A DNA stretch of 64,000 nt, taken from positions 25,015 through 89,014 of the forward strand of contig DLGJ01000015.1 of NCBI GenBank assembly GCA_002482645.1. Reading direction: 5' to 3'. Position 1 is the first letter of the stretch. Every line of letters begins with the position of its first letter. Under the pieces are notes generated by a model. It was not told where the DNA came from. It saw only the letters and a list, made by a program, of their open reading frames with translations, and did not search any database. The stretch is from Hyphomicrobiaceae bacterium UBA7697. GTDB lineage: Bacteria > Pseudomonadota > Alphaproteobacteria > Rhizobiales > Methyloligellaceae. A program made the position numbers and the translations under genes. Positions 1 through 64,000 of the stretch are shown one piece after another.

Positions 1-867
1 CGTCACCTTGGCTTCGTCCCGGGCATAAGCAATCCCACTGACGACATTTTGCTCCACGATTTCATCCTCATGGCAAACAAGTGTACCGATCCCCTCTCCG
101 GTGTCGGGGTCGCCGGGCAAGTCCGGCGGATCGAAGCTGGACCGCACCAGAACCGGTACGCCCCATTGCATGGCGAGTTCGACCGAGCGGGTCTGCAGGA
201 CCTTGGCCCCTTGAGACGCCATTTCTAGCATCTCTTCATAGGAAATGCGGTCGAGGCGGTGGGCCTTCGCCACCACGCGCGGGTCTGTCGTGTAGACCCC
301 GTCCACATCGGTGTAGATATCGCAACGATCCGCCTGAAGCGCCGCGGCAAGGGCGACGGCACTCGTGTCCGACCCGCCCCGGCCGAGCGTCGCGATGCGG
401 TTGTTCGGCGCGATCCCTTGGAAGCCGGCGCAAACCGCGACCTCCCCGCCCAGCATCGCCGCCTTGATCTCGTCGACCTCGATCCCGGTAATCCGGGCTT
501 TCTGATGCGCCGCGTCCGTACGGAGGGGAATCTGCCAGCCCTGCCACGAGCGAGCGCTGAGGCCCATGGATTGGAGCACCAAGGCGAGAAGCCCCGACGT
601 CACCTGCTCGCCCGACGAGACGACGGCGTCGTACTCGCGGCAGTCGTAAAGCGCGGAGGCTTCGTCTCCGGATTCGGTGCGCGTCTTGAAGCCCCAGGCC
701 TCCTCGACCCAAGCAACGAGCTGATTGGTCTGTCCTGCCATTGCCGAGACGACCACGGCGCACGCGTGTCCGGCGTCGGCCTCGCGTTTCACATGCGCGG
801 CCACGTTGCGTATCCGGTCGAGATCGGCCACCGACGTGCCGCCAAATTTCAACACAAGCAAAGACAT
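1..867 (-). CDS. lysC: Aspartate kinase (N-terminal part; runs off window edge)
   Basis: Manual translation of the minus strand from ATG 867 gives MSLLVLKFGGTSVADLDRIRNVAAHVK...VVVSAMAGQT, the KFGGTSV aspartokinase signature. Not in the ORF track because the stop is outside the window. Confidence 0.95.
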   Translation of the reverse strand, partial: MSLLVLKFGGTSVADLDRIRNVAAHVKREADAGHACAVVVSAMAGQTNQLVAWVEEAWGFKTRTESGDEASALYDCREYDAVVSSGEQVTSGLLALVLQSMGLSARSWQGWQIPLRTDAAHQKARITGIEVDEIKAAMLGGEVAVCAGFQGIAPNNRIATLGRGGSDTSAVALAAALQADRCDIYTDVDGVYTTDPRVVAKAHRLDRISYEEMLEMASQGAKVLQTRSVELAMQWGVPVLVRSSFDPPDLPGDPDTGEGIGTLVCHEDEIVEQNVVSGIAYARDEAKVT

Positions 868-1019
868 GCCTTCTCACAAGAAGAGGGCCGGCACGCATGT
901 CGCGCCGGCCGGAAATTCCGGCTCTTTCTACTGAAGAGGACCGGACGCCGCAACAAGGCTCTCCGCCTCGAATCGCGTGCAGCCTTGACAGAGACCCGCG
1001 CCCGCCCGCCAATGCGCCC

Positions 1020-1796
1020 ATGATGGCGTCCCGGATCACACCTTCGACCCTCGACGACGGGGAGGTCGCCAGATTCGCGCAGCTCGCCGATGAGTGGTGG
1101 GACGAAAAAGGGCCGTTCCGCCCGCTGCACCAGATCAATCCCGTACGGCTGACTTATATTCGCGACCGGCTTTGCGGCCACTTTGGGCGGGACGCGAACG
1201 ACCCGCCTTGCCTCGAAGGCCTCAAGGTGCTCGACATCGGCTGCGGCGGCGGTTTGGTGGCCGAACCCTTGAGCCGTCTCGGCGCCGAGGTGACGGGGAT
1301 CGACCCGGCCGCGGAAACCATCGCGGCGGCAAAGGCCCATGCGGAGGGCGCGGGCCTGGCGGTCGACTACGCGGCCGTGACCGCGGAAACCATGGTGGAC
1401 GATGGGCGCCGCTTCGACGCCGTTCTGCTGCTCGAAGTGGTCGAACACGTGCCGGATGTGCCCGCCTTTCTCAAACGGCTCGCGCCGCTCGTGGCCGATG
1501 GCGGCGTCATGATCCTTTCGACGCTGAACCGCACGCTCAAGGCCTATGCCCTTGCCATCGTCGGAGCCGAATATGTGCTGCGCTGGGTTCCGGCCGGCAC
1601 CCATCAATGGGACCGGTTCGTGACGCCCGAGGAATTGCAGTCGTCCTTGAGAGGCGCCGGCTTCGAACGAACCGACCTCACCGGCATGGTCTACGACCCT
1701 CTAGCGGACCGCTGGAGCCTATCGCGCGACACCGGCGTGAACTACTTCATGACGGCGATCAGACCCCAGCCCGAAGGACCCCGCCGTATCGCGTAG
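1020..1796 (+). CDS. ubiG: Bifunctional 2-polyprenyl-6-hydroxyphenol methylase / 3-demethylubiquinol 3-O-methyltransferase
   Basis: STLDDGEVARFAQLADEWWDEKGPFRPLHQINPVR; SAM motif VLDIGCGGG; LEVVEHVPD. Confidence 0.95.
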   Translation: MMASRITPSTLDDGEVARFAQLADEWWDEKGPFRPLHQINPVRLTYIRDRLCGHFGRDANDPPCLEGLKVLDIGCGGGLVAEPLSRLGAEVTGIDPAAETIAAAKAHAEGAGLAVDYAAVTAETMVDDGRRFDAVLLLEVVEHVPDVPAFLKRLAPLVADGGVMILSTLNRTLKAYALAIVGAEYVLRWVPAGTHQWDRFVTPEELQSSLRGAGFERTDLTGMVYDPLADRWSLSRDTGVNYFMTAIRPQPEGPRRIA

Positions 1797-1832
1797 GCGG
1801 CGCCTTTCCGGCCATGACCCCGACGGCCGCCC

Positions 1833-2798
1833 CTAGTAACCCGGAGCGCGGAACCAATTGCCACGCCGCTGCTGGCCGCGCCGGTACTGGCGTGGCGGTG
1901 AATCGTAATAGGGCTGCTGGAAGATGCGCCGGCGCTTGCGCTGCACCCGGGGATCGATCTCGTTATAGCCGTAGCGCTGATAGTTGCGGTTGTAGTAGCC
2001 CTGGTAATTCGGCCGGCGATAGTCCTGGTACGGATCGTAACGGCGCTCCGGCTGGGCGACCTTGTAGTCTCCGCCGGGCGTGGAGCCCGTCAAGACAACT
2101 TCCGTCCGCTTCAACCCCTTATCCTTCACGAGATTGAAGAACGTCTCCGCGTTCTTCGGCGACAGGCGCACACAACCGTGCGACGCGGGCGTGCCCAGCT
2201 TCTTGGTCTCGTTGGTGGCGTGGATCGCGTGCCCCTTCTTCGTGAAAAACACCGCATGCGGCATGGGTGCGTTGTCCCACTGCTTGCTGTACCAGATCTT
2301 GTTCATGGAACTCGCGGTGAAGTCGCCCGACGGCGTCGCATAGCCGGGCATGCCGGTAGACACCGGCCACCGGTATTTCTCGGCACCGTCCACGAAGACG
2401 GTCATCTCTTGCGTGGTCTTGTCGATCGTCGCGACGACGATCGGCGACTGAGGTTCGACCACCTCCGCGGCATCGTCGCTCTTCAGCATTTCTATTTCGG
2501 AATCGTCTTCGCTCGCGCTCGGGACATCCTCCGGATCCGGCCGCGACGCGCTTTTCACCGGCTTTTCAGCCGCTTCGGGCGCGTTCGCGGAGTCGCTCGA
2601 TGCCGCATCGCCGCCGGGATAGACGGGCTGCGGCTGCGCGTCGAGGCCCTTCGGAAGACTGAGATCCAAGTCAGGCGAGGTCGCGTGGACACCGGTCTCG
2701 GCGCTCGCGGGCGACGCAAGCAAAAGCACAGCCAGCCCGGCAGCCGTGAGCGGCAAGCCCAGAATCCGCGGGTGTTGCTGAAATTTTCGGCGCATCAT
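1833..2798 (-). CDS. L,D-transpeptidase family (YkuD) protein with signal peptide
   Basis: Signal peptide; WPVSTG..ATPSG..MPHAVFF..GHAIH..GTPASHGCVRL catalytic motif. Confidence 0.9.
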   Translation of the reverse strand: MMRRKFQQHPRILGLPLTAAGLAVLLLASPASAETGVHATSPDLDLSLPKGLDAQPQPVYPGGDAASSDSANAPEAAEKPVKSASRPDPEDVPSASEDDSEIEMLKSDDAAEVVEPQSPIVVATIDKTTQEMTVFVDGAEKYRWPVSTGMPGYATPSGDFTASSMNKIWYSKQWDNAPMPHAVFFTKKGHAIHATNETKKLGTPASHGCVRLSPKNAETFFNLVKDKGLKRTEVVLTGSTPGGDYKVAQPERRYDPYQDYRRPNYQGYYNRNYQRYGYNEIDPRVQRKRRRIFQQPYYDSPPRQYRRGQQRRGNWFRAPGY

Positions 2799-2958
2799 TC
2801 GTTCCCCGGTTATGCGCGATCCAACCGTCCGGCAGTCTCTAACTTACAGAGCCAAGCCGGCATTTCCACGGCACTTCGCGAAATCGTGTCCAGATATACG
2901 CGAGACACCCAAACAAGAGGTTACCCGCGCGGCCACAAAGCCGAAGCCCACCAATAGG

Positions 2959-3408
2959 TTAGTTGTGGTCGCCCGGTAGCTTTGGCAAGGGGAGCGCCGG
3001 AATTCCCTCGTCGTGCAGCGCCTTGGCCTCATCCACGGTCGCCTCGCCGTAAATGTTGCGCTCCTCGGTTTCGCCATAGTGCATTTTCCGCGCTTCTTCG
3101 GCGAATTTGTCCCCCACATCGTCGGCATTGGACTTCAGATGCTCGCGCAGACCCTTCAGGAAGGCATAGGTCTGCCCCGTGCCCATGGCAGCGCCGTGAG
3201 GCGGCGGATCGGACGGAACGTCGCGCGCGACCGGCGTCTTCCGCCCACGGAGCACGGCGGGCGCCATGGGCACCTTGCTCACCTCGGCGCTGCCGCATTC
3301 GGGGCAGCGGATCGCTTCTGCCTCGGACTGTTCGTCGAAGGAATCGCCGGACGAGAACCACGCATCGAATTCATGCCCCTCGCCGCATTTGAGCGCAAAC
3401 CGAATCAT
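2959..3408 (-). CDS. DUF1178 family protein
   Basis: MIRFALKCGEGHEFDAWFSS..CPECGS..VGDKFAEEARKMHYGE; start overlaps the nitrilase stop. Confidence 0.88.
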   Translation of the reverse strand: MIRFALKCGEGHEFDAWFSSGDSFDEQSEAEAIRCPECGSAEVSKVPMAPAVLRGRKTPVARDVPSDPPPHGAAMGTGQTYAFLKGLREHLKSNADDVGDKFAEEARKMHYGETEERNIYGEATVDEAKALHDEGIPALPLPKLPGDHN

Positions 3409-4292
3409 GATGCTTGCCTCATCGTCGCGCCGGAGGCTTCCACAATCTCGATTTCGAAGTCGCGCCCATGCTTGAGCGCGGGGATCCGCGTGCGCGCGTC
3501 GTCCACCCGGGCAAGATCGATCTCGGCAAAGACGGCGCAAGGATCCTCGCCCGCTTCCGCCAGGATCTCGCCCCAGGGAGACACGATCATCGAGTGGCCG
3601 AAGGTCGAGCGTCCGTTTTCATGCAGGCCGCCTTGCGCCGCCGCGAAGACATACGAGCCCGTCTCGATCGCACGCGCCCGGACAAGGGTGTGCCAATGCG
3701 CCGCGCCGGTCTGTTTGGTGAAGGCGGCAGGAATGGCAATCATGTTGGCGCCGGCCTGGGCCAAAGCCCGGTAGAGCGCCGGAAACCGCAAGTCGTAGCA
3801 GATCGTCATGCCGAGCCGTGCCTGTACGCCGCCAATGGCCAAAGCCGCGACGACCGCCTTGCTGCCGGGATTGTAGTAGTCAGACTCCCGGTACGATTCG
3901 CCGCCCGGCAGATCGACGTCGAACAGATGCAGCTTGTCGTAACGGGCCGCGACCGCACCGTTCGGATCGATCAGATAGGAGCGGTTCGCGATCCGCTTGC
4001 CGTCCAATTCGATGCCGAGGGACCCGAGATGCAGCCAAACGCCGAGCTCGCCGGCAAGCGCCCGGAACAGCGCCAGCGGCGCGCTCTCGGACTCCGGTCG
4101 AATCTGCTTGAGCACACGCTCGGGCTCCAGCTCCATCAACGCGGTGTTTTCCGGCGTTTGAATATATCGCGCGCCGCCCCTCGCCGCCTCGCGGATAAGG
4201 GCCTCCGCCTTGGGCAGATTGTCCGCAATGGATCGTCCGGCGCGCAGTTGCACGAGCGCGGCGCGAAACCGTCTGGCGTTGTCGGAGCTCAT
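3405..4292 (-). CDS. Carbon-nitrogen hydrolase (Nit1-like nitrilase family)
   Basis: TPEN (Glu), YDKLHLFDV (Lys), ICYDLRFP (Cys) catalytic triad. Confidence 0.92.
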   Translation of the reverse strand: MSSDNARRFRAALVQLRAGRSIADNLPKAEALIREAARGGARYIQTPENTALMELEPERVLKQIRPESESAPLALFRALAGELGVWLHLGSLGIELDGKRIANRSYLIDPNGAVAARYDKLHLFDVDLPGGESYRESDYYNPGSKAVVAALAIGGVQARLGMTICYDLRFPALYRALAQAGANMIAIPAAFTKQTGAAHWHTLVRARAIETGSYVFAAAQGGLHENGRSTFGHSMIVSPWGEILAEAGEDPCAVFAEIDLARVDDARTRIPALKHGRDFEIEIVEASGATMRQAS

Positions 4293-4344
4293 TTTGGCGC
4301 TCTCGTCTCAAATGGCGATCCGTCGAAACATTCCAGGCCGACGG

Positions 4345-4360
4345 TTACCGCGGTGTTAAC
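4345..4360. promoter_or_regulatory. CtrA-like box upstream of nitrilase
   Basis: TTAC-N7-TTAAC, one mismatch to TTAA-N7-TTAAC. Confidence 0.3.
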
Positions 4361-4384
4361 CCAAAACGCGGCGAACCGCTGTAC

Positions 4385-5248
4385 CTAGAATACCAAATCG
4401 GCGGGTTCAACGGCGCGCGCCAGCGCCAGCACGTCCACGCGGGCCGCGCCGGCACGCTTCAGGACGCGCGCGCAAGCCTCGACCGTGGCGCCCGTCGTGA
4501 TCACGTCGTCAACGACCAGAACGGACTTGCCGGCGATGATGTGCCGGCGCGGCGGCGCGACTTTGAACGCACCGGCGACATTGCGCTTGCGCTGGGCGGC
4601 GGAGAGACCGACCTGGCTCGCCGTCCGGCGGGTCCGTTGGAGTACGAAACAGTCCGCCCGGACCCCGGTCAGCGTCTCAAGCCCCTGCGCCAGCAAAGCC
4701 GACTGATTGAAGCGCCGGCCCAATAGCCGCGACCGGTAGAGCGGAACCGGAACGAGCAGGTCCGCGCCGGCCAGGAGCTCGGCGCCCGCGCGGGCCATCC
4801 ATCGTCCGAACAGGCGCAAGCCCTCCTGCCGGTCGCGATATTTGAAGCCTTGGACCAGATCGCGCATGGTCTGGGAATAGCGCGCCACGGCCCGCGCGCG
4901 GTCATAGACCGGCGGCGCGGCGATCGCCGCCGCCGACAAAGACGGCTCGCCCGTGTCGTAGGGCAGCGGCACGCCGAGGCGCGCACAAAGAGGAGGCGTG
5001 ATGAACTCGATGCCCGAGAAGCATGGGCCGCAGAGGAGGCCGTGGGAGCCGGCGGGGGCGCGGCAGACGATGCAGACAGGCGGCAGAACCAGATCGGTCG
5101 CCGCGCGCAGCGCGGTCCGCCAGACGGGTTCTCGAATCGCGCCTTCCCGCAGCGCGCCTTCCCGCAGCGCGCTTTCCGGAGTCGCGCCTTCCAGAGTCGC
5201 GCCGATGTCGCTCATCCCCATGGCACGCATCATAATGCGTTCCCGCAA
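4385..5248 (-). CDS. comF: ComF family phosphoribosyltransferase-like protein (true start probably downstream)
   Basis: DLVLPPVCIVC, Zn-finger CGPC, LVPVPL, VLVVDDVITTGAT PRPP motif. Confidence 0.9.
   Translation of the reverse strand: MRERIMMRAMGMSDIGATLEGATPESALREGALREGAIREPVWRTALRAATDLVLPPVCIVCRAPAGSHGLLCGPCFSGIEFITPPLCARLGVPLPYDTGEPSLSAAAIAAPPVYDRARAVARYSQTMRDLVQGFKYRDRQEGLRLFGRWMARAGAELLAGADLLVPVPLYRSRLLGRRFNQSALLAQGLETLTGVRADCFVLQRTRRTASQVGLSAAQRKRNVAGAFKVAPPRRHIIAGKSVLVVDDVITTGATVEACARVLKRAGAARVDVLALARAVEPADLVF
5138..5203. repeat. 15-bp tandem repeat, about 4 copies, in the comF 5' region
   Basis: cgcgccttcccgcag x2 identical plus two degenerate copies; encodes ALREGALREGAIRE. Confidence 0.85.
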
Positions 5249-5263
5249 TGCTGAGGAGACGTC

Positions 5264-6190
5264 ATGAGCGATACACCGCTACTCTTCGACCGGCGCCTCC
5301 TGCGGCAGCGGCGGGCCCGCTTCGCGGACGAGATCGCGGACCGCGAGGTTTTGATCGCCCATGTGGCGCGAGAGATCGCCGAACGCGTCGACATCATGCT
5401 CCGCCCCTTCCCGCGCGCGCTCGACCTCGGTGCCTATCGCGGCCGGCTCGGACAAGATATCGCCGCGCTCAAATCCGTGGGCGAGGTCTTCTACGCGGAA
5501 AGCGTCTACGCATATGCGGCGCGCTGCCCAGGGCCCGCCGTCGTGTGCGACGAGGATCTGATGCCTTTCGCGAACGGCGTATTCAATCTGGTGGTTTCGG
5601 GCCTCGCGCTTCATCGCGTCAACGACCTCCCCGGAAGCCTCATCCAAATCCGGCGCGCGCTGGCGCCGGACGGGTTGTTCATGGCCGCCGCGCTGGGGTC
5701 GAACGCGCTGAGCGAATTGCGGGAGTGTCTGCTCGAGGCCGAGGAGGAGATCGAGGGCGGCGCGTCTCCACGCGTCTCGCCCTTTGGCGACGTGCGCGCT
5801 TACGGCGCGCTGCTGCAACGCGCCGGGTTCGCGCTTCCGGTTACGGACGTCGAAGACGTCACGGTAATCTACCCGTCCCCGCGCGAACTGATGCGCGAAA
5901 TCAGGGCCCTCGGCGGCGGCAACGTTCTCACCGCACGGAGCAAAAAGCCCTTGTCGCGGCGCTCGCTGGCGCGCGCCGAAGAGCTTTACCGCACGCGCTA
6001 CGGCACGCCCGGCGGCAAAGTCACGGCAACGTTCCAGTTCGTTTTCATGAGCGGGTGGGCGCCGGACCCCAGCCAGCAGAAACCTTTGGCGCCGGGAAGC
6101 GCGCGCGCGCGTCTCGCCGATGCGCTCAACACCGAGGAACAATCGGGGGGCGCCAAGGCGTCCTTTCCGCATTCCAAATCGAAGACGTGA
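5264..6190 (+). CDS. SAM-dependent methyltransferase (BioC/NDUFAF5-like)
   Basis: LFDRRLLRQRR, ALDLGAYRG, NDLPGSLIQIRRALAPDGLF, GFALPVTD; conserved divergent partner of comF. Confidence 0.88.
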   Translation: MSDTPLLFDRRLLRQRRARFADEIADREVLIAHVAREIAERVDIMLRPFPRALDLGAYRGRLGQDIAALKSVGEVFYAESVYAYAARCPGPAVVCDEDLMPFANGVFNLVVSGLALHRVNDLPGSLIQIRRALAPDGLFMAAALGSNALSELRECLLEAEEEIEGGASPRVSPFGDVRAYGALLQRAGFALPVTDVEDVTVIYPSPRELMREIRALGGGNVLTARSKKPLSRRSLARAEELYRTRYGTPGGKVTATFQFVFMSGWAPDPSQQKPLAPGSARARLADALNTEEQSGGAKASFPHSKSKT

Positions 6191-6198
6191 AACAGGTC

Positions 6199-6420
6199 TT
6201 AGAGGCTGAACGCCTCGGCAAGCGTCGCCACGAGACCGCTGAAGCCAGATTGCACAGCCGACGACATAACCAGGATCGCACCGCCAATGATGGCGACGAT
6301 CAATCCATACTCGACGGATGTGACGCCGGATGCGTCCGAGGCGAACCGCCTCGGCGTGGCGGCCGGGCATGCCGGCCACTTGACCAAGAAACCGCGCCTA
6401 TCCGCGACCAAGCTTCTCAC
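6199..6420 (-). CDS. Flp family type IVb pilin (start uncertain)
   Basis: RRFASDASG-VTSVEYGLIVAIIGGAIL prepilin cleavage site and Flp motif. Confidence 0.8.
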   Translation of the reverse strand: MRSLVADRRGFLVKWPACPAATPRRFASDASGVTSVEYGLIVAIIGGAILVMSSAVQSGFSGLVATLAEAFSL

Positions 6421-6844
6421 GCAAACACCTCAGCAATCCAGGCAGCAGCTCCTGCAACGGCTCGTCGGCCGGCGGCATGGCAAAATCGATCAAAGCCGCC
6501 GGTTCGACCCAGGCAAGAATTTGCCCTTCTCGCGGGCTGACTCGTCCCTGCCAGCACCAACATCCGAATACGGGCATACAGAGATGAAAGTCGGGATAAG
6601 AATAACTTGAAAATGTTAGCGGTTTCAGATCGCCGGGGGCGATCGAGACGCCGAGCTCTTCGTCGATTTCCCGGACCAGACACAGCTCCGGCGTTTCTCC
6701 GTCTTCCAGCTTGCCTCCGGGAAACTCCCAGAGCCCGGCGAGCGGTTTCCCTTCCGGGCGTTGCGAAATGAGAACGCGCCCCTGTTCGTCGATCAAGGCG
6801 CAGGCGGCGACCAGGACGAGCGGCGTCTCCTCGCGGCCCGTCAC
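6398..6844 (-). CDS. mutT: NUDIX hydrolase, 8-oxo-dGTP diphosphatase
   Basis: GTG start overlapping the argJ stop; [27 protein letters not shown] Nudix box. Confidence 0.9.
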
Positions 6845-8079
6845 GACCGGTAATCGGCGTTGATGGCGATGTACTCCTTGGTGAGATCGCAAGTCCACAT
6901 CGTGTCGGTTCCAGTGCCGACGCCGACATCGACCGTGATCGCGATTTCGGAGCGCTTCATATAGGCGGCGCCGTCGGCCTCCGTGTAACCGGAGGCCACT
7001 TCGCCGTCCTTCGCGACCTCGATATCGCCGAACCAAATGGCCAGCTTGTCCCGGTCGGCCGCTTCGCCCGCCTTGCCCACGGCCATGACGATGCGCCCCC
7101 AATTGGGATCTTCGCCCGCGAGCGCGGTCTTCACCAGCGGAGAGTTGCAGATTGCCTTGGCGATGGTCCGGGCCGCGGCCTTGGACTCGGCGCCCTTGAC
7201 CCTCACTTCGGCGAACTTGGTCAGGCCCTCCCCGTCCTTGACGATCTGTTGGGCCAGGTCGCGCATGAGATCGAACAGGGCGGCGCGGAACCCATCGAGG
7301 CGCGCATCGTCCCCCAACGCGATGCGCGGACAACCGCGCTTCTCGGCCGCGCCTGTCGCGAACAGAAGCACCGTATCGCTGGTCGACGTATCGCTATCGA
7401 TGGTGATGGCGTTGAAGCTGTCTTCGACCAAGGGGGACAGTACGGCCTGAAGGGCGGCCGGCTCGACCGGCGCGTCGGTGAACAGGAACGACAGCATGGT
7501 CGCCATGTCCGGCGCGATCATGCCGGCGCCTTTGGCGATGCCGTTGAGCGTAACGGTCACGCCGCCGATCTCGCAGGTCCGCGTCGCGAGCTTCGGAAAC
7601 GTATCCGTCGTCATGATCGCGCGCGCGGCCATTTCGTAGCTGTCGGCTTGCGCCCGCTCGCCGAGTCCGGCCAGGAAGCCGACGAACTTCGAAGGATCGA
7701 GCGGCTCGCCGATGACCCCGGTGGAGGCGACATAGACATCCGCCTCGAGGCAATCGGCGATGCGCGACGCGGCCCGCACCGTCTCGGTCACGGCCTCGCG
7801 CCCCCGCATGCCCGTGAAGGCGTTGGCATTGCCCGAATTGACGACCAGAGCCCTGGCCATGCCGTGCGACAAATGCTCCCGGCACCATTCGACCGCCGCC
7901 GATGCCGTCTTCGACGTCGTGAAGACGCCCGCCACCGCCGTGGACGGTTCGAACAGCGCAAGCAGAAGATCGGTGCGGCCGGCATAGCGGATTCCCGCTT
8001 CACATGCCGCGAGCCGCACACCGTCCACCGGCGGCAACACCGGCGGATGTGCCGGCGCGAACGGCGAGACCTTGCTCAT
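6841..8079 (-). CDS. argJ: Bifunctional glutamate N-acetyltransferase/amino-acid acetyltransferase
   Basis: [56 protein letters not shown]. Confidence 0.97.
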
Positions 8080-8096
8080 GGCGGCGGACCGATCCG

Positions 8097-8969
8097 CTAG
8101 TGGTCTTCGTCGAACTCTTCGTCGGGAAGAGGCGGAGCCTCCCCGCGCAGAGCGGCGTCGTCCATGGACCGTTTGATATCCGGGTCGAGGATCTCGATTT
8201 TGGCCTTCTCGCGAAGTCCGGTCACGACGGTCTGTGCCTTGCGGACCACGAGCTGGCCCATGATCGGCTCCTTGACGTCCTCGAAGGCCGGCAATTTCTG
8301 GTCGCGCTTGTCTTCGACCTCGATGATATGCCAGCCGAAGCTCGTCTTCACGGGATCGGAAACCTGCCCGACATCGAGCGCGAACGCCGCGTCCTCGAAC
8401 GGTTTCAGCATTTGGCCGCGGGTGAAGTAGCCGAGATCGCCGCCTTCGGCGTTCTTGTCCTTCGACTTCTCGGCGGCGAGCGCGGCGAAGTCGGCCCCTT
8501 TCGCCAGCTGTGCCTTGATGTCCTTGGCCTCATCCTCCGTCTCGACGAGAATGTGCCGTGCCTTGATCTCCTGCTCCGGTTTCAGCTTGGAGACGTTCTC
8601 CTCGTACACCTTTTTGGCTTCCGCCTCGTCGACGGCGCCGGTGACGTTCTTGTCGAAGAAGGCATCGCGCAGCGCGCGGCGGCGATGATAGGCCACCCGC
8701 TTGTCGAACGTGTCGGTCTTGTCCAGACTTTCCTCTTCGCCGGCGCCCGCCATCAGCTCGTTCTCGATCATGAACTGCAGCAAGACCCGTTTGCGGTCGT
8801 CGGGCCGGACAGCGCCAAGCCGCGGTCCGACTTCGGAGGCGGCGAAATCGAGATCGGATTGTCTAATCTCGGTCCCGTTGACGCGCGCCACGACGGCGTC
8901 CTCGGCAAAGGCAGACGGCGCGAGAGAAATCGACGCTGCGAGAAGCAGCAAGGCTGACCACAGTTTCAC
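8097..8969 (-). CDS. Parvulin-type peptidylprolyl isomerase (PpiC/PrsA-like)
   Basis: GTG start with GAGGA RBS; signal peptide; ARHILV, GGDLGYF, FEDAAF, FGWHII. Confidence 0.92.
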
Positions 8970-9124
8970 TGGAATAATCCTCGTCTTCGGCGCGCCAGCC
9001 AATTCCTCGAACGGAAGGCGGCGCGGATTTGGGTGCTCCCCCGTGCGCCTTCATAACGTTGGCCTGTGGGCTTGCCAAGCGGGAGGATTTGACAACATTT
9101 ATATCCTTCAATATTTCTAGATGT

Positions 9125-9289
9125 ATGGATATAAATCAGGCCGTAACGGTGTTTGGCGTGCTGGCGCAGGAGTGCCGGCAGACGACGTCCCGGCCACGGG
9201 GCGAGGCCGGACGGTGTGGCGATGGAGCATTGCCGCCCGGCGCATCGTCCAGTTGCGGCCCGCGGATCGAATCGGTCCTCGCGACGTAG
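9125..9289 (+). pseudogene. Probable truncated and degenerate ArsR-family repressor remnant
   Basis: MDINQAVTVFGVLAQECR...GEAG resembles ArsR helix 1; stops after ~54 codons; directly upstream of arsC, with TTGACA at 9089 and an AT-rich operator-like stretch. Confidence 0.5.
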
Positions 9290-9316
9290 TGTTGAGATTG
9301 AAGGGAGGAAACCGAC

Positions 9317-9904
9317 ATGACGACCGCCGACCCAAAGTCCACGACGACCGGCAAGTCCACGACGACCGGCAAATCTGCAACGGCCAGCAAGGCCCCGCTA
9401 AACGTTCTTTTTCTTTGCACCGGCAACTCTGCCCGCTCGATCATGGCCGAGTGCATCATGAACCGCGAAGGCATGGGCAAATTCAAAGCCTACAGCGCCG
9501 GAAGCATGCCGGCGGGCCAGGTGAACCCGATTGCTCTCAATCTCCTGAAAAAGCTGAACTATGACGTGACGCATTTGCGATCCAAGTCCTGGGAGGAATT
9601 CGCCGCCCCGGATCCACCGGTCTTCGACTTCGTGTTTACGGTGTGTGACAATGCCGCAAGGGAGACTTGCCCCGTCTGGCCAGGGCAGCCCATGTCGGCC
9701 CATTGGGGCATGCCCGACCCGGCCGCCGCCGAAGGCAGCGACGCCGAGCGCGCCCTCGCCTTCGACGACGTCTACCGCATGCTGAACCAGCGCATTTCGA
9801 TCTTCATAAACCTCCCGTTCGAGAGTTTGAGCCGGCTCTCGCTTCAAGAACATCTGGACCGGATTGGCGCGCGGGGTGCCGCGGCTTCCAAGGAACCAGC
9901 CTAG
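9317..9904 (+). CDS. arsC: Arsenate reductase ArsC (LMW-PTP fold)
   Basis: NVLFLCTGNSARSIMAE P-loop; TVCDNAARETCPVWPG; HWGMPDPA. Confidence 0.92.
   Translation: MTTADPKSTTTGKSTTTGKSATASKAPLNVLFLCTGNSARSIMAECIMNREGMGKFKAYSAGSMPAGQVNPIALNLLKKLNYDVTHLRSKSWEEFAAPDPPVFDFVFTVCDNAARETCPVWPGQPMSAHWGMPDPAAAEGSDAERALAFDDVYRMLNQRISIFINLPFESLSRLSLQEHLDRIGARGAAASKEPA
9335..9388. repeat. 18-bp tandem duplication in the arsC 5' end
   Basis: aagtccacgacgaccggc x2 identical plus a third degenerate copy (KSTTTG repeats). Confidence 0.85.
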
Positions 9905-9933
9905 CGGCACGGGTCCCGGCCCGGCGCATCGCG

Positions 9934-9962
9934 TTGACAAGGCTCAGGCCGCCTCTTATGTC
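9934..9962 (+). promoter_or_regulatory. Putative sigma70 promoter of secA
   Basis: TTGACA-N17-TATGTC. Confidence 0.5.
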
Positions 9963-10112
9963 TCCGGCGTTGGTCCCCGGCTTTTTTCGCCGTTTCTCTG
10001 GGAGACGGGCGAATCCTCGCCGGAGGTCCCGCACTCCATCCGCCAAGGACCTCCAGGGCTTTCGCAAGAGCCCCGCGCGGCCCGGCTTACGCCATAAGAG
10101 GCTAACGGTTCG

Positions 10113-12878
10113 ATGCTTTCCTTCGGCACTCTCGCCACCAAAGTCTTCGGCTCGTCCAACGATCGCAAGCTCAAGAAATACGGGCCGGCGGTCGCGGAGA
10201 TCAACGCTCTCGAGCCGGAAGTTTCCGCGCTGTCGGACGAAGCGCTGCGCGCGCGCACCGACGAATTCCGCAAGCGGCTCGCGGACGGAGAAACGCTGGA
10301 CGATCTCCTGCCCGAAGCGTTCGCCACGGTCCGCGAGGCCGCCAAACGCACGTTGGGCCAGCGCCATTTCGATGTGCAGTTGATCGGCGGCATGGTGCTT
10401 CATGACGGCCGTATCGCCGAAATGAAGACCGGCGAAGGCAAGACCCTTGTCGCCACGCTGCCCGTCTATCTGAATGCCCTGCCCGGCAAAGGCGTTCACG
10501 TGGTCACGGTGAACGATTACCTCGCCAAGCGCGATGCGGCCTGGATGGGTCAGGTCTACGAGTTCTTGGGGCTGACGGTCGGCACGATCGAGCACGAGCT
10601 CAACGACGGAGAGCGCAAGGCGCAATATGCCTGCGACGTCACCTACGGCACGAACAACGAATACGGCTTCGACTATCTCCGCGACAACATGAAATATGTC
10701 GAGAGCGAGATGGTCCAGCGCGGGCACGCTTACGCCATCGTCGACGAAGTGGACTCGATCCTGATCGACGAAGCCCGCACGCCGCTCATCATCTCCGGTC
10801 CGCTCGACGACCGCTCCGATTTCTACAACACGATCGACGTCTTCATTCCGAAGCTGAAGGCCGCGGATTTCGAGCTCGACGAGAAGACGCGTCAGGTGAC
10901 GCTGACCGAGGAAGGCAACGAGCATATCGAACAGCTTCTGATCGAAGCCGGACTGTTGAAAGGCGACTCCCTCTACGACGTCGAGAACGTCAGCGTGGTC
11001 CACCACGTCCAGCAGGCCTTGCGCGCGCACAAGGTCTTCCAGCGCGACCGCGACTACATCGTGAAGAACGGCGAGGTCGTGCTGATCGACGAGTTCACCG
11101 GACGCATGATGTCCGGCCGGCGCTTCTCCGAAGGCCTGCACCAGGCGCTAGAGGCGAAGGAGGGCGTCGACATCCAGCCCGAGAACCAGACCTTCGCGAC
11201 CATCACCTTCCAGAACTATTTCCGGCTTTACGACAAGCTCGGCGGCATGACCGGCACGGCGGCGACGGAAGCCGAGGAGTTCATGGACATTTACGGCCTC
11301 GACGTGATCGAAGTGCCGACCAACAGGCCCATGGCCAGGGCGGACGAGGACGATGAGGTCTACCGCACGGCCAAGGAAAAATACGAGGCCATCATCGAGC
11401 TGATCCGCGATGCGCAGAAGCGCGGCCAACCGATGCTCGTCGGCACGACCTCGATCGAGAAGTCCGAAATCCTTGCCGATCTTCTGACGAAGCGCAAAGT
11501 CCCGCACAACGTGCTGAATGCGCGCTATCACGAGCAGGAGGCCCACATCGTCGCGCAGGCCGGCGTGCCGGGCGCGGTGACGATCGCCACCAACATGGCC
11601 GGCCGCGGCACCGACATCCAGCTCGGCGGCAACCCCGAAATGCGCCTCGATGGCTGGCTTGCCGAACAGCACGAAAAGGGCAAGGAGCCGGCCCCGGACG
11701 AGATCGAGAAAAAGCGCGCCGAGATCGAGGCCGACGTGGCCGAGAAGAAGAAACAGGCGCTCGAAGCGGGCGGCCTCTACGTGATCGGCACCGAACGCCA
11801 CGAAAGCCGCCGCATCGACAATCAGTTGCGCGGCCGCTCCGGCCGTCAGGGCGATCCGGGCGCCTCGCGCTTCTTCCTGTCCCTCGAGGACGATCTGATG
11901 CGCATCTTCGGCTCCGAACGCATGGACGGCATGCTTCAGGCGCTCGGCCTCAAGGAAGGCGAGGCCATCGTTCATTCTTGGATCAACAAGGCTCTGGAGA
12001 AGGCGCAAGGCAAGGTCGAAGCGCGCAACTTCGACATCCGGAAGAACCTGCTGAAGTTCGACAACGTCATGAACGATCAGCGCAAGGCGATCTTCGAGCA
12101 ACGCCGCGAGCTTCTGGCCGACACCGATCTCAACGAGACCATCGCGGAAATGCGCCGTCAGGTCGTGGACGATCTCGTGGCCGAGGCCATTCCGGAGAAG
12201 TCCTATCCGGAGCAATGGAATCTCGATGGCCTAAAGGAAAAGGTCGACGGCATTTTCGACCTCGATCTGCCCATTGCCGATTGGGCGAACGAGGAAGGAA
12301 TTGCAGAGGCGGAAATCCACGAACGGCTGCTCAAGGCGACGGACGAAGCCGCCGCCAAGAAGGCCGGACAATTCGGCGCGCAGACCATGCGCCAGCTCGA
12401 GCGCGCGATCCTTCTTCAAACGCTCGACGGTCTTTGGCGCGAGCATCTCGTGACGCTGGAACATCTGCGCCAGGTTATCGGCCTGCGCGGTTACGGTCAG
12501 CGCGATCCGCTCAACGAATTCAAGAGCGAGAGCTTCACCCTGTTCGAACAGATGCTGGCGCGCCTGCGCGAAGCGGTAACCGGACAGCTGATGCATGCGG
12601 AAATCGCCCGGGAGGCAGACGCGCCGTCCCTCGACGTGGCCGACCTGCCGCCGATGGAAGTCCATCACATCGACCCCAATACCGGAGAAGACGAGTTCGC
12701 GCTCGAGGCCGTCGACATGGGGCCTGCGCAGGGCGGCGCGGCATCCGCGCGCGCGCGCAAGGCCGCTCCGGTGGCGCTCGATCCCGCCGACCCATCGACT
12801 TGGGGCAAAGTTCAGCGCAACGCGCCCTGCCCTTGCGGCTCCGGCAAGAAATACAAGCACTGTCACGGCGCATTTTAA
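10113..12878 (+). CDS. secA: Preprotein translocase subunit SecA
   Basis: [44 protein letters not shown]-terminal [18 protein letters not shown]. Confidence 0.99.
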
Positions 12879-12953
12879 TGGAGGCCGGAACCGGCCCGCA
12901 TTCCGTGCCTGCAAGACCGAGCGCGGCGAACGCTTGAGGGGAACGCGAACGCC

Positions 12954-14726
12954 ATGACGGTGGATCAAGCGCTCGCCTTCTCCATTGTCATGGGGATGAT
13001 GGCGCTCTTCGTGTGGGGGCGCTTGCGTTACGACCTCGTGGCGCTTCTGTCGTTGCTCGCCGCGATCGCCGCCGGCATCGTTCCGCCCGAAAGAGCCTTT
13101 TCCGGATTCAGCGACGATATCGTCATCATCGTGGCGAGCGCCCTCGTCGTCAGCGCCGCTGTCGGCCGGTCCGGCGTTGTCGAGCGCGTCGTGCGCCTGT
13201 TCGGGCCCCATCTCACCACCGTATACCGGCAGATCGCCGCGCTGGTCGGGTCGGTCACGGTGATGTCGGGCTTCGTCAAGAATATCGGCGCGCTGGCGAT
13301 GCTGATGCCGGTGGCCTTCCAGGTCTCCCGCCGCACGGGCACCTCGCCCTCCTCGCTGCTGATGCCGATGTCGTTCGGCGCGCTTCTTGGCGGCACCGTG
13401 ACGCTGATCGGCACATCGCCCAACATCATCGTCAGCCGCGTGCGCGAGCAGACCGTCGGCCAGCCCTTCGAGATGTTCGACTTCCTCCCCGTGGGCGCCT
13501 CCCTTTCGATCCTCGGCTTCGCCTTCCTGTTGTTCGGCTGGCGCTTGCTGCCGAAAGACCGCAAGGGCACCGTGTCCATGGACGCGGCCTTTACGCTGGA
13601 CGGCTACACGACCGAGGTGTCGGTTCCGAAAGAGTCGCCTGCCACCAATATCACGGTGAAGGCGCTGGAAGATCTGAGCGAAGGCGATGTCGAAGTCATC
13701 ACGCTGATTCGCGGCACGAAACGGCGCTTCGATCCGGCCGGCAACAGCGTCATCAAACCGGACGACGTCTTGATCCTGCGCGGAGAGCCGTCGGCCCTGG
13801 AGCGCGTGGTGGCGCTGGAGAAGCTCACCCTCATTCCCCATGAAAACCTAAAGGACCGGGATACGCCCAGCGACGACATCGGCATCATGGAGGCGGTCGT
13901 CACGCCCGATTCCGAGCTCGTCGGCTATTCCGCCGGCCAGTTGAAGCTGCCGGACCGCCACGGCCTGGACCTCCTGGCCGTGAGCCGCACCGGACGGCGC
14001 ATCGCCAACCGCCTGCGCGCGGTGAAGCTCCGCGCGGGCGACGTGGTCGTTCTCCAGGGCAATTTGACGGCCATGCCGGAGACGCTCGGAGAACTGCACC
14101 TCTTGCCGCTCGCCGAGCGGGATCTGCGGATCGGGCGTAAAGGGAGCCTGGTGCCGCTCGCCGTGCTCGCGGTCGCCATGGGTCTCGTGGCATTCAGCAT
14201 CGTGCCCGTGGCGGTCGCCTTCTTCGGTGCCGCCGTGACGCTGCTGCTGACCCGCTCATTGTCTCTGCGGGAAGCCTACGACGTGGTCGAATGGCCGATC
14301 CTCGTGATGCTGGGCGCGCTCATACCCGTCAGCGATGCCTTGCGCACCACCGGCGGCACGGACCTCATCGCGGGATGGCTGTCGCAGACCGCCACGGCGC
14401 TTCCGGCCTACGGCGCCTTGCTCCTGCTCATGGCCGCGGCCATGGCGGTCACGCCGTTCCTCAACAACGCCGCGACGGTACTCGTCATGGCGCCGATCGC
14501 CGCCGGCTTCGCCGGCAATCTCGGCTACAACCCGGATGCCTTCCTGATGGCCGTTGCCATCGGCGCCGCCTGCGATTTCCTCACGCCCATCGGCCATCAG
14601 TGCAACACGCTGGTGATGGGGCCGGGCGGTTATCGCTTCGGCGACTATTGGCGGCTCGGGCTGCCGCTCTCCGTCCTCGTGCTCCTGGCCGGAACGCCGC
14701 TCATTCTCTATTTCTGGCCGCTGTAG
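12954..14726 (+). CDS. SLC13/DASS-family permease with TrkA-C (RCK_C) domains
   Basis: Multi-TM protein; TLIGTSPNII; two soluble RCK_C segments; FLTPIGHQCNTLVMGPGGYRFGDY. Confidence 0.9.
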   Translation: MTVDQALAFSIVMGMMALFVWGRLRYDLVALLSLLAAIAAGIVPPERAFSGFSDDIVIIVASALVVSAAVGRSGVVERVVRLFGPHLTTVYRQIAALVGSVTVMSGFVKNIGALAMLMPVAFQVSRRTGTSPSSLLMPMSFGALLGGTVTLIGTSPNIIVSRVREQTVGQPFEMFDFLPVGASLSILGFAFLLFGWRLLPKDRKGTVSMDAAFTLDGYTTEVSVPKESPATNITVKALEDLSEGDVEVITLIRGTKRRFDPAGNSVIKPDDVLILRGEPSALERVVALEKLTLIPHENLKDRDTPSDDIGIMEAVVTPDSELVGYSAGQLKLPDRHGLDLLAVSRTGRRIANRLRAVKLRAGDVVVLQGNLTAMPETLGELHLLPLAERDLRIGRKGSLVPLAVLAVAMGLVAFSIVPVAVAFFGAAVTLLLTRSLSLREAYDVVEWPILVMLGALIPVSDALRTTGGTDLIAGWLSQTATALPAYGALLLLMAAAMAVTPFLNNAATVLVMAPIAAGFAGNLGYNPDAFLMAVAIGAACDFLTPIGHQCNTLVMGPGGYRFGDYWRLGLPLSVLVLLAGTPLILYFWPL

Positions 14727-14739
14727 AGCGCGCGTCCGT

Positions 14740-15585
14740 CTATCCGTTCCCTGCGAGCGCATCGGGACATTGGGCTTCGACCGCGCTGCCGATGCTCGCC
14801 GCGTGGCCGCGCTCGAATACGTAGCGCCCGTCGCAGACGCTGACCTTCGGCGGGATCTTGTCGCGCGCGAAGAGATCGTGACCCTTCTTCAGATCCGCCC
14901 AGAAGCCCGCCCATTTGTCGCCGCTGCGCAGCCGCAGGTTCTTCTCGGTCATCCGGAACGGGAAAGCGTGGACGGGGATGCGCGCCTGGCCGTTGTCGAG
15001 CGCCGCGGTGACGAAGGCCCACAACTCGTCGACGACACCGTCGGTCACCGCATAGCAACCGATCGAGGCGCAGCCGCCATGGACCATCAGGAACGATCCG
15101 GTCCGCCCCTTGCCGCGGTCGTAGACATTCGGAAAGCCGAGATTGAAGGACAGATGCATGCGGCTGTTGGGATTGAGCGCGCCCTTGTCGACCGTATAGA
15201 AGCCCTCGGGCGCCTGGCGGTCGCCTTCCTTCAGCTTCGGCCCGAGACGCCCCGACCACATGCAGATGGGATAGGTGGCGAACCGCTCGAAGCGGCCGTC
15301 CTTTTGCACCCAAAGTTCGATCTCCGATTCCAACTTGTAGATGCGCAAATGGATCGGCATGCCGGGCTTCACGCCCGCATCGCGCATGCGCGCAGAGAAA
15401 CGCGCAAGGTCCGGCGTTCCAGGCAACGGCTTGCCTTCGCGGAAATGCGACTGGTGCTGGCGCCGGTCCCAGTTGATCGTCACGCGATCGATCAATTGCC
15501 GCCCTTCGGGCGTGAAGAGGTAATAGGCGCCGCCGGCGAGCGCCACGAACAGAACCAAACCGAATATGAAGCGCATGATCGCCAT
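14740..15585 (-). CDS. Murein L,D-transpeptidase family (YafK/DpaA-like)
   Basis: LRIYKLESEIELW, GPKLKEGDRQAPEGFY, HGGCASIGCYA. Confidence 0.88.
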   Translation of the reverse strand: MAIMRFIFGLVLFVALAGGAYYLFTPEGRQLIDRVTINWDRRQHQSHFREGKPLPGTPDLARFSARMRDAGVKPGMPIHLRIYKLESEIELWVQKDGRFERFATYPICMWSGRLGPKLKEGDRQAPEGFYTVDKGALNPNSRMHLSFNLGFPNVYDRGKGRTGSFLMVHGGCASIGCYAVTDGVVDELWAFVTAALDNGQARIPVHAFPFRMTEKNLRLRSGDKWAGFWADLKKGHDLFARDKIPPKVSVCDGRYVFERGHAASIGSAVEAQCPDALAGNG

Positions 15586-15712
15586 TCCTCGCGCCGGAGC
15601 CGGGCACCTCGCTTCCCCCACACCTGGTCCCTAACTGCGAGCGAAAGACGGCCGCAGAATGGAAGGGCGCACATACGGCCCTGGCGAAGTACCGCGCCGA
15701 ACCGGAATCGCG

Positions 15713-16717
15713 TTACCGGTCCCGCTGCGCGACCTTCTCGGCCGCACCGCGCACTACTTCCTTCCTCGGCTTCGCTTTCAAATCCGGGGTCGCCGGTCCG
15801 AGCGTCATCACGTTGTAGACAGGCGTGGCCTGGCCGAAGTGCAGGTTCATGACGCTGGCCAGCGGTTTGGCCAGGTCCGACTGCGCCACGGCGCGCTTCT
15901 CGGGCCGCGGCTTGAACGCCACCACGGGGAGCTTGCTGTGGCGCGGGCACGACCGCTTGGGATTGGGGTACTGGCCGTCGGGGAAATCGCCATTGACCAC
16001 ATAGCGTCCGCCGCACACCGCAAGCGGCGGCTCGAGACGCGTGGTCTCGAAGTAGTCGTAGCCTTCCTTCAGGTTGACCCAGAACTTGAACCAATGGCTG
16101 CCGGTCTGCTGCGCCAAATTGGCGGTCGTCATGCGGAATGGGAAGGCATGGATCTGGAACTTCTCCTGACCGCCGCCGAAGGCTTCGACGGCCAGCGCGT
16201 AGATCTCCTCGATCCCCGCGTCGGTCATGGCATAGCAGCCGCGCGACTTGCACTCGCCGTGAACCATGAGATTGGAGCCTGTGCGCCCTTCCGCGCGGTC
16301 GAAGGCGTTCGGATAACCGATGTTGAAGGACAAATGATAGTGGCTCTTCGGGTTCAGGCGCTTCGCGTCGACCACGTAGAAGCCTTCCGGCGCCTGGAGA
16401 TCGCCCTGCTTCTGCTTCGGTCCCAATCCGCCTGAAAACTTGCAAATCGGGTAGGTCTTCAGATGATGGTAATGCCCGTCGTCCTTCTTCTTCCAGACTT
16501 CGAGCTCGGCTTCGGATTTGAAGATGCGGATGAGAATGGGCTGCGACGGGGTCATGCCCTTCTCGGCCATCAGAGCACGCGTTTGGGCCGATAACGGCCT
16601 CATATGAGGGGGATAGTAGGAGGCACAGCCCGTCAGCGCGGCCGCGACGGCGACCACGCATGACATCAGAATGGCCGTGACGACCCTCGAACGAAGCATA
16701 CGGCGAGCCCTTTGCAC
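15713..16717 (-). CDS. Murein L,D-transpeptidase family (YafK/DpaA-like), lipoprotein
   Basis: LTGC lipobox; IRIFKSEAELEVW, GPKQKQGDLQAPEGFY, HGECKSRGCYA. Confidence 0.88.
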   Translation of the reverse strand: MQRARRMLRSRVVTAILMSCVVAVAAALTGCASYYPPHMRPLSAQTRALMAEKGMTPSQPILIRIFKSEAELEVWKKKDDGHYHHLKTYPICKFSGGLGPKQKQGDLQAPEGFYVVDAKRLNPKSHYHLSFNIGYPNAFDRAEGRTGSNLMVHGECKSRGCYAMTDAGIEEIYALAVEAFGGGQEKFQIHAFPFRMTTANLAQQTGSHWFKFWVNLKEGYDYFETTRLEPPLAVCGGRYVVNGDFPDGQYPNPKRSCPRHSKLPVVAFKPRPEKRAVAQSDLAKPLASVMNLHFGQATPVYNVMTLGPATPDLKAKPRKEVVRGAAEKVAQRDR

Positions 16718-16739
16718 CCCCGGCCCAGTTCAATTCAAG

Positions 16740-16758
16740 ATGGTTAACGGAGTCTTAG
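16740..16758 (-). promoter_or_regulatory. CtrA-like box with embedded GANTC site
   Basis: Minus strand reads CTAA-GACTCCG-TTAACCAT, ~25 bp upstream of the CDS. Confidence 0.5.
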
Positions 16759-16925
16759 CGCCAGCCCCGCCGGTCCGTTCCCCACGGTCCCGTCTCCCAT
16801 CCGCATTATAGGCTTATCCGGCCCCAGTTGGACGGAAAAATGGCTCAGTTCCGCGAACTGGCAGGCCGGACTCCGCTGCGAGGCGCCGGGCGGCAGATTC
16901 ATGGCCTCGGCCGGCCGCGAGTCCT

Positions 16926-17879
16926 CTAGGATTCGCGTCCCATCGCCAAGAATTTCTCGCGGCGCTCCTTGCGGATCTGATCGGGCGCATAGTCGTCGAA
17001 CCAGGCGATGGCGTTGACGATGACGTCGCCCGCCGCGCGCACGACGCTTTCGGGGTTGCGATGCGCCCCGCCGACGGGCTCCGGAATGATGCCGTCGATA
17101 ATCCCGATAGACTTCAGATCCTGGGCCGTAATCTTCATGTTGGTGGCGGCATCCTGCGCGCGTGCCGAATCCCGCCATAGGATGGACGCGGCCGCCTCGG
17201 GCGAAGCGACCGTATAAATCGAGTGCTCCAGCATGAAGATGCGGTTGGCGGTGGCCAGCGCCACGGCGCCGCCCGAGCCGCCCTCGCCGATGATCACCGA
17301 AATGATGGGGACGCCCAGCCGCATACAGCACTCCGTACTGCGGGCGATCGCTTCGGCTTGGCCGCGTTCCTCCGCGCCAATACCGGGATAGGCGCCCGCC
17401 GTATCGACGAGACTGACGACCGGAACCGAGAACCGGTCGGCCATCTCCATCAGGCGCACGGCCTTGCGATACCCTTCCGGGCGGGCCATGCCGAAATTGT
17501 GCTTGATCCGGCCCTCGGTGTCGGAGCCTTTCTCGTGGCCGATCACCATCACCGACCGGCCCGCCAGACGCCCGAGCCCCCCGATAATGGCCTCGTCTTC
17601 CGCGAAGTAACGGTCGCCGGCGAGCGGCGTGAAGTCGCGGACCAGCTCGCGGATGTAATCCTTGAAGTGGGGCCGGTCCGGATGGCGCGCGACCTGGGTC
17701 TTCTGCCAGGGCGTGAGCGACGCATACGTCTCTTCGAGCGCTTCGCGCGCCCTGCTCTCGAGCCGTTTCAACTCATCGCTGATCGGAACGGACGCATCGT
17801 CCGCGTCGAGTGCCCTGAGCTCGGCGACCTTGCTCTCGAGCTCGGCGATCGGTTTTTCGAAATCCAGATATGTGCGCAT
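16926..17879 (-). CDS. accA: Acetyl-CoA carboxylase carboxyltransferase subunit alpha
   Basis: [43 protein letters not shown]. Confidence 0.98.
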
Positions 17880-18049
17880 ACGGCTCGACTAAACCCACTG
17901 GAAAGCCGGGACATCCCCACCACGGGCCATCCTTGCGGAAAAAGCCGGACATCCATACGACAAAAGAAAAAACACAGAAAATCCGCCTCTAAGTGGCCTT
18001 GCCAAACCGGCCTGTCAACCGGAGCCCGTCGCGGCTCGGCATGTCGAAC

Positions 18050-19021
18050 CTAGCGCGGCTTCGTTAATTGGGCTTTAGCCAGCGGGTGATGCTCCTCCAC
18101 GAGCCGCCGCAGCCGCTCCTCGATGACATGGGTGTAGATCTGTGTCGTGGAAATGTCCGCATGTCCGAGCAATTGCTGGACGGTGCGCAAATCCGCGCCC
18201 CGCTCGAGCAGATGGCTGGCGAAGGCGTGGCGGAGAACATGGGGCGACACCCGCGCTGGGTCGAGGCCGGCGGCCAGCGCCAGCGCCTTGAGCTCCTGGC
18301 CGAAACGCTGACGGGTCATGTGCTGGCCGCCGTCGCCGGTCGGGAACAGATACGGCGAGCCCTTGAGCGCCGGTTCCTGCGCCAGCACCGCCAGATAGGC
18401 CGACAGCGCCGTCCTTGCGGCATTGTTGAGCGGCACGAGCCGCTCGCGGCCGCCCTTGCCCTTGACGGTCAGAACCCGGTCGTCCACCGCCAGGACATTG
18501 CGGGGGAGCGCCACCAGCTCGGACACGCGCAAACCCGAGGCATAGAGCGTCTCCAGGAGCGCGTTGAGCCGGTGGGCGCGCCGGCGCGCGGTCCCTTCCA
18601 AGGAGGTTGAGCAGGCCTCCTTGGCGGCGCCGATCAGGGCCTCGACTTCGGCCAAGGACAGGATTTTCGGCAAGGGCCGGCCGCGTTTGGGACTGTCGAT
18701 GGCGGAGGTCGGGTCGTCCTTTCGTACGCCTTCGGCCAGCAAGAACCGGAAAAACTGGCGGATGGCGGACAATTTCCGGGCACGAGACGTCGGCGCGAGC
18801 CCGTTGGCCGAAAGGGTCTCCAGATAGGCGCGCACGTCGTCCGCCGAGGCCTCCGGAGCAGTGGCCTTTCTCTTGGCCAAAAACGCGAGAAAATCGGCGA
18901 TATCGCGCGCATAGGCCGCGACCGTATGGGCTGCCGCGCCACGCTCGGCCATGAGCATGTCGAGAAACAGCGCCAATTCGGACGGCGGCGGCGGTATCGG
19001 AACGGCTTTCTGACGGGCCAC
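18050..19021 (-). CDS. xerD: Tyrosine recombinase XerD
   Basis: LYASGLRVSEL, KGKGGRERLVP, SPHVLRHAFASHLL..GADLRTVQQLLGHADISTTQIYTH; conserved accA-xerD-aroK context. Confidence 0.93.
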   Translation of the reverse strand: MARQKAVPIPPPPSELALFLDMLMAERGAAAHTVAAYARDIADFLAFLAKRKATAPEASADDVRAYLETLSANGLAPTSRARKLSAIRQFFRFLLAEGVRKDDPTSAIDSPKRGRPLPKILSLAEVEALIGAAKEACSTSLEGTARRRAHRLNALLETLYASGLRVSELVALPRNVLAVDDRVLTVKGKGGRERLVPLNNAARTALSAYLAVLAQEPALKGSPYLFPTGDGGQHMTRQRFGQELKALALAAGLDPARVSPHVLRHAFASHLLERGADLRTVQQLLGHADISTTQIYTHVIEERLRRLVEEHHPLAKAQLTKPR

Positions 19022-19077
19022 GGTCTGTCTATCCCCGTGCCACGGCGCGGGAGGCCCCGGTGCGCGGAGCGGCCGGC

Positions 19078-19293
19078 CTATTGAGCCCGATGGCTCGGAG
19101 GCAAGGCGAGGGACGGCTCCTGGGCGGTCTCCGCCGTGGGCGCGACAGCCTGCGGCTCGGCCTTGAGATGACGCAAAGCCTTGGAGATTTCCTTTGGTTC
19201 TGGCTGAAAATGTTCAGCAAGCACATAAAGGCTTCCCGCGACGACACCCGCAATCGCCCCTAAAACAGCGAGGAACCGAAACAATGTTGGCAT
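19078..19293 (-). CDS. Small membrane-anchored hypothetical protein (typical xerD-aroK neighbour)
   Basis: MPTLFRFLAVLGAIAGVVAGSLYVLA TM helix, then QPEPKEI. Confidence 0.7.
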   Translation of the reverse strand: MPTLFRFLAVLGAIAGVVAGSLYVLAEHFQPEPKEISKALRHLKAEPQAVAPTAETAQEPSLALPPSHRAQ

Positions 19294-19443
19294 CGAGGCG
19301 CCCGTGTCCCTAATTATCGACCAATCTCGAACAGGGCCGCATTATGACTCAAAACGCCACAGCGCCTTAACCCCTCGCCGATCGCATCATGGACGATTCG
19401 ACGGCACCCTGTCAGCATGCTCCCTTTTTAACCTCTTCCCGCG

Positions 19444-20040
19444 ATGACTCAACGTATTGCCGAACACAACAAGGACCGCGACCGGCAACTGGCGGAAATC
19501 CGTAAGTCACTCGGCAGCAATTCGATCGTCCTGATCGGGCTCATGGGCGCGGGCAAGACCGCCGTTGGGCGGCGGCTGGCGGCGTGCCTCGATCTGCCCT
19601 TCACGGACGCCGATTGCGAAATCGAGGCGGCCGCGGGTCAGAGCATCAAGGAGATCTTCGCCGAGCACGGCGAAGCCTATTTCCGGACCGGCGAGCGAAA
19701 GGTCATCGCCCGGCTCTTGGAGAACGGACCGCAAGTCCTGGCCACCGGAGGCGGCGCCTATATGGATCCCGACACCCGCGAAGCCATCAAGGCACACGGA
19801 ACTTCGATCTGGCTCAAAGCCAATTTGCGCGTGCTCATGAAACGTGTTGGACGCCGCGACACCCGGCCCTTGCTTCAGGTGGACAACCCCGAGACGGTCA
19901 TGAAGAAACTGATAGCCGAGCGCAATCCCATTTACGCGCGGGCGGACATCACCGTGGAGAGCCGCGAGGTGCCGCACGACGTCATGGTGAGCAATATCGT
20001 CGACGCGCTGTCGGCCCAACTGGCCGGCGGCGACGCATAG
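19444..20040 (+). CDS. aroK: Shikimate kinase
   Basis: IVLIGLMGAGKT, DADCEIE, GEAYFR, LATGGG, RPLL. Confidence 0.96.
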   Translation: MTQRIAEHNKDRDRQLAEIRKSLGSNSIVLIGLMGAGKTAVGRRLAACLDLPFTDADCEIEAAAGQSIKEIFAEHGEAYFRTGERKVIARLLENGPQVLATGGGAYMDPDTREAIKAHGTSIWLKANLRVLMKRVGRRDTRPLLQVDNPETVMKKLIAERNPIYARADITVESREVPHDVMVSNIVDALSAQLAGGDA

Positions 20041-20057
20041 CGAGAAGCAGGTAGACC

Positions 20058-21212
20058 GTGGAGCAGACACAGACAGGAACCGGCCCCGCAGGCGGAACCG
20101 AAACGCAAATCGACGTGGCGCTTGCCGCCCGCGGCTATCCGGTCGTTATCGGCGAGAATCTCATCGCCGGCGCCGGACCGCGCTTGAAGGCGGCGCTGCC
20201 GGGTGCGCGCTTCGCGGTGGTCAGCGATGCCAACGTGGCGGCGCTGCACTTGACTCCGCTCAAGACCAGTCTCGAAGCCGAAGGCATCTTCCTCGGCTCC
20301 GCCGTGGTCGCGCCGGGAGAAGCGAGCAAGAGTTTTCCGGTTCTCGCCAGACTGAGCGAGACGCTTTTGGAGCTCGGCGTGGAACGCGGCGATTGCGTGA
20401 TCGCCTTCGGCGGTGGCGTGGTGGGCGACCTCGCGGGCTTTGCGGCCTCGATCTTGCGGCGCGGCGTTCGCGTGGTGCAAATACCGACGACGCTTCTGGC
20501 GCAGGTCGACTCGGCCATCGGCGGCAAGACCGGCATCGACACGAAACAGGGCAAGAACCTGATCGGCACGTTCCACCAGCCGAGCCTCGTCCTCTCCGAC
20601 ATTTCCGTATTGTCGACCTTGAGCGACCGGGAATTCCGCGCCGGCTACGCGGAGGTCGCCAAATACGGCCTCCTGGGAGATGAGCCCTTCTTTGCCTGGC
20701 TCGAACGGAGCTGGCCCGAAATCCTCGCGGGCGACACCGGCAAACGCCGGCACGCGGTGGAGACGAGCGCCAGCGCCAAGGCCAGGATCGTCATGGAGGA
20801 CGAACTCGAACTCTCCGGCACCCGTGCCCTGCTCAATCTCGGCCATACGTTCGGTCATGCCCTGGAGGCCTTCGCAGGCTATTCCGACCGCCTGCTGCAT
20901 GGCGAGGCCATTTCCATCGGCATGCGGCAAGCGTTCACCTATTCCGTCGAGCGCGGCCTCTGTTCGCCGGCCGATGCGGATCGCGCCGAAGCTCATTTCC
21001 AATCGGTGGGGCTGCCCACCGGGATCGGCGCGATTCCCGGCGACAAACCGACGCCCGGAGAAATTCTGCGCCTGATGGCCCAAGACAAGAAAGTCAAAGG
21101 CGGCAAGATGGTCCTGGTGCTGGCGCGCGGGATCGGAGAGGCGTTCGTCGAGAACGGCGTCTCCATGGACCAATTGACCGACTTCCTGCAACGGGAGTGC
21201 GCACGGCAATGA
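20058..21212 (+). CDS. aroB: 3-dehydroquinate synthase
   Basis: GGGVVGDLAGF, PTTLLAQVDSAIGGKTG, LNLGHTFGHALE, LLHGEA. Confidence 0.97.
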   Translation: MEQTQTGTGPAGGTETQIDVALAARGYPVVIGENLIAGAGPRLKAALPGARFAVVSDANVAALHLTPLKTSLEAEGIFLGSAVVAPGEASKSFPVLARLSETLLELGVERGDCVIAFGGGVVGDLAGFAASILRRGVRVVQIPTTLLAQVDSAIGGKTGIDTKQGKNLIGTFHQPSLVLSDISVLSTLSDREFRAGYAEVAKYGLLGDEPFFAWLERSWPEILAGDTGKRRHAVETSASAKARIVMEDELELSGTRALLNLGHTFGHALEAFAGYSDRLLHGEAISIGMRQAFTYSVERGLCSPADADRAEAHFQSVGLPTGIGAIPGDKPTPGEILRLMAQDKKVKGGKMVLVLARGIGEAFVENGVSMDQLTDFLQRECARQ

Positions 21213-22540
21213 CCCTGGCCTTGGGACTGACGCTTGGCGCGATCGTCGGCCTGCTGATCGTCTCGGCGTTCTTCTCCGGCTCCGAGACGGCGCTGACGGC
21301 GGCGAGCCGGGCCCGGATGCACGCGCTCGAGGACGACGGCAGCGCGCGAGCGGGTCTCGTCAACCGCCTCTTGGACTCCCGCGAGCGGCTGATCGGCGCG
21401 CTGCTACTCGGGAACAACCTGGTCAACATCGCCGCCTCGGCGCTCACCACGAGCCTGTTCCTGTCCGTCTTCGGCGACGCGGGCGTGGCCTACGCCACAC
21501 TCGTCATGACCGCCGTCGTGGTCGTGTTCGCCGAGGTTCTGCCGAAGACCTACGCGATCCTGAACGCCGACCGCATGGCGCTGGCCGTCGCGCCGGTGCT
21601 GAAAGTCCTGGTCGCGCTGCTCGCGCCGGTGACGGCCGCTCTGCAATTTCTCGTGCGCCACACGCTGCGGCTGTTCGGGGCCAATATCGACGACGACGCG
21701 GAGGTCTTGTCCGCGCACGAGGAGATTCGCGGCGCGATCGAGCTGCACCACAAGGAAGGCGGCGTGGTGAAGGGCGACCGCGACATGCTCGGCGGCGTCC
21801 TCGACCTGCGCGATCTCGACGTATCCGACATCATGGTGCACCGGACCAAGATGGTCGCCATAGATGCGAATCTCAGTCCCGGGGAGATCATCGACCAGGC
21901 GCTCCAAAGCTCGCACACCCGCATCCCGCTGTGGAAGGGCGAACGCGAGGAGATCGTCGGCATCCTGCATGCCAGAACGCTGTTGCAGGCCTTGCGCGAC
22001 TCCAAGGGGGACGTCGGCAAGATCGACGTGATGGCGCTCGCCACCAAGCCCTGGTTCGTCCCCGACACCACGACGCTGAAGGCGCAGCTCGCGGCGTTTC
22101 TAAAGCGCAAGAACCATTTCGCCATCGTCGTCGACGAGTACGGCGAGGTGATGGGCCTCCTGACGCTCGAAGACATCATCGAGGAGATCGTCGGCGACAT
22201 TACCGACGAGACCGACGTGGCCGCGACGGACGCCCAGCCGCAATCCGACGGGTCGCTGATCGTCGAAGGGCTCGTGCCGATTCGCGACGTGAACCGGCTC
22301 ATGGATTGGGATCTTCCGGACGAGGAAGCCACCACCATCGCCGGCCTGGTGATCCACGAGGCTCAGACCATCCCCAATCCCGGCCAGACCTTCAACTTTC
22401 ACGATTTCCGCTTCGAGGTTCTGCGGCGGCAGCGCAACCGCATCACGCGCCTGCGCGTCGTTCCCTTGAAGAGCGCGAACCGGAACGGCGAAGACTCCGG
22501 CACGGCAGGCGCGAGCGCCGCCGCGAAGACAGCGTCCTAG
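21209..22540 (+). CDS. HlyC/CorC family (CNNM) transporter, CBS and CorC domains
   Basis: SAFFSGSETA, LLLGNNLVNI, VFAEVLPK, VVDEYGEVMGLLTLEDIIEEIVGDI. Confidence 0.93.
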   Translation: MTLALGLTLGAIVGLLIVSAFFSGSETALTAASRARMHALEDDGSARAGLVNRLLDSRERLIGALLLGNNLVNIAASALTTSLFLSVFGDAGVAYATLVMTAVVVVFAEVLPKTYAILNADRMALAVAPVLKVLVALLAPVTAALQFLVRHTLRLFGANIDDDAEVLSAHEEIRGAIELHHKEGGVVKGDRDMLGGVLDLRDLDVSDIMVHRTKMVAIDANLSPGEIIDQALQSSHTRIPLWKGEREEIVGILHARTLLQALRDSKGDVGKIDVMALATKPWFVPDTTTLKAQLAAFLKRKNHFAIVVDEYGEVMGLLTLEDIIEEIVGDITDETDVAATDAQPQSDGSLIVEGLVPIRDVNRLMDWDLPDEEATTIAGLVIHEAQTIPNPGQTFNFHDFRFEVLRRQRNRITRLRVVPLKSANRNGEDSGTAGASAAAKTAS

Positions 22541-22546
22541 AGGGCC

Positions 22547-22828
22547 TCAACCGGCTTTGGCCGCCTCCTCGGGAGTCAGCGCCGTGACGGCGAGCGCATG
22601 GATTTTTCCGGACAACTCGTCCGCCAGCACCGCATTGACCATGCGATGCCGTTCGAGGCGCGACTTGCCGGCGAAAGCGGACGAAACCACCCGGATGGCG
22701 AAATGGCTCTGGCCCGTACCGGGCGAGCTGGCATGACCCGCATGGTGGTGGGACTCGTTGACCACTTGAATGGCGTCCGGCGTGAACGCGGCGGTCAGTT
22801 TCTCACGGATGGTCTGTTCGGCACTCAT
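22547..22828 (-). CDS. bolA: BolA family protein
   Basis: NESHHHAGH, SHFAIRVVS, RHRMVN, IHAL. Confidence 0.93.
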   Translation of the reverse strand: MSAEQTIREKLTAAFTPDAIQVVNESHHHAGHASSPGTGQSHFAIRVVSSAFAGKSRLERHRMVNAVLADELSGKIHALAVTALTPEEAAKAG

Positions 22829-22995
22829 TCGTCTCGGCGCTCTTAATCCGGTGGAAGCAATCCTGATGGAGGATGGGTTTCGTGCGGGCCAGCACTACGG
22901 AATGGCCGGCGGCGCATAATCCGCCAGAGTATCGCCAATATCGTCGTCGAGCCATCCTTGTTGTGCTCGATAACGATTCCCATAATGCCGGTTCC

Positions 22996-23619
22996 ATGAA
23001 ACTCGACTCGAAACTCTTCGACCACCTGCGCGTCAAACCGGACGAGAACCGCTTGCTGCGCGACTCCGCGCCCAAATGCGAGTGGGAAGGGTGCGATCAA
23101 CCCGGCCTGTACCCGGCACCGAAAGGGCGCGGGCAGGAAGGCCAGTACCATCGCTTCTGCCTCGACCACGTGCGCGAATACAACAAGGGCTACAACTATT
23201 TCTCCGGCGTGCCGGACGAGGACGTGATCGCCCAGCAGAAGGCCGACCAGACCGGCAACCGCCCGACCTGGTTCGTGGGCGTCAACGCCTACGGAAAAGG
23301 ACGGCGGCGCGGCGGGGCGCGGCGCACCGGCCACGGCTACAAATTCGAGACCGCGGATCCGTTCGGCTTGTTTGGCGGAAACGGCCCCGCGGGCGAACCG
23401 CCGGGACAGGCCCGGCGCCCCTTGAAGCGGCTCGAACGCAAGGCGCTCCGCCACCTCAATCTGGAGGACAACGCCACGAAGCAGGACATCAAGGCGCGCT
23501 TCAAGGAGCTCGTGAAACGGCTCCATCCCGACCACAACAATGGCGACAGGTCCTCGGAGGACAAGTTGCGTGAAGTGATCCAAGCCTATAACTATCTAAG
23601 GCAAGCGGGGCTCGCATGA
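22996..23619 (+). CDS. J-domain (DnaJ-like) protein, C-terminal J domain
   Basis: MKLDSKLFDHLRVK, FCLDHVREYNKGYNYF, LVKRLHPDHN HPD motif; bolA-J-cobS synteny. Confidence 0.9.
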   Translation: MKLDSKLFDHLRVKPDENRLLRDSAPKCEWEGCDQPGLYPAPKGRGQEGQYHRFCLDHVREYNKGYNYFSGVPDEDVIAQQKADQTGNRPTWFVGVNAYGKGRRRGGARRTGHGYKFETADPFGLFGGNGPAGEPPGQARRPLKRLERKALRHLNLEDNATKQDIKARFKELVKRLHPDHNNGDRSSEDKLREVIQAYNYLRQAGLA

Positions 23620-23722
23620 CGCGCGCCGCCATTCCCACGCAAAATTAGGGTTTCGCAAGGGATTTGGCGCCGCTGTGGAGACATGATGCGCGCCCATCAC
23701 CGACAAAGGCTCATCATCGATC

Positions 23723-24712
23723 ATGACACTTGAAACAGCGACGAACGGCCCCGGCCTGCCGGATATGACCGTCTCCGTGCGCCAGGTCTTCGGCATAGAC
23801 TCCGATCTCGAAGTGCCGGCCTATTCCCAGTCCGACGAGCACGTTCCGGACGTCGACCCGGACTATCTGTTCAACCGCGACGTGACGCTCGCGATCCTCG
23901 CCGGATTCAAACACAACCGGCGGGTGATGATTCAGGGCTATCACGGCACGGGCAAATCGACGCATATCGAGCAGGTGGCGGCGCGCCTCAACTGGCCGTG
24001 CATCCGCGTCAATCTCGACAGCCATGTCAGCCGCATCGACCTCGTCGGCAAGGACGCCATCGTCATCAAGGACGGCCAGCAGGTGACCGAGTTCCGCGAG
24101 GGAATTCTCCCCTACGCGCTGCAGTCCAACACCGCGCTGTGCTTCGACGAGTACGACGCCGGGCGTCCCGACGTGATGTTCGTGATCCAGCGCGTCCTGG
24201 AAGTTTCGGGAAAGCTGACCTTGCTCGACCAATCCAAGGTCATCCGGCCGCACCCGGCCTTCCGCCTGTTCGCGACCACGAACACGATCGGCCTCGGCGA
24301 CACGAGCGGCCTCTATCACGGCACGCAGCAGATCAACCAGGGCCAGATGGACCGCTGGTCGATCGTCGCCACGTTGAATTACCTGCCGCACGACGACGAA
24401 GTCGAGATCGTCCTGGCGAAGGTGAAGTCGTTCAATACCGAAGAGGGCCGCAAGACGATCTCGAATATGGTCCGCGTGGCGGAGCTCACCCGCAACGCCT
24501 TCATGAATGGCGACCTGTCCACGGTGATGAGTCCCCGGACCGTGATCACCTGGGCCGAGAACGCCGAGATTTTCGCCGATGTGGGTACGGCCTTCGCTCT
24601 GTCCTTCCTAAACAAGTGCGACGAGCTCGAACGCGGCATGATCGCCGAGTTCTATCAGCGCTGCTTTGGCGAGGACCTGCCCGAGTCCACCGCCAATGTG
24701 GCGTTGAGCTGA
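23723..24712 (+). CDS. cobS: Cobaltochelatase subunit CobS (AAA+)
   Basis: [38 protein letters not shown]. Confidence 0.96.
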
Positions 24713-24755
24713 GCCGGAACCGCTTGTGTAATTTCCGCTCTGGGAGTCCGTCCTG

Positions 24756-26657
24756 ATGTCTGGACCGAAACGGAAAGAGGCTCCCCTCGATCCGTTCAAA
24801 CGCGCGGTGACGCTGGCGACGCGGGCGATCGCCGCCGATGGCGGCATCGAGGTCGTGTTCTCCAACGAACCGCCCGGCCTTTCCGGCAAGACGGCGCGCG
24901 TGCCGGAGCCGCCCCGCGTGCCGACGCGCGAAGAGCTCGCGGCCATCCGCGGACACGCCGACGCGGCCGCGCTCGCGATTTCCTGCAGCGACGAGGGACT
25001 CAATCGGGCGCTGGCGCCGCCGGGCGGCGAAGCCAGGGCCGTGTTCGATGCTTTGGAACAAGCCCGTGTCGAGGCGATCGGCGCCATTCGCATGGACGGC
25101 GTCGCCCAGAACCTGACGGCCCGCACCGAGCAGCGTTACGCACGTAGCCGCATCACCGAGGAGACCGAGCGTTCCGAAGCGCCGATCTCCGATGCGCTGG
25201 CGCTCATGATCCGGGAACGGTTGACCGGCGAAGCGCCGCCGGCCCGCGCAAAGCCGCTCGTGAATCTCTGGCGTCCCTGGGTCGAGGAGCGCGCCAAGAC
25301 GCTGCTCGACCGGATGCAGGGCACGCTGTTCGATCAGGAAGCCTTCGGCAAACTCGCCCGCGATCTCCTGACGGCCCTCGACATGGCCGACCAGCTCGAC
25401 CAGGGCGACCAGGACGAAGAGTCGTCCCAGGACGGCGAAGACGAGCCCGAGACGTCGGAGGACGACGAGAATCAGGCGGAAATGCAGACCGGCTCGGAAC
25501 TTGCCCAAGAGGCGCGAACCGAGCCTGACGACACGTCCGAAGACACGATGGACGACCAGGAGGACGGCGCCACCGACCAGCTCGACGAAGACGACGAGGC
25601 GGCCGATCTCCCGCGCCGCGGGGATCCCTGGCGCCCCAACCTGTCCATCCTCGATGACCCGGCCGCGTTCGGCTACAAGATCTTCACCGAGGAGTTCGAC
25701 GAGATCGTTACCGCCGAGGAACTGTGCGACGCCGACGAACTCGACCGGCTGCGCTCATTCCTCGACAAGCAGCTCGTGGCGCTTCAGGGCGCGGTCGCGC
25801 GGCTGGCCAACCGGCTGCAACGCCGCCTGCTGGCGCAGCAGGATCGCGGCTGGGATTTCGATCTCGACGAGGGCACGCTCGATGCCGCGCGCCTGACGCG
25901 CGTCATCATCGACCCCATGCATCCGCTGACTTTCAAGCAGGAGCGCGACACCGAGTTCCGCGACACGGTCGTCACGTTGCTGCTCGACAATTCCGGCTCG
26001 ATGCGCGGGCGTCCGATCATGGTCGCCGCCTGTTGCGCCGACATTCTGGCGCGCACCTTGGAACGGTGCGGCGTCAAGGTGGAAATTTTGGGTTTCACCA
26101 CCCGGGCCTGGAAGGGCGGGCATGCGCGCGAAGCCTGGCTGAAGGCCATGAAGCCGCCGTTCCCCGGCCGGCTGAACGATCTCCGGCACATCGTCTACAA
26201 ATCGGCCGACATGCCTTGGCGGCGCGCCCGGCGCAATCTCGGCCTGATGATGCGCGAAGGGCTTTTGAAGGAGAATATCGACGGCGAGGCGCTGGCCTGG
26301 GCCCATAAGCGTCTTCTGGCCCGGCCCGAACAGCGGCGCATCCTGATGATGATCTCCGACGGCGCGCCCGTGGACGATTCGACGTTGTCGGTCAACTCCG
26401 GCGCTTATCTCGAGAAGCATTTGCGCCAGGTGATCGACGAGATCGAGACGCGCTCGCCGGTCGAGCTGCTGGCCATCGGCATCGGCCACGACGTGACGCG
26501 CTACTATCGCCGCGCCGTCACCATAACCGACGCGGAGGAATTGGCCGGGGCGATGACCGACAAGCTCGCCGAGCTCTTCGACGACGACCTCGCCGCGCGC
26601 GCGCTGCAGCGCGCGAACCCCTCGGCGGCGCGCGCAAAACGCCGGACATTGCACTAG
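24756..26657 (+). CDS. cobT: Cobaltochelatase subunit CobT (vWA)
   Basis: Acidic linker; [12 protein letters not shown]; [11 protein letters not shown]; [13 protein letters not shown]. Confidence 0.96.
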
Positions 26658-27704
26658 GTGTTCCCGATATCGCGCAAGGCCACGGCGGCTCTGGCGGTCG
26701 TCCTGACCGGCGCTGCCGTTCTCTACTTCGACATGCCCGCCCTAGTCGCCAAACCGGCCATGCCCCTGGACGGTCCGGTGTCCACGCACGTCTCCGTCGT
26801 CCCGCTGTCCTTCGATCGCGACGATGCCACCCGGACGAAGTTCGGCAAGCTCACCTATCGCGGCGGTCTCAATATCTTCGCGCGCTCTCCCCATTTCGGC
26901 GGCTATTCGGCCATGGCCCTCGACGCGTCGGGCACGACCCTGCTCGCGCTCTCCGACGCGGGCTCCTGGATGCGGGCGACCCTCGACTATGATGGGCTCC
27001 GCCTGACGGGACTATCAGACGTGACTCTCGGACCCATTCTCGACACCGGCGGCAAGCCGTTGCGGTCCGCGAGCCGGCAGGACGCGGAAGGCATGGCGCT
27101 CCTGTCGGGCGATACACGGGAGGGCACGGCGCTCGTCTCCTTCGAGCGCGACCACCGCATCATGCGCTACCCCTTTACGGCGGAGCGCTTCGGCCCGCCC
27201 GACGGCGCTATTCCCCTGCCAAAGACCGCACGCGGCATGAGCGCGAATATGGGGCTGGAGGCCCTCGCCACCATCAAGGCCGGCCGGATGAAGGGCACCA
27301 TCGTCGCCGTTCCGGAGCGCTTGAAGGACCGGAACGGCAATCTCATGGGCTGGCTCATCGGCGGCCCCGCCCCCGGTACGATCACGATCAGGCGGCTCGG
27401 CGGCTTCGACCTGACCGCCGCGGCCGGATTGCCCGGCGGCGGACTTCTGCTGCTGGAACGCCGCTTCCGCTACTCGGAAGGGGTGAAGATGCGCATCCGC
27501 CGGATCGCGGCGTCCGATCTACGCCCCGGCAAACCGATCGTCGGCGAGGTCCTGCTCGAAGCCAGCGACATCATGAACATCGACAATATGGAAGCGATCG
27601 CCGTGCACCGCGCGCACGGGGGCGAGACCGTCCTGACGGTCATGTCGGACGACAATTTCAGCGCCTTTCAGCGCTCGTTGATCATGCAGTTCACCCTGCC
27701 CTAA
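26658..27704 (+). CDS. Esterase-like activity of phytase family protein
   Basis: FGGYSAM, DAEG, VSFE, DNMEAI, SDDNFS; usual cobT neighbour. Confidence 0.82.
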   Translation: MFPISRKATAALAVVLTGAAVLYFDMPALVAKPAMPLDGPVSTHVSVVPLSFDRDDATRTKFGKLTYRGGLNIFARSPHFGGYSAMALDASGTTLLALSDAGSWMRATLDYDGLRLTGLSDVTLGPILDTGGKPLRSASRQDAEGMALLSGDTREGTALVSFERDHRIMRYPFTAERFGPPDGAIPLPKTARGMSANMGLEALATIKAGRMKGTIVAVPERLKDRNGNLMGWLIGGPAPGTITIRRLGGFDLTAAAGLPGGGLLLLERRFRYSEGVKMRIRRIAASDLRPGKPIVGEVLLEASDIMNIDNMEAIAVHRAHGGETVLTVMSDDNFSAFQRSLIMQFTLP

Positions 27705-27725
27705 GCGGGCGGGAGCGGCGCGGCC

Positions 27726-28025
27726 CTAGGAGGCGGCGGCCCGCGCTTCGGTCGCCTTGGCGATCTCCCGCTTCAGACGCCGGGCCTTGAGGGAGAGCTC
27801 GTCCTCGCCTGCCTTGAGCAGATACGCATCCAGCCCGCCACGATGCTCGACCGTGCGCAGCGCGCTCGCCGAAACCGTGAAGCGGACGGTCTTCTTCAGA
27901 ACATCGCTCTGAAGCGTGACATTGCTCAGATTCGGCAAGAAGCGGCGCCGCGTGCGGCGCTTGGCATGGCTCACATTGTTGCCGGTGAGCACGGCTTTGC
28001 CGGACAGCTCGCAGCGACGGGCCAT
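27726..28025 (-). CDS. rpmB: 50S ribosomal protein L28
   Basis: [33 protein letters not shown]. Confidence 0.97.
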
Positions 28026-28107
28026 GGTCCTTGTCCTTCCAACGAAAATCTTGTGAATACCTCGTGCGGCTCGTGTCGTTTCACGAGCGCAAGGCTCAAG
28101 GCCGGGA

Positions 28108-28136
28108 CATATACGGGGATGGCGCAATGCGGTCAA
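28108..28136 (-). promoter_or_regulatory. Putative sigma70 promoter of rpmB
   Basis: Minus strand TTGACC-N17-TATATG. Confidence 0.55.
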
Positions 28137-28246
28137 GGCGCAGAAGGCATTTCGCCTCTGTTGGCCCAATTGACGAATCCATCTAATCCTGGACAGTGGC
28201 CTTGCGAAATCAAAATAGCGGGGAACACCGGGAAAGGCTGCGATAG

Positions 28247-29281
28247 ATGCGGGTCGCACGACATGTCATGAGCTTGGGTGCGCCCGCCGCGCTGACCCTG
28301 GGCATTGCGGCCTTGGCTCTGATTTCGCTGGACTTTTGGCCGGACGGGGACGCTGGCAGCGCACGGGCCGAGATACAGGCCGACCCGGACATGCGCGGCG
28401 AGGTCCCTGACGAGGGTCCCCCGCCCTTCCCGATCGAAGGCCTCTACAAGGATCGCCCGGAGGACAGCGAGCCCTCGCCCACCATGCCGACCACGCCCTC
28501 GGCGGCCCCGCCGGTCGACACCTCGGCCAGCTTCGTCGCCGTCTACAATGTCAGCCTCGGCCGCTTCAATCTGGGCAATTTCAGCATTTCCGGCACGGTC
28601 CGCGACGGCCAGTACAATTTGCGCGGCGCCGGGACCTTCTCCGTGCTCAAGGGCTGGGTCTTCAATTGGCAGGGCTCCCTCGGCGGCGCCGGCGCGGCGA
28701 CCACCGCCGGCCCGAACCCGACGACCTATTCGTTCAGCCAGACGGACGGAAAATACAGCGAACGCCTGCGCATCTCCTTTGGCGACGGCTTCGTGCAGTC
28801 CGTCAGGATTTGGCCGAAGCCGCGCCCCTATCCCGGTGAGATCAAGGTCACGAAAGAACAGGTGCAGCATGTGGTGGATCCGCTGAGCGGCGCCTTTCTC
28901 ACGGCCCGCTCCGCGAACCCCCATGGCGATCTCAGCGTCTGCGACCAAGTGATCCCGATCTTCGACGGACGCTCGCGCTACGATCTCGTGTTGACGCCGA
29001 AGAAGCGCGTGATGGTGCAGAACCGGGGTGCCGGCAGCTACACCGGCCCGGCCGCGGTGTGCCGGGTGAAGTTCGTACCCATCTCCGGCTATCCGCGCGG
29101 CGATCCCGGCATCGAGCAACTGCGCCAAGCCAACGGCATCGAAGCCTGGATGGTGCCGCTCCAGGGAACGGACATGTATGTGCCCTACCGCATCGTGATC
29201 CCGGCCTTCGGCGGCTACACGGCGGTCGCCGTGATGACGTCCTTGCGCGTCGGCCGCGCCGGACGGGCCGAAGCGCGCTGA
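28247..29281 (+). CDS. DUF3108 domain-containing protein
   Basis: N-terminal TM/signal; [29 protein letters not shown]. Confidence 0.8.
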
Positions 29282-29318
29282 GCCACGCCGTGGTCCCGGT
29301 AGGGACGCTGGACCCCAC

Positions 29319-29918
29319 TGGTTAACGCGGCCCCTCCAAACCACAACATCTCGTAGGGAACGGCCCGCGAAGATTTACGAACCCCTGATTCGTCGCCGCT
29401 CTGTTCACGGTGTGGGCTTGCACCGATTGCGCCCCGTGCCGGCACGAAAACGAGATGTAGTGCCCCGCTTGGCGGTGTGAGTGTGCGCCCCGAACTCGTC
29501 ATGCCCGGACTCGATCCGGGCATCCGCGAAATGCCTCCCTACCGCCCTCAAAGACGTGGATGGCCGGGCCGAGCCCGGCCATGACGGGGGAACGGGCGAG
29601 TCTGCAGTTGCCGATTTACTTGGCCCACGCTCCTACGCCGTCATGCCGGGACTTGATCCGGGCATCCACTTGGGCCTCTCGATCTCGCTCAGGCCCTCGG
29701 CTTCACGTAAACCGCCCCAATGGACCCACGGGACAAGCCGAGGGTGACGAAGAGAGCGGCGTGCCGCGGCCCTTGGTTAACGCGGCACCCCAAAACCACA
29801 ACATGTCGTGGGGAACGGCTCGCGAAAATTAACGATCCCCTGATTCGCCCCTCGTCTGTTCCCGTTGCGATCCCGCGCCACGCGGCCATACGCCGGAAAC
29901 GATGCTAGATGTAGCGCG
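29319..29918. repeat. Two ~145-bp direct repeats (29319-29463 and 29774-29918)
   Basis: First 88 nt align ungapped at 74/88 identity; both end in AGATGTAG at near-identical offset. Confidence 0.9.
29497..29749. repeat. Four CGTC-tagged REP-like palindromes forming two inverted doublets
   Basis: 29497-29525 cgtcatgcccggactcgatccgggcatcc; 29558-29586 inverted; 29639-29667; 29722-29749 inverted and degenerate. Confidence 0.85.
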
Positions 29919-30083
29919 GGCGGCCCAAAACGCTTACATCCACTCTCAGCCGGGCATGCGCGCAATCGCCGTTCCATTTTGGGACGGAACATAATTCGAA
30001 TACGCTGGAGTCAGCGATTCGGACGGGTTTCGTTCTGGTCCCGTTCACGCCGAAGCAACGAGTCGCGTTAAGAATTTCGCTGA

Positions 30084-33000
30084 ATGTCCAAAGCCTTATC
30101 CACACAATCCACAGGCGCGCAGACGATCGGCGCGCACGGACCGCCCAATCGCGGACGCGGCGTCACCGCCGTGCTGGGCCCCACCAATACGGGCAAGACC
30201 CATCTCGCCATCGAGCGCATGCTCGCTCACGACGTCGGCGTGATCGGCCTTCCTTTGCGGCTCCTCGCGCGCGAGGTCTACGAGAAGGTGGTCGCCAAGG
30301 TGGGCGCGGGCCAGGTCGCGCTGATCACCGGCGAAGAGAAGATCAAGCCCCCGCGCGCCCGCTTCTACGTTTGCACCGTGGAAGCGATGCCGCGCGAGCT
30401 GGAGGCCGACTTCGTCGCCATCGACGAAATCCAGCTCGCCGCCGACGCCGAGCGCGGCCATGTCTTCACCAACCGGCTGTTCCATGCGCGCGGCCTGAGC
30501 GAGACGTTGCTGCTCGGCGCCGCGACCATGCGCGAGGCGATCCGGGAGCTGCTGCCCGGCGCCAATCTCGTGTCGCGCCCGCGCATGTCGAACCTCACCT
30601 ATGCGGGCGAGAAGAAGATCACGCGGCTGCCCCGGCGTTCGGCCATCGTCGCCTTCTCCGCGAACGATGTGTACGCCATCGCCGAGCTCGTGCGCCGTCA
30701 GCGCGGCGGCGCGGCCGTGGTGCTCGGCGCGCTGTCTCCGCGCACGCGCAACGCGCAAGTCGCTCTCTACCAGAACGGCGACGTGGACTTCTTGGTCGCG
30801 ACCGACGCGATCGGCATGGGCCTCAATCTCGATCTCGATCACGTCGCCTTCGCGGGGGTGCGCAAGTTCGACGGCCACACCCATCGCAACCTCACCCCGT
30901 CGGAGCTCGGCCAGATCGCCGGACGCGCCGGGCGCCACATGAACGACGGCACGTTCGGGGTAACGGGACAAGTCGGCCCGTTCGACGCGGAGTCGATCGA
31001 GCGTCTCGAAACCCACGCCTTCGATCAGGTCGGCGTCCTGCAATGGCGCAGCCGCACATTGGACACCGCCTCCATCGGCGCCCTCAAGGAGAGCTTGCGC
31101 GAAACGCCGGTCCATCCCCGCCTCATCCGCTCGCGCATGGTCGACGACGTCATCGCGCTGGAGAACGTCACCCGCGACGAGGCCCTTTGCGACATGGCGC
31201 GCTCGCCGGCTTCGGTCGGGCTGCTGTGGGACATGTGCCAGATCCCCGACTACCAGCGCGTCTCGCCCACGGACCACGCCGACCTCGTCGGCACGCTGTT
31301 CGGGTTCGTCATGAGCGAGGAGGGCAGGATTCCCGAGGACTGGTTCTCCCGGCAAGTGGGACAGGCGGATCGAACCGAAGGCGACCTCGATACGTTGTCG
31401 AATCGTCTAGCGCAAATTCGCACCTGGACATTTGTGTCCCACCGCGCTCAATGGCTGGACGATCCGGAGCACTGGCAAGAACGTACCAGATCGATCGAGG
31501 ACAAATTGTCCGACGCGCTTCACGAACGCCTGACGCAACGCTTCGTCGACCGGCGAACCAGCGTGCTCATGCGGCGCCTGCGCGACAAGGAGGAAATGAT
31601 GGCCGAAATCGGCGAAGACGGTCAGATCCTAGTGGAGAACCACTATGTGGGCCGTCTGGACGGATTCCGCTTCACGCCCGATTCCTCGGGCGACGGCATT
31701 CATGGAAAGGCCGCGCGCAATGCGGCCACGCAGGTTTTGGCGAGCGAGCTCGCCTCGCGCAGCGATGCGCTGTCGTCCGCGACCGACGACACCATTGCCC
31801 TGTCGGGAAGCGGGCGCGTGTTGTGGCAGGGTTGCGAAGTCGGACGGCTGGTTCCAGGCGAGACGGCCCTGAAGCCTCGCATCGAGTTGTTCGCCGACGA
31901 GAATCTGAGCGCGCCGGACCGGGAACGCGTCGCTATGCGCCTGGATGCCTGGCTCGCCGCCCATCTGGATGCGAAGCTCAAGCCGCTCATGGCTCTGAGC
32001 GCGGCCGAGGACTTGACCGGGCTCGCGCGCGGGCTCGCCTTCCGCATCACCGAGAATCTCGGCGTCCTCCGGCGCGAGGGCGCCGCCGACGACATCAAGG
32101 CGCTCGACCAGTCCGACCGCGCCCAGCTGCGGAAATACGGCGTCCGTTTCGGCGCCTTCAATCTCTACTTCCCCGCTCTGTTGAAGCCCGCCGCGGCGGA
32201 GCTCCTGCTCCTGCTTTGGGCGCTGCACGGGGGCCGGGAATACGGGATCGACGTGGACGCCATGCCGGAACGGCCGCAGCAGGGCCTGACTTCGGTGCCC
32301 GCGGACCAGGCCTTGCCCGAGCCCTATTGGCGCGCGGCGGGGTTCCATGTCGCCGGCAATCGCGCCGTCCGGATCGACATGCTGGAACGGCTGTCCGACC
32401 TGATCCGGGCACGGGTGACGTGGCGTCAGGCGCCGGAAGCACCGGCCCCGGAAGCGTCCGCTCCAGAGGCTCCGGCTCCAGAAGCCACCGCCGTAGTGTC
32501 TCCGGCTGTCGAGGCCTTGACGTCCGAAGCGGAGGGCGCCGAAGTCCCCGCGGCACCGTCGCCAGAGCCTGCCGGAGAACCGGCCGGCGCAAGGACCGCC
32601 TCGGCCGATGGCGGAGGGGCCGGAACGGATACTGCACCCGCGCCAGCAGCGGCCACCAGTCCCAAGCCGCCTGCGGGACCGTCGGGCGCCACGGGAGACG
32701 GCGGCTTCCGCGTCGTGCCTGAACTGATGTCGATGGTCGGATGCTCGGGCGAAGAATTTGCCTCGATCCTGCGCGGACTCGGGTTCCGCTTGGAGCGGCG
32801 TCGGATCGAAAATGCCGGTGCGGCGATGGGCGGGGACCTCGCGACAACGGCCGAACCGGCCGCGACCGAGGGCACGGATACCGGCGAGGGAGCGGCGCAA
32901 GCGGGCGCCGGTGACGAACAGCAAGCGCAAGCGGGTGCCGAGCCCGTCTTCGACGAAATCTGGCGTCCGGCCAAGCGCCGCACCCAACGGCAGCAACAGC

Positions 33001-33290
33001 ACGGCCGTGGACGTCAAGCCGGACGCGGCAAAGAGGCGGGCGGCGAGGGCGAACGCCCGCAGCGGCAGGCCAAGCATCACCGGAAGGGGCAGCAGGGCAA
33101 GCCGCCCCGGAAGCCGCACAAAGGCGAACGGCACGACAAGGGCGAACGGCACGCAAAGGGCCGGGACCGCAACGACGAGGGCAATCGCGCACCCAAGCGG
33201 GAACAACTCAAGCCGGAGCATTCGCCCTTCGCGGCCCTGATGGAGCTCCGCGACAGCCTCGCCGCGCGCGGCCGCTCGGGACAGAGCTGA
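30084..33290 (+). CDS. SUV3-like SF2 helicase (MgpS-type helicase-related protein)
   Basis: LGPTNTGKT Walker A, IDEIQ, ATDAIGMGLNL, QIAGRAGR; low-complexity C-terminus. Confidence 0.92.
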   Translation: MSKALSTQSTGAQTIGAHGPPNRGRGVTAVLGPTNTGKTHLAIERMLAHDVGVIGLPLRLLAREVYEKVVAKVGAGQVALITGEEKIKPPRARFYVCTVEAMPRELEADFVAIDEIQLAADAERGHVFTNRLFHARGLSETLLLGAATMREAIRELLPGANLVSRPRMSNLTYAGEKKITRLPRRSAIVAFSANDVYAIAELVRRQRGGAAVVLGALSPRTRNAQVALYQNGDVDFLVATDAIGMGLNLDLDHVAFAGVRKFDGHTHRNLTPSELGQIAGRAGRHMNDGTFGVTGQVGPFDAESIERLETHAFDQVGVLQWRSRTLDTASIGALKESLRETPVHPRLIRSRMVDDVIALENVTRDEALCDMARSPASVGLLWDMCQIPDYQRVSPTDHADLVGTLFGFVMSEEGRIPEDWFSRQVGQADRTEGDLDTLSNRLAQIRTWTFVSHRAQWLDDPEHWQERTRSIEDKLSDALHERLTQRFVDRRTSVLMRRLRDKEEMMAEIGEDGQILVENHYVGRLDGFRFTPDSSGDGIHGKAARNAATQVLASELASRSDALSSATDDTIALSGSGRVLWQGCEVGRLVPGETALKPRIELFADENLSAPDRERVAMRLDAWLAAHLDAKLKPLMALSAAEDLTGLARGLAFRITENLGVLRREGAADDIKALDQSDRAQLRKYGVRFGAFNLYFPALLKPAAAELLLLLWALHGGREYGIDVDAMPERPQQGLTSVPADQALPEPYWRAAGFHVAGNRAVRIDMLERLSDLIRARVTWRQAPEAPAPEASAPEAPAPEATAVVSPAVEALTSEAEGAEVPAAPSPEPAGEPAGARTASADGGGAGTDTAPAPAAATSPKPPAGPSGATGDGGFRVVPELMSMVGCSGEEFASILRGLGFRLERRRIENAGAAMGGDLATTAEPAATEGTDTGEGAAQAGAGDEQQAQAGAEPVFDEIWRPAKRRTQRQQQHGRGRQAGRGKEAGGEGERPQRQAKHHRKGQQGKPPRKPHKGERHDKGERHAKGRDRNDEGNRAPKREQLKPEHSPFAALMELRDSLAARGRSGQS

Positions 33291-33302
33291 CCGGCCGCTC
33301 GC

Positions 33303-33668
33303 GTGACCGGCCAACGGCTCGATAAATGGCTCTGGTGCGCGCGGCTGGCCAAGACACGCTCGGCCGCGACGCGGCTGATCGCCGACGGCAAAGTGCGGAT
33401 CAACGGCGAGCGGGTGCGCAAAGCCAGCCGGATCGTTCAACCTGGAGACGTCGTTACGGCGACGCCGCCGGGGAGGCTCGTGGTGTGGCGGGTGCGCGAT
33501 AGCGCGGAGCGGCGCGGTCCGGCGCCGCTGGCGCAAACGCTTTATGAGGATTTGACGCCGCCCGTGGAGGAAGCGGCTGACGAAGCGCAAACGGAGATGC
33601 GCGCCGGAAAACGGCCCACGAAACGGGACCGGCGCCGTATCGAGACATTTCGCGCAATTTGGAGCTGA
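33303..33668 (+). CDS. RNA-binding S4 domain protein (Hsp15/HslR-like)
   Basis: QRLDKWLWCARLAKTRS, GKRPTKRDRR. Confidence 0.92.
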   Translation: MTGQRLDKWLWCARLAKTRSAATRLIADGKVRINGERVRKASRIVQPGDVVTATPPGRLVVWRVRDSAERRGPAPLAQTLYEDLTPPVEEAADEAQTEMRAGKRPTKRDRRRIETFRAIWS

Positions 33669-33896
33669 CGCCGGGGCGCCTTGGGGGCTCTTCGGCGGGC
33701 AATGGAAATTCCGCCTCGAATTGCGCCCGGACGCCGCAAATCCATCCTAAAATTCCGCATCGGCCGGGTTCCGGCGCGGCTTGTGCTGCCGACACTATTG
33801 TTATAGGCAGGGCTCCTTCCCTCCCCCGGGCTCACCGAACAGCCCGAACAGGGCTTTCGAAACTGGGCTGGGACAGCCCGATAGCGTGTGGGATCG

Positions 33897-34235
33897 ATGA
33901 CTTACGTCGTCACTGAAGTTTGCATTAAGTGCAAATATACGGACTGTGTTGAGGTCTGCCCCGTGGATTGCTTCTACGAGGGCGACAACATGCTCGTCAT
34001 TCACCCCGACGAGTGCATTGATTGCGGCGTTTGCGAGCCGGAATGTCCGGTGGATGCCATCAAGCCCGATACCGAGCCGGACCTCGACAAATGGCTCGAT
34101 GTGAACCGGCAATACTCCGAAGTGTGGCCGAACATCACGACCAAGAAGCCGGCCCCCGACGACGCCGACAGCTTCCAGGCCGAGCCGGACAAGTTCGAGA
34201 AATACTTCTCGGCGGATCCGGGCGAAGGCGACTAG
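33897..34235 (+). CDS. fdxA: 7Fe ferredoxin FdxA
   Basis: [41 protein letters not shown]. Confidence 0.96.
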
Positions 34236-34623
34236 GGCCGGTTTCGGGTCTTTCGGGGCGGCTCTGGAGCGGCCCTCCCGTTAACCTTTCGGTCAAAATG
34301 CCGCATTCGCCGTTGCAAAATGGCCGCCGCCTTCAATCCAGGCGGCTTCCGAAATACCGAAATTTGTGATATGGTGTCTTTGACATGGCGCAGACTGCCG
34401 GCGCGTGAGGCACCAAGAGAGGCGAGCCGGTTGGGCGCGCTTTTTTTCTGAGCTTCGAAGAGGTGTAGGCGATCGGGGACCCCTGATCGAACGCTTCTGT
34501 ATTGTCCGCGAAGGCCGCCCCCCGGCGGCGCCAGCGTTCCGATCGCTGGCCGATTTTGACGCGGACACGCTCACGCATCTCTGTCTTGGCGCCCCCACGA
34601 TTTTTCAACAGCGAGGCGAGCAT

Positions 34624-35193
34624 ATGGCCGATAAGAAGAGACCCCAGCAGAGAAACGGTTTTCGGACGAACGAATTCATAGTCTACCCTGCGCACGGCGT
34701 GGGCCGCATTGTGAGCATTGAGGAGCAGGAGATCGCCGGCGCGAAGCTCGAGCTCTTCGTCATCAATTTCGACAAGGATAAGATGACGCTTCGCGTTCCC
34801 ACCACGAAGCTCGAAAGCGTCGGCATGCGCAAGTTGTCCGACGACAAGATCGTGAAGAAGGCTCTGACCACGCTGAAGGGCAAGGCCCGCGTGAAGCGCA
34901 CCATGTGGTCGCGCCGCGCCCAGGAATACGAAGCCAAGATCAATTCCGGCGATCTCATCTCCATCGCCGAAGTGGTCCGCGATCTGTATCGCTCCGAAGC
35001 GCAGCCCGAGCAGTCCTACTCCGAGCGCCAGCTCTACGAAGCCGCGCTGGATCGCATGGCGCGCGAGCTTGCCGCCGTGGAGAAACTGGACGAGGACAGC
35101 GCGATCGCCAAGATCGACGACATCCTCGCCAAGTCGGCGCGCAGCGCCAAGGCCGCCGCCGAGGCCGAGACGGCCGGGAAAGCCGCCGCCTAA
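34624..35193 (+). CDS. carD: CarD family transcriptional regulator
   Basis: VYPAHGVG, WSRRAQEYEAKINSGD, SYSERQLY. Confidence 0.96.
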   Translation: MADKKRPQQRNGFRTNEFIVYPAHGVGRIVSIEEQEIAGAKLELFVINFDKDKMTLRVPTTKLESVGMRKLSDDKIVKKALTTLKGKARVKRTMWSRRAQEYEAKINSGDLISIAEVVRDLYRSEAQPEQSYSERQLYEAALDRMARELAAVEKLDEDSAIAKIDDILAKSARSAKAAAEAETAGKAAA

Positions 35194-35218
35194 AGCGGCT
35201 CCGAGCTATGCAGTTTCG

Positions 35219-35246
35219 AAAGGCCGGGCCTCTTGCCCGGCCTTTT
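35219..35246. terminator. Bidirectional intrinsic terminator after carD
   Basis: aaaggccgggc-ctctt-gcccggcctttt. Confidence 0.85.
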
Positions 35247-35291
35247 CGTTTGGCGAGAGCCGCATCCCCTTCTTTCCGGTGCCGGACGGAA

Positions 35292-36113
35292 TCAGCCGGC
35301 GCCGGGTGAAGCACCCAAGACCTCGATCTCTTCGGGATGGGAAATCCTGATCATTGGCCCATTCCACCATTCGACCCAGCCACGAACGCGAATCCGCTTG
35401 CCCGGCAGCGCCGCGAGATCGAGCCCTGCCGCTTCCAGGGCAGGCAAGCGCTTGCGCGGAATCGCGACCGTGAAGTCGCTCCGCCAGTCCTCCACGAAGT
35501 TGATATAGACCAGCGTCTTTCCCTCGCCGACCCCGTGCACCGTCCCCTCTACGAGCTGGTAGCTGTGCCGCAGATAGCCAAGGGCCTTGGGGTTGTTCGC
35601 GTCGCGCACCTGGTAGGTCAGCGACCGCCACAGCCCTCGCCTGCCGTCGCGCGCCTCGCGCTCGGCCGCGACAAGCGGCGCGAGACACGCCCCGAGATCG
35701 GGCAGGGCCGCGACGCGCGCCAGCCCCTCCTCGACGAGTTTCGCCTGCAGCCAGACGAGGCTGCCATCGTGCTCGACATAGACCTGCGCCAGCACATGCC
35801 CGTGCCGGTCCTCCTTGCGCGCATCGAAGCGCAGCTCGGCCGTGGACCCGGTAGCGATCTTGGCAAGCGCCTCCTCGGCGAGCACCGCGAAGGGCCAGGG
35901 CTCGGGACCGTCCCAGTCCCGCGGGGCAGCGGGCGCCTGAACCCCGAGAAGCCGCACCGCGCGGCCGTCTTCGAGCCGCACCGTCTCGCCGTCGATGGCA
36001 TCGGCTATGGCGACCGTTTCCCCAGGCGGCAAATCGCAGCCGTGGGGCAGCGCCAAGCTCCGTGGCGAGCCCATCGCAAGTCCGGCAAGGATCGCAGCTA
36101 CAAAGAGGCGCAT
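35292..36113 (-). CDS. Thermonuclease (SNase) family protein, exported
   Basis: Signal peptide; IDGETVRL, VRLLGVQAP, DRHGHVLA, LVEEGLARV, AREARDGRRGLW. Confidence 0.88.
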   Translation of the reverse strand: MRLFVAAILAGLAMGSPRSLALPHGCDLPPGETVAIADAIDGETVRLEDGRAVRLLGVQAPAAPRDWDGPEPWPFAVLAEEALAKIATGSTAELRFDARKEDRHGHVLAQVYVEHDGSLVWLQAKLVEEGLARVAALPDLGACLAPLVAAEREARDGRRGLWRSLTYQVRDANNPKALGYLRHSYQLVEGTVHGVGEGKTLVYINFVEDWRSDFTVAIPRKRLPALEAAGLDLAALPGKRIRVRGWVEWWNGPMIRISHPEEIEVLGASPGAG

Positions 36114-36173
36114 CGGTCATTCTAGGAACGCGTGGTGCGCCGGAACAAGGCGATAGAGTGCGGGCGCCGGCCC

Positions 36174-37583
36174 TCAGCCGACGCGGACGAAGCCGGCGAG
36201 GCCCGTCTTCTGGTGTTCGATCACATGGCAATGGAAGGCCCAGTCGCCGGGATTGTCGGCGACGAGCCCGATATCGATCGTCTCGCTCCGGTTGAGGACG
36301 ACCGTGTCGGTCCAGTTCGAAGGCAGCGTGCGCTTGTTCGACCGCAACGGGCGGAACACCAGCCCATGTAGATGGATCGGATGCATATTCGGACTCTCGT
36401 TGCGAAGGCGCAGCACATAGCTGCGCCCGAGCTTGAGATCCGCGACCGGCTCCGTGCCCTTCGCCGCGTCTCCAGGCCAAGGCTTCCGGTCGATGGACCA
36501 AAACGTGTAGCCAAAGGACCCGCAGAAGCCGTTGTTCGGCTTCAGACCGTCCGGGGACCAACCGAACACCAGTTCGATGATCTCGCTCGATGCCTCGTCG
36601 AAATGGGCCAAGCGATTGGGCTGCAGCGGCCTAAGCTCATCGAGAGTACGGCCGAGATTGGAACCGGTCGCGCGAAGCGTGGCGAGGGCCTGGGTGCGCA
36701 TCGGGGTTCGATAGGTCACCACAACGTCCCGGCCTGCGGTGTCCGGCATCCGCAAGGCCACGTCCAGTCTCTGGCCCGGCGCCACCGTGATAGGCGCCTC
36801 GGCTGTCGGCCACGGGAGTTCCTCGCGCAACGGATGCCCGTCTGCGGCAACGATGCGCCCCTCCGCGCCGTCGATCGTCAATGTGTAGATCCGCGTCGTG
36901 TCGGTCGCCGCGATGCGAAGCCGGACGAGCGAGCCGGCCGGATGCTCGTAGACCGGGTTCTGCTCCCAATTCGCGGTCATCACTGTGCCGAGCGTTCCGC
37001 CCCGCGCGGCCGACCGGGCCGAGAACAGCTTCATGAATTGATCGTCCTTGCCGATCCGGAAGTCATGAAGGTTCAGGACCGTCTCGCCGTCGAAGCCCGG
37101 ATCGTCCGTCTCGGCGACGACGATGATCCCGGTGAGACCGCGCGCCATCTGCTCCATGGTCTGGCAATGGGGATGATACCAATAGGTTCCGGCGTCCTTG
37201 GGCGTATAGCTGTAGCGCCAAGTCTCGCCTTGCTGGATCGGCCATTGGGTGAGGTAGGGCACGCCGTCCATCTCGTTCGGCACGCGGATGCCGTGCCAGT
37301 GCATCGTCGATGCCTCCTCGAGCGCATTGGTCACGTCGATCGAAAACGGCACACCCTCCCGCATGCGAAGGACCGGCGGCGGCGCATCGGGAAACACGCT
37401 CACCATGTTCTCGGTCACGGCGTCGCGAAGACGGTAGCGCGCGGCCTGGATGCGGAGTTCGGACGGCGGCGCCTCCGCCGCACGCGCGAACGCGGCAAAA
37501 CCCGATGACAGAGCAAGACCCGATGGCAGAGCAAGACCCGCGGCTCCCGCCCCCGCCAGGGCGAGAAAGCCGCGGCGGTCCAT
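36174..37583 (-). CDS. Multicopper oxidase, Tat-exported
   Basis: MDRRGFL twin-arginine; MHWHG, WYHPH, HPIHLHG, FHCHVIEHQKTGL. Confidence 0.95.
   Translation of the reverse strand: MDRRGFLALAGAGAAGLALPSGLALSSGFAAFARAAEAPPSELRIQAARYRLRDAVTENMVSVFPDAPPPVLRMREGVPFSIDVTNALEEASTMHWHGIRVPNEMDGVPYLTQWPIQQGETWRYSYTPKDAGTYWYHPHCQTMEQMARGLTGIIVVAETDDPGFDGETVLNLHDFRIGKDDQFMKLFSARSAARGGTLGTVMTANWEQNPVYEHPAGSLVRLRIAATDTTRIYTLTIDGAEGRIVAADGHPLREELPWPTAEAPITVAPGQRLDVALRMPDTAGRDVVVTYRTPMRTQALATLRATGSNLGRTLDELRPLQPNRLAHFDEASSEIIELVFGWSPDGLKPNNGFCGSFGYTFWSIDRKPWPGDAAKGTEPVADLKLGRSYVLRLRNESPNMHPIHLHGLVFRPLRSNKRTLPSNWTDTVVLNRSETIDIGLVADNPGDWAFHCHVIEHQKTGLAGFVRVG
37501..37540. repeat. 18-bp tandem duplication in the MCO signal peptide
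   Basis: cccgatgacagagcaaga / cccgatggcagagcaaga. Confidence 0.8.
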
Positions 37584-37775
37584 CCGAAACGGCGCTTTCA
37601 TTAGAATATTTCCAATGTTTTCAAACGACTATAGCCCTACGAGGCGTATAACCTTGGTATTTCTATGTTGCGCGGCAGACCTTGAGCTGCGTCATACGGT
37701 CGGCATGGGGCGCATCCAGCCCACGGCAAACGGGCTGGCGCTCAACCAGGCGCCAGTGTAGCAACGTAAAGCAAC

Positions 37776-37852
37776 GGCCCCGTAGCTCAGCAGGATAGAG
37801 CATCAGATTCCTAATCTGAGGGTCGCAGGTTCGAATCCTGCCGGGGTCACCA
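37776..37852 (+). tRNA. tRNA-Arg (CCT)
   Basis: 77-nt cloverleaf; anticodon stem TCAGA-TTCCTAA-TCTGA; T-loop GTTCGAATC; encoded CCA. Confidence 0.97.
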
Positions 37853-38050
37853 ACTAAAGCACTGTCCAGCCCGAAGACCCGGAACCAGTGCCCGCTGCCA
37901 CTACCGCATCGGCAAAGACACGACCGGCCGGCTCGAGCACCGGACATGTCAACGCCAGCCGGGACGGAAGACCACCTCGTCGTACCGGCCGGCAGGAAGC
38001 GAAGCATGACTCCGAAACGTCGAAGCAACGTGCGCTCCTGGCATGGGACA

Positions 38051-38347
38051 CTAGTGCCGCTTTTGCTCTTCCAGCCTCCTGTCCGCCATCTCTTTGAGAG
38101 TACCGAGCATTTTGCCCAGGCTCTTCGTCAGGTCGACGGCGGCGGCCGGCGACAAGGCGAGCCGCGTGGTCACATGGACAGTCGCGGAAGCCGCGCCCGC
38201 TTCTCGCGTGCCGAGAGGAAGAACGCGCGCCACTCCAAAGGTCAGACTGACGCAAGCGCCGTCGAAGGCCGCACCAACGAGCTTGTTGACGTAGCTCTCC
38301 TTGACCGATGGATCGTCTAAGATTTGAGCCGTCTGCCGTTCAGTCAC
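38051..38347 (-). CDS. Small hypothetical protein (DUF3467-like pattern)
   Basis: GTG start with GGAGG RBS; YVN..LTF..RLALSP.AA..L..SL pattern. Confidence 0.7.
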   Translation of the reverse strand: MTERQTAQILDDPSVKESYVNKLVGAAFDGACVSLTFGVARVLPLGTREAGAASATVHVTTRLALSPAAAVDLTKSLGKMLGTLKEMADRRLEEQKRH

Positions 38348-38407
38348 GATCGTAACCTCCCAGATTGTTCAAAGTCTCTGTCTCCCCCAACCGCGACGCT
38401 CTCACCG

Positions 38408-38995
38408 TCAAGATCCACCGCGTGCCGGAACGCTCGCTTGCAAGCGTGGGAGGAAGTCCCAAAGGTCCCGGTTGAGATCACGCAGACTGCGGATCGCCGC
38501 CGACATTTCATCGATGCGGGCCTTGTCGACCTTACGGGTCTCCCCGAACTTGAACCGGCCCCGCCGTTCCACGATGCGCAAGGACTGCGTGTGCGTGATG
38601 TCGCCCTGCTCGTTGAGCATGAACATCGCGTGATTGAACTCGTTGCGCAGCCGCGTGGCGGCCGAAAAACGGTCGATCAAATCGTCAAGCTCCTGGCGAA
38701 CTTCCGTCTGAGAAATTCGGATGAGCGCCAAGCGCTGTATCAGGTCGAGCCTCGCCCGCGTGGTGTTGAGCGTCGAAAACACGATGGCGGCCGACACCTC
38801 GTCCGTATCGAGCAGAAGCATCAGCACATAGATGAACATGCTTTCGTTGTTGGACCAGCTGAAGGAGAGGTTCCCGATCAGCGCAAGAAGCATCGTCCGG
38901 CGGTCGGCGGACTCGAACGCGGCCGTCTCGATTGATTTGAAGTCCGGTTTAGGCGGCAGCTTTGAATTCATGGGGAGGACTCGCTTTTGATCCAT
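38408..38995 (-). CDS. Alpha-helical hypothetical protein with Rx4H (HEPN-like) motif
   Basis: LIGNLSFSWSNNES..RLRNEFNHAMF; host-like codon usage; start at 38995 or 38971. Confidence 0.7.
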   Translation of the reverse strand: MDQKRVLPMNSKLPPKPDFKSIETAAFESADRRTMLLALIGNLSFSWSNNESMFIYVLMLLLDTDEVSAAIVFSTLNTTRARLDLIQRLALIRISQTEVRQELDDLIDRFSAATRLRNEFNHAMFMLNEQGDITHTQSLRIVERRGRFKFGETRKVDKARIDEMSAAIRSLRDLNRDLWDFLPRLQASVPARGGS

Positions 38996-39056
38996 GAACG
39001 CGCGAAAATGCCGGTCCAACGCCAGTATCGATCCCCTTCCGACAAGGGGTAGTGCC

Positions 39057-39554
39057 ATGTTTGGACTTTTGAAAGTCCGCCGCGCACGCAAGGTCGCCGT
39101 TGCCTTGATCTCTCCTTTCGTCGAGGAGAGTCAGACTCGATTCTCCTCGCAGCTGACAGAACACGCATGGCTTGACCCGTACATGGTCGGCTTCATGAGC
39201 ATGCTGATATCACTGGCCGCCGAATACACGGCGGGACGCCTCGATTCTGAAAGCGCGGGCCTCGTCCAGCTTGAAGCGTGGCAGGAGGTGACAGGTTTTC
39301 CGAGCCACCTGATCGGAGAAGAAATCTGCCTGCTCAGCAGCGGACAGGACCGGAAATTCCGTCATGGCTGTCTCAACGCCAGTCGCTTCATGGAAGAGCT
39401 AACACGTCCCGTGCATAGCCATCCCGATCAGCTTCCGCCCGGCTACCGGACCCACGGCCTCAACTACGACCGCTCCGCAGCGATGGCGCTTTGGTCGGAA
39501 CTTTTTGATGGCCACATCGGGGCGCTCGATGGCGATCTGGGTTTGCCGCGGTAG
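39057..39554 (+). CDS. Hypothetical protein
   Basis: ATG with AAGGGG RBS; protein-like composition (WLDPYMVGFMSMLISLAAE). Confidence 0.7.
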   Translation: MFGLLKVRRARKVAVALISPFVEESQTRFSSQLTEHAWLDPYMVGFMSMLISLAAEYTAGRLDSESAGLVQLEAWQEVTGFPSHLIGEEICLLSSGQDRKFRHGCLNASRFMEELTRPVHSHPDQLPPGYRTHGLNYDRSAAMALWSELFDGHIGALDGDLGLPR

Positions 39555-40088
39555 GACACTTGCTTCCCACCCGATGCTTGCCGCCGCGACCGCTCTTGGA
39601 AGGCGCAACCATCTTTGGTTTCGTCAGTGGACGCAGTGGAAACCCAGAACCCCCTGACGATACATGGGTCGTCGTTTGGGTTCATTGGTGCTGTGGATGT
39701 CGTGGGGTGCACCGGCGGCGCAATCTCGGAAAAAGCAGCGAGAAACTCCGCAATCAGCTGCTGGCTACCATTCTCGCTTACGACACTCAGAAAATATTCT
39801 AGCTGAAGTTCACGCGGCGTTCGGCCCGCCATATCCAATGGGCGTGACATTTGACGCAACTCCCTACCCAACTGTACGCCATGACGACCATCAATGCTTA
39901 CGCTTCCGACCCAATGCTGCAATCTTAAGCAACTCCCAAGCCTATCGCTAGCCTTTTAATTTTTTGTGACGAATGTGTGGCGATTCCAAATAAAGTCCGT
40001 GTACGTTCGCTGCAAAGATGGCAAAGCTGGTACTTCTCGAAGGCGGCTTGAAGGCAGCGAAGGAATTCGATCCCCTTATGGGTTGGAT

Positions 40089-40514
40089 TTACCGGCCGCG
40101 ACGCTGTAGGCGGAGCTTTTGCTCCCAAACGCGCAATCGCAAAAGCATTGCGGTGCCGGTTTTGGCGGTTACGCCCAATATCTTTGCCGCTTTATAGGAG
40201 CTCAGGGACGGCCCCAGCGCACGGCTGAGCATGATGAGCTGCAGCCATTTGTGCATAGGGACCTTGCTGTCCTGAAAGATCGTTCCGAGCTTGACCGTGA
40301 AGGGGCGCCGGCAGTCATAGCACTTATACGTATGGATGCGGGTGCTCTCCCCGGTCAGACGCCCTATGCGGCGGCTGCCTCCGCAATGGGGACAGACCGG
40401 ACCGTCCGGCCAGATTTGTCGCTCGACAAATTCGTAGGCCGCCTCTTCGTCACGAAACGTGCCGAAGTCCAGTGTCTCTCGCCGCTTCATGAGTGTGCCA
40501 GACGCCAGCGACAT
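40089..40514 (-). CDS. IS1595-family transposase N-terminal Zn-ribbon/HTH only (no DDE domain)
   Basis: FRDEEAAYEFVERQIWPDGPVCPHCG..YKCYDCRRPFTVKLGTIFQDSKVPMHKW..SSYKAAKILGVTAKT. Confidence 0.8.
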   Translation of the reverse strand: MSLASGTLMKRRETLDFGTFRDEEAAYEFVERQIWPDGPVCPHCGGSRRIGRLTGESTRIHTYKCYDCRRPFTVKLGTIFQDSKVPMHKWLQLIMLSRALGPSLSSYKAAKILGVTAKTGTAMLLRLRVWEQKLRLQRRGR

Positions 40515-41113
40515 CGCTCGCGATCCTCTAGCCGAGCCACCCGATGGACACGCCCGTAAGCTGTTCCTTCCAACAGACGTTGCCGTGAGCTACGACGCCC
40601 CCGGAATTCTACAGCAGGCCCATTTTGGGCTCAACAGTAGAGTTGGGTACGCGTTGTATACATCGTGGTACGCTTAGTATTATTTTCACCCTTGGCGTTT
40701 GCGTTAGAGGTTTAGCGTAAACAACAAACCTGCTACGTCTTGAGTACGTATTATACAATATCCTATAACATATGCTGCATTACACCATAAGAACTGGGTA
40801 CATATTATGTGCCCTTTGGTATGTATAAGAATATTGCGAAAATTTCTGTGCCTCTTCCTAATATAGGGACCTTGATCGGACCACGTTCCGGTCAAGAAGC
40901 CAGTGGAAGGAGGCGGATACCCAGAGGACTCGTCCCGCTACCACAAGCGGCAGATTGACGGTGCGTCTTGGCGTAAGCGAGCCGTTCCGCGATCGGGGCC
41001 GCAGATGATGATGAACCGAAACTGGATGTCATCGCATATGCGTTCCTCGCCGACGCAGAAGATCAGCGAGATTCTCAGCCGCGATGCGTCCCTGTAAGGC
41101 CAAGGAGACCATC

Positions 41114-41989
41114 ATGGGCTTACGTGACTACGACCCCAGACATAAAAACGACCCTGATCAGGACCAGGATCAGAAGCAAGATCAGGATCAGAAGCAAGAT
41201 CAGGACCAGAAGCAAGATCAGCTTCAGGGCCAGGCACAAGGCCAAGCTCAGGGCCAGGCTCAGCTAGCGGTCCAGGCTCTCTACCAGGAAAGCGACAACA
41301 AGAACGACAACGATAACGACAACAAGAACGAGAATGAGAACAAGAACGAGGTAGAGAACAAGCTCGACAACGAGGTCGAGAACAAACTCGACAACGCGGT
41401 TGAGAACAAGGTCGATAACGAGGTCGACAACAAGGTCAGCAACGAAATCAAGAACGAAGTCGAGAACAAGGTCGACGTGGATGTCGACATTGACATCGAC
41501 CTCGATCTCGACAGCCTGCCGACCGACGACGACCTGATCGATATCGAGAACTTCAATGCGCAGGACAACGAAGGCATCGTCCAAGCTCTCGCCAACGACG
41601 TATGGCAAGATGTCGCCGGCCCGGGCAACGACAACGCCTTCAATATCCAGCAAGTCAACTCGCTCGTCGACAACGACACGCTGGATCGCGCTGAAGTCAA
41701 GTATGACGCCGACGAAGTCGACGGCAAGATGGACGACAAGTTCGACGATGGAAACATCGGCGCAGGTTCGTTCATTCAGCAAGCCTTTGCCGATGGCGGC
41801 GAAGCCAAGATGGACGACGCCATGGCCGAGACCGAGATCGGCAACATCAGCGGTACCGGCAACGCGACCGCCGATGCGATCGTTAATCAGGAAGCGTTCA
41901 CCCAGAACATCGTTCAGGGTGCCAACATCCAGTTCAACTCAAATGAGATCTCGGTTGTTGGTGACGACGCGACTGATGCGATCCTTTAA
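41114..41989 (+). CDS. Acidic Q/N/D-rich repetitive protein, candidate T1SS substrate (major subunit)
   Basis: AAGGAGA RBS; QDQDQK repeats, QGQA repeats, NKxxNExE octads, VDVDVDIDIDLDLD; no signal peptide; no RTX nonamers. Confidence 0.85.
   Translation: MGLRDYDPRHKNDPDQDQDQKQDQDQKQDQDQKQDQLQGQAQGQAQGQAQLAVQALYQESDNKNDNDNDNKNENENKNEVENKLDNEVENKLDNAVENKVDNEVDNKVSNEIKNEVENKVDVDVDIDIDLDLDSLPTDDDLIDIENFNAQDNEGIVQALANDVWQDVAGPGNDNAFNIQQVNSLVDNDTLDRAEVKYDADEVDGKMDDKFDDGNIGAGSFIQQAFADGGEAKMDDAMAETEIGNISGTGNATADAIVNQEAFTQNIVQGANIQFNSNEISVVGDDATDAIL
41153..41270. repeat. 18-bp and 12-bp tandem repeats encoding QDQDQK and QGQA
   Basis: gatcagaagcaagatcag units, then cagggccaggca-like units. Confidence 0.85.
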
Positions 41990-42000
41990 CCCAGCCAAAA

Positions 42001-42027
42001 AGCCCGCGCGGACCCTCCGCGCGGGCT
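42001..42027 (+). terminator. Strong hairpin after the repeat-protein gene (terminator or mRNA stabiliser)
   Basis: agcccgcgcgg-accct-ccgcgcgggct followed by gctctttct. Confidence 0.75.
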
Positions 42028-42117
42028 GCTCTTTCTCAAATAAGAACGAAATTAGCAGGGAGACTTGGATAGAGGCGCCAAGAGCTGGACCAAGAGAAGT
42101 TTGGCGTGGAGGCATCG

Positions 42118-44124
42118 ATGGGCACCGGAGTTGCCGAGATCATCCGTCTGTTCGCAGGGCACTTCCACCTCAGCAATGAGTCGGGGCGCATGCGCCAGAG
42201 CTACGATGAGTTCATGGCCCATCGGGAACGCGACGATTTCGACCCAGGCAAGCATTCCCCCGCTCACAAATCGCCAAATCTAGACGAATTCGATACCGCG
42301 TCCCGATTCGTCGACCCGCAGTCCCCGGCACCCGGCCTGATCGGCTATGGTCCGGCGTCGGCAACCCCATTCCATTCAGGGCCGCGCCCTCCGGACATCA
42401 ATCCGATTGTCGACGAAAAGCTTCCGGACGACCTTCCACCACCGGGCGCTCCCTTCCTGCTCGTTGCTCCCAGCCTGCTGCAGATCGTAACCGTCATTTC
42501 AAACGTACCGGACGAAGCCGCGATCCATGTCACATACGATACAGGCGGCGATCAGCACCTGATCCAAGTCCAACAGCTTAATGTCATGTGGGACAATGAC
42601 ATTGCGATCTCCGAAGCGTGGTCGGTGGAGGCTCTCCAAGCACTGCAGTTTCGAGATATCGCGGAGACGCTTCAGGAACTCCATGACGAGGCGACGGCCG
42701 CGGTCCCTCCCGAGTTTTCCGATCTCGCCTTCAACACGGCGTCGCTCATATCGTTTGCCCGCGAATACGACGCCGCATGGGAAGCCTCGGGCGAAACCAC
42801 CAGAAGCGACGTCGAGCCTGGCGTCTACCTAAATGGCGAGCTTCAACCCGAAGGCACCGAGTTGCCCGTATTTCCGGTCGCGATCGGCTCCGAGGAGGAG
42901 TCTGAAAATCCATACCCGACGGACGTTCCCGCGCAGATCGTAACGGCAGGCTCCAACCTCGCCGCAAATGTCGCGGGCATCTTCGATATCAATCATGCGA
43001 TCGGCACCCTCGTCGTCGTCGGCGATTACTTTCGGACCGACGCTATCGTCCAGCTCAATCTCTATGTCGACGACGACGACATCACATACGCTGGCGATGG
43101 CATTTTCCAGATCGAGGGTGGCGGCAACGAGGCCTTCAACATCGCGACCTTTCTCGACACGGACGCAGGAGTTCCAAGCTTTGCGGGAAGTAATATTTTT
43201 CCCGGAATCGACTGGCACGTCGATGTGCTTGACGGCGACTTGTATGACGTCAGCGTTGTAACGCAGAAGAACTGGCTATACGACAACGACATTTCCGTTC
43301 AGGACGCCTACTTGGCCAACTATCAGCTCTTGATGGGGGCCAACGAGCAAGGCAACTTCGCCGAAATAATAACGATAGACGGAGACTACGATCTGGTCAT
43401 CGTCCTCGGCGACTACCACGAGATCAACTTTATCTATCAGAAGAACGTCCTGCTCGATCCCGACACACTCAAGGTGCTCGGCTACGACGCCTCCTTCCCG
43501 GAAGGCGACGGTCTGTCGGATCCATCCATAACGGCCGGCGCGAACTGGCTTCAGAACGAAGCGTTGATCGAGCAATGGGGAACGCAGGCCTATCAAGCGC
43601 TCACACCGGAATGGGAGGCCTTGATTGCGCAGCTTAAAAGTGGCGATACCGAACTGGATCCTTCGGCAGGAATCGGCATTCCGAACTTCAACGACCCCGA
43701 GTTCAACATCCTGTTGATTACGGGCAATGTCTACGACGTCAACGCCATCGAGCAGGAAAACGTCGTTGCCGATGCCGATGTCGCGCTTCAAGTGTTGCCC
43801 GCCGCGGCCGCGGCCGCCGATCCGGTCATGCAGGTGGCATCCACCGGCGAGAACGCACTCGGGAACTTCGCCACCATCGTCCACACCGGCCCTGCAGCGG
43901 ACTACTACATCGGCGGCGACCTCTATGAGGACGAGCTGCTCATCCAAACCGAATTGGTCGCGACCGATGACGACACGGTAAAGGAGTCGGATCCGGACGT
44001 CTTGGCGAACGAGCTCGTTGCCTTTGCCTCGCTCCCCGAGGGAGACGGTCAGGATGAGGACGCCGTTGCGGTCCCCGTTCACGACTCCGGCCATGCTGAC
44101 GTACTCGGCAATGTCCTCACCTAG
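42118..44124 (+). CDS. Acidic repeat protein, candidate T1SS substrate (minor subunit)
   Basis: GGAGG RBS; five alternating QxNxxxDxD and GxNxxxNxA motifs; no signal peptide or RTX nonamers; directly upstream of the T1SS genes. Confidence 0.85.
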   Translation: MGTGVAEIIRLFAGHFHLSNESGRMRQSYDEFMAHRERDDFDPGKHSPAHKSPNLDEFDTASRFVDPQSPAPGLIGYGPASATPFHSGPRPPDINPIVDEKLPDDLPPPGAPFLLVAPSLLQIVTVISNVPDEAAIHVTYDTGGDQHLIQVQQLNVMWDNDIAISEAWSVEALQALQFRDIAETLQELHDEATAAVPPEFSDLAFNTASLISFAREYDAAWEASGETTRSDVEPGVYLNGELQPEGTELPVFPVAIGSEEESENPYPTDVPAQIVTAGSNLAANVAGIFDINHAIGTLVVVGDYFRTDAIVQLNLYVDDDDITYAGDGIFQIEGGGNEAFNIATFLDTDAGVPSFAGSNIFPGIDWHVDVLDGDLYDVSVVTQKNWLYDNDISVQDAYLANYQLLMGANEQGNFAEIITIDGDYDLVIVLGDYHEINFIYQKNVLLDPDTLKVLGYDASFPEGDGLSDPSITAGANWLQNEALIEQWGTQAYQALTPEWEALIAQLKSGDTELDPSAGIGIPNFNDPEFNILLITGNVYDVNAIEQENVVADADVALQVLPAAAAAADPVMQVASTGENALGNFATIVHTGPAADYYIGGDLYEDELLIQTELVATDDDTVKESDPDVLANELVAFASLPEGDGQDEDAVAVPVHDSGHADVLGNVLT

Positions 44125-44150
44125 AATACGATCAGGGGCGCACCTCCAAC

Positions 44151-46169
44151 ATGGCCGACAATAACCGAAATCCGCTTCACAACGGCAGGACGAACGGAGC
44201 CGGCGCCGACAGCCCCAACGGTTCCGGTTCCGTGTCCACCGAAGCCGGAGAGGAAGCCGCAAGCAGATCGAACCACGGCAGCGGCACGGCGCTCGGCAAT
44301 ATCTTTGACGGCATCAAGAACGGCGCGCGCGCCAATGGTGCCAACGGTCATGGTGCCAACGGTCACGGCGCAAATGGAAGCGCTCCGATCGGCGGACGCG
44401 TCTCCAGTTTGGATTTCCGGGGAGTCCTCACCAAGGGCCTCGCCAGTTGCCGGCGCAACCTCGCGACCGTCGCCGTGTTCTCCTTCGTCGTGAACCTGCT
44501 TGTGCTGTCCATTCCGATTTATCTCTTCAACATCTCCGACCGCGTACTCACGAGCCAAAGCATGGACACGCTCGTCATGCTGACGATCGTCGTCGTCGGG
44601 GCGATCGGCGCGCATGTCCTGCTGGACCTGGCGCGGAGGACCATCCTCATGCGCGTCGCGGTCGATCTGGAGAGCAATCTCGGCGCGCCGGTCTTGAGCG
44701 CGGCGGCCCGATCGTCGCAAAACGGTTCCAGCCGCGAGTTTCAAATTCTGTCGGAACTCCAACACTTGCGTAGCTTCATAACCGGACCGGTGCTCCTCAC
44801 CATGCTCGACATGCCGGTGGTGCCGATCTATCTCGTCGTGGTCTTTCTCGTTCATCCCCACCTCGGTTTCATCGTGCTGGCGACCGGCACCGTGCTGCTG
44901 ATACTTGCGCTCCTGAACCAGAAGCTCACGGCCGTACATTTCGGTCGCGCGAACGCCTTCGGCACACGGGCCAACCTGCAAGCGGACGCCATGGCGCGGA
45001 ACGCGCAGGTGATGAACGCCATGGGCATGGTGCCGGAAGGCGTCTTGATATGGGGCGGCGAGACGGCGGAGTCCTTGAAGTCTCAGGTGTCCGCGCAGGA
45101 TCGCAACATCTGGCTGACAGCCCTGTCCAAGTTCGTCCGGCTCTGTACGCAGATCGCGATCCTCGGCTGGGGCGCTTACCTCGCGACGCACGGGCATTTG
45201 ACCGGCGGCATGATCATCGCGGCGTCGATCGTCGGCAGCCGCGCGCTCTCGCCGATCGAAGGCACGATCGAAGGCTGGCGCAGTTTCGTTCAGGCACGGT
45301 CCGCCTTCGCCCGGGTGAAAAAACTGCTGCAATCCTCGCCGTTGAACTTCGATAGGCTGCGCCTGCCGCGCCCCAAGGGCCATCTCATGGTGGATCGCAT
45401 CCTCTACGTGCCGCAGCCCGCGAAGAAGGTCATCCTGAACGGTGTTTCGTTCGAACTGCAACCCGGCGAGTCTCTTGGAATTGTCGGCGCGTCCGGAACC
45501 GGAAAGTCGACCTTGGGAAAGATGCTCGTCGGCTCGATCTTTCCCACGGCGGGTAACGTCCGCCTCGACATGATGGATCTACGCAACTGGGATCCGCGGC
45601 AACTCGGCGAGAACGTCGGGTATCTGCCGCAAGACGTCCAACTTTTCCCCGCGTCCATAAAAGAAAACATCGCCCGCATGCGTAGAGACGCGAGCGATGA
45701 ATCCATCTTCGATGCCGCGGAGATGGCGGACGTTCACAGCATGGTATCGGAGTTCGCTCAAGGGTACGAAACGCAAGTTTCCATGGATGGAACGCCGCTT
45801 TCGGGCGGCCAGAAACAGCGTATCGGTCTTGCCCGCGCCTTCTTCGGAGATCCGCAACTCGTCGTACTGGACGAGCCGAACTCCAATCTCGATCCGCCGG
45901 GAGAACGTGCGCTGGCGCGCGCTCTGGGGCTGGCGAAGGAGAAGCAGATCACGGTGATCGCGATCACCCAGCGGCCGTCGCTGCTGAGAAGCGTCGACAA
46001 GATCCTGATCCTCAACAAAGGAACGGTTCAGGCGCTCGGCGATCGCGCCGATATCATTCCGCTGCTCACGGCGCGCAAGGAGCTCGCAACGCAAAAGGCC
46101 GCCGCCAATGGCGGCGAGGCGGACTATCAGGCCGAGGAACTAGACGACCTGGACCGCCAAGGCGATTAG
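44151..46169 (+). CDS. Type I secretion system permease/ATPase (PrtD/AprD-like)
   Basis: DRVLTSQS, TM region, GASGTGKST, LSGGQKQRIGLARA, LDEPNSNLD. Confidence 0.95.
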   Translation: MADNNRNPLHNGRTNGAGADSPNGSGSVSTEAGEEAASRSNHGSGTALGNIFDGIKNGARANGANGHGANGHGANGSAPIGGRVSSLDFRGVLTKGLASCRRNLATVAVFSFVVNLLVLSIPIYLFNISDRVLTSQSMDTLVMLTIVVVGAIGAHVLLDLARRTILMRVAVDLESNLGAPVLSAAARSSQNGSSREFQILSELQHLRSFITGPVLLTMLDMPVVPIYLVVVFLVHPHLGFIVLATGTVLLILALLNQKLTAVHFGRANAFGTRANLQADAMARNAQVMNAMGMVPEGVLIWGGETAESLKSQVSAQDRNIWLTALSKFVRLCTQIAILGWGAYLATHGHLTGGMIIAASIVGSRALSPIEGTIEGWRSFVQARSAFARVKKLLQSSPLNFDRLRLPRPKGHLMVDRILYVPQPAKKVILNGVSFELQPGESLGIVGASGTGKSTLGKMLVGSIFPTAGNVRLDMMDLRNWDPRQLGENVGYLPQDVQLFPASIKENIARMRRDASDESIFDAAEMADVHSMVSEFAQGYETQVSMDGTPLSGGQKQRIGLARAFFGDPQLVVLDEPNSNLDPPGERALARALGLAKEKQITVIAITQRPSLLRSVDKILILNKGTVQALGDRADIIPLLTARKELATQKAAANGGEADYQAEELDDLDRQGD

Positions 46170-46179
46170 GAGTGCTGAG

Positions 46180-47520
46180 ATGAGTCAGGGACCGGCTCCC
46201 CAAGAATGGCATGCGGGCATTCCCCGTTCGACGCGCACCGCGACGATATTTGGCTTTTTGGTCATGGCCGCATTCTTGCTCGGCTTTGGGTCGTGGGCAT
46301 CCACGGCCCCCATCGCCGGCGCGATCATTGCCGGCGGTTCCTTCGTCGCAACCGGTGAAAACAAGATCATTCAGCATCTGGAAGGCGGCGTAATCAAAGA
46401 GATCCGCGTTCGCGAAGGCGACGTCGTCGAGAAGGGCGATGTTCTCATTGACCTGGACGAAAGGGAGCCGCGGACGGAGTTGCGCCGCTTGGAATTGCGC
46501 AAGGCCCGCGCCGTGGCCCAGGAAGCACGCCTGACCGCGGAAATGAACGAACAGGATGATGTGACGTTCCCGCGAGAACTCGCCGGTCGCGAATTCGATC
46601 CGGACATCTCGGAAATACTGGAACGCGAACGCCAAGCCCTGACGGCAAGACGCAATGCCGTCAAAACCGAAATCGCAACGCTCATGGAAGGCGTCGACGC
46701 CTTGGATCAACGGGTCGAAGGCGGAAAGCTCCAACTCGCCGCGGTCCAGCAGCAGTTGGCCTATGTTGAGGAAGAACTCGATGGAAAGCGGACCTTGCTC
46801 AAGAAGGGGCTCATCCGCAAACCGGAAGTTCTGTCGTTGGAGCGCGCCAAAGCGAACCTCTCGGGTGAGATCGGCAGGCTCAATGGAGAGATTGGCGACG
46901 CACGCGAAAGAATCGCACGCATCATGGAGCAGGTGACCGGCGTCCGAAACAATACCGTCAAGGCCGCGGTGGAGGAGATGCACAAAGTCTCCGCCGAACT
47001 CAAGGACGTACGCGAACTCATAAACGCGGCGAAGGCCGTCGTCGAGCGGGTCAGCATCACCGCGCCGGTCAAGGGTATCGTCGTGAAGCTCCAATACCAC
47101 ACGCCCGGCGGCGTCATCGAGCCGGGCAAGCCGATCATGGAAATACTTCCCGTTCAAGCGGAGCTGCTGATCGAGGCGCAAGTCAGACCCCGGGACATCG
47201 ACGTCGTCAAACGCGGCCAGCACGCCATGGTTCGGCTCTCCGCTCTCAATCGTCGTATCACGCCAATGATCCCCGGCGAGGTCGTGTACGTCTCCGCGGA
47301 TTCCTTGGTGTCGGGGAAGCAGGAAGCACAGCAAAGTCCCAGCGACGTCTATATCGCACGCATCAGGTTGAATCTGATCGAGGCATCGAAACTGCCGGAC
47401 TTCGCGCCCACACCCGGAATGCCAGTCGAGGTCTATATCAAGACCGCAGACCGGACCTTCCTCGAATATCTCTTCAAGCCTATCGAGGATAGCATGTCTC
47501 GAGCGTTCCGTGAGTTGTGA
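46180..47520 (+). CDS. HlyD family type I secretion membrane fusion protein (PrtE-like)
   Basis: N-terminal TM; KIIQHLEGGVIKEIRVREGDVV; ITAPVKGIV; TPGMPVEVYIKT. Confidence 0.95.
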   Translation: MSQGPAPQEWHAGIPRSTRTATIFGFLVMAAFLLGFGSWASTAPIAGAIIAGGSFVATGENKIIQHLEGGVIKEIRVREGDVVEKGDVLIDLDEREPRTELRRLELRKARAVAQEARLTAEMNEQDDVTFPRELAGREFDPDISEILERERQALTARRNAVKTEIATLMEGVDALDQRVEGGKLQLAAVQQQLAYVEEELDGKRTLLKKGLIRKPEVLSLERAKANLSGEIGRLNGEIGDARERIARIMEQVTGVRNNTVKAAVEEMHKVSAELKDVRELINAAKAVVERVSITAPVKGIVVKLQYHTPGGVIEPGKPIMEILPVQAELLIEAQVRPRDIDVVKRGQHAMVRLSALNRRITPMIPGEVVYVSADSLVSGKQEAQQSPSDVYIARIRLNLIEASKLPDFAPTPGMPVEVYIKTADRTFLEYLFKPIEDSMSRAFREL

Positions 47521-47555
47521 CGCGTTGACGTTCTCGCGGCGCCGGCGCCGGCCGT

Positions 47556-49064
47556 TCAATGGACGAGCGTGATCGGCCCGTTCTGTAAGCGCGTCGCGGT
47601 GTGGTACGCCGAGGTGGCCTCTCCGGTTTTACCCAGAGCCAGCAGAACCTGCGCGAGCCGCGAGTACACCTCCGCGTCCGACGGTTTTCGCTGGAGAGCT
47701 TGACGGTACGTCTTTGCCGCGTCCTCGAAGCGCGTCTGCGCCTCGTAGGCAAGTCCAAGCCGAAGCCAGGCGTTGTGCGCGTCCGGCTTGATGGACACAA
47801 GTTTCCGGAACATTTGGGTTGCACCGCGATAGTCGCCCTTGCGCATCAAGAGCTGCCCGCAACCATACAGCGCCGCCGGAGATCGAGGCGTCACCTTGAG
47901 CACCTGACGATAGCCGCGCTCGGCGCCGGCGAGCTTGTTCGCCTTATGGAGCTGTATCGTTTTCTGAAGGACGCGTGAAATGCAGCGAGGATCGAGCTTG
48001 CCGCCGAGATTCTGATTCCCTGGCGCCGTGATGACGAGATTGCTGAGCAACGCTTCGTCGACGCCGAACATGTATTTGTACTCTTCGTTCCCGCGCAGAA
48101 AATCGTACGTAACGATGCCGTTCCCGATGGCATGCCGCAGACTGTAGGCATGGAGCGCGACACCCGGCGGCACCGGGCTACGTACCGTTTCGTCGCGGCC
48201 GGCCATGAAGAACAGAAACGCTTTCTTCTGACGGTCGACCAGGGTGGCGAGCGCACCGAGCGGCTTGTCTCCTTGCCACATGACGGGGAGAAAAAGGGCG
48301 CCGCCGTCGAAGCATGCCCTGAACATGCCTCGGTTCGTGCGCACCAATCTGTGCAGCCGGTCCCCTTTGCGCTGCGCCCATTTGGTGCGCCAGAAATTCA
48401 TAAGGATGTCGAGGTCGCGATCGATCGTGTCCTCGTTGGCGACCGTAATGCGGTACTCCTGTCCATCGTCGATCTTCCGCAGAAAGCGGCGCATCTTTTG
48501 TCGTGTGTTCGAGCCAAGCCCTGCAAGATACGCGTCCCAATTTTGCGGCAGGCCGACATACGGACAAACGAGATTGTTGACGTTGTCCAGCTTGTTGACG
48601 GCGGGAATCTCAATCCGGCGAAAGTCGCTCGAGGGCAAACTTCGCAAGAGGCGTTCCAGCCTGCCGGGAGACGACCGGAAGAACTCCAGCATCAACACGG
48701 ACCAGTTGGCCCGGCGAAGAAAGCGGCCGAAGGCGGATACCGTTTGTCCTTCGTATTCGGGACGCGTGATGAGGCCGGAATAGTCGGACAATCCCCGGCC
48801 GGCGAGCGAAATCTCGTTGTAGAAACCTCCCTCCCGCCTGCGCATTTTTGTGCGCAGTCTCAGAGGAAAGAACGCCACATAGCCGGAAGACCGGCCGGGC
48901 GCGGCGGCGAGAATGAACCATTGAGACCTGTCGCCATCGAGCCAGCGTGAGATCCAGGTCCACGACAAGAAGAACTGCGCCTCGGGATCGCTCGCATACA
49001 CGGCGTCCCAATTTTCCCTGATATCAAGCAACTCTTGGCGCGTCTCGATGATGTCAATGCGCAT
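47556..49064 (-). CDS. GNAT family (CelD/BcsL-like, Acetyltransf_6) protein with C-terminal TPRs
   Basis: FFLSWTW, DYSGLI, CPYVGLPQNWDAYL, YDFLRGNEEYK, then TPR-like helices. Confidence 0.85.
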   Translation of the reverse strand: MRIDIIETRQELLDIRENWDAVYASDPEAQFFLSWTWISRWLDGDRSQWFILAAAPGRSSGYVAFFPLRLRTKMRRREGGFYNEISLAGRGLSDYSGLITRPEYEGQTVSAFGRFLRRANWSVLMLEFFRSSPGRLERLLRSLPSSDFRRIEIPAVNKLDNVNNLVCPYVGLPQNWDAYLAGLGSNTRQKMRRFLRKIDDGQEYRITVANEDTIDRDLDILMNFWRTKWAQRKGDRLHRLVRTNRGMFRACFDGGALFLPVMWQGDKPLGALATLVDRQKKAFLFFMAGRDETVRSPVPPGVALHAYSLRHAIGNGIVTYDFLRGNEEYKYMFGVDEALLSNLVITAPGNQNLGGKLDPRCISRVLQKTIQLHKANKLAGAERGYRQVLKVTPRSPAALYGCGQLLMRKGDYRGATQMFRKLVSIKPDAHNAWLRLGLAYEAQTRFEDAAKTYRQALQRKPSDAEVYSRLAQVLLALGKTGEATSAYHTATRLQNGPITLVH

Positions 49065-49338
49065 AGGGTACGCCTTATATCATATAACAAACTACTTAAA
49101 GAGTACTATAATATGGCTTTCGTGTATATATTTTTCTAAATGAAATATCGTCTAAGTAACTTTACGCCTCAAATGCGACGAAAAACTTGCCCAGTAGCGC
49201 CTTGAGTGATAGGTTGCTTTCGGTGCGCGAGAGCCCCGCCGCTTCGGAAGGGGACCCGCCCCACAGCTACTGTCATGCCGAAGGACGTTCGCGCACCGCT
49301 GTTGGCTCGGATTCACCCGACGCCGAGGGAGGCCCAAA

Positions 49339-50430
49339 TTGTTTGGGTGGTCGATCTCCGCAGGGCTGACCCCATCTCATCGGCCGCGAACGGCAACGTA
49401 TGAGGGCTTCATTACTTGCAGCGAATGCGATGCGCCGTGGGCGGAGCAACTCGCCCGGCATCTCGAGCGCTACTACGCGATCTGCCCGGCCGTGGGGAAA
49501 CGGCATTTCTTCCGGGCCCCCGCCGTCGAAAACGCGGACTACGCACTGCCACAGACCACGATCAACGCCTTGGAGGCGTCCCGGTCTCTTATCGTGATTT
49601 GCTCGCCGGCGGCGGCTAGAAGTCACCACGTCAACGAAGAGATCCGGGCTTTCAAGACACACCATCCGAGCCGGCCCGTCTTCCCTCTCATTGTCGATGG
49701 CAAGCCTGGCGATGAAGACGGAGAGTGCTTTCCCCCATTGCTGAGATTCGAGTTGGATGACGATGGCCGTATCGCGAAAGGGCCCATCGACGTCGAAGCG
49801 ACCGATGCCCGTCAGGGCACGCGCGAACATGAGCGTGCCGCGGCGCGGATAGCATCCGATCTGTTGGGTTTGTCCTCGGACAGGAGAGCCCGGCGGGAGC
49901 CGCGCCGAAAAACGCGAGCGTCGGATCACCGCCTCGGGTTCTTGATGAACCTCTCCATCGTTGTGGGCTTTGCCATCATCGTCGTTTGGAATGGACTGAC
50001 GACCAACGAGGCGTTTCTCGACCGGACATTGTATCTCGTCAGCACCAGCCTTGGGGCCACGGCGCGGCAGGCGATCGCCTACGGCACGCCGCAAACGGCC
50101 GTCGTCAACGTCCTCGAGTATGGCGAGTCCATGCTCTCGGATGTCATGAAGCGTGGCCCTCTGACACCTCAAACGGAATACCGAAGAGCGACGGTCCTGC
50201 TCCAATTGGCTGGCGTCTATAGAGACCTCGGAGACAAGGAAAAGGCGCTGGCCCTCGCCGACGACGCCCAGCACCTCTTGTTTTCGTTGCGCAATGTCGA
50301 GGCGGCGAATGCCAAATTCGAACGCCGCCTGGAGATCGCCGAAGAAGATCTGGCGACGATCCGAGCAGAGCAGGATCTTTCGGTTGATCGTCCAGAGGAG
50401 GGGCCGCCGCTCTCCAAATTGCCCCGATGA
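49339..50430 (+). CDS. TIR-domain protein with TM helix and short TPR-like tail (divergent)
   Basis: TTG start with GAGGGAGG RBS; YEGFITCS, LIVICSPAAARSHHVNEEI, VFPLIVDG.P, ECFPP; TM LGFLMNLSIVVGFAIIVVW. Confidence 0.75.
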   Translation: MFGWSISAGLTPSHRPRTATYEGFITCSECDAPWAEQLARHLERYYAICPAVGKRHFFRAPAVENADYALPQTTINALEASRSLIVICSPAAARSHHVNEEIRAFKTHHPSRPVFPLIVDGKPGDEDGECFPPLLRFELDDDGRIAKGPIDVEATDARQGTREHERAAARIASDLLGLSSDRRARREPRRKTRASDHRLGFLMNLSIVVGFAIIVVWNGLTTNEAFLDRTLYLVSTSLGATARQAIAYGTPQTAVVNVLEYGESMLSDVMKRGPLTPQTEYRRATVLLQLAGVYRDLGDKEKALALADDAQHLLFSLRNVEAANAKFERRLEIAEEDLATIRAEQDLSVDRPEEGPPLSKLPR

Positions 50431-50770
50431 GACTTGATGAGACTTGGAGACGATCACCCTCGCTAAGCGCCCAATCTGGGTACGCAAAGTATAACTTCAG
50501 TTCTCTTGAGAACAATAAGGAAGCCCCGTTCGGGGGAAAGACGGGGCCTCCTCAATTCCCATGGGTCGTGATGGGAGGGAAACCATCACTTCAAATATTG
50601 TAGCACACTCACCTATAGGATTGGAACAGATATTCAGTAATCGCTGGAAGCTTGGACCTTTCCATGCCCGGTTTGTCCGGATCTTTGTTTGTTCGTTGCG
50701 ACAAGGCCGTTCAAGATTTTTTGCTGAAGGTGAAGCCACCGTTTTGAACGTCCGCTTCGTGACCCGTCGC

Positions 50771-50799
50771 TCGCAGGCTCGAATTCTGCCGGGATCGCC
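50771..50799 (+). repeat. Degenerate copy of the tRNA-Arg 3' end (candidate attR)
   Basis: tcgcaggctcgaattctgccgggatcgcc versus tRNA 37823-37851 tcgcaggttcgaatcctgccggggtcacc, 25/29. Confidence 0.8.
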
Positions 50800-51135
50800 C
50801 CTCGGATCAGCATGTCCGTCCGCGCCCGGTGCCGCCCCGCACATGCGCCAGCGACCCTAAAGCCTGGATACGACGCCGTGCCTCGTTGGGGTGGAGGGCA
50901 GACATTCTCATCCGTATCCGCGTCATCCGTATCGGCCCCATCGGTGTCCGCCCGTCCCGGCTTTGACCCAGAACGGACAAATCTATCGGCCAGAGTCGTC
51001 AGGGTCTGCATGGTCTAGACATAGGCCGGGTGCTATGGGATTGGCCGCCCACGGCCCGTTCCGCCCCTTGCGGTCCTCCAGACATTTGTTGGTTTCGGCC
51101 GCGGCCACTATCGCGCTCATCAACGAGAGAGTTTC

Positions 51136-52221
51136 ATGTCCCTCATCCGCCCTTCCCTGTTCACCAACAAGCTCGTCAACGCGATGTTCTCGGCCGCATT
51201 GGCGTTGTCTGTGGTGTGCGCTCCGGCATACGGCCATGCATGCACCCGCATCGTTTATCTCGGCGCCGGCAGCACCGTACTCACCGCGCGATCCATGGAC
51301 TGGAAGTCCGATGTCGCCACCAATCTCTGGATCTTCCCGCGCGGCATGGCGCGCAAGGGCCAGGCGGGCGAAAATTCGATCGCGTGGACCTCGAAATACG
51401 GCAGCGTCATCGCGTCCGGGTACGATATTTCCACGACCGACGGAATGAACGAGAAGGGACTTGTGGCCAACGTCCTGTGGCTCGTCGAGTCCGAGTACCC
51501 GCCCGCCACCAGCGACAAGCCCGGTCTGACCATCGCCGCCTGGGCTCAGTATGTGCTCGACAACTTCGCCACCGTGGCCGAGGCGGTCGAGGTGCTGGAG
51601 ACCGAGCCTTTCGTGGTTGTCACCGATGCGGTACCCGGCGAGGAGCGGCTCGCCACGCTACACTTGTCGATTTCGGACGCCACGGGCGACAGCGCCATTA
51701 TCGAATATATCGACGGCAAACAGGTGATCCATCACGACAGGTCGTATCAGGTGATGACCAATTCGCCCGCCTTCGACAAGCAGCTTACCCTTGACGATTA
51801 TTGGAAACAGATCGGCGGCACGGTCTTTCTGCCAGGAACCAACCGGGCGGCGGACCGGTTCGCCCGTGCCTCGTTCTACGTCAACGCGATTCCGAAATTT
51901 GACGATCCGAATCTCGCGGTTGCCGGAGTGCTCTCGGTCATCCGCAACGTCTCGGTCCCGTTCGGTATCTCGACCCCGGATCACCCGAACATTTCATCGA
52001 CACGCTGGCGTACTGTCGCCGATCAGGAACGTAAGGTCTATTTCTTCGAATCCGCGCTTACGCCGAACACGTTCTGGGTCGATCTGAAGAAAGTCGATTT
52101 CTCCGCCGAGACCGGCAAGGTGATGAAGCTCGATCTCGGACCGAACCAGAGCAAGACCTATTCGGGCGATGCGACGGCGAAATTCGAGGCGGCAACGCCG
52201 TTCAAGTTCCTCGGGAAGTAA
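51136..52221 (+). CDS. Linear amide C-N hydrolase (choloylglycine hydrolase/penicillin V acylase family), exported
   Basis: Signal peptide then CTR nucleophile; ARSMDW; DGMNEKGL; MTNSP; RFARA. Confidence 0.92.
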   Translation: MSLIRPSLFTNKLVNAMFSAALALSVVCAPAYGHACTRIVYLGAGSTVLTARSMDWKSDVATNLWIFPRGMARKGQAGENSIAWTSKYGSVIASGYDISTTDGMNEKGLVANVLWLVESEYPPATSDKPGLTIAAWAQYVLDNFATVAEAVEVLETEPFVVVTDAVPGEERLATLHLSISDATGDSAIIEYIDGKQVIHHDRSYQVMTNSPAFDKQLTLDDYWKQIGGTVFLPGTNRAADRFARASFYVNAIPKFDDPNLAVAGVLSVIRNVSVPFGISTPDHPNISSTRWRTVADQERKVYFFESALTPNTFWVDLKKVDFSAETGKVMKLDLGPNQSKTYSGDATAKFEAATPFKFLGK

Positions 52222-53977
52222 CGCTCGCAGCCGCCTCGCTCCGCGCGGAGCCTTTCCCGCATCCCCCTCGCGGCTGTCCGTCTCGGGCTTCGTACGGGCC
52301 CAAAACCTCGCCGGCCGAATCTCTGGCGAGATAGGTGGTTTGCGATGGGAAGGCAAACGCAGCGCCGGCCTCGTCGATAATCTCGGCGATCGCCAAGAAG
52401 AGTTCTTCCTGAATCGCGAGAAACGCCGCGTGTGCCGTCGTATCGAGATAGGCGTAGACCTCGACCTTGATCGACCAGTCCCCGAAGCCGACGACATGCA
52501 CGCGCGGAGGGGCGATATCCTGCCTCACTTTCGCATGAGAGAAGAGGAGATCGCGGATGCTGTTGCAGACGGAACGCAACTGCTCTGTGGTCGTCTCGTA
52601 TCGCAGGTCCAAGACGTGCAAAAACAGCATCTGATCGCGCAGCGCATAGTTCGTCACCTGCGTCTTGGCGAACATCGCATTGGGCACCGAAGTCACGGTG
52701 CGATCGGTGCCGCGGATCCGCGTCGATCTCAGCCCGATATACTCGACCGTACCCTTGATGCCGGCATAGTCGCAAAAATCGCCCACACGAACGGGACGGT
52801 CCGCATAGAGATTGAGCCCGCCGAGCAGATTCTCCAAGCTGTTCTGAGCTGCCAGAGCGACGGCCAGACCGCCCACGCCGAGACCGGCCAGAACTCCGAG
52901 AACGGGCAGCCCCAGTTGTTGGGCGCCATAGGCGGCGATGATCGCCACAGCCAGGATCCCAAGAACGCGGCCGAGCAGCCTGAGAAGATTGGCGTCCAGG
53001 CTCTGGTCGGGAATCTGGGGCGACGTGACCACCCATTCCACAACAATCGAGATGAAGAGCCACGCAACCCACGCAGCGGCCACGTAGAAAGCGATTTGCA
53101 GCACAACGTCGACCACGTCGGCGAAGGCGCCGAGAACCATGATTTGCTCGGTAATCAGCAACCCGGCGCCAAAGATCGCGATCAACATGGCAACCGGCAG
53201 CACGAGGCGGCGCAGATAAGTCGCCAGCGGCCGTGAGCCCGCCCTCGGCTTCGTGAGCTGTCTGAGCAGAAGCATCGCGGCCACAAGACAGAGAAAGACG
53301 CCGGCCGCGGCGATGATCTTCCAAAGCGGTGTATCGAGGACGGGCCTTTTCAACGCGCGCGGCAAGGAGCGGGTAAGCTCCGGAGGAATCATCCAGCCGT
53401 GGAACTGAAGTTGCGCTTCGCGCCAGTTGGGCACCTCGGAAGGCATCTTCAAGGGAAGATTCTTCGTCAGATCGTAGAACTCTCCAGCCCTGGCTACCGT
53501 GTCCGCGTTGAAGAGGAATTGCCCCTGCGCCGGTCCCTCCATCACGCGGCTAATCGTGATTTCGGTGCCGGGGATGGTCCAGCTTGCAGGCGCCTCCCCA
53601 TCGGGAAAGTCGTCGGCGTCGGGGATCGTGTCCAGCGGGGGAAGCTCGATGCGGCGCAACGTATCGACGAGGAACACGACCGCATCGCCACCAATTTCGC
53701 GCCTTGCACTGGGGCGCACGTGGCTTAGATCGAGCGTTCTGAGCGCTTTGCGCATCAGCGCCTCCGCCTCGGCCTGCGCCTTGGGGCCCGGCTCGGAACG
53801 CAGCTTGATCGCGGCGGACTCGAGCGCATGGGTGACATCGAGAAACGTCTCCATCGTCGCCCGGGGGCTCGACGTATCGATCGCAAAAAGAGGGTTGGAT
53901 GTCTCCGCCCAAGCTCCGCTTGTGAGAAAGGACAATGCGCCGAATAAGGCAAGCCAATGCCAGTGTCTTCCAACCAA
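52202..53977 (-). CDS. MscS family mechanosensitive channel with periplasmic N-domain
   Basis: IDTSSPRATM; GLGVGGLAVALAAQNSLENL; DRPVRVGD; IGLRSTRIR; AFAFPSQT. Confidence 0.9.
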   Translation of the reverse strand: MVGRHWHWLALFGALSFLTSGAWAETSNPLFAIDTSSPRATMETFLDVTHALESAAIKLRSEPGPKAQAEAEALMRKALRTLDLSHVRPSARREIGGDAVVFLVDTLRRIELPPLDTIPDADDFPDGEAPASWTIPGTEITISRVMEGPAQGQFLFNADTVARAGEFYDLTKNLPLKMPSEVPNWREAQLQFHGWMIPPELTRSLPRALKRPVLDTPLWKIIAAAGVFLCLVAAMLLLRQLTKPRAGSRPLATYLRRLVLPVAMLIAIFGAGLLITEQIMVLGAFADVVDVVLQIAFYVAAAWVAWLFISIVVEWVVTSPQIPDQSLDANLLRLLGRVLGILAVAIIAAYGAQQLGLPVLGVLAGLGVGGLAVALAAQNSLENLLGGLNLYADRPVRVGDFCDYAGIKGTVEYIGLRSTRIRGTDRTVTSVPNAMFAKTQVTNYALRDQMLFLHVLDLRYETTTEQLRSVCNSIRDLLFSHAKVRQDIAPPRVHVVGFGDWSIKVEVYAYLDTTAHAAFLAIQEELFLAIAEIIDEAGAAFAFPSQTTYLARDSAGEVLGPYEARDGQPRGGCGKGSARSEAAASVTSRGT

Positions 53978-54468
53978 ACTCGATTTCCTTTCCTGTTCCG
54001 TGCCCTGCGCACGCTGCGGCCCTCATCGGAGCTTTCCGGTCCCGTCAGTGTATCGTTGCTGACCGGAAAACATAAAACGCCGGCAACGCCAAAACGTTGG
54101 GGCCGAACGCCGAGCGACCGCATGCGGAAAGAGTGCCAAGACGGCCCGGCAAACGCCACTGGGACACATGACCCCAGTGGAACACACGACCCAAGGACGG
54201 CAGAGAACCGCTTGCGGTTGCGGGGGGTGGTGGCTCCGGCATTGTGCGAGCGAAGACCGTGCGTCAGATCCACGGCATCGACGCACCGGGCACGGCCGTC
54301 ATACGCCGGCCGCCCGTCTCCCTCCCCTTCAAAAGAAAAGGCCCGACCGCCAAGATGGACGGCCGAGCAAGGGGAGGAGACATTACGGCGAAGGATCGCT
54401 TCGAGTTCTTACACTGTCGACTGAAGCGATCCCTCACTCCGTAATTACAAACGAAGTCTTGTTCGTGC

Positions 54469-55335
54469 TTATTTAACGCCTATGGGGATAATGATGTTCG
54501 TCCAGAACGCGGTTTCTTTAGCCCCATAGTTCTCTTCGTAGACGTCTTGGGTCAGCTTGCCCTGTAACGTCAGTGGACCGAAGTTGTATCCAACAAGTCC
54601 ACCCACGGCGACCTGACTCTGTTTGAAGCCACGCCCCGCCGAGTCGAGATCGGACGACGCATAACCAACCGGTCCGACGCTCCACTTGCCGAACGACTTC
54701 AGCAGATGCCAATCGAGGATGTAATAGTCCGGCGCATGATCGGCCCAGCCGGCCCCGACGGGCGTACCGAAGATGTTGTTCACCAAAACGGAAATGCCGT
54801 TGTGATCGTAGCTAAGCCCGAACCTGTTCTCGATTGCGCCGTAGTCGAACGCGACTTCGCCGTCCTGAGGAATATAGCCGCTGAACCGGTAGCCGAAGCG
54901 TAGTCCCTCAATCCCCGTCGCCCAGGATATCTGCGCTCCGAAATATGTATTGTACATTCCGATCCTATAGGGACCGGGATTGCTCGAGACTTCGAAAAGC
55001 GTCGGAGCAACCACGAAGGACAAGGGGCCCCCAGCCAGTTCCCACGGGCTTTGGTAGTACATGAAGAAGACATTGGCATTGGAGCGAATGTCCATGTTCT
55101 GCGGATCTCTGTAGGCGGAGAGATGTTGGTTCACATAGTAAAAACCAACCGGGAGATCCGCATACACTGGGATACCGGGGGTGAACCCGGGGGCGCTCAT
55201 GCCCCCGGCTTGCACCTTGTCCACGCGAACGAGGTTTCCCAGCACCAGCGTTGCCACCAGAATTGAGCAAGCAACGCACACCTTACGCGCCAGACTTTTG
55301 CCTTTAGCGCACACTTTTACTGTTTTGTTCTGCAT
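54469..55335 (-). CDS. Outer-membrane beta-barrel, SphA / MetA-pathway-of-phenol-degradation family
   Basis: Signal peptide; PGFTPGIP..LPVGFY; alternating beta strands; WSVGPVGY; last gene of the catabolic operon. Confidence 0.7.
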   Translation of the reverse strand: MQNKTVKVCAKGKSLARKVCVACSILVATLVLGNLVRVDKVQAGGMSAPGFTPGIPVYADLPVGFYYVNQHLSAYRDPQNMDIRSNANVFFMYYQSPWELAGGPLSFVVAPTLFEVSSNPGPYRIGMYNTYFGAQISWATGIEGLRFGYRFSGYIPQDGEVAFDYGAIENRFGLSYDHNGISVLVNNIFGTPVGAGWADHAPDYYILDWHLLKSFGKWSVGPVGYASSDLDSAGRGFKQSQVAVGGLVGYNFGPLTLQGKLTQDVYEENYGAKETAFWTNIIIPIGVK

Positions 55336-55361
55336 AGTTTTCAGTCCCCCTCAAAATATTG

Positions 55362-56687
55362 CTACGCCGGAACGCGACTGGATCGAGGCGAAAGCAACCC
55401 AAACAGTAGAAAACTGCTGATGACTGTGGCTGGGGCTGAAAACAGCTTGGTCTCTGGGATCATCAACAAGACTATCCCGATAATAACCGCAGAGATCCAC
55501 GCAATCATTCCCGGAGCGTAGTACGCCGGATATTGATCGTCGGGCTTGGCACCCTCGGTTCCGTCGTAGTCTTCGAGAAGAATATAGGCCAGCGTTACAC
55601 CAACCCACGCCACGACGAAGATTCCTTGATATGCCAGCGCGATGAGCAGGAACTGGAAGATATCCGCAAGCATAAGAAGGTAGACGACGATGCCCACGAT
55701 GATGGCCCACAGCCATTTCGGCCAATGGAGCTTCAGGGTCAGCCGGAAGAACGACTGAGTGTTCACGGTCGAGAGATAGAAGTTCGTGGTATTGATGCGC
55801 GTTTGGCTAATCCACACGAAGAGCATTCCGACCCAGCCCGTCATGAGGATCAGCGCCTTCACGACCGACACCTCGCTCAGCTCCCCTTCGACGGGGATCG
55901 TGTGAACCAGGAAAACGCCAGCCAAGCCGTTTACGAGGAAGGTGAAGACGTAGAACGGCAGGCCAAAGTTGAATATCGCGTGGTAGTTCTCGTCGCTTTT
56001 TCTCCCGAACTTCGCGAAATCGAACGTACACATCATCATCCACCAAACACCCATGAATGCGATGAACACGTTGATCCAGCCGTAGGGAGGCGCGCCGCCT
56101 TCCGGCTCGGACGTAAGCCAAGCGTCATTGTAGCCATACTGTGAAATGGCAAATATAACGATCCCGGCTAGTCCAAGGACATAGAGAGGAAGAAGATAAC
56201 CGTTGAAGCGATCGAGCCAATTCTGAACGCTGCCCAAGATCAACGGAACGCTATACAGGCACACGACGAACGCCGCGACGGCAAAGCTCACCGATGGCCA
56301 GTAAAACGTCGCCGCAGCGGCAACAACGGAACCCTCGAAGACCGCGTAATAGATGCTGCAGATAGCGTAAACAAAGGTCGCAATCGCAGATCCTGCTCGG
56401 CCGAATAACAATCGTGAAAAGAGCGAAACCGATAGGCCCGACTTAATTGCATATCTAACGATCGGTCCATTGATCAACGAGTATACAATAGCGCTGAGGA
56501 TAAGACCGATGATCGTATTGGCAGTTCCGTATGCTTGCGAAAGAACTGCCGAAATAATCATCCAAAACATGGCACTGCAGACCGCCCAGAAGGCCATCGT
56601 CAGGGCCAGGCGTGACATTCGTCCTTCAGGACTTACAGGCTTTTCCGAAAAGTCTAATTCTCCAGTAACGTCAATATTGCTGGACAT
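55362..56687 (-). CDS. Purine-cytosine permease (NCS1-like) transporter
   Basis: About 12 TM helices; GLSVSLFSRLLFG, YYAVFEG, FDFAKFG, QTRINTTNFY. Confidence 0.85.
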   Translation of the reverse strand: MSSNIDVTGELDFSEKPVSPEGRMSRLALTMAFWAVCSAMFWMIISAVLSQAYGTANTIIGLILSAIVYSLINGPIVRYAIKSGLSVSLFSRLLFGRAGSAIATFVYAICSIYYAVFEGSVVAAAATFYWPSVSFAVAAFVVCLYSVPLILGSVQNWLDRFNGYLLPLYVLGLAGIVIFAISQYGYNDAWLTSEPEGGAPPYGWINVFIAFMGVWWMMMCTFDFAKFGRKSDENYHAIFNFGLPFYVFTFLVNGLAGVFLVHTIPVEGELSEVSVVKALILMTGWVGMLFVWISQTRINTTNFYLSTVNTQSFFRLTLKLHWPKWLWAIIVGIVVYLLMLADIFQFLLIALAYQGIFVVAWVGVTLAYILLEDYDGTEGAKPDDQYPAYYAPGMIAWISAVIIGIVLLMIPETKLFSAPATVISSFLLFGLLSPRSSRVPA

Positions 56688-56793
56688 TTTCCGCTCCCGG
56701 TTCGAGATCTATATCTTGATCATTTTTTTGTTTGGTTATTAGGAGCAAGCCCAATCGAGGGCTTGCTCCTATTTATACTTGGCAATACTTGCG

Positions 56794-58803
56794 CTAGGCG
56801 ACCCGCAGTGTTGCTGGTGCCATGTCCTCGGCTGCACCCCAGTACGGCACCGTCCGGCGCTTCAGCATGTCCCGGAAGTCGGCTGTGGTATTGGCCAGGA
56901 GCTCGCCCGATCCCCAATCGACGATCACGCCGTATTGACGGATGAGGTCGAACATATCGAGCTTCTTTTCACGGTAGAGAGCCGCGATCTTCTCCGGATC
57001 TTCGTCCAGCCAAGCAACGCGCTCAGAAGCAATACGTTGACGTTCTGCGATCGTTGCTTGTTCGTCGACTTTATACTCGTTCAATTCCGGATCGATCTCG
57101 ATCACGACCACGCCATAGTCTTTCTTGGCGCGTTCCACGGAGACATATCCGTCGATGACGTCGTCCAGGACCTGATTGACGTCTCGCTTGAGAGGATCGC
57201 CGAGCCCGCCACCGCCGGCGGAGGGCCGCTGCACGGTGTCGCCCTGCTGGAGCGGAACGCCAGAGAAGAGCGAGCCGAGGTAGCGTTCCCCTTCCCGTCC
57301 CTGGTTGATCCACACGCCATGCGGGATCGACGGCAGACCGCCCCACAGACCCCACGTGATGGAGCGCTCGCGGTCGCAACAATAGGAGACGACGGTGCGT
57401 TCGCAGGCGTAGAGGGTGCCGCCCTTTTGGACACCCAGGCCACCACGGAACTCGCCGGGTCCACCCGAATCCACCATGAGCTCGTGGCAGGTCGTCAGAA
57501 CGGGCGAAAGCCGCTCCTGACCTTCGAACGGCTGCGTTCCGAGCTGGACGCCGAACACCGGTCCGGTTGCCGCCCAGCCGTCACGGCCGTTACGAGCGCC
57601 CCAGCCGCCGACCATCCAGTCGTACCACATGAAGTACGGCTTGCCTTCGTGCCGGGTATCGCGCCCGCCGATCAGCAGGTAGTCCAGATTGAACGTACAG
57701 GCCATCGCGCGCTCGGGGAGGATTTCCGCCCAGAGTTCGAAGACCGCGTTCATGATCTTTTCGAACGGTCCAGAGGCAAAGCCCGCGACAGGCGTGGGCC
57801 ATTCCGCGTTGACCACCGAACCGATCGGTCCCGGATCCACGGTCACGACCCGGTAGAATCCCGAGTTCATCGGAATATCGGGCGACTGCATCTTCGTTCC
57901 CGCGACCACGGCCGCAAACGCGCCGCCGTAGCAACAGTTCAGGAAGGAACCGACGGTCTTGGGGTGCGATCCCGTGAGATCGTAATGGACCCGATCCCCG
58001 TCGATCGTCATCTTGACCTTGATCGGCACAAGACCTTCGTCTCCGTCGGGATCGACGTCTTCGTAGTCGGTGGTCTCCCAGGTTCCGTTGGGAAGCTCCG
58101 AAATTCTCTGCCGGGTCATGTCCTCGACGTAGTCTTGAACCTCGGCGAAGGACTTCTTGATGACATCGACGCCGTACTTGTCGCAGAGCCGCTGAATCTC
58201 ACGCTCCGCAAGACGGCACGCTTCCGACTGCGCCTGAAGATCGCCAATGATGTCATTGGGGGCACGCGTGTTGTGCGCGATCAGTTCGGCGACATCCGAA
58301 AGGTAGGTTCCCTTGCTGTAGACGCGAACGGGCGTGATCCGCAGACCTTCGGCCATATGATCGAGGGCGTTCACGTTGAACGACCCCGGTACCGCGCCGC
58401 CGACATCGGCCCAGTGGCCGTTTGCTTGAGCAAACCCAAGCAACTCCCCTTTGTAAAACATCGGTGCAAAGAGGCGCGTGTCGTTAAAGTGAGTTCCACC
58501 TTGGTAAACGTCGTTAATAACGAACACGTCTCCAGGATGTACGTCGTCTTTAAACTTCTTGATGACCGCCTTGGCCGTCAAATGAAGCGTTCCGACATGC
58601 GCGGCGATGTCACCGCTACCCTGCATAATTGTGTCTCCATTCGGATCACAAAGAGCAGATGAGAAGTCTCTCGAATAAATAACGAACGAGTAGCAAGTTC
58701 TAAGAATTTGTTCGGCCATCTGGTCAACGATGTTGACGTAGGCATTCTTAAGAACTTCAAACGTAACCGGATCAAGAGTGCGGCGATCTGTTTTCTGCTG
58801 CAT
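56794..58803 (-). CDS. Hydantoinase B/oxoprolinase family subunit
   Basis: LDPVTFEVL, SRDFSSAL, PGDVFVINDVYQGGTHFND, HWADVGG, DSGGPGEFRGG, GGGGLGDP. Confidence 0.93.
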   Translation of the reverse strand: MQQKTDRRTLDPVTFEVLKNAYVNIVDQMAEQILRTCYSFVIYSRDFSSALCDPNGDTIMQGSGDIAAHVGTLHLTAKAVIKKFKDDVHPGDVFVINDVYQGGTHFNDTRLFAPMFYKGELLGFAQANGHWADVGGAVPGSFNVNALDHMAEGLRITPVRVYSKGTYLSDVAELIAHNTRAPNDIIGDLQAQSEACRLAEREIQRLCDKYGVDVIKKSFAEVQDYVEDMTRQRISELPNGTWETTDYEDVDPDGDEGLVPIKVKMTIDGDRVHYDLTGSHPKTVGSFLNCCYGGAFAAVVAGTKMQSPDIPMNSGFYRVVTVDPGPIGSVVNAEWPTPVAGFASGPFEKIMNAVFELWAEILPERAMACTFNLDYLLIGGRDTRHEGKPYFMWYDWMVGGWGARNGRDGWAATGPVFGVQLGTQPFEGQERLSPVLTTCHELMVDSGGPGEFRGGLGVQKGGTLYACERTVVSYCCDRERSITWGLWGGLPSIPHGVWINQGREGERYLGSLFSGVPLQQGDTVQRPSAGGGGLGDPLKRDVNQVLDDVIDGYVSVERAKKDYGVVVIEIDPELNEYKVDEQATIAERQRIASERVAWLDEDPEKIAALYREKKLDMFDLIRQYGVIVDWGSGELLANTTADFRDMLKRRTVPYWGAAEDMAPATLRVA

Positions 58804-58850
58804 CTTATTCTCCAACTTTTGAATTTTACATTGAAGGACGGGCGCGTTGG

Positions 58851-60905
58851 CTACGAACGCTGCGGCACCTGCATTTTGATGATCAGATATTGGTCCACCT
58901 CGGCGGTAATCCCCGGTGGCACAACGATCGTCGAGTCGAGCTGCTCGATAACGGCCGGACCCTGGACCTGGGCTCCTGCGTGCAGGCTGGCCCGATCGTA
59001 GATCGGCGTTTCGATTCGCTGCTCTTCTTCGTCAAACCGCACCGGCCGGGTACCGATCGGAGCCGGAGGCTCTTTCGGACCGAGCGGGTGCTTTGCAAGC
59101 TCCGCCTTTCGGTTCAGCCCAGTGGCACGAACTTGGATGCGGCAGATTTCGACGGGGGCGTCCGGACGCGAGTAGTTGTGCTCGCGGCCATGCTCCTGAT
59201 GGAACTTTCGAACCGCCTCCTTGAGATCGGAGATGTCGGATTCGACGGGAATCGACATCGAGCGCCACTGACCCAAGTAACGCATGTCGATAAACCGCTC
59301 GAACATCATACGGTCCGGCGCGATATCTTCATGCGCCAGCCGCTCCCGGCCCTCTTCTTCCATGGCGCGGAATTTGGCGTTCAGGTCGCCGAGATCGGCG
59401 CCATCGACCTTTGCGACGTACATCTGCGTCAGGTCGTGCGTGATATCCACCAGGAGACACCCGAGGGCCGACGTCACACCCGGGTTCGGCGGAACCAGAA
59501 CGACCGGAATGTGCAGATCCCTGGCCAGAGCCACGCCGTGCAGAGCACCCGCGCCGCCGAAGGCAACGAGAGCGAAGTCGCGCGGATCGTATCCCTTACG
59601 CAGCGACACCAAACGCACCGCGTCGGCCATGTTTGCGTTGGCGACCTTGAGAATGGCCAACGCGGCATCCTCGTTGGTCAAACCGAACGGCTGACCGATG
59701 ACGCGCTCGATGGCCTTCTCGGCGAGGTCGACATTCAGCTCGACCCGGCCGCCGGCAAGCTTGCGCCCCAGACGTCCGAGATAGACGTTCGCGTCACAGT
59801 TCGTGGGTTCCGTGCCGCCCCGGTCGTAGCACACAGGACCCGGCTCGGAGCCTGCGGACTGCGGCCCGTTGCGAAGCGCGCCAGCCGCGTCACGCCATGC
59901 CAGCGAACCGCCGCCGGCACCGATGGTGAGAACCTCGATGCTCGGGAAGCGAATAGGATAGCCATACTCCACGTGCCAATCGTTGGTGATATGGAGCTCG
60001 CCATCCGAACACAGACTGATGTCCGTGCTGGTGCCGCCCATATCCAGGCTGATGGAGTTCTTGTAGCCGGCGAGTTCCGCGATGAAGCGGCTCGCAATGG
60101 CGCCTGCGGCAATTCCCGATGCGGCAAGACGGGCGGCAAATTGCGTCGCCCCTTTTGCGGTCATCACGCCGCCGCCGGAGTGGAGCAGAAGCACCTCTCC
60201 TTTGTAGCCACCGGTCTTCATCCGGCCTTCAAGTTCCGCGCCGTAATCGCCAGCGACAGGCGACAGAACCGTATTGGCGACGGTCGTATTGAAACGCTCG
60301 TGCTCGAAGATTTCCGGCATAATCTCGCTGGAAAGCGAAACTTTAATATTCGGGATTTCTTCGAGAAGAATATCCCTCATTTTTTCTTCATTCTTTGAAT
60401 TTACGAATGAATTAACGAAGCAAATAGCGACGTTGGTGATATTCCGCTTCTTGATGATGCGGGCCAGCTCGCGAGCTTCTTTCTCGTCGACCTCTTCAAT
60501 GACCTTGCCGGCATAATCGACACGCTCGCTGACGGACAAACGATCGCGCCGTGCGAGATACGGCGGCGCCATTTCCTTATAGGTGTCCCAAAGATCGTCG
60601 CGCGTTCCGCGGCGAATCTCGATCACGTCGCGAAAGCCTTTGGTGGTGACCATCAGCGCCGGCGGGAATCGGCGCGTGATCAACGCATTCGTGGCGAGCG
60701 TCGTGCCATGCGAGAAAAGGGCGATGTCGTTCAGGGCGACATCGGCCGCATCGATACCGTTAAGCACCCCGTCAATAGGGTCCACCGTTGTCGGTGTCTT
60801 GGCGACGTGGATCTCGCCCGAGTCCTCGTTGAGAACGCAAACGTCAGTAAAGGTGCCACCAACGTCACAGGCAACGCGAACCGACTGCCCAGCTGAGGTA
60901 TTCAT
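58851..60905 (-). CDS. Hydantoinase A/oxoprolinase family subunit (ATP-binding)
   Basis: DVGGTFTD, HGTTLATNAL, DMGGTSTD, IGAGGGS, GPQSAGSEPGP, AFGGAGALH; GGAGGA RBS. Confidence 0.93.
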   Translation of the reverse strand: MNTSAGQSVRVACDVGGTFTDVCVLNEDSGEIHVAKTPTTVDPIDGVLNGIDAADVALNDIALFSHGTTLATNALITRRFPPALMVTTKGFRDVIEIRRGTRDDLWDTYKEMAPPYLARRDRLSVSERVDYAGKVIEEVDEKEARELARIIKKRNITNVAICFVNSFVNSKNEEKMRDILLEEIPNIKVSLSSEIMPEIFEHERFNTTVANTVLSPVAGDYGAELEGRMKTGGYKGEVLLLHSGGGVMTAKGATQFAARLAASGIAAGAIASRFIAELAGYKNSISLDMGGTSTDISLCSDGELHITNDWHVEYGYPIRFPSIEVLTIGAGGGSLAWRDAAGALRNGPQSAGSEPGPVCYDRGGTEPTNCDANVYLGRLGRKLAGGRVELNVDLAEKAIERVIGQPFGLTNEDAALAILKVANANMADAVRLVSLRKGYDPRDFALVAFGGAGALHGVALARDLHIPVVLVPPNPGVTSALGCLLVDITHDLTQMYVAKVDGADLGDLNAKFRAMEEEGRERLAHEDIAPDRMMFERFIDMRYLGQWRSMSIPVESDISDLKEAVRKFHQEHGREHNYSRPDAPVEICRIQVRATGLNRKAELAKHPLGPKEPPAPIGTRPVRFDEEEQRIETPIYDRASLHAGAQVQGPAVIEQLDSTIVVPPGITAEVDQYLIIKMQVPQRS

Positions 60906-61056
60906 CCGATTCCTCCGAATTTTGACATGGTCCAGGCGCGGCCGTCGACGCACGTCGACAGCATCCTGGCGAGACGGAGCTCGCGCGGGCAGACACACCT
61001 GGGGCTACAGCAGACGAGATATCTGCTTGCGACCGTTTGAATTATTGGGATTGTCC

Positions 61057-61079
61057 AAAAGGCGAACGGCTTCGTCCGC
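61057..61079 (-). terminator. Leader attenuator (intrinsic terminator) upstream of the hydantoinase operon
   Basis: Minus strand GCGGACG-AAGC-CGUUCGC-CUUUU. Confidence 0.7.
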
Positions 61080-61102
61080 AGCGGATTAGCGTACCCGCAC
61101 CA

Positions 61103-61159
61103 CTACCTTACGCATTGGCGGGTAGCTGATCACAAAAACATCGCATCTTTGCGACGATG
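61103..61159 (-). promoter_or_regulatory. Candidate ANTAR (AmiR) dual-hairpin RNA element
   Basis: P1 CAUCG-UCGC-AAAGAU-GCGA-UG with A1/G4 hexaloop; P2 CUACC...AAUGCG...GGUAG. Confidence 0.6.
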
Positions 61160-61163
61160 GCCG

Positions 61164-61192
61164 ACATTATTAGGATAGAGAGGATGAGTCAA
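61164..61192 (-). promoter_or_regulatory. Putative sigma70 promoter of the hydantoinase operon
   Basis: Minus strand TTGACT-N17-TAATGT, placing the start site at the base of P1. Confidence 0.65.
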
Positions 61193-61520
61193 GCATGACT
61201 TCAGCATTCGCGTGAAATCGTTGCGAAAGTGCTTGCGTATACCATAATGGCACAAGCAATTATCGAGATAGCGATTGCCCAAATACAACCCGCGGAAAGC
61301 AATCAAACCCTTGAAAACATCGCCATTACCCAGATTGGGCCATTTTCGACGTTGCACCGCACAACGCCCCCGGTGCGCCCCTTGAGCCCCGCACCGGCCA
61401 CGCGCAATTCATGGCAAGACTCGAGCCGACGCGAAGGGAACACAGGTCCGTCCGAGACCGGCCGCCTGCCGGTCTCTGGACTTGCGGCAAGCGACCCAAG
61501 CTAACGGGCGACAACCGGTC

Positions 61521-62177
61521 TCAGACAGATTTGTCCTTCGGCAGAAGATGAAGCATCTCGTTCGCGTTGACGACCGCGGACGCGATCGCCTCGATCGTCG
61601 TCCTCTTGTTCATCGCTTGCTCGCGGAGCGCGTTGTACGCGGCATCCTCGGGTATGCTCCTGATGGCCATCAAGATGGACTTTGCCTTGTCGATATCCCG
61701 CTGCGCCCGCAGCTTTTCCGCAAGGCGCGCCGCCCTCAGCCTTAATCGCGCCTCGCGGCGATGATTATTGACACTTAACAGGATCGTGGCCAGAACGCCG
61801 AAGGTCTGGAGCGGCAACCCGATGACTGCTTGAACCCGCAAGCGGAGCATCTTCTCCACCACAATCGGATTCTCATAGTCGACCACGGCAATCAAGACTG
61901 CCGAAGGATCGTCCGCATCCCAATTCAACTCGATATTGTCCTCAACGAGAGGACCTGCCGAGATTAAAACGACGTCCACATTGTCTTGAATGTTTACGGG
62001 CAGCGGCCAGCAGCGTCTTACGAGACAACCAATTCTGTTCAAGTGCTGCGAAAGCTCTTCGTTCTCTCGATTTTCGGGCTGCAACAACAACACCCGGAGC
62101 CGGCACAAGTCCTTTACGACGATGGGATCGAATCGATCATCATAGGATATGTCGAGTAAGCAATCCATCTCAACCAA
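61521..62177 (-). CDS. AmiR-like ANTAR antiterminator (pseudo-receiver plus ANTAR)
   Basis: RIGCLVRRCWP, VVDYENP, DIDKAKSILM..AYNALREQAM; resembles P. aeruginosa AmiR. Confidence 0.88.
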   Translation of the reverse strand: MVEMDCLLDISYDDRFDPIVVKDLCRLRVLLLQPENRENEELSQHLNRIGCLVRRCWPLPVNIQDNVDVVLISAGPLVEDNIELNWDADDPSAVLIAVVDYENPIVVEKMLRLRVQAVIGLPLQTFGVLATILLSVNNHRREARLRLRAARLAEKLRAQRDIDKAKSILMAIRSIPEDAAYNALREQAMNKRTTIEAIASAVVNANEMLHLLPKDKSV

Positions 62178-62239
62178 TCCTTGTCCCTCGATCGGGCTCT
62201 CTCAATGGTTGCCACGGGCCCGGCAACCCAATGGCTGTC

Positions 62240-63385
62240 CTATAGCGGCAGCGCATTCATCTCAGAGTGCAGATGTCTATGAAACGAACTCACAAGATAC
62301 GGATCCGGTACAACGCGATCCATGATTGCCACGATTTCGAACTGTCCATCGTCGCGGGCACGGCCAATCTTCGGCCAAAGATTGGCGTGGCCGTTCGACG
62401 GATCAATTCGGACTTTCCCCTGCGGGGCTAGGAACTCTCTTCCCAATATCGCCTTACGAAGAACGTCCGGTTCGTCGGTTTCCACTTCGCGAAGCGCATC
62501 GGCAACGAGACCCACCTGAAAATAGGCCGCCTCCCAGCACATGTTGGTTATGACGGGCTGGCCTTTCCATTTCTCGTATTTTTGGAGACACGTCCTGTTC
62601 TCGGCGCTCAAATGCGTCTGAAAATACGTTGCCGACGTGATGTGACCCGCCCCGACGTCGTGCCCCATCACCGCAATGTCGGCCTCGCTTGTGGTCAGGC
62701 TCGCGATGGGCATGGTCCTCGCCGACAGGCCCGCGTCCGCGTAGGCTTGATAGAACTTGATGATGCTATCTCCTACGAAATTACAGAAGATAACGTCCGG
62801 CTGTTTAGCCTTGATATTCTTAACTAATTCGACGAACTCGTAGTTCTTCGCACTGAGTTTCAGATATTGCCGCCCGACGATTTCACCGCCGTCTCTCAAA
62901 ACCATTTCGGTCATGATGCGATCGGATTCGCGCGGCCAAATGTAGTCGGACCCCACCATATAAAAGCGGTTTCTCGACGACTCTAAGAGATATTCCCCCA
63001 GCGGGTAGCTAATTTGATTGGCGACCGCCCCGCAATAAATCGCGTTGCGCGAATATTCGAAGCCTTCGTATTGGGCCGGATAGCACAGCAGTCCATTTTG
63101 CCGCTCCACCGCGCGAAGAGCGGCCTTTCGCGAACTGGACATGTAGCATCCGAATATGATCTTCACGCCAAATTCGATGAGGAGTTTGTTGGCGAGGTCG
63201 TAATACGCATCCGGGTGGCTGCCCGGGTCCAGGAGAAACGGGACGATCTCCCGCCCATTAATGCCTCCGGCGGCGTTGACCTGCTCGATGGCAAACAGCG
63301 TCGCATCCGACATGCCACGCTCTGTCGCGGATGTAACGCCGGTTTGGGAGAATAGGATTCCGACCTTGATAGGCGCACCCGCCAT
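62240..63385 (-). CDS. AmiC-like cytoplasmic amide sensor (PBP1 fold)
   Basis: VGILFSQTG, FGCYMSSSRKA, CYPAQYEGFEYS, GSDYIWPRES; no signal peptide; adjacent to the AmiR-like gene. Confidence 0.88.
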   Translation of the reverse strand: MAGAPIKVGILFSQTGVTSATERGMSDATLFAIEQVNAAGGINGREIVPFLLDPGSHPDAYYDLANKLLIEFGVKIIFGCYMSSSRKAALRAVERQNGLLCYPAQYEGFEYSRNAIYCGAVANQISYPLGEYLLESSRNRFYMVGSDYIWPRESDRIMTEMVLRDGGEIVGRQYLKLSAKNYEFVELVKNIKAKQPDVIFCNFVGDSIIKFYQAYADAGLSARTMPIASLTTSEADIAVMGHDVGAGHITSATYFQTHLSAENRTCLQKYEKWKGQPVITNMCWEAAYFQVGLVADALREVETDEPDVLRKAILGREFLAPQGKVRIDPSNGHANLWPKIGRARDDGQFEIVAIMDRVVPDPYLVSSFHRHLHSEMNALPL

Positions 63386-63686
63386 TTTGTCACTCGCCAA
63401 TGGTTTATTTCGTTCGGCGGTTGGGGTGATCCTCCCCATCGGAACGAAGCCATTCACGGGACGAGACCCAGCGACGCAACGCTCCGTAGCCACAGTTCAA
63501 TCGCAATAGTGGCGAGCGGCTTGTAGCTCGTCAACGAACTTCGAGACATTTTATCCCGGCACGATTCCCGGACATCGCTCGGGCGCCGCATGGCGCGGGT
63601 TCGAGCCGATCCTTTCCAACGCATTGATTTTGACGCCCTGCTGCCGTCACATGCCGCTTCGGAGCGAGCAACACATTGAAGGCGTG

Positions 63687-64000
63687 ATGGCGAACGGGAC
63701 AGTGGACCGCGAGGCCCGGAAGCGGCAGTTCGCCCAGGAACGGATGATCGCGCCCGTCCGCCGCGAATTGCGCACGGCGTCATGGCTCTCGGTCGCGGCC
63801 GGACTCGTCTGGCCGCTCCAGGCCGCGCTGATCGCCTGGGTCATCTCGGCCTGGGTGGATGGTACCGGAACCCCGGAGCGAACCCTGCCCGCGATCGGGG
63901 CCTTCGTCGTCCTGGGCATCGTCCGCGCCGGAATGGAGCGCATTGCGGGCGGCATTCTTTTCCGCGCCGCGGACCGGACCATCGCCCGTGAACGGGAAAC
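63687..64000 (+). CDS. cydD: Thiol reductant ABC exporter subunit CydD (5' part; runs off window)
   Basis: Manual translation MANGTVDREARK..WLSVAAGLVWPLQAALIAW..LGIVRAGMERIAGGILFRAA resembles the CydD N-terminal TM region. Confidence 0.6.
   Translation, partial: MANGTVDREARKRQFAQERMIAPVRRELRTASWLSVAAGLVWPLQAALIAWVISAWVDGTGTPERTLPAIGAFVVLGIVRAGMERIAGGILFRAADRTIARERE

What the first reader, a model, noticed from the sequence alone, without database searches (positions are those of the whole stretch)
54469..63385. AmiC/AmiR-type amide sensing coupled to an ATP-dependent lactam hydrolase operon rather than an amidase
Seen: amiC-like and amiR-like genes precede, on the same strand, hydantoinase/oxoprolinase A and B, an NCS1 permease and an outer-membrane channel. 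No amiE-type amidase is in the block. Known: AmiC/AmiR controls the P. aeruginosa aliphatic amidase by antitermination, and this A/B family includes N-methylhydantoinases and lactamases for caprolactam and N-methylpyrrolidone. Inference: a cyclic amide catabolic module under RNA-level control, with unknown substrate.
Basis: partly seen in the sequence, partly recalled or inferred. Interest (0 to 1): 0.65.

Follow-up and report, generated by a model that had tools for sequence, protein, structure and literature searches.

The report
AmiC/AmiR-controlled ATP-dependent ring-amide hydrolase operon
A sensor/antiterminator pair known for switching on a simple amidase is here, and in about twenty other Alphaproteobacteria, wired to an uncharacterised ATP-driven two-subunit amide hydrolase and its uptake genes, which gives a direct route to that enzyme's unknown substrate.

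Summary
On the minus strand, 54469-63385 holds amiC-like, amiR-like, a 615-nt leader, hyuA, hyuB, a divergent NCS1-type permease and a MetA-type outer-membrane channel. There is no amidase.

The link is not chance. Of the 23 closest AmiR relatives, 21 keep hyuA/hyuB (70-92% identical) next to amiC-amiR, in three gene layouts.

In the relatives, hyuA is preceded by a canonical ANTAR switch: two hexaloop hairpins, the second overlapping a strong terminator. Covariation supports it. The same element recurs before a linked amide/urea-type ABC transporter.

The AmiC proteins of these loci form one clade (100/99). They keep the amide-binding Ser85/Tyr104/Tyr150 and carry their own pocket residues Ala106/Gln107/Trp152.

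HyuAB is only 34-35% identical to caprolactamase and scores far below its cut-off, so it is a separate, uncharacterised clade. The permease family also sits beside other lactam-opening enzymes. The substrate is inferred to be a small neutral lactam or cyclic ureide; this is not shown.

In this window's lineage the second hairpin and terminator are missing. Only P1 fused to a U-run and a distal hexaloop hairpin remain. AmiC, AmiR and the leader are still under purifying selection. RNA-level control is therefore solid for the family but unresolved for this genome.

The parts
62240..63385 (-). amiC-like cytoplasmic amide sensor (381 aa)
   Evidence: Peripla_BP_5 2e-124. PDB 8tg1 5e-77, P. aeruginosa AmiC 1PEA 1e-69, urea-binding UrtA 7s6e 1.5e-53. 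No signal peptide. Ser85/Tyr104/Tyr150/Thr233 kept; Ala106/Gln107/Trp152 are specific to this clade.
61521..62168 (-). amiR-like ANTAR antiterminator (215 aa, ATG at 62168)
   Evidence: AmiR_N 2.6e-28 plus ANTAR 5.9e-13. AmiR 1QO0_D 1e-21 over the full length. dN/dS 0.10 against L089.
61454..61476 (-). 9-bp G+C-rich hairpin after the amiR stop, with no U-run
   Evidence: Read from the sequence: GAGACCGGC-AGGCG-GCCGGTCTC. It lies in a ~290-nt stretch that is absent from L089.
61164..61192 (-). candidate sigma-70 promoter of hyuA: TTGACT-N17-TAATGT
   Evidence: Sequence. A TTGACW hexamer and a -10-like hexamer lie a similar short distance upstream of P1 in L089 and, read by eye, in L002, L009-L015 and L017. 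Not tested experimentally.
61134..61156 (-). P1: hexaloop hairpin CGUCGC[AAAGAU]GCGAUG, directly followed by UUUUU
   Evidence: Matches P1 of model R1 at 19.2 bits, E 0.006, with the 47 positions of P2 and terminator missing. Hairpin energy -7.9 kcal/mol; a competing 11-bp fold pairs the loop's A-run with the U-run, -9.6 kcal/mol. Conserved in L001 and L089.
61092..61124 (-). Pa: 7-bp stem UACCCGC/GCGGGUA with a 19-nt loop
   Evidence: Long-loop hairpins sit at the same place, just before Pb, in the leaders of layouts (i) and (ii) (read by eye).
61062..61079 (-). Pb: second hexaloop hairpin GCGGAC[GAAGCC]GUUCGC
   Evidence: Hexaloop hairpins with G at loop position 4 sit about the same distance before the start codon in relatives: TAGC[AACGAA]GCTA and CAGC[AACGAC]GCTG. 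The G-U pair becomes A-U in L089, and the U-run after Pb is not conserved there.
58851..60905 (-). hyuA: ATP-binding subunit (684 aa; SD GGAGGA at 60910-60915)
   Evidence: Three Hydantoinase_A-family domains. PDB 7hk5 2e-129, caprolactamase CapA 6yra_A 9e-105. DVGGTFTD and DMGGTSTD nucleotide-binding motifs present. NCBIfam CapA 501 bits, below the 1000 cut-off.
56794..58815 (-). hyuB: metal-dependent hydrolytic subunit (673 aa, with a ~90-aa C-terminal extension)
   Evidence: Hydantoinase_B 1.7e-149. 7hk5 7e-86, 6yra_B 6e-85. Asp-His-Asp-His metal ligands of CapB aligned and conserved (with PMC8453981). 78-92% identical across the linked loci.
56740..56771 (-). 13-bp perfect hairpin between hyuB and the permease gene
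   Evidence: No U-run follows on the coding strand; function unknown.
55362..56687 (-). divergent NCS1-type permease (441 aa)
   Evidence: No Pfam or PDB match itself. Homologues carry PF02133 and permease names. 73-75% identical copies follow hyuB in L005, L007 and L009-L015. The same family lies beside CapAB-type and PxpABC-type genes.
54469..55335 (-). outer-membrane channel, Phenol_MetA_deg family (288 aa)
   Evidence: PF13557 2.5e-11. Present only in the window and L001 among the fetched loci.
54331..54368 (-). intrinsic terminator closing the operon
   Evidence: 11-bp stem with 8 G-C pairs, then CUUUUCUUUU.

Best explanation
This is a conserved alphaproteobacterial uptake-and-hydrolysis module.

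Proposed mechanism:
- A cytoplasmic AmiC-type sensor holds the ANTAR protein AmiR inactive until a small amide-type inducer binds.
- Freed AmiR binds hexaloop hairpins in the hyuA leader RNA and allows expression of the operon.
- HyuA uses ATP to activate the amide carbonyl. HyuB, with its Asp-His-Asp-His metal site, opens the ring.
- An NCS1-type permease, and here an outer-membrane channel, bring the substrate in.
- The substrate is most likely a small neutral lactam or cyclic ureide, such as 2-pyrrolidone, valerolactam or a hydantoin-like compound. Its ring-opened product enters central metabolism without dedicated downstream genes.

Shown: gene identities, conserved linkage, the canonical ANTAR attenuator in relatives, and the clade-specific sensor pocket.

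Inferred: the sequestration mechanism (by homology to P. aeruginosa AmiC/AmiR), the ATP-dependent hydrolysis, and the substrate class.

In this genome's lineage the second hairpin and the terminator are missing. AmiR control, if kept, must work through P1 and the distal hairpin Pb in a way that cannot be read from the sequence.
For: Gene identities.

Linkage:
- 21 of 23 closest AmiR loci have hyuAB adjacent, in three layouts: co-directional, divergent, and hyuAB-amiCR-ABC transporter.
- A further metagenome contig, L091, shows the divergent layout.

RNA element in relatives:
- P1 plus P2: 93% of cells paired. P1 plus terminator: 87% paired, with 13 of 17 pairs showing changes on both sides.
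- No shuffle of 500 reached the covariation score, and slid controls fall to 33-50% paired.
- Model R1 also hits sites it was not trained on: downstream of amiR before the ABC transporter or an XRE-cupin gene, and in distant AmiR loci, at 40-64 bits.
- This is the two-hairpin ANTAR architecture of PMC3369931.

Sensor:
- The clade is monophyletic at 100/99.
- Ala106/Gln107/Trp152 occur in 23 of 23 members and in none of the 57 other AmiC proteins, while Ser85/Tyr104/Tyr150 are invariant in all.
- These positions lie within 5 A of the ligand according to PMC13531289.

Substrate class:
- A 51%-identical permease follows a true CapB orthologue (938 bits to 6yra_B) with an AraC regulator in Paracoccus.
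- A 55%-identical one is embedded in a PxpABC-like cluster.

Still in use here:
- amiC dN/dS is 0.046 and amiR 0.10.
- The leader is 85% identical to L089 over 333 nt, although dS is 0.82.
Against: - In the window, R1 finds only P1 plus the U-run. P1 is weak as a terminator, -7.9 kcal/mol against -29.5 for the relatives' terminator.
- The genome has no other canonical site. This genome therefore shows no readable antitermination switch.
- No ligand, activity or expression data exist.
- HyuAB fails the caprolactamase cut-offs.
- One 78% HyuB orthologue (G048) and the 56-60% sister clade have no amiCR nearby and sit among housekeeping genes.
- Two AmiC-clade loci, L003 and L004, have no hyuAB orthologue in their genomes.
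- The sensor and the ABC binding protein belong to a family known for very small amides and urea, which could point to a non-cyclic substrate.
Confidence: 0.6

Rival explanations
1. The regulatory link has decayed in this genome. Loss of P2 and the terminator made hyuAB constitutive from its own promoter, and AmiC/AmiR are kept for another reason.
For: - Only P1 plus a U-run is matched; 47 model positions are missing.
- P1 is a weak hairpin.
- Both hairpins were required in the EutV system (PMC3369931).
- L003 and L004 show that amiCR of this clade can exist without hyuAB.
Against: - amiC and amiR are under strong purifying selection since the loss: dN/dS 0.046 and 0.10 at dS 0.82.
- The leader is 85% identical where neutral sites would be about 50%.
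- No other R1-type target exists in the 3.15-Mb genome.
- Two hexaloop hairpins with G at loop position 4 are retained.
Confidence: 0.3
2. HyuAB is a 5-oxoprolinase for exogenous pyroglutamate, giving glutamate directly.
For: - No downstream catabolic genes are conserved in the cluster.
- The sister clade and one orthologue stand alone among housekeeping genes.
- The family includes oxoprolinases.
- The genome lacks PxpA.
Against: - The genome already has a fused 1226-aa HyuA-HyuB, collinear with the 1288-aa fused protein 7hk5. That is the architecture of eukaryotic-type oxoprolinases.
- The sensor and the alternative ABC binding protein belong to the neutral amide/urea-binding family.
- An anionic ligand fits the AmiC pocket poorly (inference).
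Confidence: 0.15
3. HyuAB is an N-methylhydantoinase or hydantoinase acting on a cyclic ureide, for example from creatinine in wastewater.
For: - The best PDB match of HyuA is an entry named N-methylhydantoinase, 2e-129.
- Gln107 of the sensor is shared with urea-binding UrtA proteins (motif YP[IV]QYEG), hinting at recognition of a ureido group.
- The NCS1 family includes hydantoin and allantoin permeases (names).
- The nearest relative is an activated-sludge MAG.
Against: - No N-carbamoyl-amino-acid amidase or creatinine deaminase is conserved in the clusters.
- The PDB name is the depositor's label. The score to caprolactamase CapB is the same for HyuB (292 against 289 bits).
Confidence: 0.2
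4. HyuAB is an ATP-dependent carboxylase, or a hydrolase of a small non-cyclic amide or ketone, in the manner of acetone carboxylase.
For: - The AmiC/UrtA-type sensor and transporter proteins are known for acetamide- and urea-sized ligands.
- The family includes acetone and acetophenone carboxylases, and the metal tetrad is shared with them.
Against: - Matches to the carboxylases are much weaker than to the lactamases: HyuB 1e-23 to 4e-34 against 6e-85.
- No third, gamma subunit gene is present.
Confidence: 0.07

Closest known systems
Pseudomonas aeruginosa AmiC/AmiR control of the amiE aliphatic amidase operon
   Same: - A cytoplasmic binding-protein-fold sensor paired with an AmiR_N plus ANTAR protein (1PEA 1e-69, 1QO0_D 1e-21).
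- Amide-contacting Ser85, Tyr104, Tyr150 and Thr233 are conserved.
- Relatives use a two-hexaloop-hairpin element overlapping a terminator.
   Different: - The output is HyuAB plus transport genes, not an amidase.
- The regulators lie upstream of, or divergent from, the target instead of inside the operon.
- Pocket positions 106, 107 and 152 are Ala, Gln and Trp.
- In this window P2 and the terminator are absent.
Caprolactamase CapAB of Pseudomonas jessenii and OplBA of P. putida (PDB 6YRA; PMC8453981)
   Same: - Two-subunit ATP-dependent enzyme of the hydantoinase/oxoprolinase family.
- ASKHA nucleotide motifs and the Asp-His-Asp-His metal site.
- A permease of the same family follows the CapAB orthologue in Paracoccus.
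   Different: - Only 34-35% identical, and 501 and 341 bits against NCBIfam cut-offs of 1000.
- Gene order is A-B, not B-A.
- HyuB has an extra ~90 C-terminal residues.
- Control is by AmiC/AmiR rather than an AraC-type activator.
ANTAR riboregulators EutV (Enterococcus) and NasR (Klebsiella) (PMC3369931)
   Same: - Tandem short hairpins with hexanucleotide loops, usually A at position 1 and G at position 4.
- The 3' arm of P2 is shared with an intrinsic terminator.
   Different: - The sensor is a sequestering partner protein, not a kinase or NIT domain.
- Several P1 loops here start with G.
- The window's leader has only P1 next to a U-run, and a second hexaloop hairpin 59 nt away.
UrtA and FmdD amide/urea ABC binding proteins
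   Same: - Same Peripla_BP_5 fold.
- Gln at the position equal to AmiC 107.
- In layout (iii) a full ABC transporter of this type follows amiR behind its own ANTAR element.
   Different: - The window protein has no signal peptide.
- It has AmiC-type Tyr83/Met84.
- It is paired with AmiR, and it scores 304 bits against a UrtA cut-off of 493.
Fused eukaryotic-type 5-oxoprolinase / 'N-methylhydantoinase' (PDB 7hk5, 1288 aa)
   Same: Best structural-database relative of HyuA (2e-129) and equal-best of HyuB.
   Different: The window enzyme is split into two genes. A separate fused 1226-aa gene of this type exists elsewhere in the same genome.

Membership tests
AmiC-type amide sensor | Type I periplasmic-binding-protein fold (Peripla_BP_5) close to P. 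aeruginosa AmiC | tested here: met
   PF13433 2e-124; 1PEA 1e-69 over residues 8-366.
AmiC-type amide sensor | Cytoplasmic: no signal peptide | tested here: met
   The start MAGAPIKVGILFSQTG aligns to AmiC residue 10. The longer GTG-start ORF adds only polar residues. Read by eye; no predictor was run.
AmiC-type amide sensor | Amide-contacting residues Ser85, Tyr104, Tyr150 (and Thr233) | tested here: met
   Invariant in all 80 aligned AmiC proteins. Pocket list from PMC13531289.
AmiC-type amide sensor | Binds acetamide, and binding releases AmiR | not testable with these tools
   Pocket positions 106, 107 and 152 differ (Ala/Gln/Trp), so a different ligand is expected.
AmiR / ANTAR antiterminator | AmiR_N pseudo-receiver plus C-terminal ANTAR domain, encoded next to amiC | tested here: met
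   PF21332 2.6e-28, PF03861 5.9e-13; 1QO0_D 1e-21; 71 nt downstream of amiC.
AmiR / ANTAR antiterminator | Target RNA: two hexaloop hairpins, the second overlapping an intrinsic terminator | tested here: not met
   Window: only P1 plus a U-run, 19.2 bits, with P2 and the terminator absent. Relatives: met, with covariation.
Hydantoinase/oxoprolinase A/B (ATP-dependent) | HyuA three-domain architecture with ASKHA nucleotide-binding motifs | tested here: met
   PF05378, PF01968 and PF19278; DVGGTFTD and DMGGTSTD motifs.
Hydantoinase/oxoprolinase A/B (ATP-dependent) | HyuB domain with the Asp-His-Asp-His metal site | tested here: met
   PF02538 1.7e-149. SRDFS, GGTHFND and NGHW align to the CapB-orthologue ligands (ligands from PMC8453981). 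Read by eye from a pairwise alignment.
Hydantoinase/oxoprolinase A/B (ATP-dependent) | ATP-dependent hydrolysis of a cyclic amide | not testable with these tools
   Needs an enzyme assay.
Caprolactamase CapAB (NCBIfam equivalogs NF050156 and NF050157) | Score at or above the curated cut-off of 1000 bits | tested here: not met
   501.5 and 341.2 bits; 34-35% identity to a true CapAB orthologue.
NCS1 (nucleobase-cation symporter 1) permease | Match to Pfam PF02133 Transp_cyt_pur | tested here: inconclusive
   The window protein has no hit at E up to 10. Homologues at 55-66% identity carry PF02133 and are named purine-cytosine/allantoin permease.
Acetone/acetophenone carboxylase | Extra small subunit and closest similarity to AcxAB/Apc | tested here: not met
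   No third subunit gene. Scores to the carboxylases are far below those to the lactamase-type enzymes.

The most novel reading that the evidence does not exclude
In this lineage AmiR regulates hyuAB through a leader that has lost the second hairpin and the terminator. It retains one hexaloop hairpin fused to a U-run, which can refold into an 11-bp alternative helix, and a second hexaloop hairpin 59 nt downstream behind an intervening stem. That would be a mode of ANTAR action not covered by the two-hairpin/terminator model. At the same time, the Ala106/Gln107/Trp152 AmiC clade would be the first AmiC-type sensor for a lactam or cyclic ureide, and would name the substrate of a new HyuAB clade.
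Probability: 0.3. Interest if true: 0.7.

Novelty: new variant of a known kind. Interest (0 to 1): 0.55.

Why it matters
AmiC/AmiR is a textbook case studied in one operon, the aliphatic amidase. No paper in the searched library joins AmiC and AmiR with a hydantoinase. Neither the ANTAR mechanism paper nor a 2025 review of antiterminators mentions one.

Here a whole clade of the sensor, with its own pocket residues, is wired to a different and uncharacterised enzyme class. Because the inducer of such a sensor is normally the pathway's substrate, a ligand screen on this AmiC is a short route to assigning a function to a HyuAB clade. ATP-dependent lactamases are also of interest for breaking down nylon monomers and solvents.

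The AmiC/AmiR pair has already been engineered as a biosensor (PMC13531289). A natural variant with a larger, more polar pocket would extend that tool.

The truncated but conserved leader in this genome is a natural test of whether both ANTAR hairpins and a terminator are always needed.

Tried and rejected
- Rfam found nothing relevant on 54000-64000.
- The generic terminator scan flagged P1 plus U5 in the leader. Its energy (-7.9 kcal/mol) and comparison with relatives show it is the ANTAR P1 hairpin, not a family-type terminator.
- I looked for a canonical P2 in the window by eye and with R1, filters off. None was found.
- A P1-like string TCGCAACGAT upstream of the promoter (about 61216-61225) lies in a ~290-nt stretch absent from L089 and did not score with R1. 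I left it as unexplained.
- The permease has no PDB or Pfam match.
- Neighbours of the orphan amiCR loci L003 and L004, of the HyuB orthologue without amiCR (L106) and of the sister clade (L102) gave no pathway clue.
- Literature searches for the PDB entries 8TG1 and 9H03 and for a UrtA structure paper found nothing usable. O'Hara 1999 is not held.
- I did not run structure prediction or fold search; sequence evidence was sufficient for the family assignments.

Full report
**What is there**

The minus strand of 54469-63385 carries six genes in one direction.

- An AmiC-like protein of 381 aa starts at the ATG at 63385. It scores Peripla_BP_5 2e-124 and P. aeruginosa AmiC 1PEA 1e-69. Urea-binding UrtA proteins score weaker, and the UrtA model gives 304 bits against a cut-off of 493. 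There is no signal peptide.
- An AmiR-like protein of 215 aa follows after 71 nt. It has AmiR_N plus ANTAR domains, and its best solved relative is AmiR itself (1QO0_D, 1e-21, full length).
- After a 615-nt gap come hyuA (684 aa; start ATG 60905 behind GGAGGA) and hyuB (673 aa).
- Then come a 441-aa membrane protein and a 288-aa outer-membrane protein of the Phenol_MetA_deg family.
- A good intrinsic terminator closes the block at 54341-54368.

None of the six proteins matches an amidase family. The one caveat is the permease: it has no Pfam or PDB match of its own and is NCS1 only through its homologues.

**Is the coupling real?**

I aligned AmiR homologues and scanned one genome per species. 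Among the 23 closest AmiR loci (47-99% identical), 21 have hyuA (58-97%, mostly 70-84%) and hyuB (70-98%, mostly 78-92%) adjacent. Three layouts occur:

- (i) amiC-amiR, then hyuA-hyuB-permease on the same strand: the window, L001, L002, L005-L008 and L016.
- (ii) permease-hyuB-hyuA divergent from amiC-amiR: the Aminobacter/Mesorhizobium loci L009-L015 and metagenome contig L091, and L017 without a detected permease.
- (iii) hyuA-hyuB-amiC-amiR followed by a five-gene ABC transporter whose binding protein is again Peripla_BP_5: Rhodospirillales, Kiloniellales, Paralimibaculum, L018-L023.

Linkage that survives three rearrangements across several orders is strong evidence of a functional unit. 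More distant AmiR loci (41% identity or less) lack hyuAB. The exception is Salipiger (L065), which has an unrelated hyuAB pair (32-35%) upstream of its amiCR. That looks like an independent second case.

**RNA-level control in the family**

Upstream of hyuA, the relatives show a promoter-like TTGACW/-10 pair and then three elements in order:

- P1, a short hairpin with a hexanucleotide loop, for example TCGC[AACGTT]GCGA.
- An 8-12-nt linker, then P2, GAGC[AAAGAA]GCTC.
- A long G+C-rich terminator whose 5' arm is the 3' arm of P2, followed by a U-run.

On an alignment of 17 such leaders, P1 plus P2 is 93% paired and P1 plus terminator 87% paired. Thirteen of 17 pairs show changes on both sides. 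No shuffle of 500 reached the covariation score, and slid controls fall to 33-50% paired.

This is the ANTAR architecture established for EutV, NasR and AmiR, in which both hairpins and loop positions 1 and 4 matter (PMC3369931).

A covariance model of the element (R1) matches the training leaders by construction. It also finds sites it was not built from:

- Between amiR and the ABC transporter in layout (iii).
- Between amiR and an XRE-cupin regulator in Aminobacter.
- Downstream of the orphan amiR in L003.
- In many distant AmiR loci, at 40-48 bits.

Layout (iii) has two such attenuators in tandem before hyuA.

**RNA-level control in this window**

Run with filters off on the whole window, R1 matches only 61131-61159. 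That is P1, CGUCGC[AAAGAU]GCGAUG, joined directly to UUUUUGUG. The 47 model positions of the linker, P2 and the terminator stem are absent (19.2 bits, E 0.006). The string TTTTTGTG is the same one that follows the terminator in L002, so this looks like a clean deletion.

P1 alone folds at -7.9 kcal/mol, against -29.5 for a relative's terminator. It also competes with an 11-bp fold that pairs the loop's A-run with the U-run (-9.6 kcal/mol).

Downstream lie a 7-bp stem with a 19-nt loop (Pa) and a second hexaloop hairpin, Pb, GCGGAC[GAAGCC]GUUCGC. Hexaloop hairpins with G at loop position 4 occupy about the same distance from the start codon in layouts (i) and (ii). They read TAGC[AACGAA]GCTA and CAGC[AACGAC]GCTG, so Pb is an older, conserved part of these leaders. 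The U-run after Pb is not conserved in L001 or L089, so Pb is not a terminator.

The genome is 3.15 Mb and rated 100% complete. It has no other R1-type site and only one other ANTAR protein.

**Is the link still in use here?**

A metagenome contig with an 87%-identical AmiR (L089) has the same truncated leader. The loss therefore predates the split of the two lineages.

Since that split, synonymous divergence in the flanking genes has reached 0.82. Over the same period:

- amiC has dN/dS 0.046.
- amiR has dN/dS 0.10.
- The 333-nt leader is 85% identical, where neutral sites would be near 50% by my estimate from dS.

Sensor, antiterminator and leader are all being maintained. I cannot read a mechanism from the sequence. 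A consensus fold of the three available leaders is too invariant to test. I therefore rate continued, non-canonical AmiR control and regulatory decay as the two live options, and favour the first.

**The sensor**

Residues within 5 A of acetamide in AmiC are 83-85, 88, 104, 106-109, 150, 152, 153, 206 and 233 (PMC13531289). In an alignment of 80 AmiC proteins encoded next to AmiR, Ser85, Tyr104 and Tyr150 are invariant.

All 23 members of the window's clade have Ala106, Gln107 and Trp152. All 57 others have Thr/Ser/Val/Asp106, Leu/Phe/Tyr/Pro/His107 and Tyr/Phe152. The clade is monophyletic at 100/99 support, so this is one shared derived state, not 23 independent events.

Position 106 is the site of the known T106N variant, whose structure is entry 1QNL. 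That this variant changes the response to butyramide is my recollection and was not checked here. Gln at 107 is what urea-binding UrtA proteins carry.

The sensor therefore keeps the amide clamp but has more room and an extra hydrogen-bonding side chain. That fits a ligand larger and more polar than acetamide.

**The enzyme**

- HyuA has the two ASKHA nucleotide motifs. HyuB has the Asp-His-Asp-His ligands that bind zinc in caprolactamase CapB.
- By score, the pair lies about equally far from the fused 1288-aa protein 7hk5 and from caprolactamase 6YRA, and much further from the acetone and acetophenone carboxylases.
- It fails the caprolactamase equivalog cut-offs by a factor of two to three.
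- It is 34-35% identical to a genuine CapAB orthologue from Paracoccus.
- HyuB has about 90 extra C-terminal residues, which are conserved through the clade.
- In a sample of 400 alphaproteobacterial genomes, only one had an orthologue at 78% or more. Five had a 56-60% sister form. These sit alone among housekeeping genes.

**The substrate class**

This is inference. Evidence bearing on it:

- The permease family is informative. A 51%-identical member follows the CapAB-type genes and an AraC regulator in Paracoccus, next to an aminotransferase and an aldehyde dehydrogenase. A 55%-identical member is embedded in a PxpABC-like (LamB/YcsF, 'lactam utilisation') cluster in a Desulfobulbaceae genome.
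- No downstream catabolic gene is conserved with hyuAB, so the ring-opened product should be a common metabolite.
- The genome lacks PxpA but has a separate fused 1226-aa HyuA-HyuB of the eukaryotic oxoprolinase architecture. That makes a housekeeping 5-oxoprolinase role for the window's pair less likely.

I rank the candidates in this order:

1. A small neutral lactam.
2. A hydantoin-type cyclic ureide.
3. Exogenous 5-oxoproline.
4. A small linear amide or ketone, handled by a carboxylase-like reaction.

**Comparison with what is known**

The system works like the P. aeruginosa AmiC/AmiR switch and, in the relatives, like the EutV/NasR riboregulators. Its sensor and regulator pass the sequence-level membership tests for those families. 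It differs in three ways: the controlled enzyme, the sensor's pocket, and, in this window, the absence of the P2/terminator half of the RNA switch.

I found no paper that joins AmiC and AmiR with a hydantoinase. Neither the mechanism paper nor a 2025 review mentions one.

**Verdict**

- This is a new variant of a known kind, of moderate interest, with a clear experimental path.

Noticed in passing
window 51136-52221 (+): A 361-aa choloylglycine-hydrolase-family 'linear amide C-N hydrolase' (PF02275, 1.3e-46). It lies about 2.2 kb beyond the operon's terminator, convergent with it and separated by an MscS-like channel gene (52202-53977, minus strand). I did not check whether it belongs to amide metabolism together with the operon.
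   Followed up: no
window 56740-56771: A perfect 13-bp inverted repeat between hyuB and the permease gene. On the coding strand it is followed by an A-rich stretch, not a U-run, so it is not a classical terminator. It may be an mRNA-processing or stabilising hairpin.
   Followed up: partly
window 61230-61520: About 290 nt between amiR and the hyuA promoter are absent from the 87% relative L089. The stretch contains the string TCGCAACGAT, identical to the P1 5' arm plus loop of L006, but with a 5-nt insertion before the matching GCGA. It is possibly a relic of another attenuator; it did not score with model R1.
   Followed up: partly
G000:C6, locus L116 3256-6936 (+): The same genome encodes a fused 1226-aa HyuA-HyuB protein, collinear with the 1288-aa PDB entry 7hk5. 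It is followed by an FAD-dependent monooxygenase gene. The genome has no PxpA (LamB/YcsF), so this fused gene is the likely housekeeping 5-oxoprolinase.
   Followed up: partly
L010 10808-10883 and 10877-11749 (also L011-L015): In Aminobacter a second canonical ANTAR attenuator lies just downstream of amiR, in front of an HTH_3 plus Cupin_2 regulator gene. AmiR may control a second transcription factor there.
   Followed up: partly
L018 3865-4146, L019 3910-4192, L020 629-906: In the layout with the ABC transporter, two complete ANTAR attenuators stand in tandem before hyuA.
   Followed up: no
L065 (Salipiger pentaromativorans) 4059-10594: A distantly related hyuA-hyuB pair (32-35% identical to the window's) sits directly upstream of a different amiC-amiR pair (AmiC pocket Thr106/His107/Phe152). 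This looks like an independent second coupling of AmiCR to this enzyme family. No R1 hit was found there.
   Followed up: no
L003 (Hyphomicrobium MAG) and L004 (Mesorhizobium sp. Root552): Both carry amiC-amiR of the Ala106/Gln107/Trp152 clade, but their genomes have no orthologue of this HyuB. L003 still has a canonical attenuator after amiR, followed by small ORFs and an MgtC-family gene.
   Followed up: partly
window 41993-42050 (-): Model R1 scores 20.8 bits here, but the match is essentially a strong bidirectional terminator in the type I secretion region, not an ANTAR element.
   Followed up: no

What the first reader, a model, noticed from the sequence alone, without database searches (positions are those of the whole stretch)
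61057..61192. Readable ANTAR leader: promoter, A1/G4 hexaloop hairpins, attenuator
Seen on the minus strand, in order: TTGACT-N17-TAATGT; P1 UCGC[AAAGAU]GCGA extended by CAUCG/CGAUG; a 13-nt linker; P2 CUACC..AAUGCG..GGUAG, which competes with the alternative stem UACCCGC/GCGGGUA; then terminator GCGGACG-AAGC-CGUUCGC-CUUUU about 150 nt before the first ATG. Known: ANTAR proteins bind tandem hairpins with A1/G4 hexaloops to block termination. Caveat: P2 is imperfect and does not overlap the terminator, so the switch geometry is non-canonical or my fold is incomplete.
Basis: partly seen in the sequence, partly recalled or inferred. Interest (0 to 1): 0.68.

Follow-up and report, generated by a model that had tools for sequence, protein, structure and literature searches.

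The report
ANTAR leader lacking its second hairpin
This is the RNA leader of a lactam-hydrolase operon that descends from a textbook AmiR/ANTAR antitermination switch. It has kept only the first protein-binding hairpin and lost the second hairpin and the strong terminator, yet it is far more conserved than neutral sequence, so it probably works in a non-textbook way.

Summary
The promoter and hairpin P1 (CGUCGC[AAAGAU]GCGAUG, 61139-61156, minus strand) are real. They align with the promoter and P1 of more than 25 orthologous amiC-amiR/hyuAB leaders. Those leaders carry a canonical ANTAR attenuator: P1, an 8-14 nt linker, P2 (GAGC[AAAGAA]GCUC) overlapping a strong terminator, then U5-9.

His P2 has no hexaloop-closing stem, and covariance models of the canonical family skip it. 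It lies inside a 40-nt hairpin H found only in this lineage. His terminator hairpin T is an ancestral hairpin that in canonical relatives lies downstream of the true terminator. Its U-run is absent in L047 and L005 and reduced to UUU in L003.

Three leaders share the window's anatomy (window, L003, L047). The block from P1 to T differs at 3 of 96 positions between window and L047. Over the same comparison, synonymous sites differ at 50% and the promoter spacer at 55%. amiR and amiC are under strong purifying selection (dN/dS 0.03-0.10).

This is therefore a functional, derived ANTAR leader with a single clear hexaloop. P1 is followed directly by a conserved U5-6 run, the only hairpin-plus-U element conserved in it. 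How it works is inferred, not shown.

The parts
61187..61192 (-). -35 box TTGACT of the leader promoter
   Evidence: TTGAC is nearly invariant in 16 of 18 aligned orthologous leaders. It is identical in window, L003 and L047 although the spacer is 55% diverged.
61164..61171 (-). Candidate -10 region (TAATGT with a 17-nt spacer, or AATAAT with a 15-nt spacer). The transcript start is inferred near 61157-61161.
   Evidence: Sequence only. It is not conserved in sequence in L047, which has TAGTAT. The transcription start is not mapped.
61139..61156 (-). P1: 6-bp hairpin CGUCGC[AAAGAU]GCGAUG with an A1/G4 hexaloop (61145-61150). Presumed AmiR binding site.
   Evidence: Compensatory changes in P1 across 17 canonical leaders. 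No changes between window and L003. In L047 only loop position 6 changes, U to C.
61129..61138 (-). U-rich run UUUUUGUGAU directly 3' of P1. Together with P1 it is the only hairpin-plus-U element conserved in this lineage. It can also pair with the P1 5' arm and loop (alt-P1).
   Evidence: Flagged as terminator-like by the scan. U5 in window and L003, U6 in L047. R2 aligns it to the family's terminator U-tract. P1 and alt-P1 are about 0.49 and 0.51 in the ensemble. d-score about 0 to +5.
61088..61127 (-). H: long hairpin AGCUACCCGC...GCGGGUA(C)GCU with a 19-nt loop. It is found only in the window-type leaders, and its arms resemble the arms of the canonical terminator.
   Evidence: -17 to -18 kcal/mol. 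Pairing probability 0.8. One loop change in L003 and one unpaired change (A·U to A·G) in L047. Not a repeated element in the genome.
61062..61079 (-). T (T'): hairpin GCGGACG[AAGC]CGUUCGC, which can also be read as GCGGAC[GAAGCC]GUUCGC.
   Evidence: Pairing probability 0.99. G·U becomes A·U in L047. Homologous hairpins with the apical motif C-GAAG-NN-G occur in L049, L005 and L050 downstream of their true terminators.
61057..61061 (-). CUUUU after T. Not conserved, so not a reliable terminator tail.
   Evidence: CAUUU in L003 and CUUCU in L047. UUUAGG in L005 and AACC in L049. d-score -34 to -51.
60906..61056 (-). Remaining structured 5' UTR up to the Shine-Dalgarno sequence GGAGGA and the ATG
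   Evidence: About 5% diverged from L003 and 20% from L047. Three stems retain pairing despite changes in or beside their loops (AGCAGA/UCUGCU, GCGAG/CUCGC, GUCGAC/GUCGAC); substitutions against L003 fall in loops or turn C·G into U·G.
58851..60905 (-). hyuA-like gene (hydantoinase/oxoprolinase A; nearest named family is caprolactamase alpha). First gene controlled by the leader.
   Evidence: Pfam. NCBIfam CapA 501 bits, below the 1000-bit cut-off.
61521..62177 (-). amiR-like gene (AmiR_N plus ANTAR domains)
   Evidence: dN/dS 0.028 against L003 and about 0.10 against L047. The ANTAR domain is conserved with canonical orthologues.
62240..63493 (-). amiC-like ligand sensor (Peripla_BP_5). The ATG at 63385 is the more likely start.
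   Evidence: dN/dS 0.05-0.08.

Best explanation
Positions 60906-61192 (minus strand) are the promoter and 5' leader of a two-subunit ATP-dependent lactamase/hydantoinase operon (hyuAB-like). The operon is controlled by the AmiC/AmiR pair encoded just upstream.

The leader descends from a conserved canonical ANTAR attenuator: promoter, P1 hexaloop, short linker, P2 hexaloop overlapping a strong terminator, U-tract, then hairpin T'. In the lineage of the window, L003 and L047 it has been remodelled. P1 at the 5' end of the transcript is kept. The P2 hexaloop and the strong terminator are gone. P1 is now followed at once by a U5-6 run. A 40-nt hairpin H separates that run from the ancestral hairpin T'.

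- Shown: the anatomy, the homology, the loss of P2 and the strong terminator, and very strong purifying selection on the 96-nt block P1-U-H-T' and on amiC/amiR.
- Inferred: AmiR, released from AmiC when a small amide or lactam is bound, binds the P1 hexaloop.
- Inferred, and the weakest step: what AmiR modulates is the fate of the polymerase at the weak P1-plus-U-run terminator about 30 nt into the transcript. It does not do this by stabilising a P2 that competes with a downstream terminator.

For: **Context**
- AmiC-like and AmiR-like genes lie upstream, hyuA and hyuB downstream.

**Family**
- More than 25 orthologous leaders carry P1, P2, a terminator and a U-tract.
- P1 shows compensatory changes, and 94.7% of cells form standard pairs against 29-49% for slid partners.

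**The window against the family**
- R1 (P1 plus P2) matches the window through P1 only.
- R2 (P1 plus terminator) aligns P1 directly to the U-tract with 47 model positions deleted (19.2 bits, E = 4e-4).
- No other AmiR-type attenuator is found in the genome.
- A canonical NasT leader elsewhere in the same genome shows that the organism does use standard ANTAR attenuators with long terminators.

**Selection**
- Window against L003: dS 0.24-0.34; upstream intergenic region 21% diverged; leader 9 of 253 positions (binomial 7e-16); P1 plus U-run 0 of 30.
- Window against L047: amiR synonymous sites differ at 50%; promoter spacer 55%; P1 to T 3 of 96.
- amiR and amiC dN/dS 0.03-0.10. The ANTAR domain is unchanged relative to canonical orthologues.

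**The two U-runs**
- The U-run after P1 is conserved or lengthened (U5, U5, U6). The U-run after T is not.
- d-scores: canonical terminators +20 to +36; P1 plus U -0.2 to +4.7; T -34 to -51.

**Literature**
- A single hexaloop is the minimal ANTAR binding unit (PMC8934654).
Against: - The start site, any termination site and AmiR binding are all untested.
- Only three window-type leaders are known and they are very similar, so covariation cannot test H, T or alt-P1.
- P1 plus the U-run is at best a borderline terminator (-7 to -8.5 kcal/mol, d about 0).
- A protein that binds a terminator hairpin would be expected to stabilise it, not defeat it. No ANTAR precedent for defeating it is known to me.
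- Constraint folding shows no coupling between the state of P1 and T or the ribosome-binding site.
- The extreme sequence conservation of loops and linkers in the block suggests a more complex function than a simple hairpin terminator.
Confidence: 0.6

Rival explanations
1. This would be a dual-hexaloop ANTAR switch in which P1 and P2 (CUACC..AAUGCG..GGUAG) are bound by AmiR, and the terminator GCGGACG-AAGC-CGUUCGC-CUUUU is the regulated attenuator.
For: All the quoted strings are present. P1 is genuine. T is a stable hairpin (probability 0.99) followed by four U in the window.
Against: - P2 has no stem closing a hexaloop, and R1 skips it.
- P2 does not overlap T.
- T fails the terminator scan and has d-scores of -34 to -51.
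- The U-run after T is reduced to UUU in L003 and lost in L047 although the hairpin is kept.
- Homologues of T in L049, L005 and L050 lie after the true terminator and lack a U-run.
Confidence: 0.05
2. A vestigial attenuator. After P2 and the terminator were lost, the operon became constitutive, and P1 and the rest of the leader are decaying relics.
For: The canonical P2/terminator module is absent. No strong terminator remains. No other AmiR-type site is found in the genome.
Against: - The leader is 6-15 times less diverged than neutral sequence in two independent comparisons.
- amiR and amiC have dN/dS of 0.03-0.10 since the remodelled leader arose.
- The ANTAR domain is intact.
Confidence: 0.07
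3. A split two-hairpin platform. P1 and T' (read as GCGGAC[GAAGCC]GUUCGC, with G at loop position 4) are both AmiR sites. Folding of H plus GUGAU/AUCCGC brings them together as a three-way junction. AmiR binding then controls something other than intrinsic termination, such as mRNA stability, Rho access or translation.
For: - The apical motif C-GAAG-NN-G of T' is conserved in window, L047, L049, L005 and L050.
- It equals the P1 loop of L020 and L021 (GAAGGC).
- With the H extension formed, P1 and T' flank one helix, with 5 nt on one side and 1 nt on the other.
- Conservation of the whole block, loops included, fits a protein-RNA platform.
Against: - P1 and P2 of the family share an invariant GC[6 nt]GC frame, which T' lacks (AC...GU).
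- T' more stably forms a 7-bp stem with a tetraloop.
- T' also exists in canonical leaders that already have P1 and P2.
- Folding shows no coupling to the ribosome-binding site.
Confidence: 0.2

Closest known systems
Pseudomonas aeruginosa amiE leader with AmiC/AmiR (aliphatic amidase operon)
   Same: The sensor-regulator pair has the same domain types (Peripla_BP_5 protein plus AmiR_N-ANTAR protein). A hexaloop hairpin with A1/G4 lies near the 5' end of a catabolic operon leader. The presumed inducer is a small amide or lactam.
   Different: The regulated genes are a two-subunit ATP-dependent lactamase/hydantoinase, not an amidase. amiC and amiR lie upstream rather than downstream. The window's leader lacks the second hexaloop and the overlapping terminator described for amiE (PMC3369931).
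Enterococcus faecalis EutV with eutP-type dual-hexaloop attenuators
   Same: The P1 design is the same: a short stem and a hexaloop with A at position 1 and G at position 4. The canonical relatives of this leader (for example L008, L049) match the full dual-hairpin and terminator design.
   Different: In eut the two hairpins must be 5-12 nt apart, and P2 overlaps the terminator. Changing the linker to 3, 14 or +20 nt abolishes control (PMC3369931, PMC8934654). In the window the next hexaloop-capable hairpin is 59 nt away and nothing overlaps a terminator.
Canonical amiCR-hyuAB leaders of Aminobacter, Mesorhizobium, Pseudaminobacter, Hyphomicrobium and metagenomes (found here; I know of no publication describing them)
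   Same: They are orthologous: same genes, same -35 box, same P1, and the same downstream hairpin T' in the Hyphomicrobium-like subgroup.
   Different: They have P2 (GAGC[AAAGAA]GCUC and variants) overlapping a -17 to -23 kcal/mol terminator with U5-9. The window has none of this.
Single-hexaloop ANTAR sites proposed for EutX/Rli55 (Walshe et al. 2022, PMC8934654)
   Same: A lone hexaloop serves as a sufficient ANTAR binding unit.
   Different: Those sites are proposed to sequester the protein on a small RNA. Here the lone hexaloop heads the mRNA leader of the regulated operon.
NasT/NasR nitrate-assimilation leaders
   Same: The same protein family. The same genome carries a canonical NasT-type leader at C13:603526-603857.
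   Different: That leader has clear tandem hexaloops and a long terminator with U5. The hyuA leader does not.

Membership tests
ANTAR target RNA (dual-hexaloop antiterminator, Ramesh et al. 2012) | A cognate ANTAR-domain protein is encoded in the genome, usually nearby | tested here: met
   An AmiR_N plus ANTAR protein lies 365 nt upstream of P1 on the same strand.
ANTAR target RNA (dual-hexaloop antiterminator, Ramesh et al. 2012) | First hairpin with a stem of at least 3 bp and a hexaloop with A at position 1 and G at position 4 | tested here: met
   CGUCGC[AAAGAU]GCGAUG at 61139-61156. It is homologous to P1 of the canonical family.
ANTAR target RNA (dual-hexaloop antiterminator, Ramesh et al. 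2012) | Second hairpin with an A1/G4 hexaloop a short linker away (5-12 nt in eut; 8-14 nt in this family) | tested here: not met
An exhaustive list of hexaloop hairpins in the leader shows none with A1/G4 and at least 4 bp; the only A1/G4 candidate downstream is a 3-bp stem made mostly of wobble pairs. R1 deletes the P2 positions.
ANTAR target RNA (dual-hexaloop antiterminator, Ramesh et al. 2012) | The 3' arm of the second hairpin overlaps the 5' arm of an intrinsic terminator | tested here: not met
   No hexaloop hairpin overlaps T. H has no U-tract.
ANTAR target RNA (dual-hexaloop antiterminator, Ramesh et al. 2012) | An intrinsic terminator in the leader upstream of the regulated gene | tested here: inconclusive
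   P1 plus U5-6 passes a consensus scan but is weak (d about 0 to +5). T fails. No transcript data are available.
ANTAR target RNA (dual-hexaloop antiterminator, Ramesh et al. 2012) | Binding by the ANTAR protein and loop-dependent antitermination | not testable with these tools
   Requires a gel-shift assay, in vitro transcription or reporter assays.
amiCR-hyuAB leader family (defined here by models R1 and R2) | Orthologous position with a conserved -35 box and P1 carrying the GC[6 nt]GC frame | tested here: met
amiCR-hyuAB leader family (defined here by models R1 and R2) | A full-length match to the P1-P2-terminator model at family-level scores (38-83 bits) | tested here: not met
   The window and L003 score 19.2 bits through P1 and the U-tract only. 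Members score 38-83 bits.
Rfam families (any) | A match at or near the gathering score | tested here: not met
   Rfam has no match on the leader. The only hits are chance-level and lie upstream, at the 3' end of amiR.

The most novel reading that the evidence does not exclude
A one-hairpin ANTAR switch. After P2 and the old terminator were lost, the AmiR-binding hexaloop hairpin P1 itself became the stem of a weak intrinsic terminator (P1 plus U5-6, about 30 nt into the transcript). AmiR bound to the apical 4 bp and hexaloop would keep the last base pairs from closing in the RNA exit channel, or would otherwise disable the hairpin. Binding to the terminator hairpin itself would then cause read-through. 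The ultra-conserved H-T' block would serve as a second docking or folding platform.
Probability: 0.2. Interest if true: 0.8.

Novelty: new variant of a known kind. Interest (0 to 1): 0.5.

Why it matters
ANTAR regulators are widespread, but their accepted mechanism rests on one RNA design: two hexaloop hairpins, the second competing with a terminator. Structural work in 2022 argued that a single hexaloop is the real binding unit, and predicted single-hexaloop targets that had not been found in leaders.

This lineage offers a natural case with a built-in control. Close relatives (L049, 80% AmiR identity) keep the canonical design, while three leaders (window, L003, L047) have lost P2 and the strong terminator. 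Those three still keep P1, AmiR, AmiC and a 96-nt block under very strong selection.

Comparing the two designs in vitro would show directly whether ANTAR proteins can regulate through one hairpin, and how. The work also defines a previously undescribed ANTAR regulon, amide or lactam sensing coupled to ATP-dependent lactamases, in soil and sludge Alphaproteobacteria.

Tried and rejected
- **Rfam.** The scan of 60500-62000 found nothing on the leader.
- **DNA search in relatives.** A search with the intergenic region in 60 related genomes gave no orthologue. A search with AmiR in 400 genomes of the order gave only four distant hits at 45% identity. The locus is therefore sporadic.
- **Naive dual-hexaloop scan.** A scan of the whole genome gave 22 chance-like hits. 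It missed the real NasT leader because of my 50-nt tail limit. I used covariance models instead.
- **H as a repeat or mobile insertion.** Rejected: there are no other copies in the genome.
- **Leader peptide.** A 12-codon ORF (MRCFCDQLPANA) starts in P1. Rejected: its AUG is destroyed in L047 (AAAGAC), an inner AUG is destroyed in L003, and there is no Shine-Dalgarno sequence.
- **GCGGGU[ACGCUA]AUCCGC as a P2.** Rejected: position 4 of the loop is C, the hairpin lies 40 nt from P1, its closing pair is broken in L047, and it does not overlap T.
- **Coupling of P1 to downstream structure.** Constraint folding found no coupling between the P1 / alt-P1 state and T or the ribosome-binding site.
- **Canonical attenuator upstream of amiC.** Such an attenuator is present in relatives. 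None is seen by eye in the window, and R1 run over the whole window gave no significant hit there.
- **R2 hit at window 41964-42036.** This is an ordinary terminator-like hairpin between two secretion-cargo genes, not an ANTAR site.
- **Origin of the U-run and of H.** Two routes fit the data and I could not separate them. One is a clean deletion fusing P1 to the old terminator's U-tract (the joined L005 flanks reproduce GCGAUGUUUUUGUG). The other is in-place remodelling in which H is the old terminator stem that lost its U-tract: the arms resemble AGCUCCCG.../CUGCGGGAGCU, and the P1-to-T' distance is 59 nt against 67 nt in L049.
- **Caveat on the d-score.** The terminator d-score formula (d'Aubenton-Carafa 1990) was written from memory.

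Full report
**1. What is at the coordinates**

On the minus strand the window reads TTGACT (61187-61192), 17 nt, TAATGT (61164-69). Then comes CGUCGC[AAAGAU]GCGAUG (61139-56), followed by UUUUUGUGAUC. Next is a long hairpin, AGCUACCCGC-19 nt-GCGGGUA(C)GCU (61088-61127, called H here). After AAUCCGCU comes GCGGACG[AAGC]CGUUCGC (61062-79, called T here) and then CUUUU (61057-61). The first ATG of the downstream gene is at 60903-05.

- 'CAUCG/CGAUG' overlaps the GCGA arm, so it is not an extension. P1 is a 6-bp stem.
- 'AAUGCG' in his P2 is not closed by any stem. P2 is a 5-bp stem with a 13-nt loop.

A consensus scan does not accept T as a terminator, because it has only four U. It does flag P1 followed by UUUUUGUG.

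**2. Context**

Upstream on the same strand lie an AmiC-like binding protein (Peripla_BP_5) and an AmiR-like protein (AmiR_N plus ANTAR domains). Downstream lie hydantoinase/oxoprolinase A and B subunits. Their nearest named family is caprolactamase CapA/CapB, though they score below its cut-offs. After them come a 441-aa protein with no Pfam match and a MetA-type outer-membrane channel. Rfam has no match on the leader.

**3. The family this leader belongs to**

AmiR-anchored searches of genomes and metagenomes, followed by protein-cluster look-ups, recovered about 40 related loci. In Aminobacter, Mesorhizobium, Pseudaminobacter, Hyphomicrobium and many metagenome contigs the hyuA leader is a textbook ANTAR attenuator:
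- a TTGACA promoter;
- P1 of the form YCGC[ANNGNN]GCGR;
- an A/U-rich linker of 8-14 nt;
- P2 of the form GAGC[AAAGAA]GCUC, whose 3' arm starts a 10-12 bp terminator;
- a run of U5-9.

P1 shows compensatory changes (U-A, C-G and U-G pairs). In the P1-plus-P2 structure 94.7% of cells form standard pairs, against 29-49% when partners are slid. The terminator behaves likewise. P1 and P2 share an invariant GC[6 nt]GC frame. I built two covariance models from these leaders. R1 models P1 plus P2 and R2 models P1 plus the terminator. Members of the family score 38-83 bits with R2.

**4. The window is the exception**

- R1 matches the window only through P1 (13.2 bits, P2 positions skipped).
- R2 aligns P1 directly to the U-run, with the 47 positions for linker, P2 and terminator deleted (19.2 bits, E = 4e-4 in 2.5 kb).
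- An exhaustive list of hexaloop hairpins in the leader shows no second A1/G4 hexaloop with a real stem.
- Neither model finds another AmiR-type attenuator in the 3.15-Mb genome.

The same genome holds one other ANTAR protein, a NasT homologue. Its leader has clear tandem hexaloops (GCGUCC[AACGAC]GGGCGC and GGC[AAAGCC]GCC) and a long terminator with U5. The organism therefore does use the standard design elsewhere.

**5.

Hairpin T has homologues in the closest canonical leaders:
- L049: CGGAC[GAAGGU]GUCCG
- L005: ACGGCCG[AAGU]CGUCCGU
- L050: GGCGGCC-GAAGAC-GUUCGCC

In each case the hairpin lies 16-25 nt after the true terminator's U-tract and has no U-run of its own.

Within the window's own lineage the hairpin is kept, and G·U becomes A·U in L047. 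The tail, however, reads CUUUU, CAUUU and CUUCU. Scores from the d'Aubenton-Carafa formula, which I wrote from memory, are:

| Element | d-score |
|---|---|
| Five canonical terminators | +20 to +36 |
| P1 plus its U-run | -0.2 (window), +4.7 (L047) |
| T | -34 to -51 |

. T is a conserved hairpin, not the attenuator.

**6. The remodelled leader is functional, not decaying**

Three leaders share the window's anatomy: the window, L003 (AmiR 98% identical) and L047 (87%).

| Comparison | Region | Divergence |
|---|---|---|
| Window vs L003 | synonymous sites (dS) | 0.24-0.34 |
| Window vs L003 | intergenic region upstream of the -35 box | 21% plus indels |
| Window vs L003 | leader, P1 to ATG | 9 of 253 positions (3.6%; binomial 7e-16) |
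| Window vs L003 | P1 plus U-run | 0 of 30 |
| Window vs L047 | amiR synonymous sites | 50% (dS 0.82) |
| Window vs L047 | promoter spacer | 55% |
| Window vs L047 | P1 to end of T | 3 of 96, plus one extra U |
| Window vs L047 | rest of the leader | 20% |

. The differences between window and L003 fall in loops or change C·G to U·G.

amiR and amiC have dN/dS of 0.03-0.10, and the ANTAR domain matches that of canonical orthologues. L049, at 80% AmiR identity, is canonical. Loss of P2 is therefore a single derived event in the ancestor of the three, and regulator and leader have stayed under selection since.

**7. How the remodelling happened**

Two routes fit the data and I could not separate them.
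- A clean deletion of linker, P2 and terminator stem. Joining the flanks of L005 (GCGAUG | 44 nt | UUUUUGUG) reproduces the window's GCGAUGUUUUUGUG, and this is how R2 aligns it.
- In-place change in which H is the old terminator stem. Its arms, AGCUaCCCGC and UGCGGGuAcGCU, resemble AGCUCCCG.. and CUGCGGGAGCU of L018. The distance from P1 to T' is 59 nt against 67 nt in L049. On this route the old U-tract became AAUCC and a new U-run arose in the former linker.

Both routes lead to the same present anatomy.

**8. Mechanism**

The shown facts are these: the anatomy, the homology, the loss of P2 and the terminator, and the selection. The rest is inference.

AmiR most likely still binds P1. A single hexaloop is the minimal ANTAR binding unit (PMC8934654), and P1 is the only family-type site in the genome.

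The only hairpin-plus-U element conserved in all three leaders is P1 followed by U5-6. My best guess is therefore that the controlled event is termination about 30 nt into the transcript. Several points count against this guess:
- The hairpin is weak (-7 to -8.5 kcal/mol).
- A loop-binding protein should stabilise a hairpin rather than defeat it.
- I know of no precedent for this in ANTAR systems.

Folding adds two observations. P1 and an alternative pairing of its 5' arm and loop with the U-run are about equally stable (0.49 and 0.51). Forcing either state does not change T or the accessibility of the ribosome-binding site. The near-invariance of loops and linkers across the 96-nt block suggests several mutually exclusive pairings or a protein platform. 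The H region does contain three alternative helices.

A rival reading treats T' as a second AmiR site, because its loop GAAGCC has G at position 4 and equals the P1 loop of L020 and L021. In that reading H folds to bring T' next to P1. Against this, T' lacks the GC[6]GC frame shared by P1 and P2.

**9. Comparison with known systems and novelty**

The locus works like the P. aeruginosa AmiC/AmiR system and the EutV and NasR leaders in its protein parts and in P1. It fails two defining features of the dual-hexaloop target: the second hexaloop, and overlap with a terminator. Work on EutV shows that moving the hairpins apart abolishes control (PMC3369931, PMC8934654).

A 2024 preprint on another AmiC/ANTAR operon in Mesorhizobium also reported that no dual-hexaloop motif could be identified (10.1101/2024.02.22.581678). 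Non-canonical ANTAR targets may therefore be more common than assumed. I found no paper linking AmiR or ANTAR to hydantoinase or caprolactamase operons.

I rate the canonical family as a new member of a known kind, and the window's leader as a new variant of that kind.

**10. Limits**

- Only three window-type leaders are known.
- Model E-values are rough.
- The promoter is supported by conservation only.

Noticed in passing
L008:4682-4755, L012:4810-4883, L049:2244-2317, L005:5028-5101 and about 20 further loci: A well-conserved canonical ANTAR attenuator (P1, P2/terminator, U-tract) precedes hyuAB-like lactamase operons next to amiC-amiR in Aminobacter, Mesorhizobium, Pseudaminobacter, Hyphomicrobium and many metagenome contigs. 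I found no publication describing it.
   Followed up: yes
L012:2332-2406(-), L010:2319-2391(-), L019:2291-2365(-) and 6490-6560(-); weaker hits on the + strand at about 2520-2700 just upstream of amiC in most loci: Many relatives carry extra copies of the attenuator. One is on a divergent operon upstream of amiC (50-62 bits). A weaker one lies directly in front of amiC (17-22 bits), which suggests autoregulation and a multi-operon AmiR regulon. No such copy was seen upstream of amiC in the window.
   Followed up: partly
L012-L017, L026, L034 (P2 loop): In one Aminobacter group the P2 hexaloop is AAAAAA, with no G at position 4. The P2/terminator overlap is nevertheless fully conserved. This is at odds with the strict A1/G4 rule.
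   Followed up: no
L049:2244-2262, L050:2250-2270, L020 and L021 (P1 loop): P1 loops GACGAU, GACGAA and GAAGGC have G rather than A at position 1 in otherwise canonical attenuators.
   Followed up: no
L008:4780-4830, and the same place in L006, L009, L011, L018: A third hexaloop hairpin, UAGC[AACGAA]GCUA (A1/G4), lies about 100 nt downstream of the terminator. It competes with a long hairpin (UUGCU..AGCGU / ACGCU..AGCAA) that has no U-tract. It may be a second ANTAR-controlled element.
   Followed up: no
Own genome C13:603526-603857 (minus strand), outside the window: A NasS/NasT pair is followed by a canonical ANTAR leader with hexaloops AAAGUC, AACGAC and AAAGCC and a long terminator with U5. 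It sits in front of nitrate/nitrite assimilation genes.
   Followed up: partly
L050:2200-2500 and L051:1990-2500: Canonical attenuators precede hyuAB with no amiC/amiR called nearby; a LysR-type gene and a DUF2478 gene lie upstream instead. The regulator must be encoded elsewhere, or lies in the 1.2-1.6 kb where no gene was called.
   Followed up: no
window 55362-56687 (-): The 441-aa ORF after hyuB has no Pfam or NCBIfam match. An ORF of the same length follows hyuB in L050 and L051.
   Followed up: no
window 41964-42054: A GC-rich palindromic hairpin (AAAAAGCCCGCGCGGA...UCCGCGCGGGCU) lies between the two secretion-cargo genes. It scores with the terminator part of model R2 on both strands and looks like an ordinary bidirectional terminator.
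   Followed up: partly
window 61455-61521 (-): A GC-rich hairpin (GAGACCGG..CCGGUCUC) lies right after the amiR stop codon, with no U-run. The surrounding 325 nt of intergenic sequence are 21% diverged from L003, so they appear unconstrained.
   Followed up: no
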